Assembly: GCA_019828565.1 (NCBI GenBank)
Contig: JAHDYR010000064.1
Coordinates: 727,162 to 791,161 of the forward strand
Source of the DNA: Carpediemonas membranifera BICM
Taxonomy: Eukaryota > Protista > Fornicata
Direction: 5' to 3'
Length of the DNA stretch: 64,000 nucleotides
The position numbers were made by a program, and so were the translations under genes. A model generated the notes under the pieces. The model searched no databases, was not told the DNA's origin, and was given only the letters and a program-made list of their open reading frames with translations. The number at the start of each line of letters is the position of its first letter. Position 1 is the stretch's first letter. Below are positions 1-64,000 of the stretch, in pieces.

Positions 1-1981
1 AAGGTACAAGAGACTGGTGAGATGGGCAGGGTGGACCAGGGCAAACATGCCAGCACTAGCGAGCAGGCTACTACTGGAAATATATATATGGCCCAGGATC
101 CTCTTCGGAGTCGAGGTGTGGGGGAACGCACCGGGAGGTAGAAGGATCTGGAATGACTGGCAGGGAATCATGGCAGGAACAGGACCGGGAGGGGGCGCAG
201 CCATGAGGCTGATGAATGGATGGGTGGACCTCCAGGCACACATGGAAGGGCTGGCAGTCAAAAGGATAGTCAACTACAGGGACCAGGATATACCAGTCAG
301 AAACAGAGAATGGGGGCGGGGCACGGTTATGTGGGAAGCTAGGGAGAGAGTGCAGCATCTACTGGAGGGCACCAGAGAGGGAGCCCCTAAACCAGCGCTA
401 CTGGATTATGGCATGGAAACGATCAGGAGGGGGTGGATGAAGCGGTGCAAAAGCCGTACGGCACTAGGACTAATGGAAATCATGGGGACAAGGAAATTAA
501 GCAAGTGTCTGCAAGGTAAGCCTACGGTAGACCGAAAGGCTGGGAAGGGGCAAAGCAGGGCGGAATGGAAGAGAATTGTATCCATTGCAGCCAATGTCAG
601 CCCATCCCCATCGTCGGCAGAGAGAGGGGAGGGCCCTATGAGAGCCATCACAGAGCTGGCCCAAGGCGCTGACCTGAAGAGAGAAATTAGCAGACTATGC
701 CCCCTATGCTCGGAGGAGTCGGAGGTGAGCCTGTTCTACAGGATCATTAGGGAAAAGCCAGGACCAGCAAGGAAGCAGGAAATGATCAGGGAGTGGGCAG
801 AGGGCCAGAGGCTAGGATCGGCAGCGCACATAATCTGTGAATGCCCGGCAGTAGACAGGGGAGATGCTTGGACAAAGCTGTGGACAGCAGCGAAGCACAA
901 AACTAAGGACTTGGAAGTAAGGCAGGGCCCACAGGGCGAATGGTACCAGGAAAGACCCATCCTAGAATTACAGCAACTAATAATATGGGGCTCGGAGGAC
1001 ATTTGGGAAGGCCTCACGGCAGGACTACGGGAACTGGCAAAGGTTTACAACAGCTTCAAGGTGGAATAGAAGCATGTCATGAACCCATGACTCCAGGACC
1101 GGGAAGGGATGGACAAGGAATCAGCCATGGACCACCCTCGCTGGGTGCTAAGCTCCTGGGATCAGTGAGGAAAGGCCCCACGTATCCCGGTAGCCAGGAA
1201 CCAAAGCAAGGGAAGGAACGACTGCAAGGAAAGAACAGGAAGGACAGAACAGAAATAAGAAAGAAAGGACATGCCACAAGGACAGAGCAAGGATAAGGTC
1301 AAGGAAATCCATATTCATATGGTTGCACCACTCGTTGGGACCCCAAGGAAACTGCAGGGACTGGCCACGGGGGTCGGAGGGGCACAGGTGCCCCTGCCGC
1401 CATTGTTAACGACATGGGAAACCAGGGACATGTAGTGCAAGCGAAATGTTGTAAGGGGTAACAGGACAACCAGGCCCAGTGCCTGGGGGTACACCACCCA
1501 TGCCCTGACCCACGCCACCTAACCGGGGTAGACAGCATGGACTTAGTCACTTTCCCCGCCTTCGGGTAGGCTTCTTAACAGAGTCGAGGGGGCATGGAAT
1601 TGGGGAACCGGACAGACGAGAGGGTGCCGTGGCTGAACGGCTCTACAAGGACTGCAGGGAAGCAAGGAGTGTCATAGTCAAGGTTCTGCAGGACGATCCT
1701 GCCTGTCAATGCCCCGAGGACAGACCCCCAGGCTCCCCGGATAGTTGCCGGACTTTCAGGGAGACAGGAAAGCATATTTGCACGGAGATGGCCGCAGGGC
1801 CTCTGGGGCGATTGGAATCGGCTTTCCGCGGAGACAGTAGCACCGAAAGCCCAAGGCAAACGCTGCTGACCAGTTTGCCACGGGAAATAGGCAGTACCCC
1901 GGGGCACTCAGTTCCAAGACAACGGGAAACAAGCTCAGTCCGGGGTCAGAATCCAAGCACCATAAATTTCTTCTTCTTCTT
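1..1981 (+). mobile_element. 3' part of a non-LTR (LINE) retrotransposon ending in a (TTC)n tail, inserted into gag of gypsy copy A2
   Basis: Purine-rich strand with ORF2-like C-terminus. Ends cataaatttcttcttcttctt, then abruptly joins sequence identical to 26941-27080. Confidence 0.7.
17..1069 (+). CDS. C-terminal part of LINE ORF2 (post-RT thumb region plus CCHC zinc knuckle); 5' end outside window
   Basis: IYIWPRILFGVEVWG resembles the LINE RT thumb motif. CPLC...HIICECP zinc knuckle. Confidence 0.65.
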   Translation: MRWAGWTRANMPALASRLLLEIYIWPRILFGVEVWGNAPGGRRIWNDWQGIMAGTGPGGGAAMRLMNGWVDLQAHMEGLAVKRIVNYRDQDIPVRNREWGRGTVMWEARERVQHLLEGTREGAPKPALLDYGMETIRRGWMKRCKSRTALGLMEIMGTRKLSKCLQGKPTVDRKAGKGQSRAEWKRIVSIAANVSPSPSSAERGEGPMRAITELAQGADLKREISRLCPLCSEESEVSLFYRIIREKPGPARKQEMIREWAEGQRLGSAAHIICECPAVDRGDAWTKLWTAAKHKTKDLEVRQGPQGEWYQERPILELQQLIIWGSEDIWEGLTAGLRELAKVYNSFKVE

Positions 1982-2118
1982 CCCGCTTGTATTCCTTCGC
2001 GGCGGAGTTGAGCAGTGGAAGGGAACTTACGTCGAATTTCGTAGCCATAGGGAGTGATTAATCACTGTGGCGTAAACGACGGGTATTCGAGAATTCGTTT
2101 TAATCAGGTGATGCGTCA
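1982..2118 (-). mobile_element. 5' remnant of gypsy family A, copy A2 (5' LTR, palindromic PBS, first codons of gag)
   Basis: Identical to 26941-27077 of copy A1. Confidence 0.9.
2066..2118 (-). repeat. Family A LTR (53 bp, TG...CA), 5' LTR of copy A2
   Basis: Exact copies at 2412-2464 and 27025-27077. Confidence 0.95.
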
Positions 2119-2411
2119 GTCGAGGTCCCAAGCGGGGAAGTGGTCTGCGAATGGCCTCGTCGGGCATGAGTGTAAGAGAGCTTCCCACTGTTCGAGCTCG
2201 GCTCTGTCTGCCGGCTGGAGGGCAAGCTCGTATGATGGACGGAGTGCTTGCAGCCGACGCAGCTTGTGGACGAGCATCGACGTGTAGGTGAAGAAGCCCA
2301 GGCGGCCTATCACCGACGCCCAGTCCTGAGCCGTGATCTTGTTGGAGGATAAGGCGGTCCTGATGGTGTCGCGGTACTTCTCTGCCTTGTCTTTGGGAAG
2401 GATAATGGTCA
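2119..2411 (-). pseudogene. Middle fragment of DIRS-like RT/RNase H ORF lying between the two family A insertions
   Basis: TIILPKDK...WASVIGRLGF...ELEQW continues the RT broken at 27078; GTCA duplicated at 2408-2411 and 27078-27081. Confidence 0.75.
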
Positions 2412-2464
2412 TGTGGCGTAAACGACGGGTATTCGAGAATTCGTTTTAATCAGGTGATGCGTCA
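2412..2464 (-). repeat. Family A 3' LTR (53 bp)
   Basis: Preceded on the minus strand by PPT aggggatggcag; its first three bases TGA are the pol stop codon. Confidence 0.95.
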
Positions 2465-3313
2465 CTGCCATCCCCTGAGCAGCTCGGGGTGAGCGGCTAA
2501 GAACTTCTTGGCGGCGGGAGTGTGGCGGACGGCGTCGATGGGCTCCCAGGACAGCTCGGAGCTACCGAGCCACTTGACGCGCAGGAAGCCGGGCTTGGAC
2601 TTGACGATCCGTTCAACGTACCATTCCTCTTGGTCTGTAGCGGCGAAGTAGGCGAGCTCGCCCTCAGAGAGGTCGGACTTGAGCGGAATGAGGTGGGACA
2701 GGTGGACTGTGCGTCGCGGTTCGTTGGCGAGGAGCGGTACGACGACTGCCGTGAACGGGTTGACCTCAATGACCTTGAACGGTCCGGTGTGGCCGTGGAG
2801 CTTGCTTTCAGCGTGGTTCTTGCGCAAGACGTAATCACCGGGCTTGACTGGAACCGACTGCGTCTCTGCCCTCCCCCTCACGAGTCTTGGACTGGCGTTT
2901 GTGAGCCTTGCGGCAGAGCTTGGCCAGGAGCGCGTCCATGACGGTGAGGTATTCGGCGACAGAGGTAAGCGGGGTCTCGTCCTCGGCGTTGTTGTCTGGC
3001 TGGGGTATCTGCCGGTCGGCAGCGTGTGTGCCGTAGAGTAGCTCGAACGGGGTGAACCCCGTCGCGCTGTGAACCGTGCTGTTGATTATCCACGCGACAT
3101 ATGGCAGTAGGGTCGTGGACCATGCGTCGAAGGAGTTAAATGCCAGCGCTAGGGTACGTAGGTGGCGCTTGATTTCGCGATTGACGCGTTCGACGTGACC
3201 GTTCGACTGCGGATGGAAAGGCGTGGTCCGGTGGTGTGTGACCGATAAGCGCTCGGTTAGAGCGGTGATGATACGGTTGGCGTATTCCGGGCCTCCGTCT
3301 GTGTGCAGGATGG
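2462..3313 (-). CDS. Element A1 integrase C-terminal half, GPY/F module and chromodomain (one frameshift at G-run near 2875)
   Basis: LHTDGGPEY, PFHPQSNGHVERVN, HTGPFKV, EEWYVERIV...VKWLG...SWEP. Confidence 0.88.
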
Positions 3314-3366
3314 TGTCCCAATCAATTGATTAAATCTCTTTCGCTAGCTGTTCTATCCATACCACA
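3314..3366 (+). repeat. Family B 5' LTR (53 bp)
   Basis: tgtcccaatc...ataccaca, identical to 18457-18509. Confidence 0.95.
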
Positions 3367-3378
3367 GTGATCACTGTC

Positions 3379-4501
3379 ATGGTTTTAGTCAGCAACAGCC
3401 GTTTAGACGAGTATCGTCTTCATGTTGCAAGCAAAAAGCAGCCGTCTAGCATCCTCTTTTTCCTCGGGAGCGAGAAACTAGCCGAAATCCGCGCGGCGTT
3501 CATCCCGACAACGAGATTCCCAACATTCGAGGATTTCCAATGCTTCTTTGAGACAGAGATCCGTCCTCCCATTCATAAGCCTTCCGAGCAGAATGAACCC
3601 GAGAAGAACGACGACGACAAATCGGCCGAGGAGCTCAGCGCTCTCCTGGCCAAGCTCAAGGATATAGACACCCAAGCGGCCTCGATCGCTTCAGACGAGC
3701 TGAAGCAGGCCTTCATCACCGCAGCCCTCAAGGCGGTCAGTCCGCCACCGACGGCCCCAGACACCTCGACCAACGCCTCAGAGCGCCTCTCGAGGGAGGA
3801 GCTCCGCGAGCGGGCGGACCTCTTGCTCACCTACACCGCGTACTTCGAGCTGACACCCGCCCAGCGGGCCAACCCAGCCGCTCGCGCGGCGGCGATCCTG
3901 GAAAGGACCACGCTCACAGGTGGAGACATCACCTCTATGCAGAAGATGTTCCTAGCTTTCGGCAAGCACTGTCGCCAGCTGAACCCCAAGTTCCCGACAG
4001 AAGAAAACGGTTACACGCCCCTCACCGAGAAGAGGCTGATATCCACGCTTTTCCGCGTGCTGACCCGCGGTTTTGACGTCACCGAAGCCGCCCTCGCCTT
4101 CGAGGATTTCGCCGACGGCGCCACCACCATCGATGACGTCCAGCACCGCATCCTGGCTTTGCCAACTAACTCCGATGGGACGATCGTCACGCCTTGGTCC
4201 TTCTGCCAGAGGACCTCCGGTCCCATGGCAGGCGCCAAGGTCCCCGCTACACCGGGCAACGGCCGCAAGACCTGCCGCGTCCACGGTCCCGGCGGCCACT
4301 CTACTGAAGAGTGCCGGCTGCTGAAGCGCCAGAGTCAGGCTAACAGAGCCACACCGGCGGGCCGCCAACCTCAAGATCCCCGCCAGGGCCAGGCCTCTCA
4401 ACGCACACCACACCAAGCCTCAGCCGCCCAGCAGAACCAGTCACGCCAGCCGCAGGCAGTTGGTCCCCAACGACAGGCCGCTGGACAACCACAGCAGCCC
4501 C
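3379..4501 (+). CDS. Element B gag (N-terminal part of gag-pol; continues at 15173)
   Basis: ATG 12 nt after the LTR; CRVHGPGGHSTEEC zinc knuckle; frame restored to pol when 4502-15170 and one CC are removed. Confidence 0.85.
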
Positions 4502-5460
4502 CATACTGTAAGAATGGCTAGAGTCTCCCGGGAGATACTCTGGAGATACTCATGTGTCAACGCTGGTCAAACCTCGCGATCCAGGCGATCTCAGGCACCT
4601 CCAGAACATCTAGAAGGTAGTTATAGAAGCATAAAAGACATGTCTGGCGTCTTGAAGTATCACATGGTGTCAGTGTTGATAAAAGAGGATAACGCATTTT
4701 ATGTTGTAAATGTGAAGTGCTCGTTCGAACATGGGATCTTAACAGCGGTGTTTTATAGCTAATAGCAATGCCCTCTGAAGTTTTCAGCCTCCAGTATCTT
4801 CTACTTCCGTATGAATTAATGATTGAATCAGAGATTGAGAGAAATGAAGACTTCCCCACAAAAACCAAACATGGGGGGATAATCCATGGGGGTCAAGTAC
4901 TATCCGTACATACTCAGGTTCTGTGGGGAAGTCTTCATTTTCTCGCATTCGAAAAATCTGCAAAATTTTATCAACGATGAGATGGTCTTGGAAGATTGTG
5001 CTAACAACAGAGGTGTAACTAGATCAACAAAGGATCATGGAACCCTTGGTTTGTCCTAACGCCCGAAACAGTGCCCAAAGAGCTCGTGACACAGGTGAAC
5101 GCCAGAAAGAAATGAAGTTGCTCAGAGTGTACACCATATTGTCCTAGTTCCAATACTTTTTACCATTTTCTTCCAGCTGCTTTCGTTGGCGAGTTTCATT
5201 TTTTCTTACCGTTACTTCCGCAGTATCTTGCAAGATTCAGGGGGAAATTCAAATTCACTTTTCCTTTGAGGGCAAAGCAGAATTGCGCAATAACGCATCA
5301 ATGGGTATGAGAAGCATAGAATACGTATAAAACTCAGTGTAGTTGCTGCTCACAACTTTTTGGAGGAAACAGAGCAGCGGAAGCCCCAAACCAAAAATCT
5401 TTCACAAACTCTTGTGAAACTTGTGAAATGTGAAAGTGACTTCAGCAAAAATTCCTGAGC

Positions 5461-8010
5461 ATGCACATTGTCATACAGACCTTCATTGGCACTGTCTACG
5501 ACAATACTGGCCCTCCAAGGACTGCAGAGCGTATGAACTACATTCTCGCTCATACATACCTCTCCCTTGTTGGTATTGGCGGAAATACACAGGATCGAGG
5601 CCGCCAGCGCCGAGAATTCCGTGAACTCATCTTGGAAATGGCTAACCAGGGCCTATTTGCGGACATGGAGGTCGATCCGAGATTTTTCGCCGACCCGCAC
5701 GACTCTCGACCCTTCTTGCGTGCAGTACGTTCCCATAGAGGAGTCGCCCCGACCTTCGATGTCTTCGTACGTGACCACGCGCGTATTGCTGTCACCCACG
5801 AACGCTTGCGGAGACAGCACGAGGTCTCAACTGAGGAAACTGACAACTACAAGCAGATTTTGGAGCTTGTTTCTATCCTGATGTACATCAAGTCGGGTTG
5901 TAACGCAACCCATGAGCTCTTTAAGCTCATCCGTAGTCTTTCTGCGCGACTTCATATGCCAATCATCTCCAGCAAGGCTGCTGATATCTTCGTGAAGCAG
6001 TTGCAGGTCAATATCACCAAGATCAACGGCCTGGTTGCAGCGCTGACTAGACCAGAGGTTGCTTTCTTGGGTCATCTCGTCCCTGTGGAGTCTGTCACAG
6101 TCAACACGACCTGGCGGTGGGGCAGAAATGGCACAAAGTCGAGACTCGAGTGCACCAATCGCCTAACGGTGGACGAGGGTGTCGATATCCAGCCCCTGAC
6201 GGACGCGGAGAACGTCATTGACTTCAAGTGGGAGAAGCCAATGCTTGATCTTCACTACGAGACGAGCGATGAGGCCACAAGTCATCGCCCTGAGCTCAAG
6301 CAGACCCAGGGAGTCACCCTCGGCAAGCGGCTCAACAGCTCCACATGGGACAAGGTTGATCGAGTCTGGTTTGATGCCGTTCGTTACCTCAAGCAAGCTG
6401 TTCGCCACCCGGAATGGCTCGAGTCGGACCAGCCCAACTACGTTCGATGCAAGAACGCCCTTGGCAACAGGGTTGGAGTCACGTTTAGCCCCATGAAGAT
6501 CCTACTATGGCTTGACGGGTGGAAAGGGGGTTCTGCTGCCTTCAAGCTCCGCATCTACGACCCCACAGGCTTCACATTCCCCAACAAGATTACTCCACCT
6601 TTCCGTATAGTCGAGTATATGGGTAGCGAGGGTGATTTGTTGATGGAAGAGTCTCTTTCTCGCGTCGAGAAGGAGATTGAGCGCCTATACACGAGTCAGA
6701 TACCCATCAGAGACACTGGTGAGGTCACGATCTTCGACCATGTCATCGTCATGGGCGATCATGCCGCCCTCCGCCACATGCTGTCCAGAAAGTCGGGCCG
6801 GCCCAACTATCCACACCCTTGCAACACGATTTACCACAAAAGTAAGGCGCTCCACCCGATAGCAGGCCGCCATCGTCTCACCATCAAGGACAACCTGGAC
6901 GATAAGACAGCATACCAGGCTGAAGTCGACGACCCGAACCGAGTTCAAGATGTACTTGCAATCTATGGCGATTTCACCAATGAACGCATGGTATTCGAGA
7001 ATTGTAGTGTCATCCCTCTTGAGAAGATCGTCATATGCCCTCCATTCATGCACGACTCGCACCGTTTACTCGAGCAGGTTGCCCATATCTGTGGTTCTTT
7101 CAAGAAGCATCCCACCACCCGCGGGTCCCGCGAGGAGATCATCCAGAATAAGCTCCTCAACCTCAAGCTTGGCCGTATGTCGTCCATGCGAAGCATCGAT
7201 AGGACCGTAGGTTGTAACGAGCAGTCGTCCGCACGTGTAAGGATGGCTGCCACGACCAAGAGGACTACGTTGCTCTCCCTGAGTGCATTCAAGATATCAT
7301 TCGGCTCATTGGCTACCTCCAGGCCATGTACTACTCGTCCGAACCTGTGACTGACGCGGCTGTCGCGTTTCACTTCATGGCTGCCGCAGTGGCCCACCTC
7401 ATTCACGTCACGATTGCGTTCATTCCTAACAAGGATAAGACTTCCATATCCCTGCTATCAAGCAGCGAAGCGAAGACGAAGGAGAAACCGTGCGCTGAGA
7501 ACCTCTACAGCATCAGCAGACTCACGACGCAGCCCCTGTGCCACAAGCATCTCAAGGTGCCGCTGTTCTATATCCTAGAGGAGTACTTTGAGCGAGAGTT
7601 CATCAAGAACCAGGAGGTAGCAGCCAAGTTGCACAGGAAGGCAGTCCTTGAGGGCATTTGCTTGATCGAGCAGACAACTCTCGCGTGTTCCTTCCTGACG
7701 GGCATGCGTTCTTTTTGGTCGGCAGGACTACTCTGTCCCCCAGCTCCAGCGACTCAAGTGTGTGCGAGTTCACGACTGCTGTAAGGATGCGAAGCATTGG
7801 TTTGGTGTCCGCACACTGACCACCGTGACCTTCGAGCCAACTCGTGAGATGATCCAGACCTTTCAGGAGACTGTTGATGAAGTGTGGGAGTTTGTAGAAG
7901 AGCATACGACGCTGACGTGGGGTGAGGAGGGCACGATGTCATGCAGTCTGGCGGACCATGGCATAGAGTTAGTTTGCTGCCTGTGTGGAGAGTGTAGCAG
8001 ACAGAATTGA
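5461..8010 (+). CDS. Putative DDE transposase, CMC/Transib-like (spliced: probable intron about 7175-7224 and another near 7700-7725)
   Basis: Motifs in the expected order: LLWLDGW, VMGDHAAL...YPHPC, PPFMHD, LEEYFERE. Largest ORF inside the TIRs. Exon structure is inferred. Confidence 0.62.
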
Positions 8011-8240
8011 GGCATCCGCGTGATATAAAGTGATGTAAGATGGTTCCGTGATAAATTCATTCATTTTTCATATGTGCCACTTTTTTTCATGAATGGCACA
8101 TTTCACATTTCGCAGGTTTCACAAAAAGTTTGTGAAAATGAACCAAACGGGGAAAGAATCTTGGACAGAGGATACTCTTGCAGCCCATAAGGCTTATATA
8201 CAGTACGTAAGACTTTCTGATAAGTCAGACATCATCCCCA

Positions 8241-8882
8241 GTGTCCGTACGTTTTTTTAAGCAGGACGTTGCCACGAGAGGAGTTGATGACATCGATCAT
8301 CGCTTCTTCATGTTTGTTCACCCAGTGTTGCCCAGGTATTTACCCAGATTGGTTGCGATTCGTGACTGCAAGACTGATTCCATCATTTCGGCCTTGTTGC
8401 TCACGAAGGAGTCATACAACACCGAAGCTACTGATGAAACCCCTTCCGAGCTGCGCCAGGACTTATATGTTGTGGTTATTCGCACGGCATTCTATGCCAG
8501 GGGCAATGGTCTCGCCACGATTCTTCTTTCGGTTGCCTCTGCCGGACAGAGGATCCGCCTGCAGTGTGTAAGTTCTCTTGTGCCAGCCTACCAGCGTATG
8601 GGGATGTCCATCTCCAAGCAAAAGTCCACGATGGAGTACCTGGATGATGCGAAACTGGTGACCATGGAGGCAACATACGGCCCGAACAAGTGGACGAAGC
8701 TCGGTGAGAGTCTCGTTGCTTGCCATGGATATGCCATGAAGTCCTGGAGGGCTCCCCCGTCCGTCGACTACGGTACGGCTTTCACTTCTGTGGACCAGGT
8801 CCAGCCTCCCCCAAAGAGAACCCAAGCCACCCAACCCACCCCTGCCCACCAAGCCCTCGGACAAGCTCAACCGCTACATTAA
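8241..8882 (+). CDS. GNAT-family acetyltransferase (transposon cargo)
   Basis: Acetyl-CoA motif A VVIRTAFYARGNGLATILL; motif B LVPAYQRMG. Confidence 0.72.
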   Translation: MSVRFFKQDVATRGVDDIDHRFFMFVHPVLPRYLPRLVAIRDCKTDSIISALLLTKESYNTEATDETPSELRQDLYVVVIRTAFYARGNGLATILLSVASAGQRIRLQCVSSLVPAYQRMGMSISKQKSTMEYLDDAKLVTMEATYGPNKWTKLGESLVACHGYAMKSWRAPPSVDYGTAFTSVDQVQPPPKRTQATQPTPAHQALGQAQPLH

Positions 8883-9116
8883 GCGTCTGAGGAAGAGTGT
8901 TACCCCGCACCCGACGCGCAAGAAGCAACGTGAGATAATCATCGCCCTTTACGACAGCAACCGAAGGGATTTGGTCCAAAAGATCGTGGATAAGAGATCA
9001 AAGATGCGTAAGGATTACCAGAAAGAGAACTATTTCGAGGAAGAGTGGTACCATCTGCTGTCTGAGAAGGAAGATGAGGAAGAGAATGAAGATTAAATGA
9101 AGAAGCAGTCGATTTA

Positions 9117-9803
9117 TTACTCATTTGAGTTGACGTTAGCTGCGTGGAAGAGCAGGAGGCTCGCGTAAACGGGTATACGCAGAACATCACGAGCCTCTGC
9201 AGCGGCACGGGCAGCGTTCCTCTTCTCAATCACAGCGGCGAGGTCCTTGAAGGTCTTCGAGTGCTTCTTGAGGACAAGCTGCGGACGCTCGAAGATGAGC
9301 TTAGAGTCCTTGCGGCACACACTCTCCAGAAGGACCTCTCTGACCTTGTCGACAGAGATCCCAAGCCTCTGGGCGACGAAGGCGTAAGCGCGGGGGCGGA
9401 CCGACTGAGGGATGCCGTGGAACAGCTCGCGGTACTCACGGACAGTTGCCAAGAGAGGGCTGCCATGGTCGACCTCATCTCCTTCGGCGTCCAGGCTGAT
9501 GAGGGCCCTGAAGCGCTTCTCCTTGGCCTCAGAAGACTCGCCCTTGTACTGCGCCATGATCTGCTCAATGCTATCGAGAGAACGGAACTCCGCTTCATCC
9601 CTAAGATCCTCCGGAACGAATGTGGGGAGGTCATTGGGGCGTCTGTCAACCACCTCATTGCAAATGCGGTTTCCGGTGGCGACATCGGCAGCGGAGATGC
9701 TTCCAGCAGCGTGCTCCTTCTCTAAGTAAGTAGAAATCATTTCCACAGCGTTTAGACGCTTTCTGCCCTTGCTCTTAGCAGTATTACTCCGTTTCGGAGG
9801 CAT
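9117..9803 (-). CDS. Hypothetical nuclear protein with HTH-like segment (cargo)
   Basis: Basic NLS-like start MPPKRSNTAKSKGRKR; AFVAQRLGISVDKVREVL helix-turn-helix pattern. Confidence 0.5.
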   Translation of the reverse strand: MPPKRSNTAKSKGRKRLNAVEMISTYLEKEHAAGSISAADVATGNRICNEVVDRRPNDLPTFVPEDLRDEAEFRSLDSIEQIMAQYKGESSEAKEKRFRALISLDAEGDEVDHGSPLLATVREYRELFHGIPQSVRPRAYAFVAQRLGISVDKVREVLLESVCRKDSKLIFERPQLVLKKHSKTFKDLAAVIEKRNAARAAAEARDVLRIPVYASLLLFHAANVNSNE

Positions 9804-10332
9804 AACGTTTCTTCAAGGTGCACTTTATGCTCGCAACGAAATTAGAAACCAAACGAAGAAAGGAGAAGAGTATCGATCCTCAAACGCTGGCAAGCATGTG
9901 TATATCACTAAAACAACATCATGAGAGCTCTGTGGCCTCGAATGGCCTGTAATAGAACCTAAACAACATCAACAATTGTAACTCGTCGAGGAAGCGTTGA
10001 GATGAACTATAAACGCGGGAATGGATCAAACAATGGATTTAAGAGTGGCATACAAGGCCAGAATACCGCAATTATCGTCCGTTGATCCACGTGACCTCCA
10101 TCTTGGTCGGTATCCAGAGAAAGCCCTTCAGACGCTCGCAACACAACATTTAGAAGACTTATCGTGAATGGCTCCTTCCATGATGGACCTTCACCTGGAC
10201 ATGCCATCTCTGACATGTCCAATGGTCTCCATTGAGCTCGCATTCATCCCTCTGAGCATCCGCCCCATGGTCCAATCAGATGCCCAATCAAAAATTCTGC
10301 ACCGAAGTGCCCCGAGGACCTCCTCTTAGTTC

Positions 10333-10498
10333 ATAAGGCTCTCAGAGCCTTATACACCAATTCGAAATCGTGTATAAGGCTCTCAGAGCCTAATGAATCT
10401 CCCGCGCGCCGTTGCCTACTGATACTGGTCATTTTTCCGCATGGTTTATTAGGCTCTCAGAGCCTTATGAATTTTTCATTAGGTCCTGAGAGCCTTAT
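10333..10498. repeat. Four copies of a 21-bp palindrome ATAAGGCTCT-C-AGAGCCTTAT in a divergent intergenic region
   Basis: Copies at 10333-10353, 10374-10394, 10448-10468, 10478-10498. Confidence 0.9.
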
Positions 10499-10526
10499 AA
10501 TCATGCAATCGGTTTTCGACTTCTAC

Positions 10527-11877
10527 ATGCTCTTGAAGCGTTCGAAAACGTTTGGTAAGCAGTTCTTTATCTTCTATGACAGCGCTGAGATCAGTCAGGC
10601 CTCATCAAACGCGCAGGGAGATGATCAAGTGCTCACTTCTTCGTAAGTTCCTTCTGCCCGATGACAAGATCCTCACCGCCCTTCTTCGTGATCGTAAGTA
10701 CTTTCCCCATACCTTTTTACACAGATATTGGCTGGAAAACGCTTCGCAAGCTCTTCAGGTCGCCTCACCTTATCCTGCACCTAAGAGAAACTGCCGAGGC
10801 TCAGCTTGAGCTGATCACGACATCGGCTGAGCTGAAGAAGGTCATGGGAGATCATGCCTACGACAGCCTTGTCCAGAAGGTCCGCCGAGAAGTGTCTTCG
10901 GATCACGAGCACGACGTTGGAGGTAAGTACTCCAAATAACTCCTGCTTATTCAGTCCTTTCGCTGCTCCGTGAGCGCATAATGCGCAAGGTGAAGCCAGG
11001 AAGGTCGGGGGTCGTCCGTTCGTTCAAGAACAACGCCGAGCCTGAGCTGTCGGACCCGGTCGACGTGCAGTTCGACCGGATAAGGCACCTGGACGCGCTT
11101 CTGATGGACTCTCCCGTCCACAGAAGTACCCTGAGTGGCACATCGCGCCTCCTGCGCCGCCATCTTGCCGTGGAACACAACGGTGCGATCCGTGATTTGA
11201 AGAGGGAGCTTTGGCAAGCCCGGGCCAAGATTGAAAAGCTCGAGACGGAGAAGCTTGTGCCCTTGAAGAAGGAGGCTGAGGTCATAGACCTGGATCGGGA
11301 GGCTTTGGTGGCCGCAGACCCCAAAGATGACGTCCAGACCATCATGGAGAAGACCTCTAAGAAGTTTAAGAACGATACAAGCTCTCTGAAGCGGTCTGAG
11401 GTGCCTGGGGATGGCTCATGCATTCTCAGCGCCATGCATCTCATCAGGACTGGGTCCCAGCCTACTGTTGGTGAGAAGCTTCAGCTGTACGAGGACATCC
11501 GATCCTTCTGTGAGGGCAAGGGGTTCGAGGGCGACCCGTTCTCTGAGATGCCTGGCTCCCCTTTCCCCTGGGCAGACCATGAGGCCATCCAGGCCAGTGT
11601 AGAGCTGAGTCACACTCCGGTAATCATCACCCAGATCGACGAGGACCTTACCTGCCTCTGGGTCCACAAAGGTTGGGAAGATTCAGAGTTCTTGCCCATC
11701 CAGGATGCGACGCTGGACAAGATCTTAGGTCTTTGTGAGAGCATGAAGCTCACTCAGTTCATCGTCATCGAGAATCGTCATGCCTGTGTCTACAGTCTTC
11801 CGGACCGCAAGCGCAAGGCAGCTGCCGCAGAGCCCGAGAAGCGTGCTACTCGTCCGGAGGATGTCACCCGCTCATAA
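10527..11877 (+). CDS. OTU-like cysteine protease/deubiquitinase with coiled coil (cargo; 5' exons inferred from several GTAAG...AG mini-introns, main ORF 10981-11877)
   Basis: EVPGDGSCILSAM (OTU Cys box), WADHEAIQA, ENRHAC (His box). Confidence 0.72.
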
Positions 11878-11950
11878 ATGATTGATTGAATTGATATCTC
11901 TTCAAGTTTATTCACTCTTGCCTTGAGTCATGCGCGCAGTGTGGAAGCGC

Positions 11951-12859
11951 TTACGGGCGGGGTTGGACTTGGTCTTCCGCTTGCGGGGCTGCGGCTTGAC
12001 CTGCAGTATTTTTGAACTGCTCCACCTTTCGAGCGAGGTAGTGAGGGTCATCTATGGCGAGACTCTTGAAGCGAGCAACCGGGTGCTCCTCTTCATCGGC
12101 CTCAAAGTAGGTCTCGCCATAATCGATGCGCAAGAACTCGCCGCGAACGATGTTGGCAGTGGCCCTGACCGATATCACTGGCAGGCCATCCACCAAGACG
12201 TCCACGAACTCACAGTTGACATCGTCAGGGCTGTGGTTAATCAGGTGGACACCCGCTGTGGCCGACATGGCATCGACGGCGACCTGACTGTCAGCGAATG
12301 ACATGCTGTGTAATGGTAATGGAATATGCGAAACAAACACCATCTGGCCGTTGTTGCTGGCCGTCTCAGCATCGGGAATCAGCTTCCCGAAGTATATGCC
12401 GAGACATGTGCCAGCTGAGATATCCTCAGTGGCAATCATGCCTCGGCCGACGCTCTGCGTCCGATTGAGGGCCGGATGGTCGGGCTCCTGGGTCAGACGG
12501 GGGTCGCAACGGGTCTCGGATGAGATCCAGGCCGGAGCAGGAATGGCCTGAAGGCTTATCTCATCCGAAATCAGCCGCTTGACGTCCTGCAGGTCTGAAC
12601 CCGGGTAAACATGCGTCCACCTAGGGTGGACGTGCATGACGGACCCCTCGACGGAGTCCTCCTCGGCTTCAGACGAGCTGGATGAATGGGAAGGCGACTC
12701 GGGAGGCGGAGGAGGAGGTGATGCTGCCGTTACAGTCGTTTCCGCAGGACGTTGATCCTGCGGAGAAGCAGATGACTCAAAAGTCTTGTTGGGTGGATTT
12801 TGAGTCCTTCTCTTACCTACCGGTTGCTGCTTCCTTGCGGACATCTTTCTTCTCGCCAT
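11951..12859 (-). CDS. SET-domain lysine methyltransferase (cargo)
   Basis: GRGMIATEDISAG...YFG, LINHS...NC, RATANIVRGEFLRIDYG. Confidence 0.9.
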   Translation of the reverse strand: MARRKMSARKQQPVGKRRTQNPPNKTFESSASPQDQRPAETTVTAASPPPPPPESPSHSSSSSEAEEDSVEGSVMHVHPRWTHVYPGSDLQDVKRLISDEISLQAIPAPAWISSETRCDPRLTQEPDHPALNRTQSVGRGMIATEDISAGTCLGIYFGKLIPDAETASNNGQMVFVSHIPLPLHSMSFADSQVAVDAMSATAGVHLINHSPDDVNCEFVDVLVDGLPVISVRATANIVRGEFLRIDYGETYFEADEEEHPVARFKSLAIDDPHYLARKVEQFKNTAGQAAAPQAEDQVQPRP

Positions 12860-13055
12860 ATCTTCGTTCTCTTTTTTTTTCTCGCAACTCCCGATCCGAA
12901 GAACAGGCGCATCGCTGATCAGATCCGAACAATACTGCAGTAGCATGCATAAATAGTGTAGCAATGAAGGTATACCTCTTTACTTGGATCAAAAAGCTTG
13001 TCCTTTGCTTCAAATCAAAATGTGCCATTCATGAAAAAAAAATGGCACATTGCAA

Positions 13056-13910
13056 ATGGACGAGAAATACGGAGAATTCGGCACGCGACGCATCAGTAAG
13101 GACCAAGAAGTCTTTGAATGTGTCTGTGGTAAGGTTCAGCTCAGGCGTGGACATCGCGGGATCGGTTTCAAGTCTTCTTCCTCTCACGAGTGTCCTTTTA
13201 CAACAGAGAAGTTGATTAACCGACGGGTGCTAATCACCATCGAGCCGCTGCATGGTTTCGAGACCCCGACTCAGCCCTACCCCGTCTTCCGCGTGGAAAG
13301 TCTTGCCAACTCATCTGGCTATCATTTCAAGCTCAAGACGGCTCTAGAGCTCGTTGATGATGAGTGGCTGACTGCCGTTGCCCGCACCTTTAAGTCTACG
13401 TCCCATCTGGCCGAGGTACTTGAGGAGTTGGCGTCGCAGTACTCTAACTTCGACACTTACTGGGTGATATCGGGTCATTCTGATACAGAAACGTCGCGTA
13501 TGATCATTGATACGTCTACGAACGAGTTTCTGTATCACCATGATCTGGTCCAGCTCATCCTCAGGTCATTCGAGAGCCCTTCCTTGGTGAGATCGACGCG
13601 TGTGCGTCTGATTTACTTTGCCACCTGCTCCGGACTCGACAGATCTGAGGAGTCTCAGCTGTGCAGTGCTATTTCGACAGCCAAGTACAAGAACACATGC
13701 ATTATCCTCACTCCTGAGAAGGTTCTGGCGCATGAGCTTGTTCTCCAGGACGCCTATTGGCTCTACCGCGTGACATGCCTCGACAATCCTCTTTTTCTTT
13801 CTGACGAAGTACTTCTCTGGCTATCGTTTCGCGCCTGGCTCAGCAGGAAGACGGATTATAGCCAATGGTTCCTTGTCATTTCCCAACGAGGCCAGGGTCA
13901 TCATGTCTGA
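13056..13910 (+). CDS. Putative caspase-fold (clan CD, CHAT-like) peptidase (cargo)
   Basis: Strand-His WVISGHS followed about 50 aa later by strand-Cys LIYFATCSG. Confidence 0.5.
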   Translation: MDEKYGEFGTRRISKDQEVFECVCGKVQLRRGHRGIGFKSSSSHECPFTTEKLINRRVLITIEPLHGFETPTQPYPVFRVESLANSSGYHFKLKTALELVDDEWLTAVARTFKSTSHLAEVLEELASQYSNFDTYWVISGHSDTETSRMIIDTSTNEFLYHHDLVQLILRSFESPSLVRSTRVRLIYFATCSGLDRSEESQLCSAISTAKYKNTCIILTPEKVLAHELVLQDAYWLYRVTCLDNPLFLSDEVLLWLSFRAWLSRKTDYSQWFLVISQRGQGHHV

Positions 13911-14104
13911 GACTAGCTATGCCCGGCCCATTCCTCTTCCTGAAATGCAAGACATCGTTTCTGATGTCAACGAGTATGACCCGTTAAGAACCGACCAGAG
14001 AAGACTTATGAATGATCGATACATAAGCATGATGACCCGTGCGCTTGAGAGAGACGTGTAGTAAACAGATATATATACAATTTATGATCATCTCTCACTA
14101 AACA

Positions 14105-15004
14105 CTAAACAATCGGTCTCATGCCCTCTACTCGCTTATAGACAACCTTACATTTGCTGCAGAGGGGAACGATGTACAACTTGCCATCAATGGTGTACTG
14201 CACTTCCTCAGAGCAATGCTCACAGTACCACCAGTGACAGCCTCGGCAGCAAAGAAGAGTAGAAGCCTGTTCTTCTGCTTTCTTCGTGTTCTTGGATCTT
14301 AGGCCCTTTTTGCACGCCTGGCACTTGTTGCTAGAGCCGGTAATATAGCACGCGGGACAGTAGTCCTTCTTGCCCTTCGTCCTGACACATTGCTCGTGCA
14401 GGAAACCTTTGCAAGCACAGCATCTCCTGAACGTAGTGCCGTCTGGATTGAAGAACCACTCGGGGGTACCACACACAAGACATCCAAATAGCATTTTGCG
14501 CTGATGAAGGCTAAGGAAAGTCGTCTTACATGTCTCGGGTTCGGTAGGCGGGTCTCTCACACGGGTCTCTGAGACAACGTCGTTGATCAGGACCTTAATA
14601 CGGTCAACAACAGCATCGGACACGTTGTTAGACACCTGCTGCAGATCGTCGTCACCAAGCCTGGGTCGCTTGGCTTCCTCGTCGTCAAAGACGATCTTCT
14701 TCCGAACCGGCACCGATCGATCTGTCGTTGACTGAGGTGTGTCTGCTTCATCACCAACACCAAGTGAAGACAGTTGCGTAGTCGACCGTATCGGTGGGAT
14801 CTCTGCATTGATCATCGTAGTCGGGGTCGATTTGACCGTTGCCTTTTGCTTGACAGGCTTATATCTCACCCGGTTGATCACAGGCAAGTTCTCAAGGCTG
14901 ATTGAGTCGGAAACATCGTTCAGTCCAGCATCTGAGAGAACTTCTGAGAGCATCTGGCGGAACTCGGCATGGCAGGGCTGACTACGGACAGCAATGTGCT
15001 GCAT
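14105..15004 (-). CDS. Tandem PHD/zinc-finger protein (cargo)
   Basis: CLVC...CCAC...LHEQC...YCPAC (C4HC3) followed by a second Cys-rich finger. Confidence 0.8.
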   Translation of the reverse strand: MQHIAVRSQPCHAEFRQMLSEVLSDAGLNDVSDSISLENLPVINRVRYKPVKQKATVKSTPTTMINAEIPPIRSTTQLSSLGVGDEADTPQSTTDRSVPVRKKIVFDDEEAKRPRLGDDDLQQVSNNVSDAVVDRIKVLINDVVSETRVRDPPTEPETCKTTFLSLHQRKMLFGCLVCGTPEWFFNPDGTTFRRCCACKGFLHEQCVRTKGKKDYCPACYITGSSNKCQACKKGLRSKNTKKAEEQASTLLCCRGCHWWYCEHCSEEVQYTIDGKLYIVPLCSKCKVVYKRVEGMRPIV

Positions 15005-15172
15005 GACAGAGCCATTGTACTCCGCAGAGGGTCTAACTGCTGTTATAAACGTAGTAACGCCGACAACAGTCGTCCGCCTGACCTGTTCCCGGAGTTCAAT
15101 TGACTTGAACCCAGGGCATTCGGCGGCGACCCTGCGCTGGACCTATCGATCTAGCCATTCTTACAGTATGCC

Positions 15173-18100
15173 AGCAACCATCGACGTCGAAGGGTCCTTG
15201 GCAGTTCAGGCAGAACCCCAAGCAGGCCACACCATTCACACCGACACCCCCCAACAAGCCCCAACAAGGCAGCGTTCAGAACGTAGAGCATGCCGAGCAC
15301 GCTTACTCGCCGGGCCGGCTTCTCCGGATTCCAGTGACGATAGGTGACACGCTTATCTCAGCGACGGTCGACCCTGGCTCCGTAGTGTCCACCATCTCGC
15401 TGGACCTCGCCAACGCACTCGCCCAGTTTGGCAGGAGGGGCCCCGACATGGTCCAGCTGACGGGCCCTGACGACCAAGGTCTCCAGCAACACGGCACCTT
15501 CGAGACAACGCTGGTCGCGGACCGCTTGGGCGACCGCCGAACGATCATCGATTGGCCCCTGCACGTCATCAGCGGCAGGGCCGATAAGGTCCTCATCGGC
15601 TCGGATATATTGTGGTTCTTAGGCCTCATGTCCGACGAGGGCATCATGCTTCGCCTCCGCCCGCAAGTTCACGACGGCGAGGACGAAGGCCTCCCCGACG
15701 ACCAGACCGATGACTTCCACGCAGTCAACAACATCGTCAGCGACGACGCGGGCCCACTTGGCACACGCATCGCAAGCGACTTCCCGCTCAAAGCCGAGAT
15801 GGCTGATGTCATCCGCCGGCACGCACCGGTATTCGGCGAGCTGCACCCTGACGGCGCCCAGATCGCCGCCGCAACGATTGACATCGTGCCAGGCGCACCC
15901 CTACCCAACCATGCCCCTCGACCGCTCACGGCATCCACCGCCGAAAGAGTGCACGAGATTATCGACGACATGGACAGACAGGGCATCGTACGCGATTCCT
16001 ACAGCCACGTGGCATCCGCAGCCGTCATCGTAGTGAAGAAGTCAAGCGAGTTACGACTTTGCGCCGACTACCGCGAGCTTAACTCGGTAACTACACCAGA
16101 CAGGTTCCCCCTCGCAGATATCCGCACCTTCACCAACGACTTCATCGGTGCCAAGTACTTCTTCGCTTGTGACCTCCGGTCAGGTTTTCATCAAATGCCA
16201 GTACGCGAAGACCACAAGTACCTCACCGCTATAACGCTGCCAGGCCGGTTCAAAGAGTACAACTTTGCACCCTTTGGTCTTCGTAACCTACCGTCACAGT
16301 TCCAGCGGGCCATCCAGGCAATCCTTGCCCCTGTGCGCGCCGACGGTACGAAGAACTACATCGATGACATCTTTGGTCGAGCCAAGACACCTCAGGAGCT
16401 TCTAGACCACGTCGACCGCCTACTCTGTATCGCAGAGGAACGCAACGTCCGCCTCCGCGGCGACAAGTGTGTCTTCGGGGCGACGTCTATCGAGATCCTC
16501 GGCGATATCGTCGATGGCAAGGGCCGCCGCATGAGCCCTACTCGTGTCAGATCCATGCAGGACCTCGCCGCACCTCACTCGGTCAAGGACCTACGCATGA
16601 TCATCGGTATGTTCACATACCTCAGTGACTATATCCCCGACTGCCAGACACGCCTCAAGCCGCTCCAGGCCTTGGTCAGCAAGGTCCCACCCTACACCTT
16701 CAACGACTGGGACGACACGCTTCAGGCTCTGTTTGATCAGCTCAAGCAGGCCGTGACAGACGAAGAGGTCCTCGCCCATCCGGACCAGAGCAGGCCCTGG
16801 CGCCTCGAGACCGACGCCTCTCTCGAAGGCATCGGCGGTGTCTTACTGCAGCTTGACTCGGACAACACATGGCGCGTCGTGTCATTCTTCTCAAAGGTCT
16901 TCAACGACACACAGTCGCGTTGGTGCACGTACGACCAGGAGCTGTTCGCGATCATCTACTGCCTCACTCGGCCTGACCTCTCGCCCATCTTTAGAGTCCA
17001 CCAGGACCTGACGATCTGGACGGACCACCGCAACTTGGTCTACCTGCACTCCAAGGCTGGCCAGGAAAACCGTAAGCACCTCCGCTGGCTGCTTATGATC
17101 CAAGAGTTCGAGTTCGTCATCAGACACATCGCAGGCGTGCAGAACACACTGGCCGACGCACTCAGTCGATACAACCCGCAGGCCACAGTCACGCAGGTCA
17201 ACAACGTCTCAGAGGCCGAGCTCGACGAAGACGCCAAGCGCAAGATCGTGCAAGAAGCTCACCGATACCACGAGGGCGAGCAGGCCACCATCAGGAACGT
17301 CCGCCAGCTTGGGCACGATTGGCCAGGCCTCCACTCCGACGTGCACGCAGTCGTGTCAACCTGCGTGTACTGCGCTAAGGCACGCCTCTCCGCTTTCATT
17401 AAGACCACAACGCAGTCTTCTCTGCGCGACCGACCCTTCCAGACCATCGCTGTAGACACCATGGGTCCTTTCCCTGTCGACTCCGAGGGTTTCAGATACA
17501 TCGTGGTGGCAACCGACATGTTTACCCGCTTCACGGAGCTCATCCCCACAGCTTCCAACAACGCGACGACGGTCGGGCTGGCACTTTGGTCCATCATCGG
17601 ACGCTACGGTGTGCCTCGCGAGTTCCTTTTCGGACAACGGCCCCGAGTACCGCAATCGGATGATAGAAGCTTTCCTTGATCGCTTGCAGGTCACGTACCA
17701 CCGGACAATCCCTTTCCACCCTCAGTCAAACGGCCTGGCCGAGAGACGCAACCAGGAAGTCAAGCGACACTTACGTGTGCTCTGTCTGATGTTTGACCGT
17801 TACGACGCCTGGGCCTCCGTGATCCCATACGTCCAGTACATCCTGAACACTACGGTCCACTCCGTCACCGGCGTCGAACCCATTGCTCTCTTGATGGGCA
17901 AGCATGCCTCCGCTCGCGACTTCACGATCGCACCCAAGGAGGAGGGTAGAGTTCATACTCCCCTGGACGACATAGCCTCCTACATCGACGCGCTCACCGA
18001 GCACCTCCAGATCCTCGCCGACCAGGCCCTCAACCGCCAGCAGGCAATGACAAGGACCGCAGAGCCGACGCCCCCGATCGAGCCGGGCACTCTGGTCCTT

Positions 18101-18472
18101 CGTAAGAACGAGAGCCCCACGAAGCTACACGGCCACCGCGGCCCATTCCGCATCACAGCCGCCGACGGTTACGCAGCGGAGATCACGCCGCTCACTGGCG
18201 GCAAGAGCCGCCGGGTCCACCTGAGCCAGTTAATCCGCATCTGCCAAGGCCCCCTCAGCGACGCCGAACTGTTGCGCATCGCGGCTACCGACGACGAGGA
18301 GTATTACGTCGAGAAAGTCCTAGAGGTCGACGACGAGACTGGCGACCTCCTCATTAAGTGGCTCAGCTTCCCTGAGGTTAAGGCCACGTGGGAGGGTCCC
18401 AACTCTGACGCCGCCCGCACGTCCGTCGTGCGCCGTCACCTCGAGGAGAGGGGTAGTGTCCCAATCAATTGA
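15173..18472 (+). CDS. Element B pol: protease, RT, RNase H, integrase, chromodomain (frameshift at T-run near 17628)
   Basis: VDPGS, LRLCADYRELN, YIDD, LETDAS, TDHRNL, HHCC, DNGPEY, QSNGLAER, EEYYVEKVL...IKW. Confidence 0.93.
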
Positions 18473-18509
18473 TTAAATCTCTTTCGCTAGCTGTTCTATC
18501 CATACCACA
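18457..18509 (+). repeat. Family B 3' LTR (53 bp)
   Basis: Identical to 3314-3366; contains the pol stop codon. Confidence 0.95.
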
Positions 18510-20606
18510 GATGGCCGGGATGCCGTGGCGGCAGATAGACGCCCAGATAGCGGCGGCAGCCGCGTCTGCATTGTTCGAGGGGGCTGGCACGAGCTCAGTA
18601 AAGTGCGTGAATGTGTCAGTAATCACGACGACATACCGGTTGCCGGCCGAGTCCTCTGAGATGGGGCCGAGCGTGTCGACGGCTACGCGTTCGAATGGTG
18701 TGCTGCTCGGGGTCGCGCCCATCTTCAGCTTGATGAAGTTCGCCAGACGGGTCTTCTGACAGATCAAACAGGCGTTGATCAGGTCGGATACGGTGTGTTC
18801 GAGCTGTGGCCAGTCGTAACCCAAGTCACGCACGGCCTGAGCGGTCTTCTTGACGCCCAAGTGCAGCCGGTGGGCCTCGGCTAGGACGTCGCGACGCGCG
18901 TCGGCGGGTACGAATGTGCGACCGTGATACTTGACGACACCGTTGACGATGGTGTGCTTGGAGGGTCTCTCGTCAGCGTGCTCCTTCTGAGAGGCGAGCA
19001 CTCTCGACTCTAGCGTGTTAGCCGTGACCTCGGCGATCTCTGCGGGGCGGGTCTGGAAAGGGAAACGGCTTAAGAAGTCGGCCGTGACGTTGGACTCGCC
19101 CGGGACGTGGTGGATCTTGAGTCTGAACTCCAAGAACGACAGTAGCCATCGGCGATGCTTCCGATTGTGAGCGGCCATGCGGTGGAGTGCCATCAGATTC
19201 TTATGGTCGGTGAACACGGTCAGATCGGGGTGGCCCAGGAAGAGAGAGTACATGTCAGGACGTGTCAGACAGTATATCAGAGCATACATCTCCTGGTCGT
19301 AGGTGCTCCATCTTTGTTGAATGTCCGAGAACGCCTTGGAGAAGTAGGCGACGACTCTCCAGTCTGTGGGCGTTTGCTGTTGTAGGAGTATGCCGCCTAG
19401 GCCGAGGAGACTAGCGTCCGTCTCGAGGCGCCAGGGTTTGGAGAGGTCTGGTATGGCGAGTGACTCCTCAGAGGCGAGCTGTGTCAGAACAGCCGCGATA
19501 GCCTCTTGGTGTGCTGAAGTCCACACGACCTTGGCGTCCTTGCGGAGGAGGCCATTGATGGGCGCTAGGATGCGCTGGCAGTCAGGGATAAAATCTGCCA
19601 CGTAGTTGATGTGGCCGAGGATCTGACGTACCTCGTGCGTGGTCGTCGGGCGTGGGAGGCTCTTGATCGTGTCAATGCGTGAGGGCTGAGGGCGACGACC
19701 GTGTTCGGAGACGATCTCGCCGAGACAGTCGAGAGTCTGGTAGCCAAAATGACACTTCTCGGCGCGCAGCCTGATGTTCTTGTCACTGAGTAGAGCGAGC
19801 GTGCGCTGGGTGCGCATGACGAGTACCTCGGGCGATGGCGCGCCAGCAAAGATGTCGTCTATGTAGTTCCTGACGCCCTCTGAGTATACCGGGCGCAGGA
19901 CGTTGGCGATGGCCCGCTGGAATTGTGCGGGGAGGTTCTTTAGGCCAAACGGGGCGACCATATATTCGAAAAACTCGCCCGGGACCCGCACCGCAGACAG
20001 GTAACGGTGGGCATCCTTCAATGGCATCTGGTGAAACCCTTGGCGAAGGTCTAGACCGAAGAAGTACTTGCTGCCGACGAGGTCCTTGATGAGCGTGCGG
20101 GTATCTGTCATGGGGAAAGCGTCAGTCACAGTTGCCTCGTTGAGGGCCCTGTAGTCTGCGCAAAGTCGTAGTGGGCGGCGTCCGTCCGCGTCGGGCTTCT
20201 TCTGGACAATCACAGCCGGGCTAGAGACTGGGCCGTGTGCGTCGCGGATGAGCTGGGCTTCGTACATTTCATGGAGCTGTCGCTTGATCTCGGGAAGCCA
20301 GTCAGCGCGGATGCCGCGTGGGTTGGCTTGTGGCAGAATGGCGTCCGGCTTCAGGTCAATGGTGGCTTCCGCGATGTCGGCGCCGCCGAGAGGCAGCTTG
20401 GGGTCGAAGACGTCGGCGTTGGCCTGGAGCACAGCGAGTAGCTCGTCGTGTAGAGGGAACGAGGGGTCAATGTCGAAGGTTGGCGTGGCGAAGGACGAGA
20501 CGTCGTCCGGCAGGTCGTCAGTCTCCGAGTCAACCTCGTCGATGTATTGATTCTGGGCCGGTGTGACATCGTCGGCGGGGTCCTCCGCTGACGGTGGTAG
20601 CTGAAT
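18510..20606 (-). CDS. Element A1 pol middle section: RT, RNase H, integrase N-terminal half
   Basis: LRLCADYRALN, YIDD, LETDAS, TDHKNL, HLG...CLIC, VAVDTLGP. Joins 25132 (GINI|QLPP) and 3313 (HGIPAI|LHTD). Confidence 0.93.
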
Positions 20607-20682
20607 TGTCACAGCATCTCCCTCACTCCCAGTGCACTTTAAGGTAAATGGATTTCCCCGTTTTCTGCTGCCATCCGGCACA
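20607..20682 (+). repeat. Family C 5' LTR (76 bp)
   Basis: tgtcacagc...ggcaca, identical to 25056-25131. Confidence 0.95.
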
Positions 20683-20699
20683 GTGATCACTCCTGGAAA

Positions 20700-23600
20700 A
20701 TGGTAACGCAGAATCATCTGTTCCTATCTGATCTAGATCCTGTTACGATCAGAACCTTCACTCGGCACTTCCGAGTCCTCAAAGCCCAATTTCCAACTCT
20801 TTCGCCATCCGACTGTATTTCAGAAGAGATTCTTGATGTCCTTGAGCTTCGATATGAAGTTGATCTCTCTTCCGCAACCATTGAAGATATCGAGGCTTCT
20901 CTCCTCACGCACCTCCTACCTCCAACACTCAATGGATGCCTCCGAGCAATGCGTGCCCTCCAGATGCCTAATCACGACAACAAGCTTCACTCGATCCTCT
21001 TGTACGTCCGAGAGCTCCGTGCGCTCTACAAGCACGCTCTAACGTTCATCCCCGACCACGACCCGCCCAAGCCTGAAGCTGATGATGACGACCCCGACGT
21101 AGACGCTCTCGCTGAGCTACTGGGCTCCTCGCCATCCGGGCCTAGCCCCGCTCATCGGGGCCTGAGCAAGGTCGCCGCCCGTGTACTCCTCGCCGCCATC
21201 AGGCCAAGTGAGCTTCAAGCTCGCCTCAAGACCGAGGTCGAGCGCCTCCAGGCGCTGGCAAGCGATCTGGCAGGCCTCGACATCTCGTCTTTGACACCGT
21301 CCACCACGTCAGCTGCCGTGTTGACCTCCGTTGACCGCCCTCGCCAAGGTGGCGGGCAGAGCCGCCAAGGCCGCCCCGCCATAGGCCGAACACATGGGCT
21401 CCCGGCCACACCCTCCAAGACCCCCTGCCCATTCTGTGGTGGTTGGCATTGGAGGTGGCAGTGCCCTAAGGCCGACGCCGCCCAGCGAGGCTCCACCCAG
21501 CAGTCCAACCAGTCGCCGCACCCGGCACAACCGACCGGCCAGCATGACAAGCAACAGCCACATACCCAAGCCCGACATACTTCGGGCAACGCCAACCGCC
21601 AGCTGCCAGTGCCTCAACCAAATGCGGATCCCACTCAGCAGTCCGACCGCCGCGCTGGTAGGATGAACCTCCGCCCCAGCAGCACCCTCAAGAAGGGAAG
21701 ACCAGTGCATGAGACCGCCCATGCCCAGCCGGTGCAGTCTGTCGACGAACCACAGCCCGACTCATCCTACTTCACCGTCCAAGGGAAAGTCAATGGCGAG
21801 ACGCAGACAATCCTGATTGATTCCGGTTCCGCCCCAAGCTGTATTTCGCAGTTGTTGGCCGAGCGCCTCAAGGCCACGATCGACACATCCGTCTCAATTG
21901 CTCTGTTGGACGTCAATAAGCAGCTTTTTTATGACGAAGGGCGTAGCAAAGGTGAGTCTGAGCCTTCCATCTGCGGGCAACGCCATGGTCACTACCGAGG
22001 CCACCTTCCACGTAATAGAACGCGACGATGATCACATACTCGTTGGTTGTGATATCCTCAGAGCTCTTGGCTTCCTCAGCGCCAAGGGCCTCTTCGTCCC
22101 TACAGGCGTCGACTGCAACGAAGACCCCCAGACCACCGAAGGGCTCCATCCCCACAAGTACCTAGACCCAGTCCCTGTCGCTGAAGCCTCAGCTGCTCCA
22201 CAGTTCTTCAGCGATGAAGTGGACGTATGTCCTGATCAACTACACGACCCTATCCGTGAGATCCTCCGCAAGCATGACGCCGTGTTCGATCCAAACCTCC
22301 CCGAAGAGCCGGCAGCCTTCCCCCCCATGACCATCCCGACCGACGGCTACATTGTCAACATGAAGCCACGCCCTCTGGCTCCAGCCAAGACGGAGTGGCT
22401 GCACGATCATGTCTCAGACTTACGCGACAAGGGCATCACCGAGGCCAACACCGGCCCATATGCCAGTCCAGTAGTCCTCGTGCGAAAGGGGGACGCTTGG
22501 CGGCTTTGCATCGACTATGTCCTACTCAACAGCCACACCACCCGTGATCGACACCCCCTCCCCAACATGCGCGAGTTCCTTCGCCGAGCAAGTGGGTGCG
22601 ACCGATTTGCCGCCCTGGACCTGACCTCAGGCTATTGGCAGGTGCCTATGGCTGACGAGGACAAGGAGAAGACCGCGTTCATCGCCCCTGGCGTGCATGA
22701 ACAGTTCACCAGGATGCCTTTTGGGCTTGCCAATGCCCCGTCGCATTTCCAGCGAGGTATCGAGACTATCCTCGGGCCCATCCTCCATAAGGGGGTTGAC
22801 CCGTACATCGATGACCTCTTCATGTACTCCTCCGAGGAACTTTTCCTCAAGCTTCTCGATGACACCCTCACTCGCCTGGAAGAAGCCAACGTCCGCCTAG
22901 GCGCAAAGAAGTGCCGAATAGGCTATTCCGAGGCCCCCATAGTTGGTTTCATTGTCGACAAGGCTGGAGTTCACGTAGACCCTGAGCGCACCCGCGCCCT
23001 ACGAGAGCTTCCCCTCCCCACTGATGTCCACGGGCTCAGGACCGTGCTCGGCAAGTTCCAGTTCTTAGCCTCATTCATCTCAGAGAAACGCCATGAGCTG
23101 TTCAAGCCCCTTACCGCTCTCCTAGAGAAGGACGCCGTCTTCAGCTTCGGCCCAGCCGAGACTGAGGCTTTCAACACCCTTAAGTCCCTCTTCACCGATG
23201 ACCTCTTCATCGCTCACCCAGACTTGTCCCTTCCTTGGACCCTCGAGACCGACGCTTCCAATGTCGGAGCCGGAGGTGTACTCTACCAGACTCCCAACGA
23301 CAACTCGGGCAGACAAGTGCTGGCCTATTTCTCTCATACGTTCACCCCCACCCAGACCAGATGGGCTACCTGCGAACAGGAACTTTTCGCCATCGTATAC
23401 GCCTTCACGCACCCCTCCCTCACCCACCTTCTGCGCGTGAAGCATGTAACCCTCAGAACAGACCACCGTAATCTGATCTACATGATCTACAAGTCCGCGA
23501 CGAACGACAAGATCCTCCGCTGGCGTCTGACGCTAGCCGACTTCAACTTTGAAATCACACACGTTCCCGGGAAGGATAACGTCATAGCTGATTCGCTCAG

Positions 23601-25091
23601 CCGGTATGGCCACGGCCAGACTACAGCCCAACCCGTCGCCGCCATATCTGTCGATGCCCGGTTCAAGGACAGACTGGCACACTTCCAAGGAGAGGACCCG
23701 GAGATCAGCGAGCTGCCGGTAGACGCTGATGGTCTCCGACGCCGGAACGGAGCCTGCATGATCCCGACCTGTGATCAAACGAAGGGCTTACGCCAAGAGC
23801 TTATTGCCATCGCTCACCGTGGCCACCACGGAGCTAGAGCCACGTACACCCGCCTCCGCGATGACGGCTACACCTGGGTCAGCGCGACTCAAGAGATCGC
23901 CGCCTACGTCCACTCCTGTCCGATCTGTCTCAAGGCTAGACTCTCTGAGTTCGCTCAGTCAAGCCTAGGGACCACGGCCGTGTATAAGCCTTTCCACACG
24001 GTCGCCATTGACACCATAGGCCCCATCCCCGCAGACATGTTCGGCCGCAAGTACATCTTCGTCCTTGTTGATATGTTCACCAGGTACACGGAGTTATATG
24101 CCAGCGATGAGAACACTGCCGATGCCGCTGCCTCTGCCATCTGGCAACAACTTGTCTGCCGTCATGGCATCCCTGCCGCCATTAAGGCTGACAACGGGCC
24201 GGAGTACACTGGTGCCGTGATCAAGGCCCTCCTGTCTGATGCCGAGATCACCGAACAACACACTCTCCCGTATCATCCCCAGTCCAACGGCGTTGTTGAA
24301 CGCCGTAACGCCGAAGTGATGAAGCACCTCCGCTGCCTCACGCTCAACTTTAACAAGTTTGACGAGTGGAGCAGGCTTCTCCCCTGCCGTTCAGCTTTTG
24401 CTGAACACTTCTATCTGCTCTGCCACAGGCCTCACCCCCCAAAGCATGCTTTACGGCGAGCATTTGGACCCGTCCGCCACTAGAGCCCGGCTACTCGCCC
24501 CGACTGACCCTACAGCTTCCGAGACAATCCTATCCTCCCATCGTGAATACCTAGACAACCTCACTAACCACCTGAAGTCCCTTTCCAAGAAGGGGGGAGG
24601 AGACGCAACGTAAGGTTGTCGAGAAGCGCCTTGCCAAAGGAAAGACCGCAGAGACCGAGCTCAAGCCAGGTGACCTAGTCCTCGTACAGCGCAACAGGAC
24701 CCCCAAGTTGCACGGTCACCTGGGACCCTACAAGATCCTCGAGATCCTCGACCACAAGGCCGTCGTTATCGCCGACATCATCACGAACACCACCACAACC
24801 GTCCACCGGGATCACCTGCTCCCGTTCCACGTGAACTACCACTTCAACAAGCTCCGCCAGCTAGCTTCCTCAGACGAGGAGACTTTTATCGTTGAGAAGA
24901 TCCTCAAGCACCGCGTCAAGGACGACATCCTCGAACTGAAGGTGAAGTGGGAAGGCTACGACGAACCCACCTATGAGCCGGCGACTGCACTCTCCGGAGT
25001 CTCGCTCGCTCGTGCTTACCTTAGAGCCAATAAGCTTCGGCTTAGGGGGGCAAGATGTCACAGCATCTCCCTCACTCCCAGTGCACTTTAA
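20700..25091 (+). CDS. Element C gag-pol with chromodomain (broken by frameshifts near 21925, 24383 and 24595)
   Basis: CPFCGGWHWRWQC knuckle, LIDSGS protease, YIDD RT, LETDAS RNase H, DNGPEY integrase, FIVEKILKH...VKWEGYDEPTYEP chromodomain. Confidence 0.92.
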
Positions 25092-25131
25092 GGTAAATGG
25101 ATTTCCCCGTTTTCTGCTGCCATCCGGCACA
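25056..25131 (+). repeat. Family C 3' LTR (76 bp)
   Basis: Identical to the 5' LTR; contains the pol stop codon. Confidence 0.95.
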
Positions 25132-27007
25132 GAATGTTGATGCCCGTGTCCGACATGAGGCCTAGGTGCCGGAGGAGGTCTGCCCCGAACAGGAACTTGT
25201 GGGCCTCCCCGGAGATGACTGGTACGGTCCACGTCAGCTCGACAGCGTTTGGTACGATGCCGTCGATAACGAGCTCGGCTATGACGGCGGTGGTGTCCTC
25301 GCAAGGTCGCTGGTCGGCCATCTTCAGCGTGTAAGCATGATTTGTGATCATTACCGGGCCGGCCTCCTTCAGCGTGGCGAACGTGGCCTCCGAGATACAG
25401 GTCTTGGCGGCTGCCGGGGCGAGCTTCGCCCGCAGTCTCGTGCCGTTGACGAGGATGTCGTGGTAGATCGGCTTACCGATGTTTTCGCGCTGCGCTGACG
25501 TGTCGACTTCGTCGATTGACTCATCGGTGTCGGACTCGGCGTCTATGTCGACCTCGTTGATGGATTGACTGAGGCGCTCGAGCCGGTTCGTCTCCTTGTT
25601 TCGCTTCCAGCCTGCCGCTGGGTTAGGGGCTCTCGCGTTGCGTTTGGGCGCTTGGGTGGTCGTTGTTGCAGGTCGGTCAGGGTTGTTGTGGTGGCCAGGG
25701 GCCTTCTTGGGCTTGGCACCCACAACAGCTGGTTGAATAGGACGCGATGGTTGGGGGGCGGCACTGCGCTGTGTCTTCAGATGAGGGCACGCCTGAGTGA
25801 CGTGGGACGAGTTGTATCCGTGGTAGTCGCAGAAGTGGCGGAAGGTGGGGTTGATGTAGTAGTTCGCCTTGTCTTTCAGCTGGACATACGGGTCTGGGCC
25901 GCTGATCTTGCGGGCTATGGGTTTGCGTGTGCGGGATCCGCCTGTCGCTTGCTCACCGTGGGGTTGCGGGGGCTGGCCGGTGCGGAATGCTCTCCAAGGA
26001 ACGACGATGTAACCGTCGTGGTCCTCTTTGAGGTCCCTAAGGTTATCAAGGACGTCATCGATGTCCTCTGCATCATCTATGATGTAGGAGTCGAAATAGT
26101 CCTTTGCTTCGGCGGAGAATCCCTTAAGTGCAAGCTCTCTGACTCTTGCGGCGAGAACCTTCCAAGGAATGGCTTGCAATGCAGGAGCAGAAGCATTAGT
26201 GTTCACGAGATCGATGAACTCGCGCAAAGCGGCAATAGTTGAGCGATGTTTGGATGCTTTGCCATAGAGTGCACCGGGAAGGTTGATGGACTTGATGCGC
26301 GCGCCGACGTCCAGGGACGGCATGAGTGTGACGGAGCAGGCGGCTACGATGTCGTCGGCCTCGTCATGGAGGTAGGCGCGAATGTCGGTGACGTCGTCCC
26401 AGTCGGACTCGTCACTGGACGTGTCGGAGTTGTTGGTGGCGGCAGCCTCGTCATCGGCCGGCTTGGGTGGGGCCAGGGCTGCGTTGACCTCGGCGACGTA
26501 CTCGTCGTCGCGGAGGGGGACATCTGGGTTGAACTTGTTGATGAGGGGCACATAAACCGGGGCGTTGTGGTCGATCTCGGCTACTGCAGCCGTGAATACG
26601 GCTTCTGCGCGGCGCTGTGCAGCCGCGGCCATCGGGCCTTCAGGAAAGGCCGCGGCCGCCGCTTCAGCGAGCATAAACAGGTCTTCTTCGAGAGCGGCGG
26701 TTAGACGGGCTACTGCCTGCTTGGGGGGTGGCGTGGAGGTGCTTGGGGGCGTGATGGGCAGTGAGAGCTTCATCTCGCGCCTAATGGCGCTGCGGATTAC
26801 CGCATCGGGACATACATCGTCTTCTAGGTCCTCGAAGGTCTTATAATCAGAGGTGGATCTCCAATTGGCCCGTAAGAACTCCTGCGAGCTGATGCTTAGG
26901 CATCTGAGGAACGATGTAGGAAATCTTGCATGAGGAAGTTCCCGCTTGTATTCCTTCGCGGCGGAGTTGAGCAGTGGAAGGGAACTTACGTCGAATTTCG
27001 TAGCCAT
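25132..27007 (-). CDS. Element A1 gag and aspartic-protease domain
   Basis: ATG 17 nt after the LTR; CDYHGYNSSHVTQAC knuckle; protease C-terminal motif LFGADLL. Confidence 0.85.
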
Positions 27008-27024
27008 AGGGAGTGATTAATCAC

Positions 27025-27077
27025 TGTGGCGTAAACGACGGGTATTCGAGAATTCGTTTTAATCAGGTGATGCGTCA
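27025..27077 (-). repeat. Family A 5' LTR of copy A1 (53 bp)
   Basis: Identical to 2412-2464. Confidence 0.95.
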
Positions 27078-27818
27078 GTCAGAGCGTGTGTCGAGAAGAA
27101 CCCCCAGATACTGGATAAGCTGGACGGGGTCGAGCTCGCTCTTCTTAAGGTTCACGATGATGCCGAGGAGCTGAAGGGTCCTGAGCACCTCCGGTCCAAT
27201 TGACCGAAGATAGGCTTGGTCCGCATGGGCCAGAAGAAAGTCGTCCAGGTAGACACTTACCTTCACCTTGAAGCGCAGCGCTAGGATCTTTGCGGCTTGT
27301 ACCATCACCAGCTGAAAGAAGTACGGGGCGGCGGTCCACCCGAACGAGAGGCCGGTGTAATGGTACGCTTGGCCGTTGGGAAGAACCACGCCCAAGAGTG
27401 GCGCGTCCTGGGGCTTCACGCCGAGCTGGTGATAGCCGTCGGACAGATCTATCTTGACCATGAAGTCGTTTTCGGACAGCAGCCCCACCGCTCGTCTCAC
27501 CCCGAAGAGGCGGAAGACTTGACGCTGTCTTGGGATGGAGTTGAGGCGTCGTAAGTCGTGAATGACCCGGATGTCGTTCTCGCCCTTGGCAACGGAGAAG
27601 AGAGGGGCGCTGTGGCGGAGCTTGCGTGTAGAGGACTTGACTAGAGCACCAGAGGCGAGCTGGTCTTTGAGCTTTGCTAGGATCTTGCGGTCGATTGTGG
27701 CCTGCGGAGCTGGAGGTGACGGAGACCCGTTGATGTGAATCGGTATCCCCTGGCGGAGGAGGTTGCAGACCTCGTGGGATGCGCCGAACCGTTTCCAAAC
27801 GAACGATCGCGCGTTCAT
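27078..27818 (-). CDS. Reverse transcriptase of a DIRS-like (tyrosine-recombinase class) retroelement, interrupted by A1
   Basis: LFSVAK...RVIHDLRRLN, KIDLSDGYHQ, LSFGWTAAP, YLDDFL, NLKKSELDP, YLG; overlapping ORFs as in DIRS. Confidence 0.85.
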
Positions 27819-27832
27819 CGATGGTAGTGTGG

Positions 27833-28387
27833 CTAGTTGTGGCGAACCCTCCTGCCACCCCTCTCGCGAAAATTATCGCGCTTCTTGATGCCCTTGATCT
27901 TCGCCTTGGCGACCAAGATGTCGACGGCGGCTCGGGTGCGAGGAGGAGAGGAATTGAGGAGGTTGGAGCAACGCTCGGCGGTTGCATCATCCCAACTGTC
28001 CTTGAGAAGGAGCAGTTGTTGGCGCCCGTATATCTTGACTATGAGAGCAGGAATGGATGAAAGGCGGCCTGCGATAAGATCACGCTCCATGGCGTATAGC
28101 CACTTGGCCTCGTCCCGGAGGCCGAACCGGTTCGGAAGGTTCACAAGGGCCTCAAACGGATCAAAGATCTCGTCGGCAGCGTCATGATGGTCGTCGTCGA
28201 AGTTGTATTGGGCATGAGGCTGCTCTTCGACAGAATCCTCGACGTTGAGAGCGATCTCGTCTGGGTTTTGCTGATTGTCCGGGTTTCTTGGAGCTGCGGC
28301 CTGAAGGGCGCGTTCTACCATCTCCCTTAGCTCTTGCTTCCTGTCCATACTGATAGCCAGGATATTTACTGTCCGTGAAGTTCTCAC
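27833..28387 (-). CDS. Putative gag-like ORF1 of the DIRS-like element
   Basis: Directly upstream of the RT on the same strand; no motif recognised. Confidence 0.45.
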   Translation of the reverse strand: MRTSRTVNILAISMDRKQELREMVERALQAAAPRNPDNQQNPDEIALNVEDSVEEQPHAQYNFDDDHHDAADEIFDPFEALVNLPNRFGLRDEAKWLYAMERDLIAGRLSSIPALIVKIYGRQQLLLLKDSWDDATAERCSNLLNSSPPRTRAAVDILVAKAKIKGIKKRDNFRERGGRRVRHN

Positions 28388-28970
28388 GTCCGCAAATATC
28401 GACGGCTTGCGCCGCCTGGGTTGTTGTCCGCCGGGCGTGGTAGACTCGCGCGGCCACGGCCTCGTTCATGAGCACTGACGTCTCGACACCATTGTGTCGA
28501 ATTTGGACGGATACATAGCCTAAATAAAATCTGGTCGGTTGCTTCCGACCCACGCCGGAACCTGCCAGCTGCGCTCCCTAGCGCCACTTAACTTCGAGCA
28601 CGAAGCATTTTACAAAGCCGCCATATTTCGCCCAACGCCTGATTTGTTATACCATCGGTACAAGCAATATTCGGCCTGTTCTTATTGTGGTTGGGGTGAC
28701 CTTTGGTCAGGTGTCCTGGCATGAGATCGCACCTAACACAGGAGAAACTGCCGAACACTAAGTCTAGCCCCTTCTCATTGACGCCCTGCTGGCTGGCCCC
28801 AATCTCTCTATCCAGAAACTCGACGACCGCCGTGTGGAATATCGGGCCCTCTTGGCTCAATGGTTTGACAACAACGTAGGAGGGTGTCAGAAATGCATGC
28901 AAACCCCGCTCTGCCTCTGGTAAGTACTCTCGAACGCTCTTTACATCAGTCTGGATCATTTATCACAGCA

Positions 28971-29921
28971 TCAGCCCCCCAGCTTGGCTCTACTGTGATA
29001 GACCTTGGCCCCGTGCTCATTAACATGGTACACCCCGCCTCTGGGGCCGATAAAGAGCACCCGGCCCTTAGAGTCGAACTTGGTCTCCGGAGACATTGTC
29101 TTGGTTGTTGTTGTGGCCTTGGCCTCCTTCTCAGCCTCCACCTCTCTTCGCCACAGCCTCTCCATCGTACTGTTCTCCCCCTCCCCCTTCACATCCTTTG
29201 CAGTGGTCGAAACGAGGCTGCCCTGCTGACCCGAGTTCTTTGCTCCGCTGGACCTTTTCGGGATGCCCCGCTTCGACAGCTCCCTGATACTCCTGGGCTT
29301 GCCGTGCTCTGGACGGTACTCCATCTGCCCCAGACGCCATTCGATGACATCCAGGGCGGTGTTGTCTGGGTATTCTTTCAACGCACGGTGGGCATGGCGG
29401 AATACGAGGATGGCTCGGTCTCTATCGTCTGGCGTGTCGATAACACCACCCTCACTGATGATGGTCTTCAATACGGCGTCCTGGCGGCGGTCCATCACTC
29501 TGTTCTCCTTCATGGGCTTGACGGTCAGGTTGTCCTCGGAGTTGAGAACGATGGCGTATTGCCAGGCCTCTTCGAGGGTTGGCTTGCCAATGAAGCCAAG
29601 AAGACACTCCTTGGCGACCTCATGGGCGAGGATGTGGGCGGCGTCGGTGCCGTCTGCGCGGGAGCCGCGCTTCGCCATCGGGCACAGACGTTCGAGGAAA
29701 TGGCGATCTAGCTTATCCCAGGAGTCTGGCAGTAGCTCTTGAAGGCGGTCACGCTTGTATGATGCAAGATCAGTGAAGCGCTGTGGCGAAAGCGGCGGTT
29801 TGGAGATCGTGGAGAGTTGAGGCCGCGCTCGAGCAAGCTGAGGACCGAAAGCTGATAGCTTAGGCTTAGGTTTCGCGTCAGGATCAGAAAATAACACTCT
29901 CTGTTCCCTGAGGCGATTCAT
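28971..29921 (-). CDS. Putative HNH-like nuclease with C-terminal PBCV basic-adaptor-like module
   Basis: DAAHIL...NSEDNL...ENR (HNH-type); DSKGRVLFIGPRGGVYHVNEHGAKVY. Confidence 0.55.
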   Translation of the reverse strand: MNRLREQRVLFSDPDAKPKPKLSAFGPQLARARPQLSTISKPPLSPQRFTDLASYKRDRLQELLPDSWDKLDRHFLERLCPMAKRGSRADGTDAAHILAHEVAKECLLGFIGKPTLEEAWQYAIVLNSEDNLTVKPMKENRVMDRRQDAVLKTIISEGGVIDTPDDRDRAILVFRHAHRALKEYPDNTALDVIEWRLGQMEYRPEHGKPRSIRELSKRGIPKRSSGAKNSGQQGSLVSTTAKDVKGEGENSTMERLWRREVEAEKEAKATTTTKTMSPETKFDSKGRVLFIGPRGGVYHVNEHGAKVYHSRAKLGG

Positions 29922-30264
29922 TGGTTGAATGACGTTGTGATCATCAAGCCACGCGTGACGACTCGAGTCATAACTGCGATAATTTGGGGCAGGATCATCG
30001 TGCTAGGCACGCCATGTGCTGTGGCATCAGTCAGACGACCATTCTTTCGACGTCTGGGCACGATTGCAGGCAGACCTCTTTTTTTTTTCTTTCACATCCC
30101 ACTTCAGAGTTTCTGTTCTTGTTTGTCGGCTACGCTTGTCGGGCTCGTCTGTCCTTCTCATATGTAGTTTTACATCATCGTTGCCATCGCTTACGGCGTT
30201 TTGAGCACATGTGAGCAGTGATTTTTGGAGCAACCGAAGCAACCGTCGCGTTCTCTTACTCAGA

Positions 30265-30472
30265 ATGGCTGGCCCTACTGTTGATGTTGAGAAGTGCGTT
30301 GGTTGCGGCGCTTGCGTCGATACCTGCCCCGAGGAGGTTTTCGAGATGCAGGACGATAAGGCTGTCGTCATCAACGCCGACGCTTGCGTCGAGTGCGAGG
30401 CCTGCATCGAGGCTTGCCCCGGTATGTACCCCTTTCCACCCCTTACCTCTAGAGGAGGCTATCTCCCTTTAA
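30265..30472 (+). CDS. 2[4Fe-4S] ferredoxin (intron 30422-30452)
   Basis: CVGCGACVDTCP and CVECEACIEACP; removing a 31-nt GT-AG intron gives the EEAISL* end. Confidence 0.93.
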
Positions 30473-30676
30473 ATTAGCTCTGGCTTCATGTTTCTTCTCT
30501 CTATTCTGGTACCACGATGATTCCCGGCGGCATCAGGGAGGGAAACTGACGCTACGCCGAGAGCTGTATGTGGCCATGTACATAATAACTCTCCAGACCT
30601 CAGCTCCCATCGGCCAAGCTCCACGATGTTTACGTGTCCATTACCATTAAACTTCATGTATTTGAATTCAGAGACC

Positions 30677-31455
30677 CTACTCCTCTGCATCAAGCTCACC
30701 CCTTGCCAGGTTGGTGATCTGCTCGGTCTGCTCGGCGGTGAAGACAGCATGGTCCATGTCCGCGGCGAGGGCGGACACCTCGAGCTCCATGTGCCGGTCC
30801 TCGTCTTCATCGTGCAGGCTAAGGACGATCTTGGCCGACTCGATGACTCCACGCTGGATGTCCATCGTTGGGAGGGTGTCGACGACAGTCTCAACCTTAT
30901 TGCGGGCCTCTTGCTTCGACTTTCCCTTGCCCACCGCCATGCCGTAGCAACCGCGCTTCAGACCGGAGGGCTCGATGAGGAAGAGCTCGGGCTTGCCGTC
31001 AGTTACACCTCCGAGGAGGATAGAGCAGCCAAAGGGGCGGGCGGCAGCGTACATGGTATACATTTGCATAAAGAGCGAGAGGCGGTCACCCAGCACGGAA
31101 ACAGGGATCACGCGGCCGTACTGGGACTTGTAGTTAGCTGCTTCATCGCGAGCACGGGTCACTAGCTGCCGCGCATCGGGGAGGAGGCCTGAAATGGCAA
31201 TGGCAATATTGTCGTTGATGGTGAATATGCGCTTGCCCCAGCTAGGAACAAGTAGATCGGAGTGCATGAGCTTCTCAGCGGCAAAAACAATACCGTTTTC
31301 CACACGGAGCGCGCAAACAAGGCCAGAATTATCAGCAGCCTTTCCAGCGTACTCTACTTGGAAGAGACGGCCATCTGTAGAGAATGTAGTTGCTGCCAGA
31401 TCATACCTGCGTAATAATCACTCTTTCAAACAAACCCAACGCCCAACGCGGCCAT
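30677..31455 (-). CDS. PSMA3: 20S proteasome subunit alpha-7 (intron 31407-31435)
   Basis: Spliced N-terminus [33 protein letters not shown]; AVGKG. Confidence 0.9.
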
Positions 31456-31535
31456 TGTCGTTCAAGTGTCAAATAAACACGCCTTTATCGTATACATGAG
31501 CAGACCATACATACATATAACACCGGTTACACCCT

Positions 31536-33863
31536 TTAATCTCTGCTGTCAGCACCCTTCGCCACCGTGTTAATGTGCCTGACGATCTCAGACCTCTCGT
31601 TCACACGTCCATTCTTACCAAACGTGGCAATGAGTTCATCGCGACAGTTGGACAGGAGGGGAAGCTCGGCGTCTTCAACCCACTGATCAAGGAGCGAGCA
31701 GATGAGGATCACGGCCACCGTGTCGTTCGGGGTGCGGGACAGACGCGTGAGGACCCGCGAGACGCCGGCCACGGCATCGGGCGAGTCGGTGGGGTTGGCG
31801 ATCAGCGCCTTGAGCTGGTCCGCAGGGGCTTCAGGGTCAACTGTGCTCGTGATGGTGTCAATGATGGCGTTCAGCTCGGAATCAGCAGCCCTCATGGCAA
31901 TCATCACGGCGCCAGAGATGTCGTCGGAGTCGAGAAGTCGGTTGACTCTGGCCAAGTCAGACTCGGGTGTGGGTGTGGGTGTGGGGGTGAGCTGGTCGAT
32001 CGGCCGGACCAGGGCGTCGTTGAGCTTGTCCGTAGCGGCAGTGACGGTTGATTTGATCTCATCCAACATAATCTGGGAAGCCGTCTCGTAAGCGGGGGCG
32101 ACCTTCTTCATGAAAAGATCGGCAAACATCGACTGAATCTGACCCTCAATCTTTGAGTAAATCTTGTCAGCGACCATGTCAGAGAGGCGATCGAGATCAA
32201 TCTCTGAAGATTCAGCAGTCGCCTTCTGCACCTTAGCTGGCACCTTCCCGGCGCCTTGCTTGGGTCCGGGTTCGACTCTGGGCGCCGGTTCGGGGCTGAC
32301 AGCACGCTTGGGGTTGGCGAGAATGGCGACCGGCTGGGGAGTCTCCTTGGCGGGTGTTCTTGGCTTGCGGCGCTTGTCAGACTTATCTGAGCGGGTGCTC
32401 TTGGTCTCGCGGTCCACATTCTTCTTCTTCTCCTGCTGCTGGGGCTGGGCCTGTTTCACGGGGCTTGCCACCACTGGGGCGGGAGCGGGAGCGGGGGCTA
32501 CCTGGGGCTGGGGCACAGGGTGGGGCTGAGCCGTGTGCGGCATCATGGGCTGGGGGTGACGCGGCATGGGATGGGGCTGGGGGTTCTGGGGATACTGGGG
32601 TCCGGGTCCGGCTGCCATGCTGAACAGGTCATTGACACTGGCGCCCATGGGCCTGCTGCTGATGACTCCGAACAGGTCAGTGACGGATGTCCCTGAGGGC
32701 TTCGTCTGGGCAGTTGGGCCCGTGATCAGGTCAAGAGTGGTCTCGATGACGCGGTCAGGAAGCATGGCAAGGACCTCGACGCCGACAGTCGGCCCTTCCT
32801 CACCCGACCCGAAACGGATCATCGTCTTGTGCTGGGGACGGGCCTTGACTGCAACGAAGTCAAGAACACGTCCGCCGAGTGAGATCTCAGCGTGAGATTG
32901 GATAGATGAAGAATCAGGACTGACTGTCAGGATGGATACCATCTGAGTCTGTGAGTTCGTCAAAAAGACAAAGTTGTCAACCACGGTCGGTCTGCAGTCA
33001 GAAGGGATGGAGACGAGTGCCGCAGCGATCGGATCGACATTGATACGATCCTCGTTGATCGTCATATCATGCAGTGTAAGGTCGGCCGAGTCGCCCGTGT
33101 CCTCCACGAGAAGGAGCCCGGCCCTCGTGGGGTCGGCGCCCTTGACTAGACAGACGCTGGTGACCTTATCCGTACCCTGTAGGGCCCGCATGACGTGGAT
33201 ATCCTGGAGTCGGCCGTTGAGAGGGAGTACGAACGCCATGACGGAGGATTCGAGGCACAGGACAACGATGTCGCCCCCGCCAATGGGGGTGACAGTCACA
33301 CTCTTCACGACAGAGTCGAGGAACACGCTGTCTGAGTCTGCGATGAGGTCATCGATCTGGGACTTGCTTCGGATGGGTGCGGTGTTGGACTCCATAACCG
33401 AGGGAAGGGCGACCGTTGACACCGTGCCGTTGTCTGTGACAATTAGCAGACGCGTGCGGCTGCCGGAGAGGGGGTTGATGAACTTGATCGGGGCGGGTGA
33501 GGTGAAGACAGCGGCGTGGTGTAGACGATCATAAGCCCATACTTCTTCTGGTGGGCAGAAACCCACGTCGAAAACTGCGAGAGAATTGTCCGTCGACGCT
33601 GCGATGAAGCGGTTGTTAGAGAAGGAGACAATATCGTGCAGAGTCTGGCGGAGGAATAGCTTTGTCTTGGTTTTGACGCGATTGTCATCATGCGAGGCTT
33701 GGGCAAGCCTGAGAAGGAATGACTGGGGCGTAGCAGGCGATATTTTCATTTTCATAGCGTATGCGACGCTTTCACCGGCAAGGGCGAGATAGTGGCCTCG
33801 CTGCACGTCAAACGAGACAGGTGTTGCGAATTTCGCGATAGTGTCGACTTTCACGTTATTCAT
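31536..33863 (-). CDS. EDC4/Ge-1/VARICOSE-like mRNA decapping scaffold
   Basis: VKVDTIAKF...GHYLAL WD40 start, Pro-rich linker, VAPAYETASQIMLDEI helical motif resembling EDC4. Confidence 0.6.
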   Translation of the reverse strand: MNNVKVDTIAKFATPVSFDVQRGHYLALAGESVAYAMKMKISPATPQSFLLRLAQASHDDNRVKTKTKLFLRQTLHDIVSFSNNRFIAASTDNSLAVFDVGFCPPEEVWAYDRLHHAAVFTSPAPIKFINPLSGSRTRLLIVTDNGTVSTVALPSVMESNTAPIRSKSQIDDLIADSDSVFLDSVVKSVTVTPIGGGDIVVLCLESSVMAFVLPLNGRLQDIHVMRALQGTDKVTSVCLVKGADPTRAGLLLVEDTGDSADLTLHDMTINEDRINVDPIAAALVSIPSDCRPTVVDNFVFLTNSQTQMVSILTVSPDSSSIQSHAEISLGGRVLDFVAVKARPQHKTMIRFGSGEEGPTVGVEVLAMLPDRVIETTLDLITGPTAQTKPSGTSVTDLFGVISSRPMGASVNDLFSMAAGPGPQYPQNPQPHPMPRHPQPMMPHTAQPHPVPQPQVAPAPAPAPVVASPVKQAQPQQQEKKKNVDRETKSTRSDKSDKRRKPRTPAKETPQPVAILANPKRAVSPEPAPRVEPGPKQGAGKVPAKVQKATAESSEIDLDRLSDMVADKIYSKIEGQIQSMFADLFMKKVAPAYETASQIMLDEIKSTVTAATDKLNDALVRPIDQLTPTPTPTPESDLARVNRLLDSDDISGAVMIAMRAADSELNAIIDTITSTVDPEAPADQLKALIANPTDSPDAVAGVSRVLTRLSRTPNDTVAVILICSLLDQWVEDAELPLLSNCRDELIATFGKNGRVNERSEIVRHINTVAKGADSRD

Positions 33864-35002
33864 TTGAGTTCCAATAGGATTTTTTGAGAATTCTACGGCT
33901 TCTATCCAAATACTAGCGCCATAGGCGTCATCATTTCGGTGCATTGCGTTCTCACTTCTTTCGAGACGGATTAACGTGGGGCCTTTATGGTTGGGGCAAT
34001 TCACATAAATCAATTTGATTAGTGAGTGCAGACAGTCACCAGCTCAGCGAGCTAGCCTTGTCGACATCACAGCCTTGACACGGCATGTCTCATCGATCTG
34101 CGATCAATAAGCCTAGATGAATCGATCACGATGGCAGTCCACCTCGCTGGAGCCAGAGCAGGCATAGGTGCTAGAAACATGCAAATACAGTCCATCCAGG
34201 GCAATGGAGTCTGACGGTGCGACGGGGAAGATTGCTCTATCACTGCGTGGTAGGCTGAAATGAAGCGGATTGCGCTCAAAAAGGAAGGAATGCGGCTATC
34301 TATATCATCTCATGCTTAGTATCACTAGCACCTGTCCAATTGAGATTCTATTGCTTCATTCGCCCAGCCCATTGGCGGTGAATCATGTGAAGCTGAGCTA
34401 ATGAAATGTTTGCAACGAAACTAACTGCGATTCACGTCTCATAAGCATCGTTCAAGCATACCGCCCTCATCCAAACCACCACAGCCTCTCTCACCGGTAA
34501 TAGTCTGGCCGCCATCACTGCCGCCAACCAACCGACATGAGCTCGCAGACACGTGTAGGTCGAGTCAGCACGTCTATAGTGGACTACTCCATTGCTGAGA
34601 TAGAGGGGCTAGCTTAGATTGATCCAGATCATCATAAGTCCCGTCAAGTCTCACGAGCTTCATCACTGGCAGGCTTTCAGTGAATCGGCAACTCATGCCA
34701 AACCGAGAGATGAACCACTGAAAGATCCACCCTGTAACGTGGATGCTCTTTCAAATTCATGGTCTTGCTTGGTCCACCTCTAGGGACCATGATTGACCGC
34801 AAAGCCAAAAATCGTAGCGCAATCTAACCATATACGGATATATTTTGCGATAAATCATGTGCCCTAGAACATTTTGTCACACCCCGACCGTAAGAGATTG
34901 ACCGAGACCGATCCCGATATTCTCAGTCGGGCATTCACTCAATCCTGCTCGCGAGAAATTTTTCTTGCATGCAGACCTTCAAGGTTCGAACCAGTACGAC
35001 CC

Positions 35003-38000
35003 ATGTCTTGCATTGGCATTGATCTTGGCGGTGTTGGCGCTCATATCGTCGTCTCTGATGAGAGCGGCGCCATCGTTTACCAGGCTTCCAAGGCTCACCA
35101 CGGCAACCCTCTTCCTACTCTTGCTGAGCTCATCCCCACTGAGTTCCTGAACAAGGACTCCGTTGTTGGTGTTACCGGCCTTCTTGCTCCCATCATCTGC
35201 TCCAAGCTCGGCCTTGAGCCCATCGATACCGTGAACTGCACTGTTCGTGGCCTCCAGTCTCTCACCGACAAGAAGTTCGACCACATTATCGACATCGGTG
35301 GCACTTCCCTTTCCCTTGTTTCCCTTGAGAAGCAGAACGAGTTTAAGTCTTTCTCTTGCAACACCCTTTGCGCCGCCGGTACTGGCTCCTTCCTTGACGA
35401 GCAGGCCTCCCGTCTCGGCATCTCCTACGACAAGATCGAGGCCAAGGACACCTACGAGCAGCCCCCCTCTATCGCCGCTCGTTGCGCAGTCTTCGCCAAG
35501 TCTGATCTCATCCACCGTCAGCAGCAGGGTTACACGCCCGAGCAGTGCTGGTCCGGCCTTTGCCGCGGTATGACCAAGACCATCGTCTCTACCCTCTTCA
35601 AGGGCCGCCGTTCCGCTGGCGAGATCGTCGCCATCGGTGGTGTCGCCCTCAACAACGAGGTTGTCTACTGGCTCAACGACGAGTGCGAGGGCAACGTCCA
35701 GACCCTCCCCAGCACCCAGGCTGACCTCATCACCGCCATCGGTGCGATGAAGCTCGCCAAGGAGCGCTCCCTCCCCTCCGTCTCCATCACTGAGACCACC
35801 CTCACCGAGGAGGACCTCCTCGACAAGGACAAGTACCACCTCCGCAAGCCCCTCGTCCTCAACAAGACCCACTACCCCTCTTTCGACTGCTTCGATGAAT
35901 GGATCAACGAGGATCGCTCCGAGATCCGCGTCCTCTGTGACCTCAACCAAATCAAGTCCGAGGCTGGCGAGATCATCGCCTACTGCGGTCTCGATATCGG
36001 CTCCACCTCTACCAAGGCGCTGCTCGTCAACGACAAGGAGGAGCCCATCCTCGATATTTACCGTAAGACCCGCGGTGACCCCCTTGGTGCCACCTCCCTT
36101 CTCTTCAAGGCCGTCCGCGAGGTCGCCGAGAAGTACGGCATCACCATCACTGTCAGCGGCTTCGGCACCACTGGTTCCGGCCGTAAGATCGTCGGCCAGG
36201 TCTGCGGTGCCGACTTTGTCGTCAACGAGATCACTGCTCACGTCACTGGCGCCATGAAGGTTGACCCTACCATCGACACCATCTTCGAGATCGGTGGCCA
36301 GGACGCCAAGTACATCCACACGGTCAACGGCCGCCACCACAACTCTAACATGAACTACGTGTGCGCTGCCGGTACCGGCTCCTTCGTCGAGGAGCTCGCC
36401 CGCTCCCTTGGCTTCGACCTCTTCACCCTCGGTGACGAGTGCCTCGGCGCCCAGCCCCCCGCCACGTCCGAGAGGTAAGTTCCCTTTCACTCACACTTAC
36501 GTAGATGCACTGTCTTCATGCAGCAGGACGCCGCCCGCCTCCTCCGCGAGGGTGTGTCCAAGCGCGACGTCATGGCCGCCGTCATGTACTCCGTCGTCCG
36601 CAACTACCTCCTCAAGGTCGTTGGCTCCCGCTACTACTCCCGTAAGAAGGTCTTCTTCCAGGGCGCTACTGCCAAGAACAAGTCTCTTGTTGCCGCCTTC
36701 GAGAACCTCCTCGATGTCGAGGTTGTCGTCTCCCCTCTCTGCCACGTCATGGGCTCGTATGGTGTCGCCCTTCTCACGGCCCAGCGCCTCCAGAAGTCTG
36801 GCAACCAGACCACCTTCGTCGGCATCGACTTCAACTCCTCCCACGTCAAGCTCGTGAAGGAGAGCTGCACTTTCTGCAACAACTACTGCGAGATCACCTT
36901 CGCCGAGGTCGAGGGTCTCGAGAACCGCCCCTCCTGGGGCTACATGTGCGGCCGTGACCCAGAAGACAACAAGGTCCGCCGCTGCGACGAGTACAAGTGG
37001 TTCACCAAGAGAAACGGCATATTCCGCAAGAAGTACGCCCTGCCCGCTAGCCACAAGGCCGTCGAGCAGAAGAAGACGATCGGCATCAACCGCTGCCTGC
37101 TGACCTGGGAGTTCTACCCCCTCTACCGCGCCGTCTTCGAGCACCTTGGCTTCAACGTCAAGCTCTCCCGCCCCACTGACCGCAACACCGTCGAGATGTC
37201 CTCCCAGTGGGTCGGCGCCGACTACTGCTTCCCCGCTAAGCTCGCCCACGGGCACACCCGTGACCTCCTGGACGACGCCGAGGTCGACTTCGTCTTCCTC
37301 CCCTACAGCACTGGCTCCTTCAGCTCTCCCCAGACTAACAACTCGTGCTTCTGCCCCTACAACACCGCCACGGCCTCTTTCATCAACTCGGCCATTTACC
37401 TCAACTCCACCAAGGCCGACACCGACGCTGCCCGCATCATCTCCCCCGTCATCGACTTCCGCCAGACCCCCAAGACCATCGCCATGCGCATGGCTGAGGT
37501 CCTCACGCCCAAGCTCGGCGTCAGCGAGAAGGATATCCTCAACGCCCTCAACCACGCCATGGACGTCTGGAGCAACTACCAGGAGGGCCTCCAGGGCATC
37601 GGCCAGCAGGCCCTCGCCGACCTCGAGGCTAACCCCGACGGCAAGCCCGGCATTGTCATCATCGGCCGCCCCTACAACGTCTACGACTCTGGCGCCAACC
37701 TCGACCTTCCCAAGAAGATTGCCATGCTCGGCTTCCCCGTGATCCCCATGGAGACCCTGCCCCTCGACTCTGTCCAGCTCGACGCCGAGCACGCCAACAT
37801 GTACTGGGCTTACGGCCGTAAGATCCTGCAGGCCGCCAAGTTCATCTCCCAGCACGAGCGTCTGTACGGTGTCTACTTCACCAACTTCTGCTGCGGGCCT
37901 GACGCCTTCATCCAGACCTACGTCGAGCAGATCATGGGCCACAAGCCCATGCTGATGCTCGAGCTCGATGAGCATGGTGCCGATGCCGGCTACATCACCC

Positions 38001-39277
38001 GTATCGAGGCCTTCGCCGACGTCCTTTCCCAGACCAACGTCATCACATGGAACGCCAAGCCCCTCGACGTCAAGCCCTTCGACAAGGAGACCACCCTCAA
38101 GGACCGCATCATGTGGATCCCCATCATCCAGCCTGTCTGTGCTGAGCTCACGGCCGCCGTCATCCGCGCCTCTGGCCAGGACTGCCGCGTGCTCCCCCCT
38201 GAAACCGGCGACGTTTACGACCTCGGCCGTTCCCTCACCCGTGGCACTGAGTGCGTGCCCTGCCCCACTGTGCTCGGTGGCTTCCTCAACGTCATGCGCA
38301 CCTGGCCCGACCAGAGCCAGAAGCACGCCATCCTCATGACTGAGGCCCACGGCCCCTGCCGCTACGGCCAGTACCGTACCCTCCAGCGCGTTGTCCTCAA
38401 CGAGCAGGGTTTCGAGGACGTCCCCATCGTCTACTGGTCGGCCCGCGACTCGTACGCCGCCGCTGAGGGCTACTCTCGCCGCATCATCTTCCAGGCTGTC
38501 TGCACCGGCGACCTTCTCGTTAAGATGCGCAACCGCGCCGCTCCCTACACCCGCACCCCCGCCGAGAAGCAGGAGGTCGAGGAGATGCTCGTTGAGTTCA
38601 CCCGCCGTTGTGCTGACGCCTACGAGAACAACCAGCCTGCCCGCGTCAAGGACATCATCCGTGAGGCTGCCCGCCGCTTCAAGGCCAAGATGGACCCCTC
38701 GATGCCCCGCAAGCCCGTCGTCGGCCTCGTTGGTGAGATTTACATCCGTACTAACAAGTACCTCAACCGCGACCTCGTCGGCGCCATTGAGGCGTGCGGC
38801 GGTGAGGCCTGGGCCGCTCCCATCGCCGAGTGGGTGCTCTACGCCGCCGCCATGGAGGGCTACAAGGGCAAGCGCAACAAGACCGCCATCATGGGCCGCG
38901 CTGGCACCTACATCAAGAACCTCTTCCTCTCCAAGGACTTCAAGGACATCTACGCTGCCGGTGCCGAGCTGATCTCCGACTCGCCCGAGTCTGACCCGCT
39001 CGAGACCATCAAGGAGGGCGCTGAGTACATGTCCCAGGACTTCGAGGGTGAGGCCCTCTGCACAGTCGGCCGCGCCGTCGAGTTTATCAAGCACGGCGCC
39101 GCCCTCGTCGTTAACGTCACCCCCTTCGGCTGCATGCCTGGCAACATCACAATGGGTGTTTTTGAACGCGTTCAGGAGGAGCACAACGCCTCTATCGTGA
39201 ACATGGTTTATGACGGCGACTCTGACATTAACGGGAAGATCAACGTCTTCATGTCCAACCTTCGCCAGCGCGAGTAA
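35003..39277 (+). CDS. Bacterial-type 2-hydroxyacyl-CoA dehydratase activase fusion (2x BcrAD/BadFG ATPase, DUF2229-like and dehydratase-like domains; intron 36475-36504)
   Basis: GIDLGG and GLDIGSTSTK, two CAAGTGSF, RCAVF and spliced RCTVF, CFPAKLAHGH, FCCGPD, GPCRYGQY, PFGCMP. Confidence 0.92.
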
Positions 39278-39702
39278 GACTGTAAACATGATGCTTATTG
39301 GAGACTTGGGGTGTTGTGGGACTGGGCAGTTTTTTATGGTAGTCTCATCACTGTCAATGTTGCACGCACGGAGGGGGCGAAGGCCCTGGTGTGATCCGGG
39401 GTGAGGTACGAGGGGATGCAGTATCCTACCGCGGGATCTTTCACTCTGCTGACTTTATTGGTGACTTTTTATAGGTGTACAGCCCGGGGAGAGTGGCTGG
39501 GGGAATCTTGAACCCTAGGACAATGAGGACCTCGAGGCCCCCCGCCCAGGACGGACATAAATTTCTTCCTTCCTTTCTTTCACTGTCAATGTTGCTTGTG
39601 TGATGCAACGTAACCCGTGCCAATTGGGCCGATTGCGCCCACTACCCCCGGTTCATCTCGGAGGACAATAAGGGAATAAATGAATTTATACAGACTCGTC
39701 CA

Positions 39703-40956
39703 CTAGTGGCTGGCCCACTTGATCTGGCTGATATCGATGCCCTCCTGGACCATCTCGTACAACGGCGACAGCTCCCGCAGCCGCCCCACCGTACCTGCCA
39801 GATGTTCGAGTGTGAAGTCGACCTCATCCTCGGTGCTGAACCGCCCGAGCCCCATCCTCAAGCTCGTGTGGGATTGGTCAGCGGGCACACCCAGCGCGTG
39901 CAGCACGTAGCTCGGTTCGAGAGAGGCCGAGGTGCAGGCAGACCCGGAGGAGACGGCGACGTCGTGGAGGCCCATGATAAGGGACTCGCCCTCGACGTAC
40001 GAGAACGAGACGTTGAGGTTGCCGACGTAGCGCTTGGTAGGGTGTCCGTTCAGAGTCACATGCGGGATACGGCGCTGGATGCCCGTCCACAGCTTGTCCG
40101 CGAGGCTTGAGATGTGTCTGTGGTCGCGGTCCATTTCCCCCTCGGCTAGCTCCGCCGCCCGCCCCAGTCCCACAGCAAGGGGCGTCGCGACAGTGCCAGA
40201 GCGGATGCCACGCTCCTGCCCGCCGCCCGAGATGACCGGGGCGAGGCGGATGCGAGGTCTGCGGCCGACGAAGAGGGCACCGACGCCCTTGGGGCCGTAG
40301 ATCTTGTGGCCAGAGATCGACATGAGGTCCACGTGCTGGCGGACCACGTCCAGGGGGATCTTACCGAAGCCCTGGGCCGCGTCGGTGTGGAATACGACGC
40401 CGTGCTTGCGACAGAGGGTGCCGATGGCCTCGAGGTCCTGGATGACGCCGATCTCGTTGTTCACGGCCATTACAGAGACAAGGGCCGTGTCAGGGCGCTT
40501 TTCGAGGATCTCCCTGAGGTCGTTAGGGTCTACTATGCCCTGGTCGTCGACGGGGACGTAGGTCACGTCGAAGCCGCGGGCCTCGAGGTAACGGACAGAC
40601 TCAAGGACGCATTTGTGCTCGAGATGGGTCGTGACGATGTGCTTGCGGCCCTTGCGCTCAGCCTGAAGTGCTGCGCCCTTGATGGCAATGTTGTTTGACT
40701 CCGTAGCACCACTGGTGAAGACAATGTCCTTGGGAGAGGCGTGGATAACCGACGCAATGTGCGCGCGGGCATCCTCGACAGCCTCAGAAGCTTCCCATCC
40801 CATGGTGTGTGTCCGTGAGTGGGGATTGCCGTATTGTTCAGTGAGAAAGGGCATCATGGTGTCTAAAACTCGGGGATCAAGAGGAGTTGTCGCCTGGAAG
40901 TCCAAGTAGATAGGACGAATGACATTCTTGGCCGCATTAGTGGTATTGCTTAGCAT
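39703..40956 (-). CDS. NFS1: Cysteine desulfurase IscS/Nfs1 with short N-terminal leader
   Basis: YLDFQATTP, FTSGATE, SGHKIYGPKG, SSGSACTSASLEPSYVL, LRELSPL. Confidence 0.96.
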   Translation of the reverse strand: MLSNTTNAAKNVIRPIYLDFQATTPLDPRVLDTMMPFLTEQYGNPHSRTHTMGWEASEAVEDARAHIASVIHASPKDIVFTSGATESNNIAIKGAALQAERKGRKHIVTTHLEHKCVLESVRYLEARGFDVTYVPVDDQGIVDPNDLREILEKRPDTALVSVMAVNNEIGVIQDLEAIGTLCRKHGVVFHTDAAQGFGKIPLDVVRQHVDLMSISGHKIYGPKGVGALFVGRRPRIRLAPVISGGGQERGIRSGTVATPLAVGLGRAAELAEGEMDRDHRHISSLADKLWTGIQRRIPHVTLNGHPTKRYVGNLNVSFSYVEGESLIMGLHDVAVSSGSACTSASLEPSYVLHALGVPADQSHTSLRMGLGRFSTEDEVDFTLEHLAGTVGRLRELSPLYEMVQEGIDISQIKWASH

Positions 40957-41391
40957 TGTTGTGTTGCCACGTTTTGCAACTAGGTACCACGACAAATCGA
41001 CTGCTGCCGACTTGCCGAGTCGGGATTCGATTGAAGTCAGCGCTGATTCAGGTAGCCTGGTTCCCACCATCACTGTATGAGCTGCACCAGGTGCCTCGTT
41101 TTGTCGACCACAGCCGGGGTGGAGCTTCCGTGCCAGCTCAGATCCGTCCGGGATGTCCGTGGTTGCAGCCCCCGCCTAGCAGCGGTAGACGTTGAAGATG
41201 GTATAGTTGTCGGATGAGAGCATCCGCGACCTCTCCCAGCCTGTGGCAAGGTGCACATTCGCGTGTCAAGGTAACATCAATGAGTTGACCTTGCCGACAG
41301 TACACTCGGCAGTACAGTCCACCCGAGACGTTTATAACGGGAACTGAAAGAGAATAATACTAGTAATGCTATCGTAATCGCATGAGTGCCG

Positions 41392-43740
41392 CTAGAACCC
41401 GGCGCGTGTCTTCTTCCGCTTCTTCGGGACGTCCTTCCTCACGACGACCGTCTTCACGCTCTGCGTGGCCATGCCTGCCCCCTGCGACAAGACAGGCTGT
41501 GACCCCTGACTGCCGATCAGTCCCTGGGACACTGCTTGGATGGATGGCAGTGACTCTGGCAGAGTCGCCATGTGAGACCGTCTTGGGGCTGTGCGGGCCG
41601 ACTCGGGACAGTCGACCGGGAGGGGGTCACTGGCCATGGGGGCAAGGTCATGGGCTGATGAGACGGCCTGTGCGACCGGGGGGACGGGGATGGCACTGTC
41701 GTCTTCTTCGAGGGCGTCTACAACAGTGTTGGCCACGAAGAGGTCGTCATATGGCACAGCACCACTATAGCGGGCGGCCTCGAGCTCATTGTTGTGGTAC
41801 ACACACCCTCTAGCAAGGTACTGCGCCTCGGTGACACCTTTGATCGCCCGCTCCGTGGAGAATTGAATAGGGGTGTTTGAACTGAAGTCCCCACTTCGGA
41901 TTGCTTCAAAGTCCTCAGCAGTTGGTCGGAACACAAGAGGATGGCGCTTACGGCGACGGAGATCAGATATTACATCCACATCCTTGTCGGCTCGGCTCTG
42001 AGTCGCCTGCTGAGTCGCCAACTCGATCATCTGGGACAGACCCATCGATTGCGGCTGGAGGGGTTCCACGTCAGTCTCAGTTTCACTTTGGGACTCATGA
42101 CTCGATTCGTTGGACTTTGACCTTTGTCTGACGCTTTGGTAGATTCCGCCGTCGCCAAGGTAGTCCAGGAGAGCGTCGTATCGTGGCCGAGCCCAGCTGC
42201 CGCGGGAGAACACAATGACCGGATCTATCGGACCAATAGATTTGATCCGAATATCACCCGAATCCGCAGATACACTGGGGACATCCACACCATCCAACAT
42301 CGCCTTGAACTTGGGTGTGTGTCTCCAACACTTGATATCGACCAGACCTCTGTGTGCCTTCATCATGGCTTTTAGCCCCCCCTGCTGCCGGTTAGCTAAC
42401 AATGGGGGGAACTCTTCGAGCTGCTGGTCCGGCACGTCTGGGTCGACCTCCACGAAAGCGAACGAGACCGGGGTGTTCCCTTGCACTAAACTGCCCCTGA
42501 TCCAGACGACCTGGCCGTTCCCGTAGCCGACAAAGAGGGACAGACGGTCATCCTGTCCCACCTGCATGCCGAGCCCCATCACCCTGGCGTTGTATGCACT
42601 TGTCCAGGCAGCCGTCTTGTTGCCTGAGTCCGGCAGCGTGGGTAGGGGAAGGGCGAGGAAGCCGCTCGTCTGGCCATCTTTTTCAATCAAAAGATGCACC
42701 TGGTGTCCGTTGGTGACAGCGACAACGGTGCCGATAGAGCATGGGGCGGTCCGAATAAAGTAAGGGCCACCTGTCACGGGCAGGTTGTGGTCAGACTCTG
42801 CTCCAGTCATGTCATTAAACAGGCTGGTTTTGGTCAGGAGATAGTCGCCGCATGCAGCAACAGGCGAGGTATGCCAGCGCAGAGCAGTGTATTCCGTCTC
42901 ACCATTCGGAGCTTCGTCACAAATAACTCTGTGAACTATCTTCCGTGATGAGAAATAAATGTCAACAGTGCGGTGGGCGACCTCCGTCATGATGAGTCCC
43001 ACAGTGGTCGGTAGTTGGAGCTGGGGGACGACCATGGCATCCTCGCCGTCTTTCGCGGTCGGGCGAGGGATCAGCGCGGAGTTGATCCAATCTGTAGATC
43101 CAAACGCGATCCAAAGATCGTCCCAATCATTCGTGGCGAGGGGAACCACCGAGTGAGCGTCTAGGGAGAACTCAGGCCCGGCTATGGCGCGGATAGAGTC
43201 ACTGCGCCGGGAGACCCTGATGGTTCCCACGGTCCCCTCCGTCGATCTCGTGAGAAAGAGGCCGGGAAGAAAGGTGGTCAGCTGGACAATAGGGCTGGCC
43301 ACAGTCACCTGTGTCGTGCAGAGTGTCTCCTCGTCCTGGATGAGGCAAAGGACGACGGTTGTTGAGTCCTTTCCCGTTACGGCGGCCAATAGAGTCGGGG
43401 GTTCGAGGGAAGGGTCCTCCTTCCGCCTCTTGGTGAAGGAGTGGCATGCTACTGTGCATACATCCCTGTGATAGTCGTCCATACGGGGCACATGAGCCGT
43501 GACGCCGACGTCTTCGGCCCTCCAGGCACCAATCAGTGTCGTGGACAGAGTTTCAACCATGGTGATGCTCGGTAACACTCCAGGAGCTACTTTTCCAGTC
43601 ACAAACTGGGGTGCGAACATCATACCATGCGTCAGAGAGGCGAGCATGCCAAGATCAGCCGTGTGCTTCGTAAGTTGGACAGGTGAAACAAACGTCGACT
43701 CTAGGGCCCTTCTCTTCATATTCTGGCTCAGTAGCCTCAA
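41392..43740 (-). CDS. Hypothetical beta-propeller protein, possible TAF1C/Rrn6 (Pol I core factor)
   Basis: 782-aa ORF; beta-rich N-terminus, SQ-rich tail, terminal KKRKKTRAGF. Confidence 0.4.
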   Translation of the reverse strand: MRLLSQNMKRRALESTFVSPVQLTKHTADLGMLASLTHGMMFAPQFVTGKVAPGVLPSITMVETLSTTLIGAWRAEDVGVTAHVPRMDDYHRDVCTVACHSFTKRRKEDPSLEPPTLLAAVTGKDSTTVVLCLIQDEETLCTTQVTVASPIVQLTTFLPGLFLTRSTEGTVGTIRVSRRSDSIRAIAGPEFSLDAHSVVPLATNDWDDLWIAFGSTDWINSALIPRPTAKDGEDAMVVPQLQLPTTVGLIMTEVAHRTVDIYFSSRKIVHRVICDEAPNGETEYTALRWHTSPVAACGDYLLTKTSLFNDMTGAESDHNLPVTGGPYFIRTAPCSIGTVVAVTNGHQVHLLIEKDGQTSGFLALPLPTLPDSGNKTAAWTSAYNARVMGLGMQVGQDDRLSLFVGYGNGQVVWIRGSLVQGNTPVSFAFVEVDPDVPDQQLEEFPPLLANRQQGGLKAMMKAHRGLVDIKCWRHTPKFKAMLDGVDVPSVSADSGDIRIKSIGPIDPVIVFSRGSWARPRYDALLDYLGDGGIYQSVRQRSKSNESSHESQSETETDVEPLQPQSMGLSQMIELATQQATQSRADKDVDVISDLRRRKRHPLVFRPTAEDFEAIRSGDFSSNTPIQFSTERAIKGVTEAQYLARGCVYHNNELEAARYSGAVPYDDLFVANTVVDALEEDDSAIPVPPVAQAVSSAHDLAPMASDPLPVDCPESARTAPRRSHMATLPESLPSIQAVSQGLIGSQGSQPVLSQGAGMATQSVKTVVVRKDVPKKRKKTRAGF

Positions 43741-43852
43741 TAGAGAACTGCTGAGTGACAGTGAGCGATGAGATTGGCCTGTCCATCGCTCAATGTGACA
43801 TAATCTGCACGTTTAAAAAACAGGCTTAATATCGATTTAAATGTGTATCATA

Positions 43853-45562
43853 TCATCCCGTGCTGCTTCTTACTACCGATCCATCTGGTGGGAACGTTTC
43901 ATAATCACCCGACGGCCCTGTCCTGTAGCAGCCAGTGGCCACCAGCTTGTACGACGCCGTGTCGGGCATCTCCCCGCTGACGAGACAGTTGGACAGGTGG
44001 AGCTCCTTGAGACGGGGGAAGAACGACGCGACGACGTCGAGAGAGGTCTCCGCCTGCTCAAGGTAAAGCGTAGTTACCGCGTTGGGGGCGGGGAAGACAT
44101 CAGCCGACGGAGGATCGAAGAACAGAGGCGTCTTTGACTGGAATCCGCAGGTTAACGTCGTCAGTCGGCCAAACTGGGACGCCATGGCCGCAATCCTGGT
44201 GCCGCAGTCGACTCGCATGGTCGGTAGAGAGCGGAGGAACAGTCGCTCGAGTCTGGAGGTTGACTGGGTCGACCCGCCCGACTGAAGAGTGACCATGGCC
44301 ATTGATCCGAATGGGTCGTCCCTGAACGATGCCGGGCTCGAACCCTGGCCCTGCCCGACACCTCTGGCAGCGGAGAGGAATGCTAGCAGGTCGCCCTCGT
44401 CTATGAGCTGGTCACAGTTGATGAACAAGTCAGACAGTGTCTCCCGGTACTTCTCCACCGCCGCTCTGACCGCGGTCCCGAGGTGGGGGGCGACCAGACC
44501 CTTCCAGTGTGCGATGTTCACCTTGAGGACCTTCTCGCCGGTCGGCCACTCAGCCCCGCTCCAACCGACGGGGTCCATGACAATCAGGGTGTCGATGTCG
44601 GGGTGTAGCGTCATCCGTTTCATATAAGAGTCGTTGAGGCGTAGCTTGCAGAGGAGGAACACCTTGAGGGCCCAGGCGCGGGCTATGGCGAGCAGGGTCT
44701 CTTGCTCCAGCTGGCCGAGGAGGTATATGATGGGCTTCATCTTCTGCTCGATAAACTCGGGCGTCCCTTCGCTCATGGGCCGCCACGCCTCCTTGAACTG
44801 GGCCGTCATGACCAGGATGAGGTCCGTCATCGCCCTCAAGGGCACCGTATTACTACTACTACTGTCCTGCTCCATGCTCCGCTCGAACAAACTACTCACA
44901 CCTGTCCGCTCCATCATGTCGTACCGGGCCACGGAGGTCGGCGGCACGGGCTCCTCCATTCTGGGTCTCTTGAGCTCCTGTACCCGCTGGATCTGGTCTC
45001 TGAGTGTGAAACCGTGTTCCCCGGGCTGCAGGAAGGGCTGGAACTCAATGTCGTTCAGGTCCATGTCGGGGAACGGGGTGTTTGAAATTGGCCCGGATCC
45101 AAGGGAAATGGGCGCAGGGTTGAACTCAAGCGTGTCCATGGGCAGAGGCTCTTGCACCATCGACTGGATAGGGGCGGGGAACGTGACTGGCGGGTCGACG
45201 GGCTGAATGCCCTCCATATGGTACTGCTCGACGGGCTCCGGGGGCATGGAGGAAGAGGAGGTGAGGGGGGAAGTCTGCTGAGTCTCCCAGGGGCGTAGGA
45301 ACTCGTTGTAGTGCTTCTTGAGCACGAAGCCAGCGTTCGTGACCGACTTTGGAAGATCAAGCTTCTTTGAAATCTCCTTCCACTTCTTTTCGCGAATAAC
45401 TGCGTCAATGCCGCCTCTTTCACGGACCTCTTTGAGGAGTACGCCGAAATCGAGCTTCTGATGGCCAACAACGGGCCAACGCAAGTTTGGATTGTTCGCT
45501 CGAACACGCTCAAAGACGGCTATGTTGAATGGATCCGATTCCACGGAATCTTTACCCTCCAT
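43853..45562 (-). CDS. ARID/BRIGHT DNA-binding protein
   Basis: PVVGHQKLDF...VRERGG...KKWKEISKKLDLP...LKKHYNEFLRPWE. Confidence 0.88.
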   Translation of the reverse strand: MEGKDSVESDPFNIAVFERVRANNPNLRWPVVGHQKLDFGVLLKEVRERGGIDAVIREKKWKEISKKLDLPKSVTNAGFVLKKHYNEFLRPWETQQTSPLTSSSSMPPEPVEQYHMEGIQPVDPPVTFPAPIQSMVQEPLPMDTLEFNPAPISLGSGPISNTPFPDMDLNDIEFQPFLQPGEHGFTLRDQIQRVQELKRPRMEEPVPPTSVARYDMMERTGVSSLFERSMEQDSSSSNTVPLRAMTDLILVMTAQFKEAWRPMSEGTPEFIEQKMKPIIYLLGQLEQETLLAIARAWALKVFLLCKLRLNDSYMKRMTLHPDIDTLIVMDPVGWSGAEWPTGEKVLKVNIAHWKGLVAPHLGTAVRAAVEKYRETLSDLFINCDQLIDEGDLLAFLSAARGVGQGQGSSPASFRDDPFGSMAMVTLQSGGSTQSTSRLERLFLRSLPTMRVDCGTRIAAMASQFGRLTTLTCGFQSKTPLFFDPPSADVFPAPNAVTTLYLEQAETSLDVVASFFPRLKELHLSNCLVSGEMPDTASYKLVATGCYRTGPSGDYETFPPDGSVVRSSTG

Positions 45563-45701
45563 AAGCGAGGTGAATCGTGCGTTCGGATGCAGCAGGGCAC
45601 TGTCGTGACATAAACTGCGAAATGATCAATTTCCAGATCGATTCAGTGATTGATTCAAATCTGCGAATGCATCCCACTGTCCGAGGAACTACTAGTTTAT
45701 C

Positions 45702-47744
45702 TCACAGTCTGAGCACCCTCAGCAGCCCCAGCCTACCCGCCGAGACGTACCGCTGCTTGGTCCCCACCGCCGACCCTGCTCTGCGGACCCTGTGAATGAG
45801 GTACAGGAGCACCGATGCCACCCGCCGGGCACTCGCGGGGTCTGGCAGGAGGATTTGGGTCACCCCGGTGGTTGTAAATACAGTTAGCAATGCGGGGTGA
45901 CTCGTGAGGGCCGGACCCTTCTTGGTGAGGGTAATTGGCTCAGACGACAGGCCATAGACCACACGCACGATTGACTCCACCGGAGTCGGCTTTTTGCCAA
46001 GGAAAACCGTCGGTTTCGCGCCGACGGCAAGCTTTTTCTTTTCCTTCTCCGGGGTGGCTCTTACAAGGTCAAGTGGCCACATCTCGAACGGCACGACCAC
46101 CTTGACAGTGAGCGACTGCCCATCCTTCTTCCCTCCAACTGTCTTGGCCTTCAGCCCGACCGAGCAGGCATCAAATGCTTCCCGCGACGGCCCTGCCAAC
46201 CGTCTCGTCTTGCCCACTTCCGGACGCGGAGTCAACATTGGAGTCGGAGGCCTCTGGGGGATTGGGACCGGGGCCTCCTCGTCGACGACGGCCGTCTTGG
46301 GTGACACGCTGAGCTTAGAAGGCGGTACTGGCCTCGGCGTCCTAGCCTGCACAGGACCGTCGGGCGGGGCATGCCGCTGTGGCTTGGGTGGTGATCTTTC
46401 CGGCGGTCTGGAAAGCACCGGGCTGGTAGACTCATCCAGTGCAATCGGTACAACAGGATCGGCCGGGGGTCTGGCTGGGGGCTCCTCAACGGACACCACC
46501 GGGGAGGGGGAGGGCCGAGTCAGGCGCTGGGGTACAGGTTGGGGCTGCAGCTCGGGGCGTGGCTCAGCTGGTGTCCGTGTGTCCGCGTGGGCAGGCTTGC
46601 TCGGGGATCTGCGGAGTCTGTCTGGCGTGGCTGTCCTCGCCGATGACAAGGCCGCTCTGGGGCTGGCGTTTGCGTTCTGGTTGGGCCGCCAGGGCTTCAT
46701 CGCCTCCCTTCTCTCGTCCTCCGTTAGTGATTCGTTCAGACTGTCGCCCATGAGCTTCGAGAGCGTCGTCTTCCATGATGCGAGCGGTGCTACGTCCAGG
46801 GGCTTGTAAATACTGCTCCCAGACCGGGGCCTCCCCTCAGACCGGGCGGGGGAGACCCCTTCAACCCGCCCCCTCCCTTCCATGCCGGTCCTCGGCCGCG
46901 ACATCCTCAGCGGGGGCACGGGCTGGGGTTCTTGGGGCTGTTTAGCCCTTCCAGTGCTCCTGGCACTGCCCTGAGGCCCTGAAGAGGAGGAGGCGAGGGA
47001 CTGGTTGCTGTTTTTCCTCCAGGAGGCCGAGGGCGAGATTCCTGCGGCCAGGCGTGGGAAGAACGTGTCCTGGGACGTTGCCTCGCGCACCACGTCCTCT
47101 GCCAGGAGCACGGGCTGGGGGCTGTGATCTACGTCCCTCTTGGCGTTCTGTGTCTTCGCTTTGAGCTGAGTATCATACAAATTCATTGCCTCTCTCTTCG
47201 TCTTGGGCGACTTCAGCGGCTCGGGCGATTCATCAGCCAGCTCGGTCGCTCGCAAGAGGAGGCCTGCGATGTGGACGTGGTGCTGCCCCTCTTTCCCCTG
47301 GAAGGAGAGGAACATGTGCTTGGGATAGGGCCCGGGGGGGAGAGGGAATGAAGCGACGCTGCTGTCGTTGATGTCCGCTACTGCCGGGCCTACGGGTATG
47401 CGCATGAAGTCTTTGTAGTCGGTGTTGTCCTCAGAAGCAGTGATTATGAGCTGGTTGGGGGCTACTTGGAGGTCTTCAGCATACTTCAGGAGAATTTCGG
47501 CAGAAACGGCGCGCTTCGCAACTGCTGGACGGAGGCGAAGAGTTGTGTGTGCTGATACTATAGTTCCACGCTCCGCAAGTGTTGGAATCAGCGCTGCTCG
47601 CCACAAGGGAGGCACATCTTTCCGCGGCTCCAAACCAGCAGGATGGAGCTGCGAACGAGACCGAATAATGTCCCATGCACCCGTTCCCGATGACGTAAGC
47701 ACGTCATCCACTAGATTAATGCCTTGCTTGCTTCCATTTTTCAT
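45702..47744 (-). CDS. Hypothetical Pro/Ser/Arg-rich protein
   Basis: 680-aa ORF filling the intergenic space; no confident domain. Confidence 0.65.
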   Translation of the reverse strand: MKNGSKQGINLVDDVLTSSGTGAWDIIRSRSQLHPAGLEPRKDVPPLWRAALIPTLAERGTIVSAHTTLRLRPAVAKRAVSAEILLKYAEDLQVAPNQLIITASEDNTDYKDFMRIPVGPAVADINDSSVASFPLPPGPYPKHMFLSFQGKEGQHHVHIAGLLLRATELADESPEPLKSPKTKREAMNLYDTQLKAKTQNAKRDVDHSPQPVLLAEDVVREATSQDTFFPRLAAGISPSASWRKNSNQSLASSSSGPQGSARSTGRAKQPQEPQPVPPLRMSRPRTGMEGRGRVEGVSPARSEGRPRSGSSIYKPLDVAPLASWKTTLSKLMGDSLNESLTEDERREAMKPWRPNQNANASPRAALSSARTATPDRLRRSPSKPAHADTRTPAEPRPELQPQPVPQRLTRPSPSPVVSVEEPPARPPADPVVPIALDESTSPVLSRPPERSPPKPQRHAPPDGPVQARTPRPVPPSKLSVSPKTAVVDEEAPVPIPQRPPTPMLTPRPEVGKTRRLAGPSREAFDACSVGLKAKTVGGKKDGQSLTVKVVVPFEMWPLDLVRATPEKEKKKLAVGAKPTVFLGKKPTPVESIVRVVYGLSSEPITLTKKGPALTSHPALLTVFTTTGVTQILLPDPASARRVASVLLYLIHRVRRAGSAVGTKQRYVSAGRLGLLRVLRL

Positions 47745-48014
47745 CGCTCTCGTCGTGTTGACCTCAGTGAATTTTTTCTCCGATCTACTCCGAGTCTAAC
47801 CGCCATCAGAGGTCGCAGCGGCCGGGCTATGTCTGGCTATGTAAGTTTCACGCCGGATATCTCTCAGTATCTCTCAATATCCCAGATTGCGTGTCTCACT
47901 CTGACTGACTCAGGAACTCAGTCGTCTATTATCCAGATAACCGCTGACAAGTTATCTAACAGGCGCTATCAACCAGCTACATCGCCGACCTCCCAAAGTT
48001 TATCTCAAAACATC

Positions 48015-48959
48015 CTAAGTCAAGCTGGCTTCCTCCGAAGATGCCACGCTGCTTCCTGTGCGCTGGCCCACGCGGCCCGCGACTGACCGGACCGCAGTCG
48101 AGGCTCCAGTCATGGTCTTAGTAGCAGCATCCTCGAGTCGCTTCGAAGTCTTCTCGATCTCACCCCGGACGAGTGTTGAGGTCTTCGCCGCAGTTTCGCT
48201 AAACTTGAGCCGCTCGTCGGCCTGATGGATGGTAGACTGAGTGCCCTTCACGATCCGCTGGGCCCCAGCCTGAGTATTTTGTCTGAACTTGGCCGAGGCC
48301 TGGGAGGCTCCCTGGACAAGCTTTGTGGTCCGTTCCCTCGTGTTCTGCTGCACGGTAGTAACTCCCTTGGACAGTCCGATAGCAGTGTCGACCTCCTGGA
48401 GCTGCGCCCTGATTCTGGTGTTCGCCTCCTTGGCCTGGCTGAAGGATGCCTCTGTAAACTTGCTTAGGTTGCGGGTAATGTTGCTCGTCTGAGTCTCCGT
48501 AGCCTGCTGGATCTTGTTGATGCTCTGCTTGGTTCTGGAGAAGACCTTACCGATGACGTTTCCTTCTTCATCAGCAGAGCCAGAGCCCCGGCCAAATCCC
48601 AGGGACCAGGACCGGCTGCGGACCTCAGACTTGGTCTCTGACGCCTTCTCAGCAAGGTAGGCGCGGACAACCTCGACGTACTGCTCCATTCCGACGGAAT
48701 CGGCGAGGGTTACGGTGACGGGCTTGTCAACGACAGGCGCATTCGTCAGAAGAAGCGCTGTGTTCGCCGAGGAAGCGAGTTTGAACTTGATTGCCGCAAA
48801 CTTTTTGTCGTGCTCGACGCCATCGGGATCTGGGAGGCCAGTGGCGATGAACTGCATCTCCCCACAGAAAGAGAAGAACTCGCGGAGAATCTGCTCAGTG
48901 ACAGCGTTTGATAGGTTAGTTACAATAGCAATGCGCCCATAATCAGCTGCTTCCGCCAT
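48015..48959 (-). CDS. RRM-domain protein
   Basis: IVTNLS...LREFFSFCG...AAIKF...ALLLTNA. Confidence 0.8.
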   Translation of the reverse strand: MAEAADYGRIAIVTNLSNAVTEQILREFFSFCGEMQFIATGLPDPDGVEHDKKFAAIKFKLASSANTALLLTNAPVVDKPVTVTLADSVGMEQYVEVVRAYLAEKASETKSEVRSRSWSLGFGRGSGSADEEGNVIGKVFSRTKQSINKIQQATETQTSNITRNLSKFTEASFSQAKEANTRIRAQLQEVDTAIGLSKGVTTVQQNTRERTTKLVQGASQASAKFRQNTQAGAQRIVKGTQSTIHQADERLKFSETAAKTSTLVRGEIEKTSKRLEDAATKTMTGASTAVRSVAGRVGQRTGSSVASSEEASLT

Positions 48960-49236
48960 TGTTCAGAGTTGGTTTGCTTATTTGTGCTTTTCAAAGCGAG
49001 AATCGATTGAGCTTAATCTGCGGATCAGACAGAAGGAGGACCTGGGTCGCGATGCATGGCAAATGTAGTGTAGGTGCGGCAGGCACGCTTCATTTTTGAT
49101 TTGATCGCTTCATATTTGATGTCAGAAATTCGCTGACCACAAAGGCAGAGTTATAAATATCTCATCAATCACACAAAGGCTCAGTTTATAGCCAACCCGC
49201 GTCTCAACAGGCATACTGCACACGCCGGGACTCGTC

Positions 49237-49634
49237 TCAGTCGTCCAGCCCGAAGAGAGCAATCCTGAGAATAGACAGGCAGCAACTCAGACCACAGCAG
49301 CAGCACGTGATGGGCAGGCAGCAGCAGCACAGTGTGATGTGGATGCACTGCTGGCACAGCCATGCGAGGAGGAGGAGGATGGCGGCACCGATAAAGGCAC
49401 CGGCAATCGCAACGAAAAAGACGTAGATCAGGAGATGCGTCGTGTCTACGTCCTCTGCAACGAGGGAGCTCGTGTCGATGCTGTTTTCGGCCTCAATAGG
49501 TGTGAATTCATTGGCGGAAGCACGTTGACCGGAATGAGAGCCAGGAATTTGATACTTGTGGCCGTTTGGAGAACAACTAGAGATACACACTAGAAGTACG
49601 AGAAGAATCACGAATGAGCTGCGACTAACCATCA
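49237..49634 (-). CDS. Small membrane protein with signal peptide, TM helix and Cys-rich tail
   Basis: Hydrophobic N-terminus, LLIYVFFVAIAGAFIGAAILLLL, poly-Cys C-terminus. Confidence 0.55.
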
Positions 49635-49737
49635 TGTTTGTAAGGCTCTGCCACTGGCCCAAACTTCCAGCCGAGTCAGATCTCCAGATCGGGTCACAGC
49701 GAAAGAAGTGGTCAGTGAACAACAGCTGTCTGCAACA

Positions 49738-50583
49738 TCAGCCATGCTCCGAGAGCACAGGGCCATACAGCCTCGCCATATATGCTTTGAAGTCGATCCC
49801 ACTGTTAGTGCCAGTCAACACAACTGCCCTGGCCCGGTTGTTCCTCCCGACACGCGCCACTACCCTGAGTCTCTTGTCAGCCTGGTACTCGGCACCCTTA
49901 CCCTTATCTGCGGCTACTCTGACACACTGCATGGGAATGGGGCAGTTGGTCGAGCGGAGGGCGTCGGCAATGAGGACATCAACCTCAGTCGGGTTCGGTG
50001 GGAGTGGATACCACCCTTCCATCAGCCTCACACGGTCTGCTGACGATATGCTGGCCAACATGCCTGCTAGCTGTGTGATGGCGGCCGTGAACTCCTGATC
50101 ACGGGGTTCTGTCGGCATGACTGTTGTACTGAGTTCAGTTATGGTGCTTTGGATGTCCGGAAGCCAGTGTGCGGGCTTGCTGCGGTGAGAAAGGGGGATC
50201 GCCGGCGTGTCAGGCGTCCGCTGCTGGGGCGGGGTCGTGGTCTGGCGCTGGGGACTGGATGAAGCCTCCAGCTGTCGATCTTTTGCACGTAGCTCGGTTT
50301 TTAGGTGCGCACGAATCCGAATAGCATCTTGAGTTTCCCTTTGAAGCGCTTCATTCTCTATTTCCAGTGCGATGCAGCGTCTGCGGGACTCTAGCAGCTG
50401 TTCGTAGTGTTCGGTTGGAATCATACGTACATCTTGGCGATATTTCCCGATTTCTGGTGTTTTCTGCGAATAATAACGTTGTTGGGGCATGTGATTCTGT
50501 TGTGCCTTTCGTTGTCCAAGATTCAGGAAAAAAATTCGAGATCTACTGCCCTTGACCTTGTATGACTCGCCAGCTTGGCACAT
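49738..50583 (-). CDS. Hypothetical coiled-coil protein
   Basis: 281-aa ORF with heptad segment; true start probably downstream. Confidence 0.55.
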   Translation of the reverse strand: MCQAGESYKVKGSRSRIFFLNLGQRKAQQNHMPQQRYYSQKTPEIGKYRQDVRMIPTEHYEQLLESRRRCIALEIENEALQRETQDAIRIRAHLKTELRAKDRQLEASSSPQRQTTTPPQQRTPDTPAIPLSHRSKPAHWLPDIQSTITELSTTVMPTEPRDQEFTAAITQLAGMLASISSADRVRLMEGWYPLPPNPTEVDVLIADALRSTNCPIPMQCVRVAADKGKGAEYQADKRLRVVARVGRNNRARAVVLTGTNSGIDFKAYMARLYGPVLSEHG

Positions 50584-50793
50584 GCCGCAAGTCCTTAGGC
50601 AGAATCAGACCCAGATCTCGCTAGTGCCCTCAGATACAGCAACATGTCATCAAAGCTCAATCACACGCGTCAGGTCAACTTTACCATTAGCAAATCACTG
50701 CTGTATGCATAGCCGTGCCATGTGTCATGCCTGCCATGATCGACCTGGCGCTGAACTTAGACAGCTCGGCCCTGGAAGAAACGAAGAGTCGAT

Positions 50794-52779
50794 TTACCAT
50801 GGGAGTGCGTCGTCCACCACCGTCGCCGCAGCTGAGCCCTTCACCACAGCCTTGGGTGCTGGGCTAGGTGTCTTCTTGGCTTCCGTGGGCGCTGTCCCGA
50901 CAGGCTGGCTCACCGCCTTGTTTCTCAGAGCTCGTGCACTTTTAGGTCTCGCCCGCGTTGCCGACTTGGGCATTACAGGCTCCTCATCCTGTCCCATGGG
51001 GCTGGAGGGTGGTTTCACCGGTCGCCCGGCCGCTAGCATCGCCTCGAGCCCAGCGGGGCCGCCCTTGGGAGCAATCTTGACGGCCTTTTTGGGTGCAACT
51101 GGCTCGGCCTTCGCCTGTGCAGGGGCAGGCTCCTTTCGCTCAGGCTTAGTTGATGCTGGAGCTGAGGTAGCCTTCTTAGTTGAGATCGAGGTCTGGGGCT
51201 TGGTGGGTGCCGGTTTCTCCGTCTTCGCAGGCTTTGGTACAGGTGCCACCTTGGGCGCAGGTTTGGCCGAGGCCGGCTTCGACTTGCTCTTGAGAGTCGC
51301 CAGGAAGTCATCCGAGTCGCTGTCAGAGTCGAACATAAACTTCTTCTTGGCAGCAGGCGCGGGGGCGGGGGCGGGCTTAGTTGTCTCAGGTTTGGGTGTC
51401 TCCTCCTTCTTAGCTGTCTCCTTGATGGGCGTGTCCTTGACGGCTGGAATGAGCTTCGGCTGAACAACCTCAGGCTCCTGGGCAGGCTTGGGCTCCTTGG
51501 GGGCGGGGGCGGGGGCTGTTGCCGGCGCGGGCTTGGCTGCAGCGGGCTTCGGCTTCCGGAGAGAGGTCAGGAAGTCATCGGAGTCACTGTCGGAGTCGAA
51601 CGTAAATTTCTTCTTGGCCGGGGCAGCTGGGGCGGTCGCTGCGGCTGCGGCAGGCTTGGGGGCAGGCTCTGGCTTGGCGGGGGTCAACTCGGCCTTGGCT
51701 GCCGTCTCGGGCTGGGGCGCGGTGGTCGGCTCGGCAATGGGCTTGGCAGCGGGCTTCTTGGGCTTAGCGGATAAGAAGTCGTCGTCAGAGTCGGAGTCGC
51801 TGAAGTCGAATGCGAACTTCTTCTTCGCCTCAGGCTTCGCGGCAGGAGCAGGGGCAGGGGCAGCTGTGGGTTGGGTCTCTTCGGCGGGGATCTCCTCAGC
51901 CTTAGGCTCGGGCGCCCTCTCAACAGCAGCCGGCTTTGTCGCCTTGGGGGACATGAAGTCGTCGTCAGACTCGTCCGAGTCAAACCCAAACGCCGCAGCC
52001 GCCTTAGCGACAGCCTGGACGTGTTCCTGAGTAGCCGGCGGGGTAGCAGGCCCCGGCTGTGGCTGGGCAGGCTTGTCCCAGTCATCCTCCTCTGCCCCCC
52101 ACTCGGACTCTGCCGAATCTGACTTCGGGACATCAGCAGGGGCGACCTGGGCGGTGGTAGCGGTGGCAATGGTCTCCTCATGTTCCTCGGCCATCCCAGT
52201 CTCGGGCTGGGTCTCATCGGCGGGCCAGGTAGATTCAAATTCGTTGAGATAGTGCTCGGGCACGTCTAGGACAGTAAAGTCTGCCCACTGGGGCAGGTCT
52301 GGGGGCAGAGTGACCTTGCTCGGCTCAAATTCGAGAGCTGCGAGGCCGTTGGCGATGCTTTCGCTGAACAGCGGCTGGCAATATGCAGCGAGCTCCTCGG
52401 CACTCATGAGAGTCGTGTCGACAGCTTCGGGGAGTCCATTGTCCTTCTCACTGGCTGTGGTGGGCGTGGAAACCTCGTCTTCCTCAAAGATCCTCTGCTC
52501 GACGTACTGCTCGTCCGCCATGGACGTCAGCTTGAGAGAAGCCTCCTTCGCGCTCTTGAGGAGGGAATCGGCACGGTCTGCAGCCGAATTAACTTGTTCA
52601 GCGACAGAATTTGCCTTAGCTTCCATTCTGGTGGTCATCTGCAGCAGGCACTCAAGAAGACGCTGGTCCTGGCCGAACGTCCACTGGTATGGCTCACTAA
52701 CGTCCTCGAGCAGAGCAATAAGGCCATTTTGATCTGTATTGTGGTGCTTATTATCCTCCACAGGCTCAGCAACGTCCAT
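50794..52779 (-). CDS. FAM21/WASHC2-like WASH complex subunit
   Basis: WTFGQDQRLL and EQYVEQRIFEEDE resemble the FAM21 head; four FxF-acidic-F(L/M) repeats resemble LFa motifs. Confidence 0.7.
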   Translation of the reverse strand: MDVAEPVEDNKHHNTDQNGLIALLEDVSEPYQWTFGQDQRLLECLLQMTTRMEAKANSVAEQVNSAADRADSLLKSAKEASLKLTSMADEQYVEQRIFEEDEVSTPTTASEKDNGLPEAVDTTLMSAEELAAYCQPLFSESIANGLAALEFEPSKVTLPPDLPQWADFTVLDVPEHYLNEFESTWPADETQPETGMAEEHEETIATATTAQVAPADVPKSDSAESEWGAEEDDWDKPAQPQPGPATPPATQEHVQAVAKAAAAFGFDSDESDDDFMSPKATKPAAVERAPEPKAEEIPAEETQPTAAPAPAPAAKPEAKKKFAFDFSDSDSDDDFLSAKPKKPAAKPIAEPTTAPQPETAAKAELTPAKPEPAPKPAAAAATAPAAPAKKKFTFDSDSDSDDFLTSLRKPKPAAAKPAPATAPAPAPKEPKPAQEPEVVQPKLIPAVKDTPIKETAKKEETPKPETTKPAPAPAPAAKKKFMFDSDSDSDDFLATLKSKSKPASAKPAPKVAPVPKPAKTEKPAPTKPQTSISTKKATSAPASTKPERKEPAPAQAKAEPVAPKKAVKIAPKGGPAGLEAMLAAGRPVKPPSSPMGQDEEPVMPKSATRARPKSARALRNKAVSQPVGTAPTEAKKTPSPAPKAVVKGSAAATVVDDALPW

Positions 52780-52883
52780 AGTGGCTCTTGTTTGTCTCGA
52801 GTTTCTGAAGATACATGGACGCTCACATAAATCACGTAAATCGCCATTCAACGGATCGATGTCTACAACCTTAGTTTACAGGC

Positions 52884-54608
52884 CTAACCGTTAGCCATGA
52901 AGAGCTTACGACGCTCAGCCACGGACAGGCTGCTGGGATCGTTGTTCTGCTTCTCTCTTAGCAGCGCCAGCTCCTCCGTGGCGTTGATCTTGCCGGGGCC
53001 GCTGGGCGTGCTGGGACCGGAGTTCATCAGCTGCTTGGTGAGGGCGCCCTTCTCCTTGGTGAGGCTGGCGACCTTTTCGCTGGAGGCGGCGAGCTGGGCC
53101 TCGAGGTTCTTGACCGTCTCCTGAAGTGCGGCGAAGTCCTCAGCGCTCGGGCCGGCAGGGGTAGGTTCGGGCACGGGCTTGGAAGCAAGCTCAGCCTCTA
53201 GGGCACCGATCTTCTCCTCAGCGGCAGCAGCCTTGGACTCGGCCTCGGCCTTCGCCTTCTCCGCGTCGGCCAGACGGGCCTCGAGGTCAGCGGAGGAAGA
53301 GCCGGCAGCGGCAGCGGCGTCCGAGCTCTTGGCCTCGGCCTCGGCGACCTTGGTAGTGAGGGCATCGATCTGGCCTTCGAGGTCGGCAATCTTGGCGGTA
53401 GCCTGGGTCTTCTCGGTGTCGTCAGCCGCAGCCTCTGTTGCAGCAGCGAGGTTTGCTTCCCCCTCAGCAACAGCACCCGTCAGCTTCTCGACAGCAGCCT
53501 CGTGCTGGGCGATCGCAGCATCCTTCTCGGCCACAGTGGCCTCAAGCTCTGTGACCCGGTTGTTGGCAGAGACGAGAGCTGCATCACCGCCCTCATTGGC
53601 AGCGGCAAGCTGTGCCTCGAGACGCGCCTTATCTTCGGAAAGAGAAGAAGCCTTGGCCTCGAGGGCGGCCTGCTCGGCCTTGGCTTCGGCGAGGCTTGCT
53701 TCAAGAGCAGCCTTGGTCTCCTCGACCTTGGCGTTCTCGGCCTCCAGACGGCCCTTCTCCTCAGCAGCAGCGGACGAGGCCTCGGTGATGCTCTTGGCCT
53801 GCTCTAGCTGCTCCTCGAGGTCCTTAGCCTTAGCCTGCACCTCCTCGACTGCGGACTCAGCGGCGGTCTTGGCGTCCGTCAGCTCGCCGACCTGGGCCTC
53901 GAGCTGGGCGATACGGCTGTCTTTGGCTGGATCCTCAGCAGGGCGCTGTGTTGCGGCCTGGAGAGCGGCCGACTGAGTGTCAAGCTGCTGCTCTAGCTCA
54001 GTTACCTTGGCTGAGAGCTTCTCGGCCATGTCCATGACCTCGTGACACTGGCACTCGAGGGCGACGCACTCTGTCTTCTTTTCCTCGAGCTCAGCGGCGT
54101 TGGCTTCGTGCTGGGCTGAAATAGCGGCGAGTTTGGACGTCAGCTCGACTACTGTGGCCTTCTGCTCATCTATCTCGGCCTTGAGGCTGTCCTTAGCGTC
54201 CTGTACATTCGCCGCGGCCTCATCAGCGGCCGCCTTCGCCTCAGCAAGTGACTGCTCGAGCTCGTGCACGTGGGCCTCCATCTCAGCAGCCTTGGCCTCG
54301 GCAGCCTTCACGGCGCCATCAGAAGTGGCGTCCTTCAGGGCCTTGAGGTCCATCGTGGCCGTGTCGTAGCCCATTCCCTTCTTGGGCTTAGGAGCGGGCT
54401 TAGGCTTAGGTGCAGGAGCGGGGGAATCACTAGCAGGAGGATCGCAGGGAGTAGTGTAGTTATAGGGGAAGAAACCGGACTTGCCGTTGAGGATTCCGCC
54501 CCACCAACCAGAATCGTCCTCATCAGTGACCTTGATCACGTCGTCGGTCTTAAAGCGAAGCTGGTCGTCTTCAGTTGGTTCAAAGTCGAATAGAGCCTTT
54601 CTGTACAT
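52884..54608 (-). CDS. SH3 plus long coiled-coil protein
   Basis: ALFDFEP...LRFK...GWWGG...GFFPYNY. Confidence 0.88.
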   Translation of the reverse strand: MYRKALFDFEPTEDDQLRFKTDDVIKVTDEDDSGWWGGILNGKSGFFPYNYTTPCDPPASDSPAPAPKPKPAPKPKKGMGYDTATMDLKALKDATSDGAVKAAEAKAAEMEAHVHELEQSLAEAKAAADEAAANVQDAKDSLKAEIDEQKATVVELTSKLAAISAQHEANAAELEEKKTECVALECQCHEVMDMAEKLSAKVTELEQQLDTQSAALQAATQRPAEDPAKDSRIAQLEAQVGELTDAKTAAESAVEEVQAKAKDLEEQLEQAKSITEASSAAAEEKGRLEAENAKVEETKAALEASLAEAKAEQAALEAKASSLSEDKARLEAQLAAANEGGDAALVSANNRVTELEATVAEKDAAIAQHEAAVEKLTGAVAEGEANLAAATEAAADDTEKTQATAKIADLEGQIDALTTKVAEAEAKSSDAAAAAGSSSADLEARLADAEKAKAEAESKAAAAEEKIGALEAELASKPVPEPTPAGPSAEDFAALQETVKNLEAQLAASSEKVASLTKEKGALTKQLMNSGPSTPSGPGKINATEELALLREKQNNDPSSLSVAERRKLFMANG

Positions 54609-54692
54609 CTCCCTTAGCGCTCAGGAGAAACTTGTCGTGTTTTGTGTGCATTTTAGGGCATCGCACCGTGTGCTATTGAAGGGTCCAACAAT

Positions 54693-55337
54693 GTGTTTAT
54701 ACTGCGCAACACTGCCCTGTCTCCCTCCTACTCACGTCTTAAGTCGGTAGGGAGATCGTCTTCTCCAGGGCTTCCACAAAGCGTCTTCTTCGTGGACGTC
54801 AGCACAGCTGCAAACATCACAATCGCTCACACGTCGTCTCATCACCATCCCATCGCCACCCCCATTCGCCTGAAAGTCTTCTACGGGGGCTCGGGATTCA
54901 CCAAGCCTGCTGGTATGTTCATTCCTTGCGCGCCATATCGAAAGTTCGCGAGAGAGATAGTTCCCCTTCTCAAGAGGTATAACATTGTCGTCGATCTTAA
55001 CATGGTTAACGAGGATCGCACCACCGTCGTCTGCCCTCACTGCCACGCCCCCTACAAGCGAGTTCGTCCGCGTGATGACCAGCACGTTCACCCACATCGT
55101 GTGATGCTCTGCGAAAATCCACAGTGCCGTGGTGCTCAGTGGCGCGCAACAGTTCCTGATGCTCTGAATGTTGATCATCGGGACAAGAGTGCTGCAGAGA
55201 ACATCCTGTGGCGTTCTCTTGCCACGGAAGATGAGCTCAGTGGCTCTCCGTTCAGTCGCACATTGATCCCACGTCTTCAAACATCATTCCAGTATCATCA
55301 ATTGGCTAACCGCCAACATTCGTCTATGGACGGATGA
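54693..55337 (+). pseudogene. N-terminally truncated Fanzor/TnpB nuclease (RuvC-II, zinc finger, RuvC-III)
   Basis: VNEDRTTVVCPHC...CENPQC...HRDKSAAENI; no RuvC-I Asp upstream. Confidence 0.8.
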
Positions 55338-55416
55338 TGTTGTGCAGTTTGGCACTTTGATCGTTCCTTTCAGGCCCTGTCTGGAGGTTCGAACAATGTG
55401 TTTATACTGCGCAACA
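55338..55416 (+). ncRNA. Candidate Fanzor omega-RNA 3' scaffold / element right end
   Basis: Long irregular hairpin right after the stop codon: TGTTGTGCAGT (55338-55348) pairs with ACTGCGCAACA (55406-55416). Confidence 0.45.
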
Positions 55417-55491
55417 CACCGCCGCGCGTGGACCGAACATCGCCTGGGCTGATTTACTTGCATATACGTGCACATAATACACATAACATAC

Positions 55492-56066
55492 TCACGCCAC
55501 CCGTTTCCCCTTCTTCTTGCCCCCCTTCTTCTTCTCCGCCTTCCTCGCCTTTCCACTCGCCTGAACACACTTTTCTACAGTCGCCCTGTATGATATGTAC
55601 CCTGTGCTCTTCATCCACGGCGCTTGGACGGTGTGGGGCACTCCATCCATGGCGGCTGAGAGGGATGGTGTTTCTTCAAGCTTCACAGCAATAGCAGAGG
55701 CGGTACGGAGGCCCATGGCAGCTGCTAGGAGTCCGGGCTTATCGTGTGAGTGCACGGGGACCAGGGGCGTGTCCGTGGAGGCACAGGAGAGGGCCACGGG
55801 CTCGACGATGGATGCGTGGGCAGCACGGTCAACGATGACGGTATATCCGGGAGTATGTGAGTGAATAATACGCAACACTGCGTTGCAGCCCACAGTAACC
55901 GCTCTACGTTCGTCGACAGTGAGTCTGTGTGAGAAAAGAGGTCTTTGGTGGATTCAAACTTTGATAACGCCTCAAGAAGAGCTGTTTGCTGCTCAGGAAG
56001 AGGTTTTGGCCATGTAATTGCAAGCGGGGTGCCAATTACAGCTTTGAGTACGGTTTTCGCCGACAT
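55492..56066 (-). CDS. L7Ae-family protein, Rpp38/Pop3-like (intron 55925-55959)
   Basis: Splicing joins VLKAVIGTPLAITWP to VTVGCNAVLR...LAAAMGLRTASAIAV. Confidence 0.6.
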
Positions 56067-56221
56067 CTCGCAGTACTGAGCATAAACTGCGGAGCTTAAT
56101 GGGGCCGGCTGCATGCCCAGTAATCAGGGCAACCATCTCTACAGTCGCAGGATTCCAGGTCAGCCGGCGAGGCAGTTTTGCCCAGAAAACGAGCTCGCGA
56201 CACGAATTCCCAACTTCGTCC

Positions 56222-56974
56222 ATGTCTCGGCGTGATACTGGCCTGAATGAGTATGTAGATGATATTCATGCGTACTATCAAGCCAAACTGGACGAGAAGG
56301 ACTCTGAGCTCCGGAAATTGAGGCCTGAGCGTGTAGGGCTGATTGCTGAGCTCCACTCTGCGCAACAAGAGATAAGAGAGCTCAAGAAAGAACAAATGAA
56401 GCACACATACGGTACAATGGAGAAAGAATCAGCTTCCTACCACGCTCTCCGTCGCGAACTCCTGGATGAGCAGACCGCGAACGCCAGGCTAAGGGGCGAA
56501 ATGGCTACCATCCGCAAGACCGAAGGGATTGCCAGAGATGATGCCTCTCGCGCCATCAGCCGTGCGCAGGCTTTACAGGTCGAGCTCGACGGGGCCGAGT
56601 CGAAACTGAAGCTCATGAGCGACGCCCTGTTGAAACGGGAGGCCACACTCCAAGGGGAGATCCACGGGCTACGGTCGTCCTCGGCGATCCACGCCCTCTC
56701 ACTGCCTGACACCGACGCCGAGCTGCGGCAGGCCCTGATCGAGGAGAAGCACCGCACCGCCGAGCTCACACGGATGCTGGCTGTAGTGAAAGTAGACGAG
56801 CATGCCAAGAGTTTAGAGTCTGCACTGGCACGGGAGAGTGAGCTCTGTGCCCGGGTTCAGGAGCTCGAGTCAGCGCTGGACTCCGAAGTGCAGTGCCGAA
56901 CGAGAATGGAGCGGGCACTTGAGGCCGCGGAGAGCAAGATGAAGCAGCTGCAGGAGTGGGCGCAGATGCTGTGA
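56222..56974 (+). CDS. Coiled-coil protein
   Basis: Continuous heptad pattern. Confidence 0.7.
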   Translation: MSRRDTGLNEYVDDIHAYYQAKLDEKDSELRKLRPERVGLIAELHSAQQEIRELKKEQMKHTYGTMEKESASYHALRRELLDEQTANARLRGEMATIRKTEGIARDDASRAISRAQALQVELDGAESKLKLMSDALLKREATLQGEIHGLRSSSAIHALSLPDTDAELRQALIEEKHRTAELTRMLAVVKVDEHAKSLESALARESELCARVQELESALDSEVQCRTRMERALEAAESKMKQLQEWAQML

Positions 56975-57282
56975 GAGGGGTATCGCTGGGCTTGGGAGTG
57001 GATGCTTCTTGTGACATGATATCGTTGTTACATGTCGTCTTGTATTCCCCATCAACAAAGTGTTCCAAGCTATTATCGTCATGGATCACCGCGTCGCTCT
57101 TGACTGGCGCCCCGAGTTAACCTCAAGTGTACGATCTGGAGAATGAGGTGGTGATGAAGGCAATGTCGATACGTTTTGGTAAACCCATTAAATACGTAAA
57201 TGTATGAATGTAACTGACTACAATGTGATGTAATATGCCCTGTTCGACTCAACCCAAGCTAGCCAACCCATCAATCCATCAT

Positions 57283-58527
57283 TTATTCGTCGAAGAAGCC
57301 CGTGAGGTATATGTCCTTCAGCGTCTCGTTCGTGACTGCCACTGGAGCGAGGGCGAGCAGGTCCGTCATACCAGGGCATGCGAAGGTTGAGTCAACCAAT
57401 TTCTCGATGCCGTCCTTGGCGAAGCCGGCGGTGGCCATGGTGTCCTTGATGCCGACCGACTCGTGGAACTTACGGAGGGCCTTCGAGACCTTGTGGGCCT
57501 CCTTTGCCTTGCCGTGGAACTTGCCGATTATGGGCTTAAGGACGTAGCTGAGGGTCTTGGCCGAAAGTTCGTCGGACCAGATATGGGCAACGACGCCGGG
57601 CTGGAGGAGGGCGAGGCCGAGACCATGGGTGAAATCAGTCACATAGGCGGAGAGGGTGTGCTCAAGGGCGTGGGTGATGTGGAGCATGGACTCGTTGAAG
57701 CTCATACCGGCGATGCTGGAGGCGTACATGAGCCAATACCGCGCCCGAAGGTCGGTTGGGTCCTTGAGGGCGACGGGGAGGTAGTGTGCGACGATGCTGC
57801 ACACAGCACGGGCCAAGTGGACTGAGAAGGGCGTGGCGATGGTGGTGGTGGACGCCTCAGTGACGTGGTTAACAGCGTCGAGAGCAGTACATGCGGTGAT
57901 GCGGTCCGGGGTGGACAGAAGCATACTGGGGTCGTCAAAGCTGATGTCTGGGTAGATGACCGGGGTGCCGATGACGGGCTTGAGAGGGGGCTCTGAGTGC
58001 AGGATGCTGGCCACGGCGAACTTGTCGACCTCACTACCGGTGCCGGCGGTGATGTTGACTGCCATAAGCGGGGCGCGGCGTTCAGCCTCGAACTCCTTGC
58101 GGTAGAGCTGCTCTGCGTTCTTCTCGCCGTGCTCGAGGAGGACGGCGACAGACTTGGCGGTGTCGATGGGGGAGCCACCGCCGATGGCGACGATGCAGAA
58201 CTGGTGATTGTAGCGCTCGCGGAACATGTCGCGGCACTCGTCGATGATCTCTGTCGTAGGGTTGGTCATAACCTTGTCGAACATGAGATAGTCGACATTC
58301 CGTTCCTTCAGGATCGGCTCGATGATGGCCCATGCACCACAGTCCTTGTAAACAGGATCATAGGTGACGAAACCACACGCGTTGATGCCCAGCGTCTCGA
58401 GAGCTTCGCCGAATGATGCAAGAGCGCCGACGCCGAAGTACGTGGTCTCCTTCCTGGTTCCATAGGTCAGTTTGACTGTCTTGTTGATGTCTACAGCCTC
58501 GTAGTAGGCAAGTTCAGCCGATTCCAT
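57283..58527 (-). CDS. Iron-containing alcohol dehydrogenase, prokaryotic type
   Basis: AIGGGSPIDTAK, TAGTGSE, DAVNHVTE, HITHALEH, HGLG. Confidence 0.93.
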   Translation of the reverse strand: MESAELAYYEAVDINKTVKLTYGTRKETTYFGVGALASFGEALETLGINACGFVTYDPVYKDCGAWAIIEPILKERNVDYLMFDKVMTNPTTEIIDECRDMFRERYNHQFCIVAIGGGSPIDTAKSVAVLLEHGEKNAEQLYRKEFEAERRAPLMAVNITAGTGSEVDKFAVASILHSEPPLKPVIGTPVIYPDISFDDPSMLLSTPDRITACTALDAVNHVTEASTTTIATPFSVHLARAVCSIVAHYLPVALKDPTDLRARYWLMYASSIAGMSFNESMLHITHALEHTLSAYVTDFTHGLGLALLQPGVVAHIWSDELSAKTLSYVLKPIIGKFHGKAKEAHKVSKALRKFHESVGIKDTMATAGFAKDGIEKLVDSTFACPGMTDLLALAPVAVTNETLKDIYLTGFFDE

Positions 58528-58765
58528 TGGGGTTGTTCTTGTTGCCCATCATGACACGGTCTACAGCAAGTGACTCATCGACTCGACTCGTCTACAGTCA
58601 GGCAGTCAGGATGAGGGCCTGTTCATGTGCTACTGCAACTTATGTACCTCTTCCGCTGGCTCGCCCCGCCCAGTCCCTGTATCCGGCAAGCACGGCATTG
58701 ATAGCTGTAGACATGATAAAGCCTGTCACCCTTCTCTGGGATCCTCCAAGGGTCACAGTCACATT

Positions 58766-59948
58766 TTACTGGTAGAACCTGAACGTGTCTACGATGTCTT
58801 CCTTCTTCATCACCTCCTTGTACGCGTCCTCGAAGTCCCCGGCCGCAATCCTGTGGCGTCTGCCCCGAACAGCGCGCATACCCGCCTCCAGACAGATCGC
58901 CTGGATGTCAGCGCCACTCACCTTGTCGGGCCGAGTCACGAACGACTCCAGGTCGACGTCAGGTTCGAGGGTCATCTTACTGGTGCATACCTGGAAGATG
59001 AGACGCTTTTGTCTGCGATCCGGTAGTGGACATTCGATGCGTCTGTCGAGTCTGCCGGGCCGGGTGAGGGCGGGGTCGAGGATGTCGGGCCTGTTGGTCG
59101 CCATAATCACCTTAACGTTCGTTGTCTGATCAAAGCCATCCATTTGATTGAGCAGCTCGAGGAGGATACGCTGGACTTCGCGGTCACCACCAGTGTTTGC
59201 GTCGAATCTCTTTGTGGCGATCGAATCGATCTCATCAATGAAGACAATGGACGGGGAGGACTCACGAGCAAGACGGAATACATCGCGGACCATCCGAGGG
59301 CCGTCGCCAAGGTACTTCTGGACGAAATCAGACCCGTTAACTCTGATGAAAGCGGCGTTCGTGTGGTGAGCGACGGCCTTTGCAAGCATGGTTTTCTGTG
59401 TGAGAATAGTAATGGGAACGAACGCCAGTACCGGGGGGGCCGTGGAGGAGCACGCCGCGTGGCGGGTCCACGCCGATCTGTGCATACATGCCTGTTTCGA
59501 TGAGGGGCAGCTCGACTGCCTCTCTGATCTCCTGCTTCTGTCCATCCATGCCACCAATGTCCATGTACGAGACGTCGGGCTTCTCGTCAGCACGAAGGAC
59601 AGTGACACCGGAGCCAACATCGGGGGGAAGAGTGCCAACGAGAGCGTATGAGTGGCGGTGAAGGGAGACGGAGCAGCTGGGCTTGAGGAGCTCGCGGTCC
59701 ACGGTGGAGAGGACGCGGACGAGGTGGGTGCTGCTCTGACCAGTGCCAACGATGGCATAGTTCTCATCAACCATCTCAAAGAATTGTCCAACCATAAGAG
59801 GCAGAGATTTGATGCGTTTGACTTCTTCTTGCGCCTTCTTGAGCTCCCGCTGGAGGTTCATAAGCTCGTCCTTCAGGAAACGCTCTTGTGACGAGGAGAA
59901 TTCAATGTCGTTTTCTAACCGTCGCTTTGTTTCGTAGTTTGTTACCAT
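58766..59948 (-). CDS. PSMC4: 26S proteasome AAA-ATPase Rpt3 (intron 59396-59423)
   Basis: [20 protein letters not shown], spliced GPPGTG|[33 protein letters not shown]. Confidence 0.93.
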
Positions 59949-60239
59949 CACGACGGCAACTTGGTTTGACACGACCGATCAATCGAGCAAAATGATTACC
60001 CGTCACTGGCACGCAGCTATGGCTGTATGCATGTGCATCAGCAACCCAAGTAGGGCGCACCTCTCATCCTTTTGGGTCGACCAGCAGTTTCTCGAAATTC
60101 GTGCAATCCCGCAGCAGTGATAGTAGAACGGTAGAGACCACAAAGACAGGCTCGTTATTGCCAGAACGCTAACATGCTCGCACATTTGAGCCAGAGTCGC
60201 AAAAAGTGCATCCGGTAAGAATTCCCAAACGGGCGAAAG

Positions 60240-61223
60240 ATGGAGGGGCAAACCCGGAAAGCGTTCGAATCAGCGCCATGGGGTGCTAGATCGATCAGCC
60301 CAAAACGCGCGAAGCTCACACAGGAGCTCCTGAAGCGAACAATCGGAACCGACATTCTTTCAACGCGCCCAGGCCCCGGCGGCCGCCGTATGGCATACCT
60401 CGAAGGTGCCAAAGTCATTGAGCTTGCGAACGAATCGTTTGGGTACAGCAGCTGGTCTCATTCTATTGTGAACATTACCATGGACTACCTGGACGACCAC
60501 GGGGGCCGCTTCTCCTGTGGATTCAGCGCAATCGTCCGTGTAGAGCTAGAAAACGGGTCATACCACGAGGGCCTTGGGTTTGGATGTTCTGATAACTTGC
60601 CGACGAAGGGCAGCGCCATCGAGAAAGCCAAGAAGAGCGCCGTCACCGACGCCCTTAAGCGGTCTCTACGAGTGTTCGGGAACGGTCTAGGCAACGCCAT
60701 CTCCACCAAGACGAACCACACAACCACCAAACAAGAGCTCAGCAGCCGCATTTACGTTGATGACACTGAGGACATATATCTCAAACCCGACCCTGGTTCA
60801 AAGCCTATGGACCCGCGTCTAGACCAAGGCATGCCGCCCCAGGGCATGGGTCAGGGTATGGGTCAGGGTATGGCTCGGGGCCCGCCACACCAGGGGGTGC
60901 AAGGCATACACATGGGAAACGGTGGGAATGCCGGTAATGGAGGGAACAACAATGGGATGAATGGAGGCCACCCGAAGAACGGCATGAATGGACCCAATCC
61001 AGGACAGGGCCAGGGCCACCAGGGCGGGGGCATGAATGGCATGGGCCAGGGCCAGGCCATGCCGGGCATGATGATGCAGGGTCCCGGGCCTCAAGGCCAG
61101 CAGGGCCCACTACACCCGGGGCAGGGGCCTCAGGGCTCGTGGGGGCCGCCCCAGAACATGGGGCAGAGACCGATGAGCGGGAGTCCTCGGGTTCCGCTCA
61201 CGGGGCGGGGAAACGGGCGGTGA
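60240..61223 (+). CDS. RAD52: Rad52/22-family ssDNA annealing protein
   Basis: RPGPGG...YLEG...LANESFGYSSWSHSI, GSYHEGLGFG, KAKKSAVTDALKRSLRVFGNGLGN. Confidence 0.95.
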   Translation: MEGQTRKAFESAPWGARSISPKRAKLTQELLKRTIGTDILSTRPGPGGRRMAYLEGAKVIELANESFGYSSWSHSIVNITMDYLDDHGGRFSCGFSAIVRVELENGSYHEGLGFGCSDNLPTKGSAIEKAKKSAVTDALKRSLRVFGNGLGNAISTKTNHTTTKQELSSRIYVDDTEDIYLKPDPGSKPMDPRLDQGMPPQGMGQGMGQGMARGPPHQGVQGIHMGNGGNAGNGGNNNGMNGGHPKNGMNGPNPGQGQGHQGGGMNGMGQGQAMPGMMMQGPGPQGQQGPLHPGQGPQGSWGPPQNMGQRPMSGSPRVPLTGRGNGR

Positions 61224-62336
61224 GAGACAGTGGGTGGATGGTGTGCAGCAGAAATATGGGATAAATTCGCTGAGTTGTCCTTTTGAGTCATCTGAGTCGA
61301 CTATGTGCGACGATCATGGCCTCGACCGTGATTTCCTTGATAGTCTAGCGGAACTCATCCCTGGTCGGATTGGGTCTGGCAGGTTCCGACTTGGGCTGAA
61401 ATCAATCGACCACCTAACTCATACTCCCAATGGGGGGCGACGATTTATTCTCCTTTCATTCTCGGGCTCCTCGGGCATTTCGAAAATTCTGATCCATTAA
61501 CTGCTCTACTCTAAGTGCGCGGTCCCGCGCGTGTCAGCACCCTAGGTGCTATGTGCTCGAGTGGTACGCGCACTACCACACACGACGGGTGAACTCTGGC
61601 GGCGCGAGCCGCCAAAAATTGCCAACGTGATAGCATCATAGTCAGTAAATATCCTTCCCCCCCATTGGTTTTCAGCGGATCAGTTAGTGCGGATGTGTTT
61701 GGGGCTACATCAGCTCACCTGTCACCTCGGGTGACGCCACCCGCAAGAGACGATTGGACGTTGCACGGGTGCAGTTTATGAAGTCAGAATGGTTGAAGAA
61801 TCGGCAACGCTGACGGTCTTCCAACTGACCGCATCGGCCAAGGCTGATGTTCAGCTCATCCGGTAAGATGAGCAAGTTCGACTTACATTGGTTGCCGGAG
61901 CGCAGGTAAGTCCCTGAATATTTACTTAGGAGACCGGGGTTTCTAAAGTAAATCTTCTTCCCCCCGTTGGATATCTAGCGTAGTATGTGAGAAAGGCGGG
62001 GACCACATTGGCCTTCCAGTGCCACCTAGGCGTGGCGAGTTGATTGGATTTGATATGGTCAGGGTGATTCGGAATTTAGATCTCAGACAAATCAGGACTA
62101 TTGCAGAGTAGAGAGAATGAGTGATCCGCAGGCAGATGCAGCCATTAACTTACATGGAACCGAAGTTGAAAGCGCCGGAAGAACCCGGTTCAGCCCCTCA
62201 GGCTGTTAAGATGAACCGAAATAAACTTCTTACCCCCCCCCCCCCTTTGGATTAGGAACACATGAAATATGGCTTGCCAGTCAAGCAGACATCGCCATAA
62301 ACTGCATTGCCGAAATTAGGGTCTCTGAATATAATA

Positions 62337-62409
62337 CACCGTCAAAGGGACTCGAACCCTTGACCATCTGATTAAAAGTCAGACGCTCTACCAACTGAGC
62401 TATGACGGT
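62337..62409 (-). tRNA. tRNA-Lys(UUU)
   Basis: ACCGTCA/TGACGGT acceptor stem, AGCTCAGTTGGTAGAGC D arm, CTTTTAA anticodon loop, GGTTCGAGTCC T arm; 73 nt. Confidence 0.96.
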
Positions 62410-62503
62410 TTCGCGAAGTGTATTTTGTTTAATCGTCAATAGTGCTGTCTAGTTCATAAAGCTCCGAAACGCCCCAAGTCCTACGCCTCTGGCCACGGAC
62501 CTC

Positions 62504-62794
62504 TTAAGAAGCCCTGTCCCTGGGAGAACTCGATGTTCTGGGTCTCGAGGATGGTGTAGTAGCCCTGAGCACGCTCTCGCTGCCGCCCATGATCAGGAAA
62601 TGCAGCGATTGACCGACAACGGCACCATCAGCACCGTAAAACTGCACCAATGAGGGGATGCCCCGATGGCCGGCCCGCTCCTTGAGGGGGGCCAGGGCGC
62701 ATGTGGAGTCGTCGAACACCCACTGCCGCAACGCGTTGTCCGCGTGGCAGGTGAGAAGGATGCTCTCGCCCTTGATCCATTTACTGTACTCTGA
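62504..62794 (-). pseudogene. Internal fragment resembling WDR36/Utp21
   Basis: GESILLTCHADNALRQWVFD...LKERAGHRGIPSLVQFYG; bounded by stops, no start codon. Confidence 0.5.
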
Positions 62795-62820
62795 CTAAAC
62801 ATAGTAAACATCGTCGAGCC

Positions 62821-64000
62821 TCACCCCCGGGCCAGACCAACAAGAAGGTCAAACGCCTCGTGCCACCGCTCGATCGCCTTGTCCGGCTTGAGCTCGAGCT
62901 CACCGTCCTCGTGCTGCACGATCAGCCCCTTGACCTTGGACCCGGACGTCTTGACCGACACCCCGCTGATCTTGGCCGTATCCAGGGTCTCCAGTTTTCC
63001 TCTGGACTTCTCACGACCCTCGCACCAGCAGACCTGCGACCCGTCGTCCGACAGCCACAGGTAGCGCCTCGTCTTCTTCTTGCCCACCTGGGACATGCCT
63101 CCTGCCTTAGCGAAGGCCAGCAACTCCATGTACTCCTCGAGCTTCGGGTTCTGCGGCCTGTGGACCTCGAGGAATGACAGCGGGGCCAGACCCACGTCGC
63201 CGATGTTGCTCTGGACCACAGCCCAGCCGCTCGTCCCGCCCTCGTCGAGCACGACAACCTCCTGGCCGGCGAACAAGGCCAGCTGAGACGGCCCTGTTGG
63301 CTGGAACGAATGGCGCACAGTCGCTACGAGTGGCTGCTCCTCGGGGGGAATATCTGGATACAGTGAATCTTGGTTGAGATCATCAACACTAAATCTCGAT
63401 TCCAAGATATGGTTCAATATTGTAAGGGGCGGGAGGAGGAGGTTGTCATTGAGCAGCAGCGCTTGCTCCTCCGGGCAGTCCACATATGAGGCGGGCACAA
63501 GGCCGATGACCTCCCCGCTGAGAGGTGCGTCGTCCTCCACAAGGTCCATTCTTATGCAGAGGGCCCAGCCCTCGTTGGACATGGCGAGGACGTGGAGCCG
63601 CTCCTGGGCGTCTACTGAGATCTCACTGCCGCACCTCGAGGTGAAGGCGAACTTGGCCACGCCTGGGGCGCCCACAGGCGGTGGCAAGTGCTCTCTCCTG
63701 GCGTCCCTAGTCTCGTCATAGCCCAGACCTTGGGCGGTGGGCTGGAGAGACATCCGGAGGAAGGCCAGGGTCGTCTTGTCCACAGGCTGGGCGGCCTTAG
63801 CGGCGGGCAGGGGCGGGGGTGCTGGTGGACGGGCCTGAGCGGAGGAGGCTGGCACCGCAGGCACCGGCGGGGGTGGGGTGCGCGGCCTCACAGGGGTGGT
63901 GGGGCCGTCGCCCTTGACGACGCGCATGATCCGCTCGAGTTGAGCGTTCCTATCAGCGAGGTGGGAGAGCTCCTGCTTCAGGGTGGTAATGGCTGAAATA
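62821..64000 (-). CDS. Protein with two SH3-like domains and a C-terminal PH domain; 5' end outside window
   Basis: GW...GLVPASYV; GW...GLAPLSFL; KTRRYLWLS...ERWHEAF; frame stays open to the window edge. Confidence 0.8.
   Translation of the reverse strand, partial: ISAITTLKQELSHLADRNAQLERIMRVVKGDGPTTPVRPRTPPPPVPAVPASSAQARPPAPPPLPAAKAAQPVDKTTLAFLRMSLQPTAQGLGYDETRDARREHLPPPVGAPGVAKFAFTSRCGSEISVDAQERLHVLAMSNEGWALCIRMDLVEDDAPLSGEVIGLVPASYVDCPEEQALLLNDNLLLPPLTILNHILESRFSVDDLNQDSLYPDIPPEEQPLVATVRHSFQPTGPSQLALFAGQEVVVLDEGGTSGWAVVQSNIGDVGLAPLSFLEVHRPQNPKLEEYMELLAFAKAGGMSQVGKKKTRRYLWLSDDGSQVCWCEGREKSRGKLETLDTAKISGVSVKTSGSKVKGLIVQHEDGELELKPDKAIERWHEAFDLLVGLARG

Follow-up and report, generated by a model that had tools for sequence, protein, structure and literature searches.

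The window, a 64-kb stretch of the Carpediemonas membranifera genome, contains a gypsy retrotransposon whose gag-pol gene is split by a long insertion. This raises the question of what kind of unit has inserted here and how the genes that accompany its transposase-like gene belong to it. The earlier note, made from the sequence alone, read the unit as a 10.7-kb DNA transposon bounded by perfect 21-bp terminal inverted repeats (TIRs) and a CC target-site duplication (TSD), and closer analysis bears out a cut-and-paste transposon with these boundaries. The TIRs at 4502-4522 and 15150-15170 are 21 nt long and 100% complementary, with CC on both sides, and the 21-mer occurs in only two places in the 64 kb with up to three mismatches allowed (chance expectation, 0). 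Excision of positions 4502-15172, the element plus one CC, restores the gypsy gene as the note had claimed: a single open gag-pol frame of 1213 codons results, reading ...GQPQQPQQPSTSKGPW... and spanning the protease, RT, RNase H, and integrase. With both CC copies kept, the frame is broken. Between the TIRs, where a DDE-type ORF and six other genes had been placed, the sequence indeed shows one long ORF resembling a transposase gene, along with six others. The features are as follows.

3367-4501, plus strand: gag part of the host gypsy element, split by the insertion (resumes at 15173-17679)
4500-4501, no strand: left copy of the TSD, CC
4502-4551, plus strand: left TIR, starting 5'-CATACTGT, with two GGAGATACTC subterminal repeats inside
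5461-8010, plus strand: transposase gene, ∼850 amino acids, predicted RAG1/Transib fold
8211-8882, plus strand: GNAT-like acetyltransferase ORF, aligned by hhalign to element-borne GNATs
9117-9803, minus strand: 228-amino-acid basic protein with a possible helix-turn-helix (HTH) at residues 143-160
10330-10500, no strand: cluster of palindromic repeats of 25 to 34 nt between the HTH and OTU genes
10981-11877, plus strand: OTU-like cysteine protease, GDGSC ... H267
11951-12859, minus strand: SET-domain lysine methyltransferase with its ATG at 12859 (extended to 12964 in the mechanical ORF)
13056-13910, plus strand: predicted cysteine protease of caspase fold (clan CD-like), zinc knuckle CxC..HxC at the N terminus
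14105-15142, minus strand: PHD-like plus FYVE-like double zinc-finger protein, 5'-truncated by a 620-bp deletion
15145-15149, no strand: deletion junction with the 5-nt filler ATCGA, where 620 bp of copy L001 are absent
15150-15170, minus strand: right TIR, of which the terminal 21 nt are all that remains
15171-15172, no strand: right copy of the TSD, CC

The window unit represents, in internally deleted form, a C. membranifera family of autonomous cut-and-paste DNA transposons. Two full copies, L001 (TSD GG) and L003 (TSD TT), are 11.3 kb long, ∼99.5% identical, and located at unrelated sites in the genome. The size of 10.7 kb therefore belongs to a deletion derivative, while the bounds of the unit were placed correctly; the full element comprises ∼11.3 kb with TIRs that pair over ∼50 nt from 5'-CATACTGT, compared to the first 21 nt in the window copy, and a 2-bp TSD of any sequence. 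The 620 bp missing beside the right TIR are present in L001 and include the 5' end of the PHD gene, and a second loss of 51 bp is located at 12692. In the palindromic repeat cluster, one 41-nt unit makes the difference between copies. The seven-gene unit moves as a whole and has moved recently, because the three copies compared differ at only 25 substitution columns in total; the caspase-like gene has at least eight annotated copies on at least seven contigs. One-base indels between the copies are likely long-read errors, since 34 of 38 are found within homopolymers of three or more. The window transposase is split over three frames (5461-7260, 7257-7715, and 7714-8007) by single-base homopolymer indels, and the current assembly holds no copy with a fully open transposase frame. 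These broken frames are attributed to sequencing error as the likely cause.

Beyond these copies, several diverged families make up the lineage of the element; they are found in C. membranifera, the eukaryote assembly GCA_002919055.1, and metagenome contigs. The sister family B (L010) is represented by an element of 12,130 bp with a TIR matching at 40 of 40 positions and the TSD CG. A distant relative from another assembly, L005, measures 11,629 bp with the TSD GC and likewise interrupts a gypsy pol gene, with pol residues 673 to 973 and 970 to 1193 abutting its two ends. This gives five independent full insertions, all with 2-bp TSDs (CC, GG, TT, CG, and GC). The earlier note had proposed a search for further TIR-bounded copies with other 2-bp TSDs and the same genes, and such copies exist (L001, L003, and L010), with one gene set in three near-identical copies and the same order in family B. 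The diverged families have the terminus CATACTG and the 2-bp TSD in common, and the same accessory genes recur in them. CATACTG is present in all families seen, including family B and L005, and TIR conservation between families is limited to this terminal heptamer-sized block. The transposase tree shows two well-supported clades, each mixing C. membranifera sequences with those from other sources, and the diversification of the lineage appears to be old.

The transposase had been called a DDE-type enzyme, and structure prediction sharpens this call: the predicted multi-domain fold is as a whole that of RAG1/Transib, with no detectable sequence similarity. The AF2 model has a pLDDT of 84.2 and a pTM of 0.82, and all 49 Foldseek matches in the PDB at an E value of ≤1e-3 are RAG1, BbRAGL, or HzTransib (best E value, 2.6e-9, over ∼690 aligned columns). 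TM-scores from the fold search are moderate (0.41 to 0.56) with an RMSD of ∼12 Å, which suggests that the individual domains match RAG1/Transib and that their relative arrangement superposes poorly. In an alignment of 14 members, D219 and D300 show no variation, and 13 members have E454. The model places D219 on the strand 212-221, D300 just after the strand 292-299, and E454 at the opening of the helix 453-467, which corresponds to the predicted layout of a DDE triad on β1, after β4, and on the helix following a long insertion, as judged from the DSSP string and not from a residue superposition on RAG1 D600/D708/E962. None of the 14 members matches any Pfam family, including the Transposase_21, RAG1, Plavaka, and KDZ models, and PDB sequence searches with the single protein and with a profile give no match at an E value of ≤10. 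An exhaustive HMMER search over 1.8 billion representative proteins returns 21 matches, of which the two weakest look spurious; ∼20 relatives are detectable, and those outside C. membranifera come from assembly and metagenome contigs.

Compared to Transib and the RAG-like elements (RAGL/ProtoRAG and AanRAGL), the predicted fold of the transposase resembles theirs over its whole length, and nothing else in the PDB is significant. The RSS heptamer is CACAGTG, with which CATACTG agrees at five of seven positions. Measured against the Transib/RAG1-like terminus 5'-CAC(A/T/G)GTG, CATACTG has only CA..TG in common, and the element generates a 2-bp TSD in contrast to the 5 bp of Transib/RAG. In Aureococcus, a RAG2L gene with a PHD-type finger adjoins RAG1L (PMC9435367); the elements have a gene for a putative PHD-type finger beside the transposase gene, often in divergent orientation. 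Unlike the RAG/RAGL partner protein, this counterpart shows no Kelch domain, and the element contains five further conserved genes.

Among the accessory genes, the SET call is firm. The gene matches Pfam SET with an E value of 4.5e-11 (43.5 bits; cutoff, 22.4), KMT5A/SETD8 and LegAS4 are its nearest relatives of known structure (E value, ∼2e-7), and the NHS-motif asparagine N208 and the catalytic tyrosine Y247 are invariant across four families. The GNAT call stands in part: the window protein alone stays below significance, with no match in Pfam, but hhalign connects it with 91% probability (E value, 9.5e-7) to the GNATs of the related elements L012 and L013, which pass Acetyltransf_7 with 36.5 and 31.4 bits (cutoff, 27). 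Family B retains both motif A (RGNGLA) and motif B (Y..MGM). This transitive homology supports a function as a putative acetyltransferase.

The OTU call holds at the profile level. In a three-sequence profile, D144, G145, C147, and H267 are invariant, and the profile matches OTUD3 (E value, 7.6e-4) with the Cys motifs aligned; weaker matches are the OTU domains of nairovirus L proteins. Pfam OTU gives nothing at an E value of <0.1 for this protein, and its assignment as an OTU deubiquitinase-like protease is marginal. The caspase-fold protease is supported by structure search. Foldseek returns caspase-11, -4, and -8, SAVED-CHAT, and MALT1 (best E value, 2.7e-6; 142 matches at an E value of ≤1e-3) for a model of moderate confidence, with a mean pLDDT of 59.5 and 70 to 89 in the core, and Pfam Peptidase_C14 does not match. 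The invariant G140-H141 follows the strand 133-140 and the invariant C191 the strand 183-190, which supports a predicted caspase-hemoglobinase fold with a His-Cys dyad. In the window, the C terminus of the protein is frameshifted relative to the 334-amino-acid form P0039.

The PHD-FYVE gene encodes 407 amino acids in the full copies, and in four other families its homologue is the immediate neighbor of the transposase gene. The first finger shows a C4HC3 pattern with C283, C286, C303, C306, H311, and C314 invariant and the final C-x2-C in five of six sequences. The profile matches PHD fingers at E values of 0.0026 to 0.05, mostly those of the H3K4me3 readers BPTF, DIDO1, PHF2, TAF3, and PHF8, and the family B protein matches PHD_4 below the cutoff (E value, 0.015). 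The PHD call is thereby kept as a resemblance, to which a second, FYVE-like finger (E value, 2.7e-4), missing from the earlier note, has to be added. Conservation is poor over the N-terminal half, where the alignment has gaps, and neither Kelch nor any other Pfam domain is found in the protein. For the 228-amino-acid basic protein, which shares 36% identity with its positional counterpart in family B, the proposed HTH is only suggestive: Sigma70_r3 (E value, 0.054), MerR (0.12), and wHTH (0.18) all match below the threshold, on the same 18 residues.

That these genes are passengers, captured from the host by transduplication and decaying neutrally, is very improbable. Each window ORF is defective somewhere in the assembly, by frameshifts or, for the PHD gene, by truncation, as this explanation would predict, but the indels are mostly probable homopolymer errors. 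Family B keeps the gene order and strands of the window at 29 to 57% amino acid identity, with DNA that can no longer be aligned, and dN is smaller than dS wherever dS can be estimated, which is for all but the PHD-FYVE gene and, given saturated dS, of qualitative value only. Neutral decay, named in the earlier note as an outcome that would speak against an element-borne system, is already contradicted by this cross-family gene order and the invariant catalytic residues, and word-based searches find no SET or caspase-like paralogue of C. membranifera outside these elements. The accessory genes represent an old core module rather than recent captures, because their homologues adjoin transposases only 22 to 30% identical to that of the window, from at least three sources including other assemblies. 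The caspase-like proteins of the window and L005 match with an E value of 1e-23, and iterated profiles detect the SET, caspase-like, and PHD-like genes in L005, L006, L007, L008, L010, L012, and L013. The label "cargo" is thus misleading for genes kept with the transposase across families 22 to 57% identical and across organisms. The recurrent set consists of genes for predicted PHD- plus FYVE-like (usually directly beside the transposase), SET, caspase-fold, OTU-like, and GNAT proteins.

Two further explanations concern the affiliation of the transposase and the targets of the accessory enzymes. The CMCT clade comprises EnSpm/CACTA, Mirage, Chapaev, Transib, Plavaka, and ESTA, together with Lanisha, lineages with CA..TG termini and 2- to 5-bp TSDs whose transposases are tied to RAG1 by HHpred (Kojima 2025, PMC12730594). 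The element resembles these in its 5'-CA..TG-3' termini, its 2-bp TSD, and a RAG1 likeness seen only by structure-aware comparison. It could accordingly be a divergent member of a named CMC/CMCT group with a 2-bp TSD, such as Mirage, its RAG1 match coming from a PDB without CACTA, Mirage, or Chapaev structures. This is unlikely: the CMCT Pfam models fail for all 14 members, C. membranifera, a metamonad, is the only named taxon returned by the HMMER search, and where RAG1, Transib, and CACTA-type enzymes share C(2)C and H(3-4)H as zinc motifs (PMC12730594), the transposases here show a consensus GGxYPxPF with at most one Cys after D300 and, in 11 of 14, MHxSH, an H-x2-H, before E454. In this comparison by motifs, Pfam models, and TSDs, the group-defining C(2)C is lacking from the lineage, and with Mirage the 2-bp TSD is the only trait known in common. 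A somewhat unlikely, though tangible, possibility is that the accessory enzymes are virus-like counter-defense or host-manipulation factors acting on nonhistone host proteins instead of a chromatin toolkit for the element's own locus. In that case, ubiquitin-like modifiers would be stripped off by the OTU protease, host factors cleaved by the caspase-fold protease, and restriction factors modified by GNAT and SET. Viruses and conflict systems commonly contain OTU proteases, clan CD proteases, and GNATs, and the nairovirus OTU matches, the bacterial defense protease SAVED-CHAT beside caspases among the best fold matches, and the secreted Legionella effector LegAS4 among the closest SET relatives fit this picture, as does the resemblance of finger 2 to the lipid binder FYVE (E value, 3e-4), which beats that of finger 1 to PHD (3e-3). 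On the other side, SET, PHD, and GNAT are jointly most economical as chromatin related, the PHD-like matches are mostly histone readers, and there is tight linkage between the zinc-finger and transposase genes.

Other mobile elements show parts of this organization. Some fungal CMCT families carry a TET/JBP dioxygenase (PMC12730594), likewise an epigenetic enzyme on a DNA transposon, there as one accessory gene compared to six here. VANDAL/MULE elements (VANC and Ulp1; VANDAL is cited in preprint 10.64898/2026.05.21.726589) and Helitrons (OTU) offer an analogue named in the earlier note, as DNA transposons that keep an accessory gene with a presumed effect on silencing or on ubiquitin-like modifiers. 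In contrast to the element, they have unrelated transposases (Mutator DDE and HUH/helicase, respectively) and single accessory domains, without a set of writer, reader, and protease conserved across families. The "epigenetic toolkit" retrotransposons (DAM-LTR, EpiLTR, and chromoviruses) also combine several chromatin or DNA modification domains in one mobile unit, and Carpediemonadida carry DAM genes of such retrotransposons (10.64898/2026.05.21.726589). These are RNA mediated with domains fused into pol, whereas the element is a cut-and-paste transposon with separate genes, whose enzymes are predicted to modify proteins, not DNA. Separately, a Dam-like gene adjoins an RT gene in locus L008. 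In agreement with the earlier note, which knew of no described element with the full set, a literature search finds the combination of SET, a GNAT-like acetyltransferase, two predicted cysteine proteases, and a PHD-like finger described for no other transposon.

Taken jointly, the observations are probably best explained by an autonomous transposon of RAG1/Transib fold that transposes by the RAG/Transib route and has a coevolving accessory module with a possible role in protein marks. Transposition would start with a nick at the CA end, pass through a hairpin on the flanking DNA, and finish with strand transfer at a stagger of 2 nt. The zinc-finger protein may, in the preferred reading, be a cofactor that tethers the transposase to chromatin or lipids, a function comparable to that of the RAG2 PHD. 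SET, GNAT, and OTU might add or remove marks on proteins, either histones or parts of the transposition machinery, and such marks might determine whether, or at which sites, the element is expressed and inserted; the chromatin remodeling at the element's own locus proposed in the earlier note is likewise hypothetical. The accessory proteins would thus form a coevolving module required for the persistence of the element.

The transposon at 4502-15170 is bounded by terminal inverted repeats (TIRs) whose two arms (4502-4522 and 15150-15170) pair without a mismatch along 21 nt. This 21-mer has no further occurrence in the 64-kb window at up to 3 mismatches (chance expectation, 0), and the dinucleotide CC stands before the left arm and after the right arm. 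Removal of 4502-15172 fuses 3367-4501 and 15173-17679 into a single frame of 1213 codons, reading ...QPQQPQQPSTSKGPW... and continuing into protease, RT, RNase H, and integrase of a gypsy element; retention of both CC copies destroys the frame. Because the frame is restored only with one CC, the insertion into gypsy gag-pol is exact and the target-site duplication (TSD) measures 2 bp. Arm pairing, uniqueness of the 21-mer, and the excision test bear out the TIR/CC boundaries and the frame restoration claimed in the earlier note. Its term "TE pile" is a fair one for the surroundings, a nested TE-rich region with more gypsy pol fragments at 18516-25519.

Gypsy pol fragments beside the element (27-42% identical to the interrupted gypsy, range over the three fragments)
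18516-20618, minus strand, gypsy pol fragment
21940-24174, plus strand, gypsy pol fragment
25103-25519, minus strand, gypsy pol fragment

The sole long direct repeat within the window, 146 nt and 99% identical, lies at 1980-2124 and 26939-27084, with its copies 25 kb apart.

A search with the 629-aa ORF returned one match among 5.8 billion proteins, a hypothetical protein of Carpediemonas membranifera. Further loci of the family of the window copy (family A) were reached through annotated paralogues and their contigs in assembly GCA_019828565.1. Four were obtained by this route, none with flanks in common with the window.

Additional family A loci
L001, full copy, 11,353 bp, flanked by GG
L002, rearranged copy
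L003, full copy, 11,309 bp, flanked by TT
L004, 3' fragment

Other copies with different 2-bp duplications, which the earlier note had proposed to look for, are therefore present (GG in L001 and TT in L003) and carry the same gene set. At least 8 occurrences of the family A caspase-like gene are annotated, distributed over at least 7 contigs. In full copies, the TIR extends over ∼50 nt. Immediately inward of its right TIR, the window copy lacks 620 bp and has 5 nt of filler where the ends were joined; with this deletion, the last gene (PHD/FYVE-like) loses its promoter and its initial ∼60 codons. A second loss, of 51 bp, affects the N-terminal region of the SET gene. The 10.7-kb length proposed for the TIR-bounded unit is thus that of a deleted copy. 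Family A copies are ∼99.5% identical. Among three copies, 34 of the 38 one-base indels fall in homopolymer runs of at least 3, the signature of long-read consensus error, and substitutions occupy 25 columns only, so the frameshifts of the ORFs are probably sequencing artefacts and the copies are read as very young.

All family A copies examined (L001, L003, L004, and L002) lie within a few kilobases of gypsy pol. The window element and the related element L005 of assembly GCA_002919055.1 sit inside gypsy genes. Both kinds of placement may reflect target preference or survivorship. The family A copy in L002 (7078-15766) has undergone internal rearrangement, its OTU and SET segments being duplicated, and is cut off from 15767 onward at a terminus that belongs to another family, CATACTGTCAACATCC..., followed by the zinc-finger and transposase genes of that other family. 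This interruption indicates that the lineage inserts into itself.

The element in L010 represents a second family, family B (663-12792; 12,130 bp), with a perfect 40-nt TIR starting CATACTGTTAGAATGG and with CG as the duplicated dinucleotide. All seven genes of family A recur in it with order and strands unchanged (transposase, GNAT-like, HTH candidate, OTU-like, SET, caspase-like, and PHD/FYVE-like zinc-finger protein), at 29-57% amino acid identity; its DNA is alignable to that of family A in two short stretches only. Between the two families, dN is below dS, which is saturated, for the five genes with estimable dS (not the PHD-FYVE gene). The L005 element (2171-13799; 11,629 bp) has a 74-nt TIR starting CATACTGCCC and a GC duplication; it interrupts a gypsy pol gene, the residues of which run on from one side of the element to the other. 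Further C. membranifera families start CATACTGTCAA... or CATACTGTGAA.... Occurrences of CATACTG at L007 713, L002 16707, and L008 12729 (L007 and L008 being other loci with homologues of the accessory genes) were considered as termini and rejected, since their shared flanks mark internal repeat sequence. Five independent full insertions each show a matching dinucleotide on both sides, with a chance probability of ∼(1/16)^5. The whole unit moves as one, by TIR-dependent insertion with a 2-bp duplication.

Assembled across copies, the transposase gene spans 5461-8010 of the window and encodes ∼850 aa. Broken frames were never joined; pieces were searched separately or an intact copy was used, the transposase being represented by an uninterrupted 716-aa piece from L003. 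Sequence searches of Pfam, NCBIfam, and the PDB gave no match to the transposase, and its profile returns only noise from the PDB. With HMMER, run exhaustively against 1.84 billion representative proteins, 21 proteins were matched, mostly from C. membranifera and the rest from the unannotated assembly GCA_002919055.1 and a few metagenome contigs, two being weak matches that look spurious. The GCA_002919055.1 transposase, scanned against the prokaryotic genome collection, gave no match, as expected for a eukaryote. The transposase tree contains two well-supported clades, each mixing C. membranifera with other-source sequences, which argues either for old diversification or for horizontal transfer.

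In a 14-member alignment, D219 (W-x-D-G/A-W) and D300 (G/A-D-H/N-K/P-A) are invariant, and the third acidic residue, E454 (R-T-x-G-C-N-E-Q), is nearly so. The AlphaFold2 model from this alignment (pLDDT 84.2; pTM 0.82) places D219 on a strand, D300 immediately following core strand four, and E454 at a helix start, a modelled arrangement that is RNase H-like DDE geometry. A Foldseek search of the PDB yielded 49 matches at an E value of ≤1e-3, all of them RAG1 core, amphioxus RAG-like, or Helicoverpa Transib structures; the best is the RAG1 core (E value of 2.6e-9; ∼690 aligned columns), and the first match beyond the 49 has a probability of 0.21. Hermes, piggyBac, P-element, Mos1, and Tn5-type structures are absent among the significant matches. 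As all significant matches are RAG1, RAG-like, or Transib, the modelled enzyme is RAG1/Transib-like in fold; the lineage may be nearer to Transib or to CACTA, Mirage, or Chapaev, the last three having no structure in the PDB. The "DDE-type ORF" of the earlier note is retained on the basis of the model, which shows a DDE enzyme of the RAG1/Transib fold; the specificity beyond "DDE" is added here.

Among all window ORFs, SET alone was matched in Pfam and NCBIfam scans. PDB sequence searches with the single transposase, caspase-like, and PHD-like proteins gave nothing useful, the caspase-like profile returned noise, and word-based homologue searches returned almost exclusively C. membranifera copies. 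The SET gene (Pfam E value of 4.5e-11) has KMT5A/SETD8 and Legionella LegAS4 as its closest solved relatives, and the NHS-motif Asn and the catalytic Tyr are invariant across four families, which confirms the SET call. The 334-aa form of the caspase-like protein (P0039), modelled with four sequences, has a mean pLDDT of 59.5 and a core of 70-89. Foldseek matches this model to caspase-11, -4, and -8, SAVED-CHAT, MALT1, and CED-3 (best E value of 2.7e-6; 142 matches at ≤1e-3). Its invariant G-H and C follow consecutive core strands, and an N-terminal CxC..HxC knuckle is present; on this moderate-confidence model, the caspase-fold call is supported.

The OTU, GNAT, HTH, and PHD assignments rest on profiles and motifs, structure models being those of the transposase and the caspase-like protein only. 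A three-family OTU-like profile matches OTUD3 (E value of 7.6e-4) with aligned GDGNC motifs and invariant D, G, C, and distal H, and its matches reach L008, L010, and L012. The window GNAT-like protein alone has no significant match (best PDB entry, a GNAT; E value of 0.16) and retains motifs A and B; its A+B profile matches L012 and L013 proteins (hhalign probability of 91%; E value of 9.5e-7), which adjoin transposase homologues and pass the Pfam Acetyltransf_7 cutoff. In the zinc-finger protein, the first six C4HC3 ligands are invariant and the last Cys pair is found in 5 of 6 sequences; its profile matches PHD fingers, H3K4me3 readers for the most part (E values of 0.0026-0.05), followed by FYVE domains (E value of 2.7e-4). 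The N-terminal half of the protein is poorly conserved and showed neither Kelch nor any other domain. A homologue is present in every family with sufficient sequence except L013, and in four other families it directly adjoins the transposase gene on the opposite strand. The profile and motif evidence gives the OTU call marginal support and leaves GNAT and PHD as candidate calls, with a FYVE-like finger added; the HTH candidate has three sub-threshold HTH matches only, all at residues 143-160. In the PHD/FYVE position beside the L013 transposase lies a 435-aa protein (4340-5644, minus strand) whose N-terminal half is SET-like (Pfam SET E value of 9e-4), and the same contig has a second SET-like gene.

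The same enzyme families accompany transposases only 22-30% identical to that of the window, from at least three sources. Kept beside such deeply diverged transposases, the accessory genes are, by sequence comparison, a conserved module; the reading as recent passengers is rejected, and the word "cargo" in the earlier note is misleading. The SET, OTU-like, caspase-fold, and GNAT-like enzymes look catalytically intact, and the PHD/FYVE-type protein is kept. In a related element region of GCA_002919055.1 (L006, 782-3863), an RCC1/WD40-like gene and a protein kinase gene lie between a PHD/FYVE-like fragment and a block of transposase, caspase, SET, and OTU genes; the two may be additional cargo, or host DNA that separates two elements.

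A search for a motif upstream of all seven genes found none, and two local inverted repeats were seen. Dense 25-34-nt palindromic repeats with the core AAGGCTCTCAGAGCCTTA occupy window 10330-10500, between the HTH and OTU-like genes. Element copies differ here by one 41-nt unit, and the cluster may serve as an array for regulation or protein binding. The two arms of a perfect 23-nt inverted repeat, TTTTTTTCATGAATGGCACATTT, are placed at 8081-8103, immediately 5' of the GNAT-like gene, and at 13018-13040, in the space separating the divergently oriented SET and caspase-like genes; the repeat may be a shared promoter element. In L008, two outward-facing CATACTGTGAAAG termini surround an 8-kb stretch (13670-21792) with a Dam-like methyltransferase gene (weak Pfam match) and a reverse transcriptase gene, apparently an adenine-methyltransferase retroelement of the type reported for Carpediemonadida (10.64898/2026.05.21.726589).

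The element is rated here as a cut-and-paste DDE transposon whose fold class is RAG1/Transib-CMCT. Its transposase is a sequence orphan, its TSD measures 2 bp, and its conserved module of several enzymes is without precedent in the literature covered here. The element shares its fold with RAG1/Transib and differs in the 2-bp TSD, the zinc motif, and the terminus, which is CATACTG in this lineage in contrast to the CACAGTG-like end of RAG1/Transib. Neither the C(2)C nor the H(3-4)H motif, both given by Kojima for EnSpm, Mirage, Chapaev, Transib, and RAG1, is conserved in this lineage, whereas the looser description of the CMCT clade, with CA..TG ends and 2-5-bp TSDs, fits the window element (PMC12730594). 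A Polinton-like or virus-like element is rejected, as polymerase, capsid, and packaging ATPase were not seen and the TSD/TIR pattern is that of a DDE element. Among the nearest precedents, those with a single enzyme are TET/JBP in fungal CMCT/KDZ elements (PMC12730594) and VANC in VANDAL (10.64898/2026.05.21.726589). Equally listed are retrotransposons with fused methyltransferase and chromodomain "toolkits" (10.64898/2026.05.21.726589) and the two-gene RAG1L/RAG2L arrangement in RAG-like transposons of the alga Aureococcus (PMC9435367). Literature searches on C. membranifera TEs, Transib/Chapaev TSDs, RAG1-like transposases of unicellular eukaryotes, Lanisha, and SET+OTU+PHD transposons yielded a description neither of this element nor of a DNA transposon with this gene set.

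The element would cleave by RAG/Transib-type nick-and-hairpin chemistry, with the zinc-finger protein as a possible tethering cofactor of the transposase. The accessory enzymes may have histones or the transposition machinery as their substrates and so control expression or targeting; the main functional rival takes them as a virus-like counter-defence set acting on host proteins. A more far-reaching proposal, considered improbable, is that the RAG1-fold transposase and its PHD-type partner form a chromatin-gated recombinase comparable to RAG1-RAG2, in which the marks read by the partner would be set and removed by SET, GNAT, and OTU enzymes that the element itself encodes. This complete write-read-cut circuit would mark the element's own copies or preferred targets (TE-rich chromatin) and would have been kept since before several Carpediemonas-like lineages diverged; the likeness to RAG1-RAG2 would be independently evolved or reflect very distant relatedness.

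With the cut-and-paste transposon described here, a sequence-orphan lineage in a deep-branching anaerobic protist joins the RAG1/Transib-fold transposases. Its different integration geometry (2-bp stagger) and lack of the usual zinc motif bear on the age and plasticity of the RAG1 fold. DDE transposons mostly encode one or two proteins; here up to six extra genes, among them putative methyl and acetyl writers, a pair of cysteine proteases, and a reader-type zinc finger, are kept across deep divergence. Transposon handling of host chromatin or host defences thereby becomes testable with defined genes, and the near-identity of the copies suggests that the element may still be active. Canonical DNA replication and segregation proteins are reportedly absent from the C. 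membranifera genome, and this unusual gene set of the host gives its chromatin and TE biology a wider interest.
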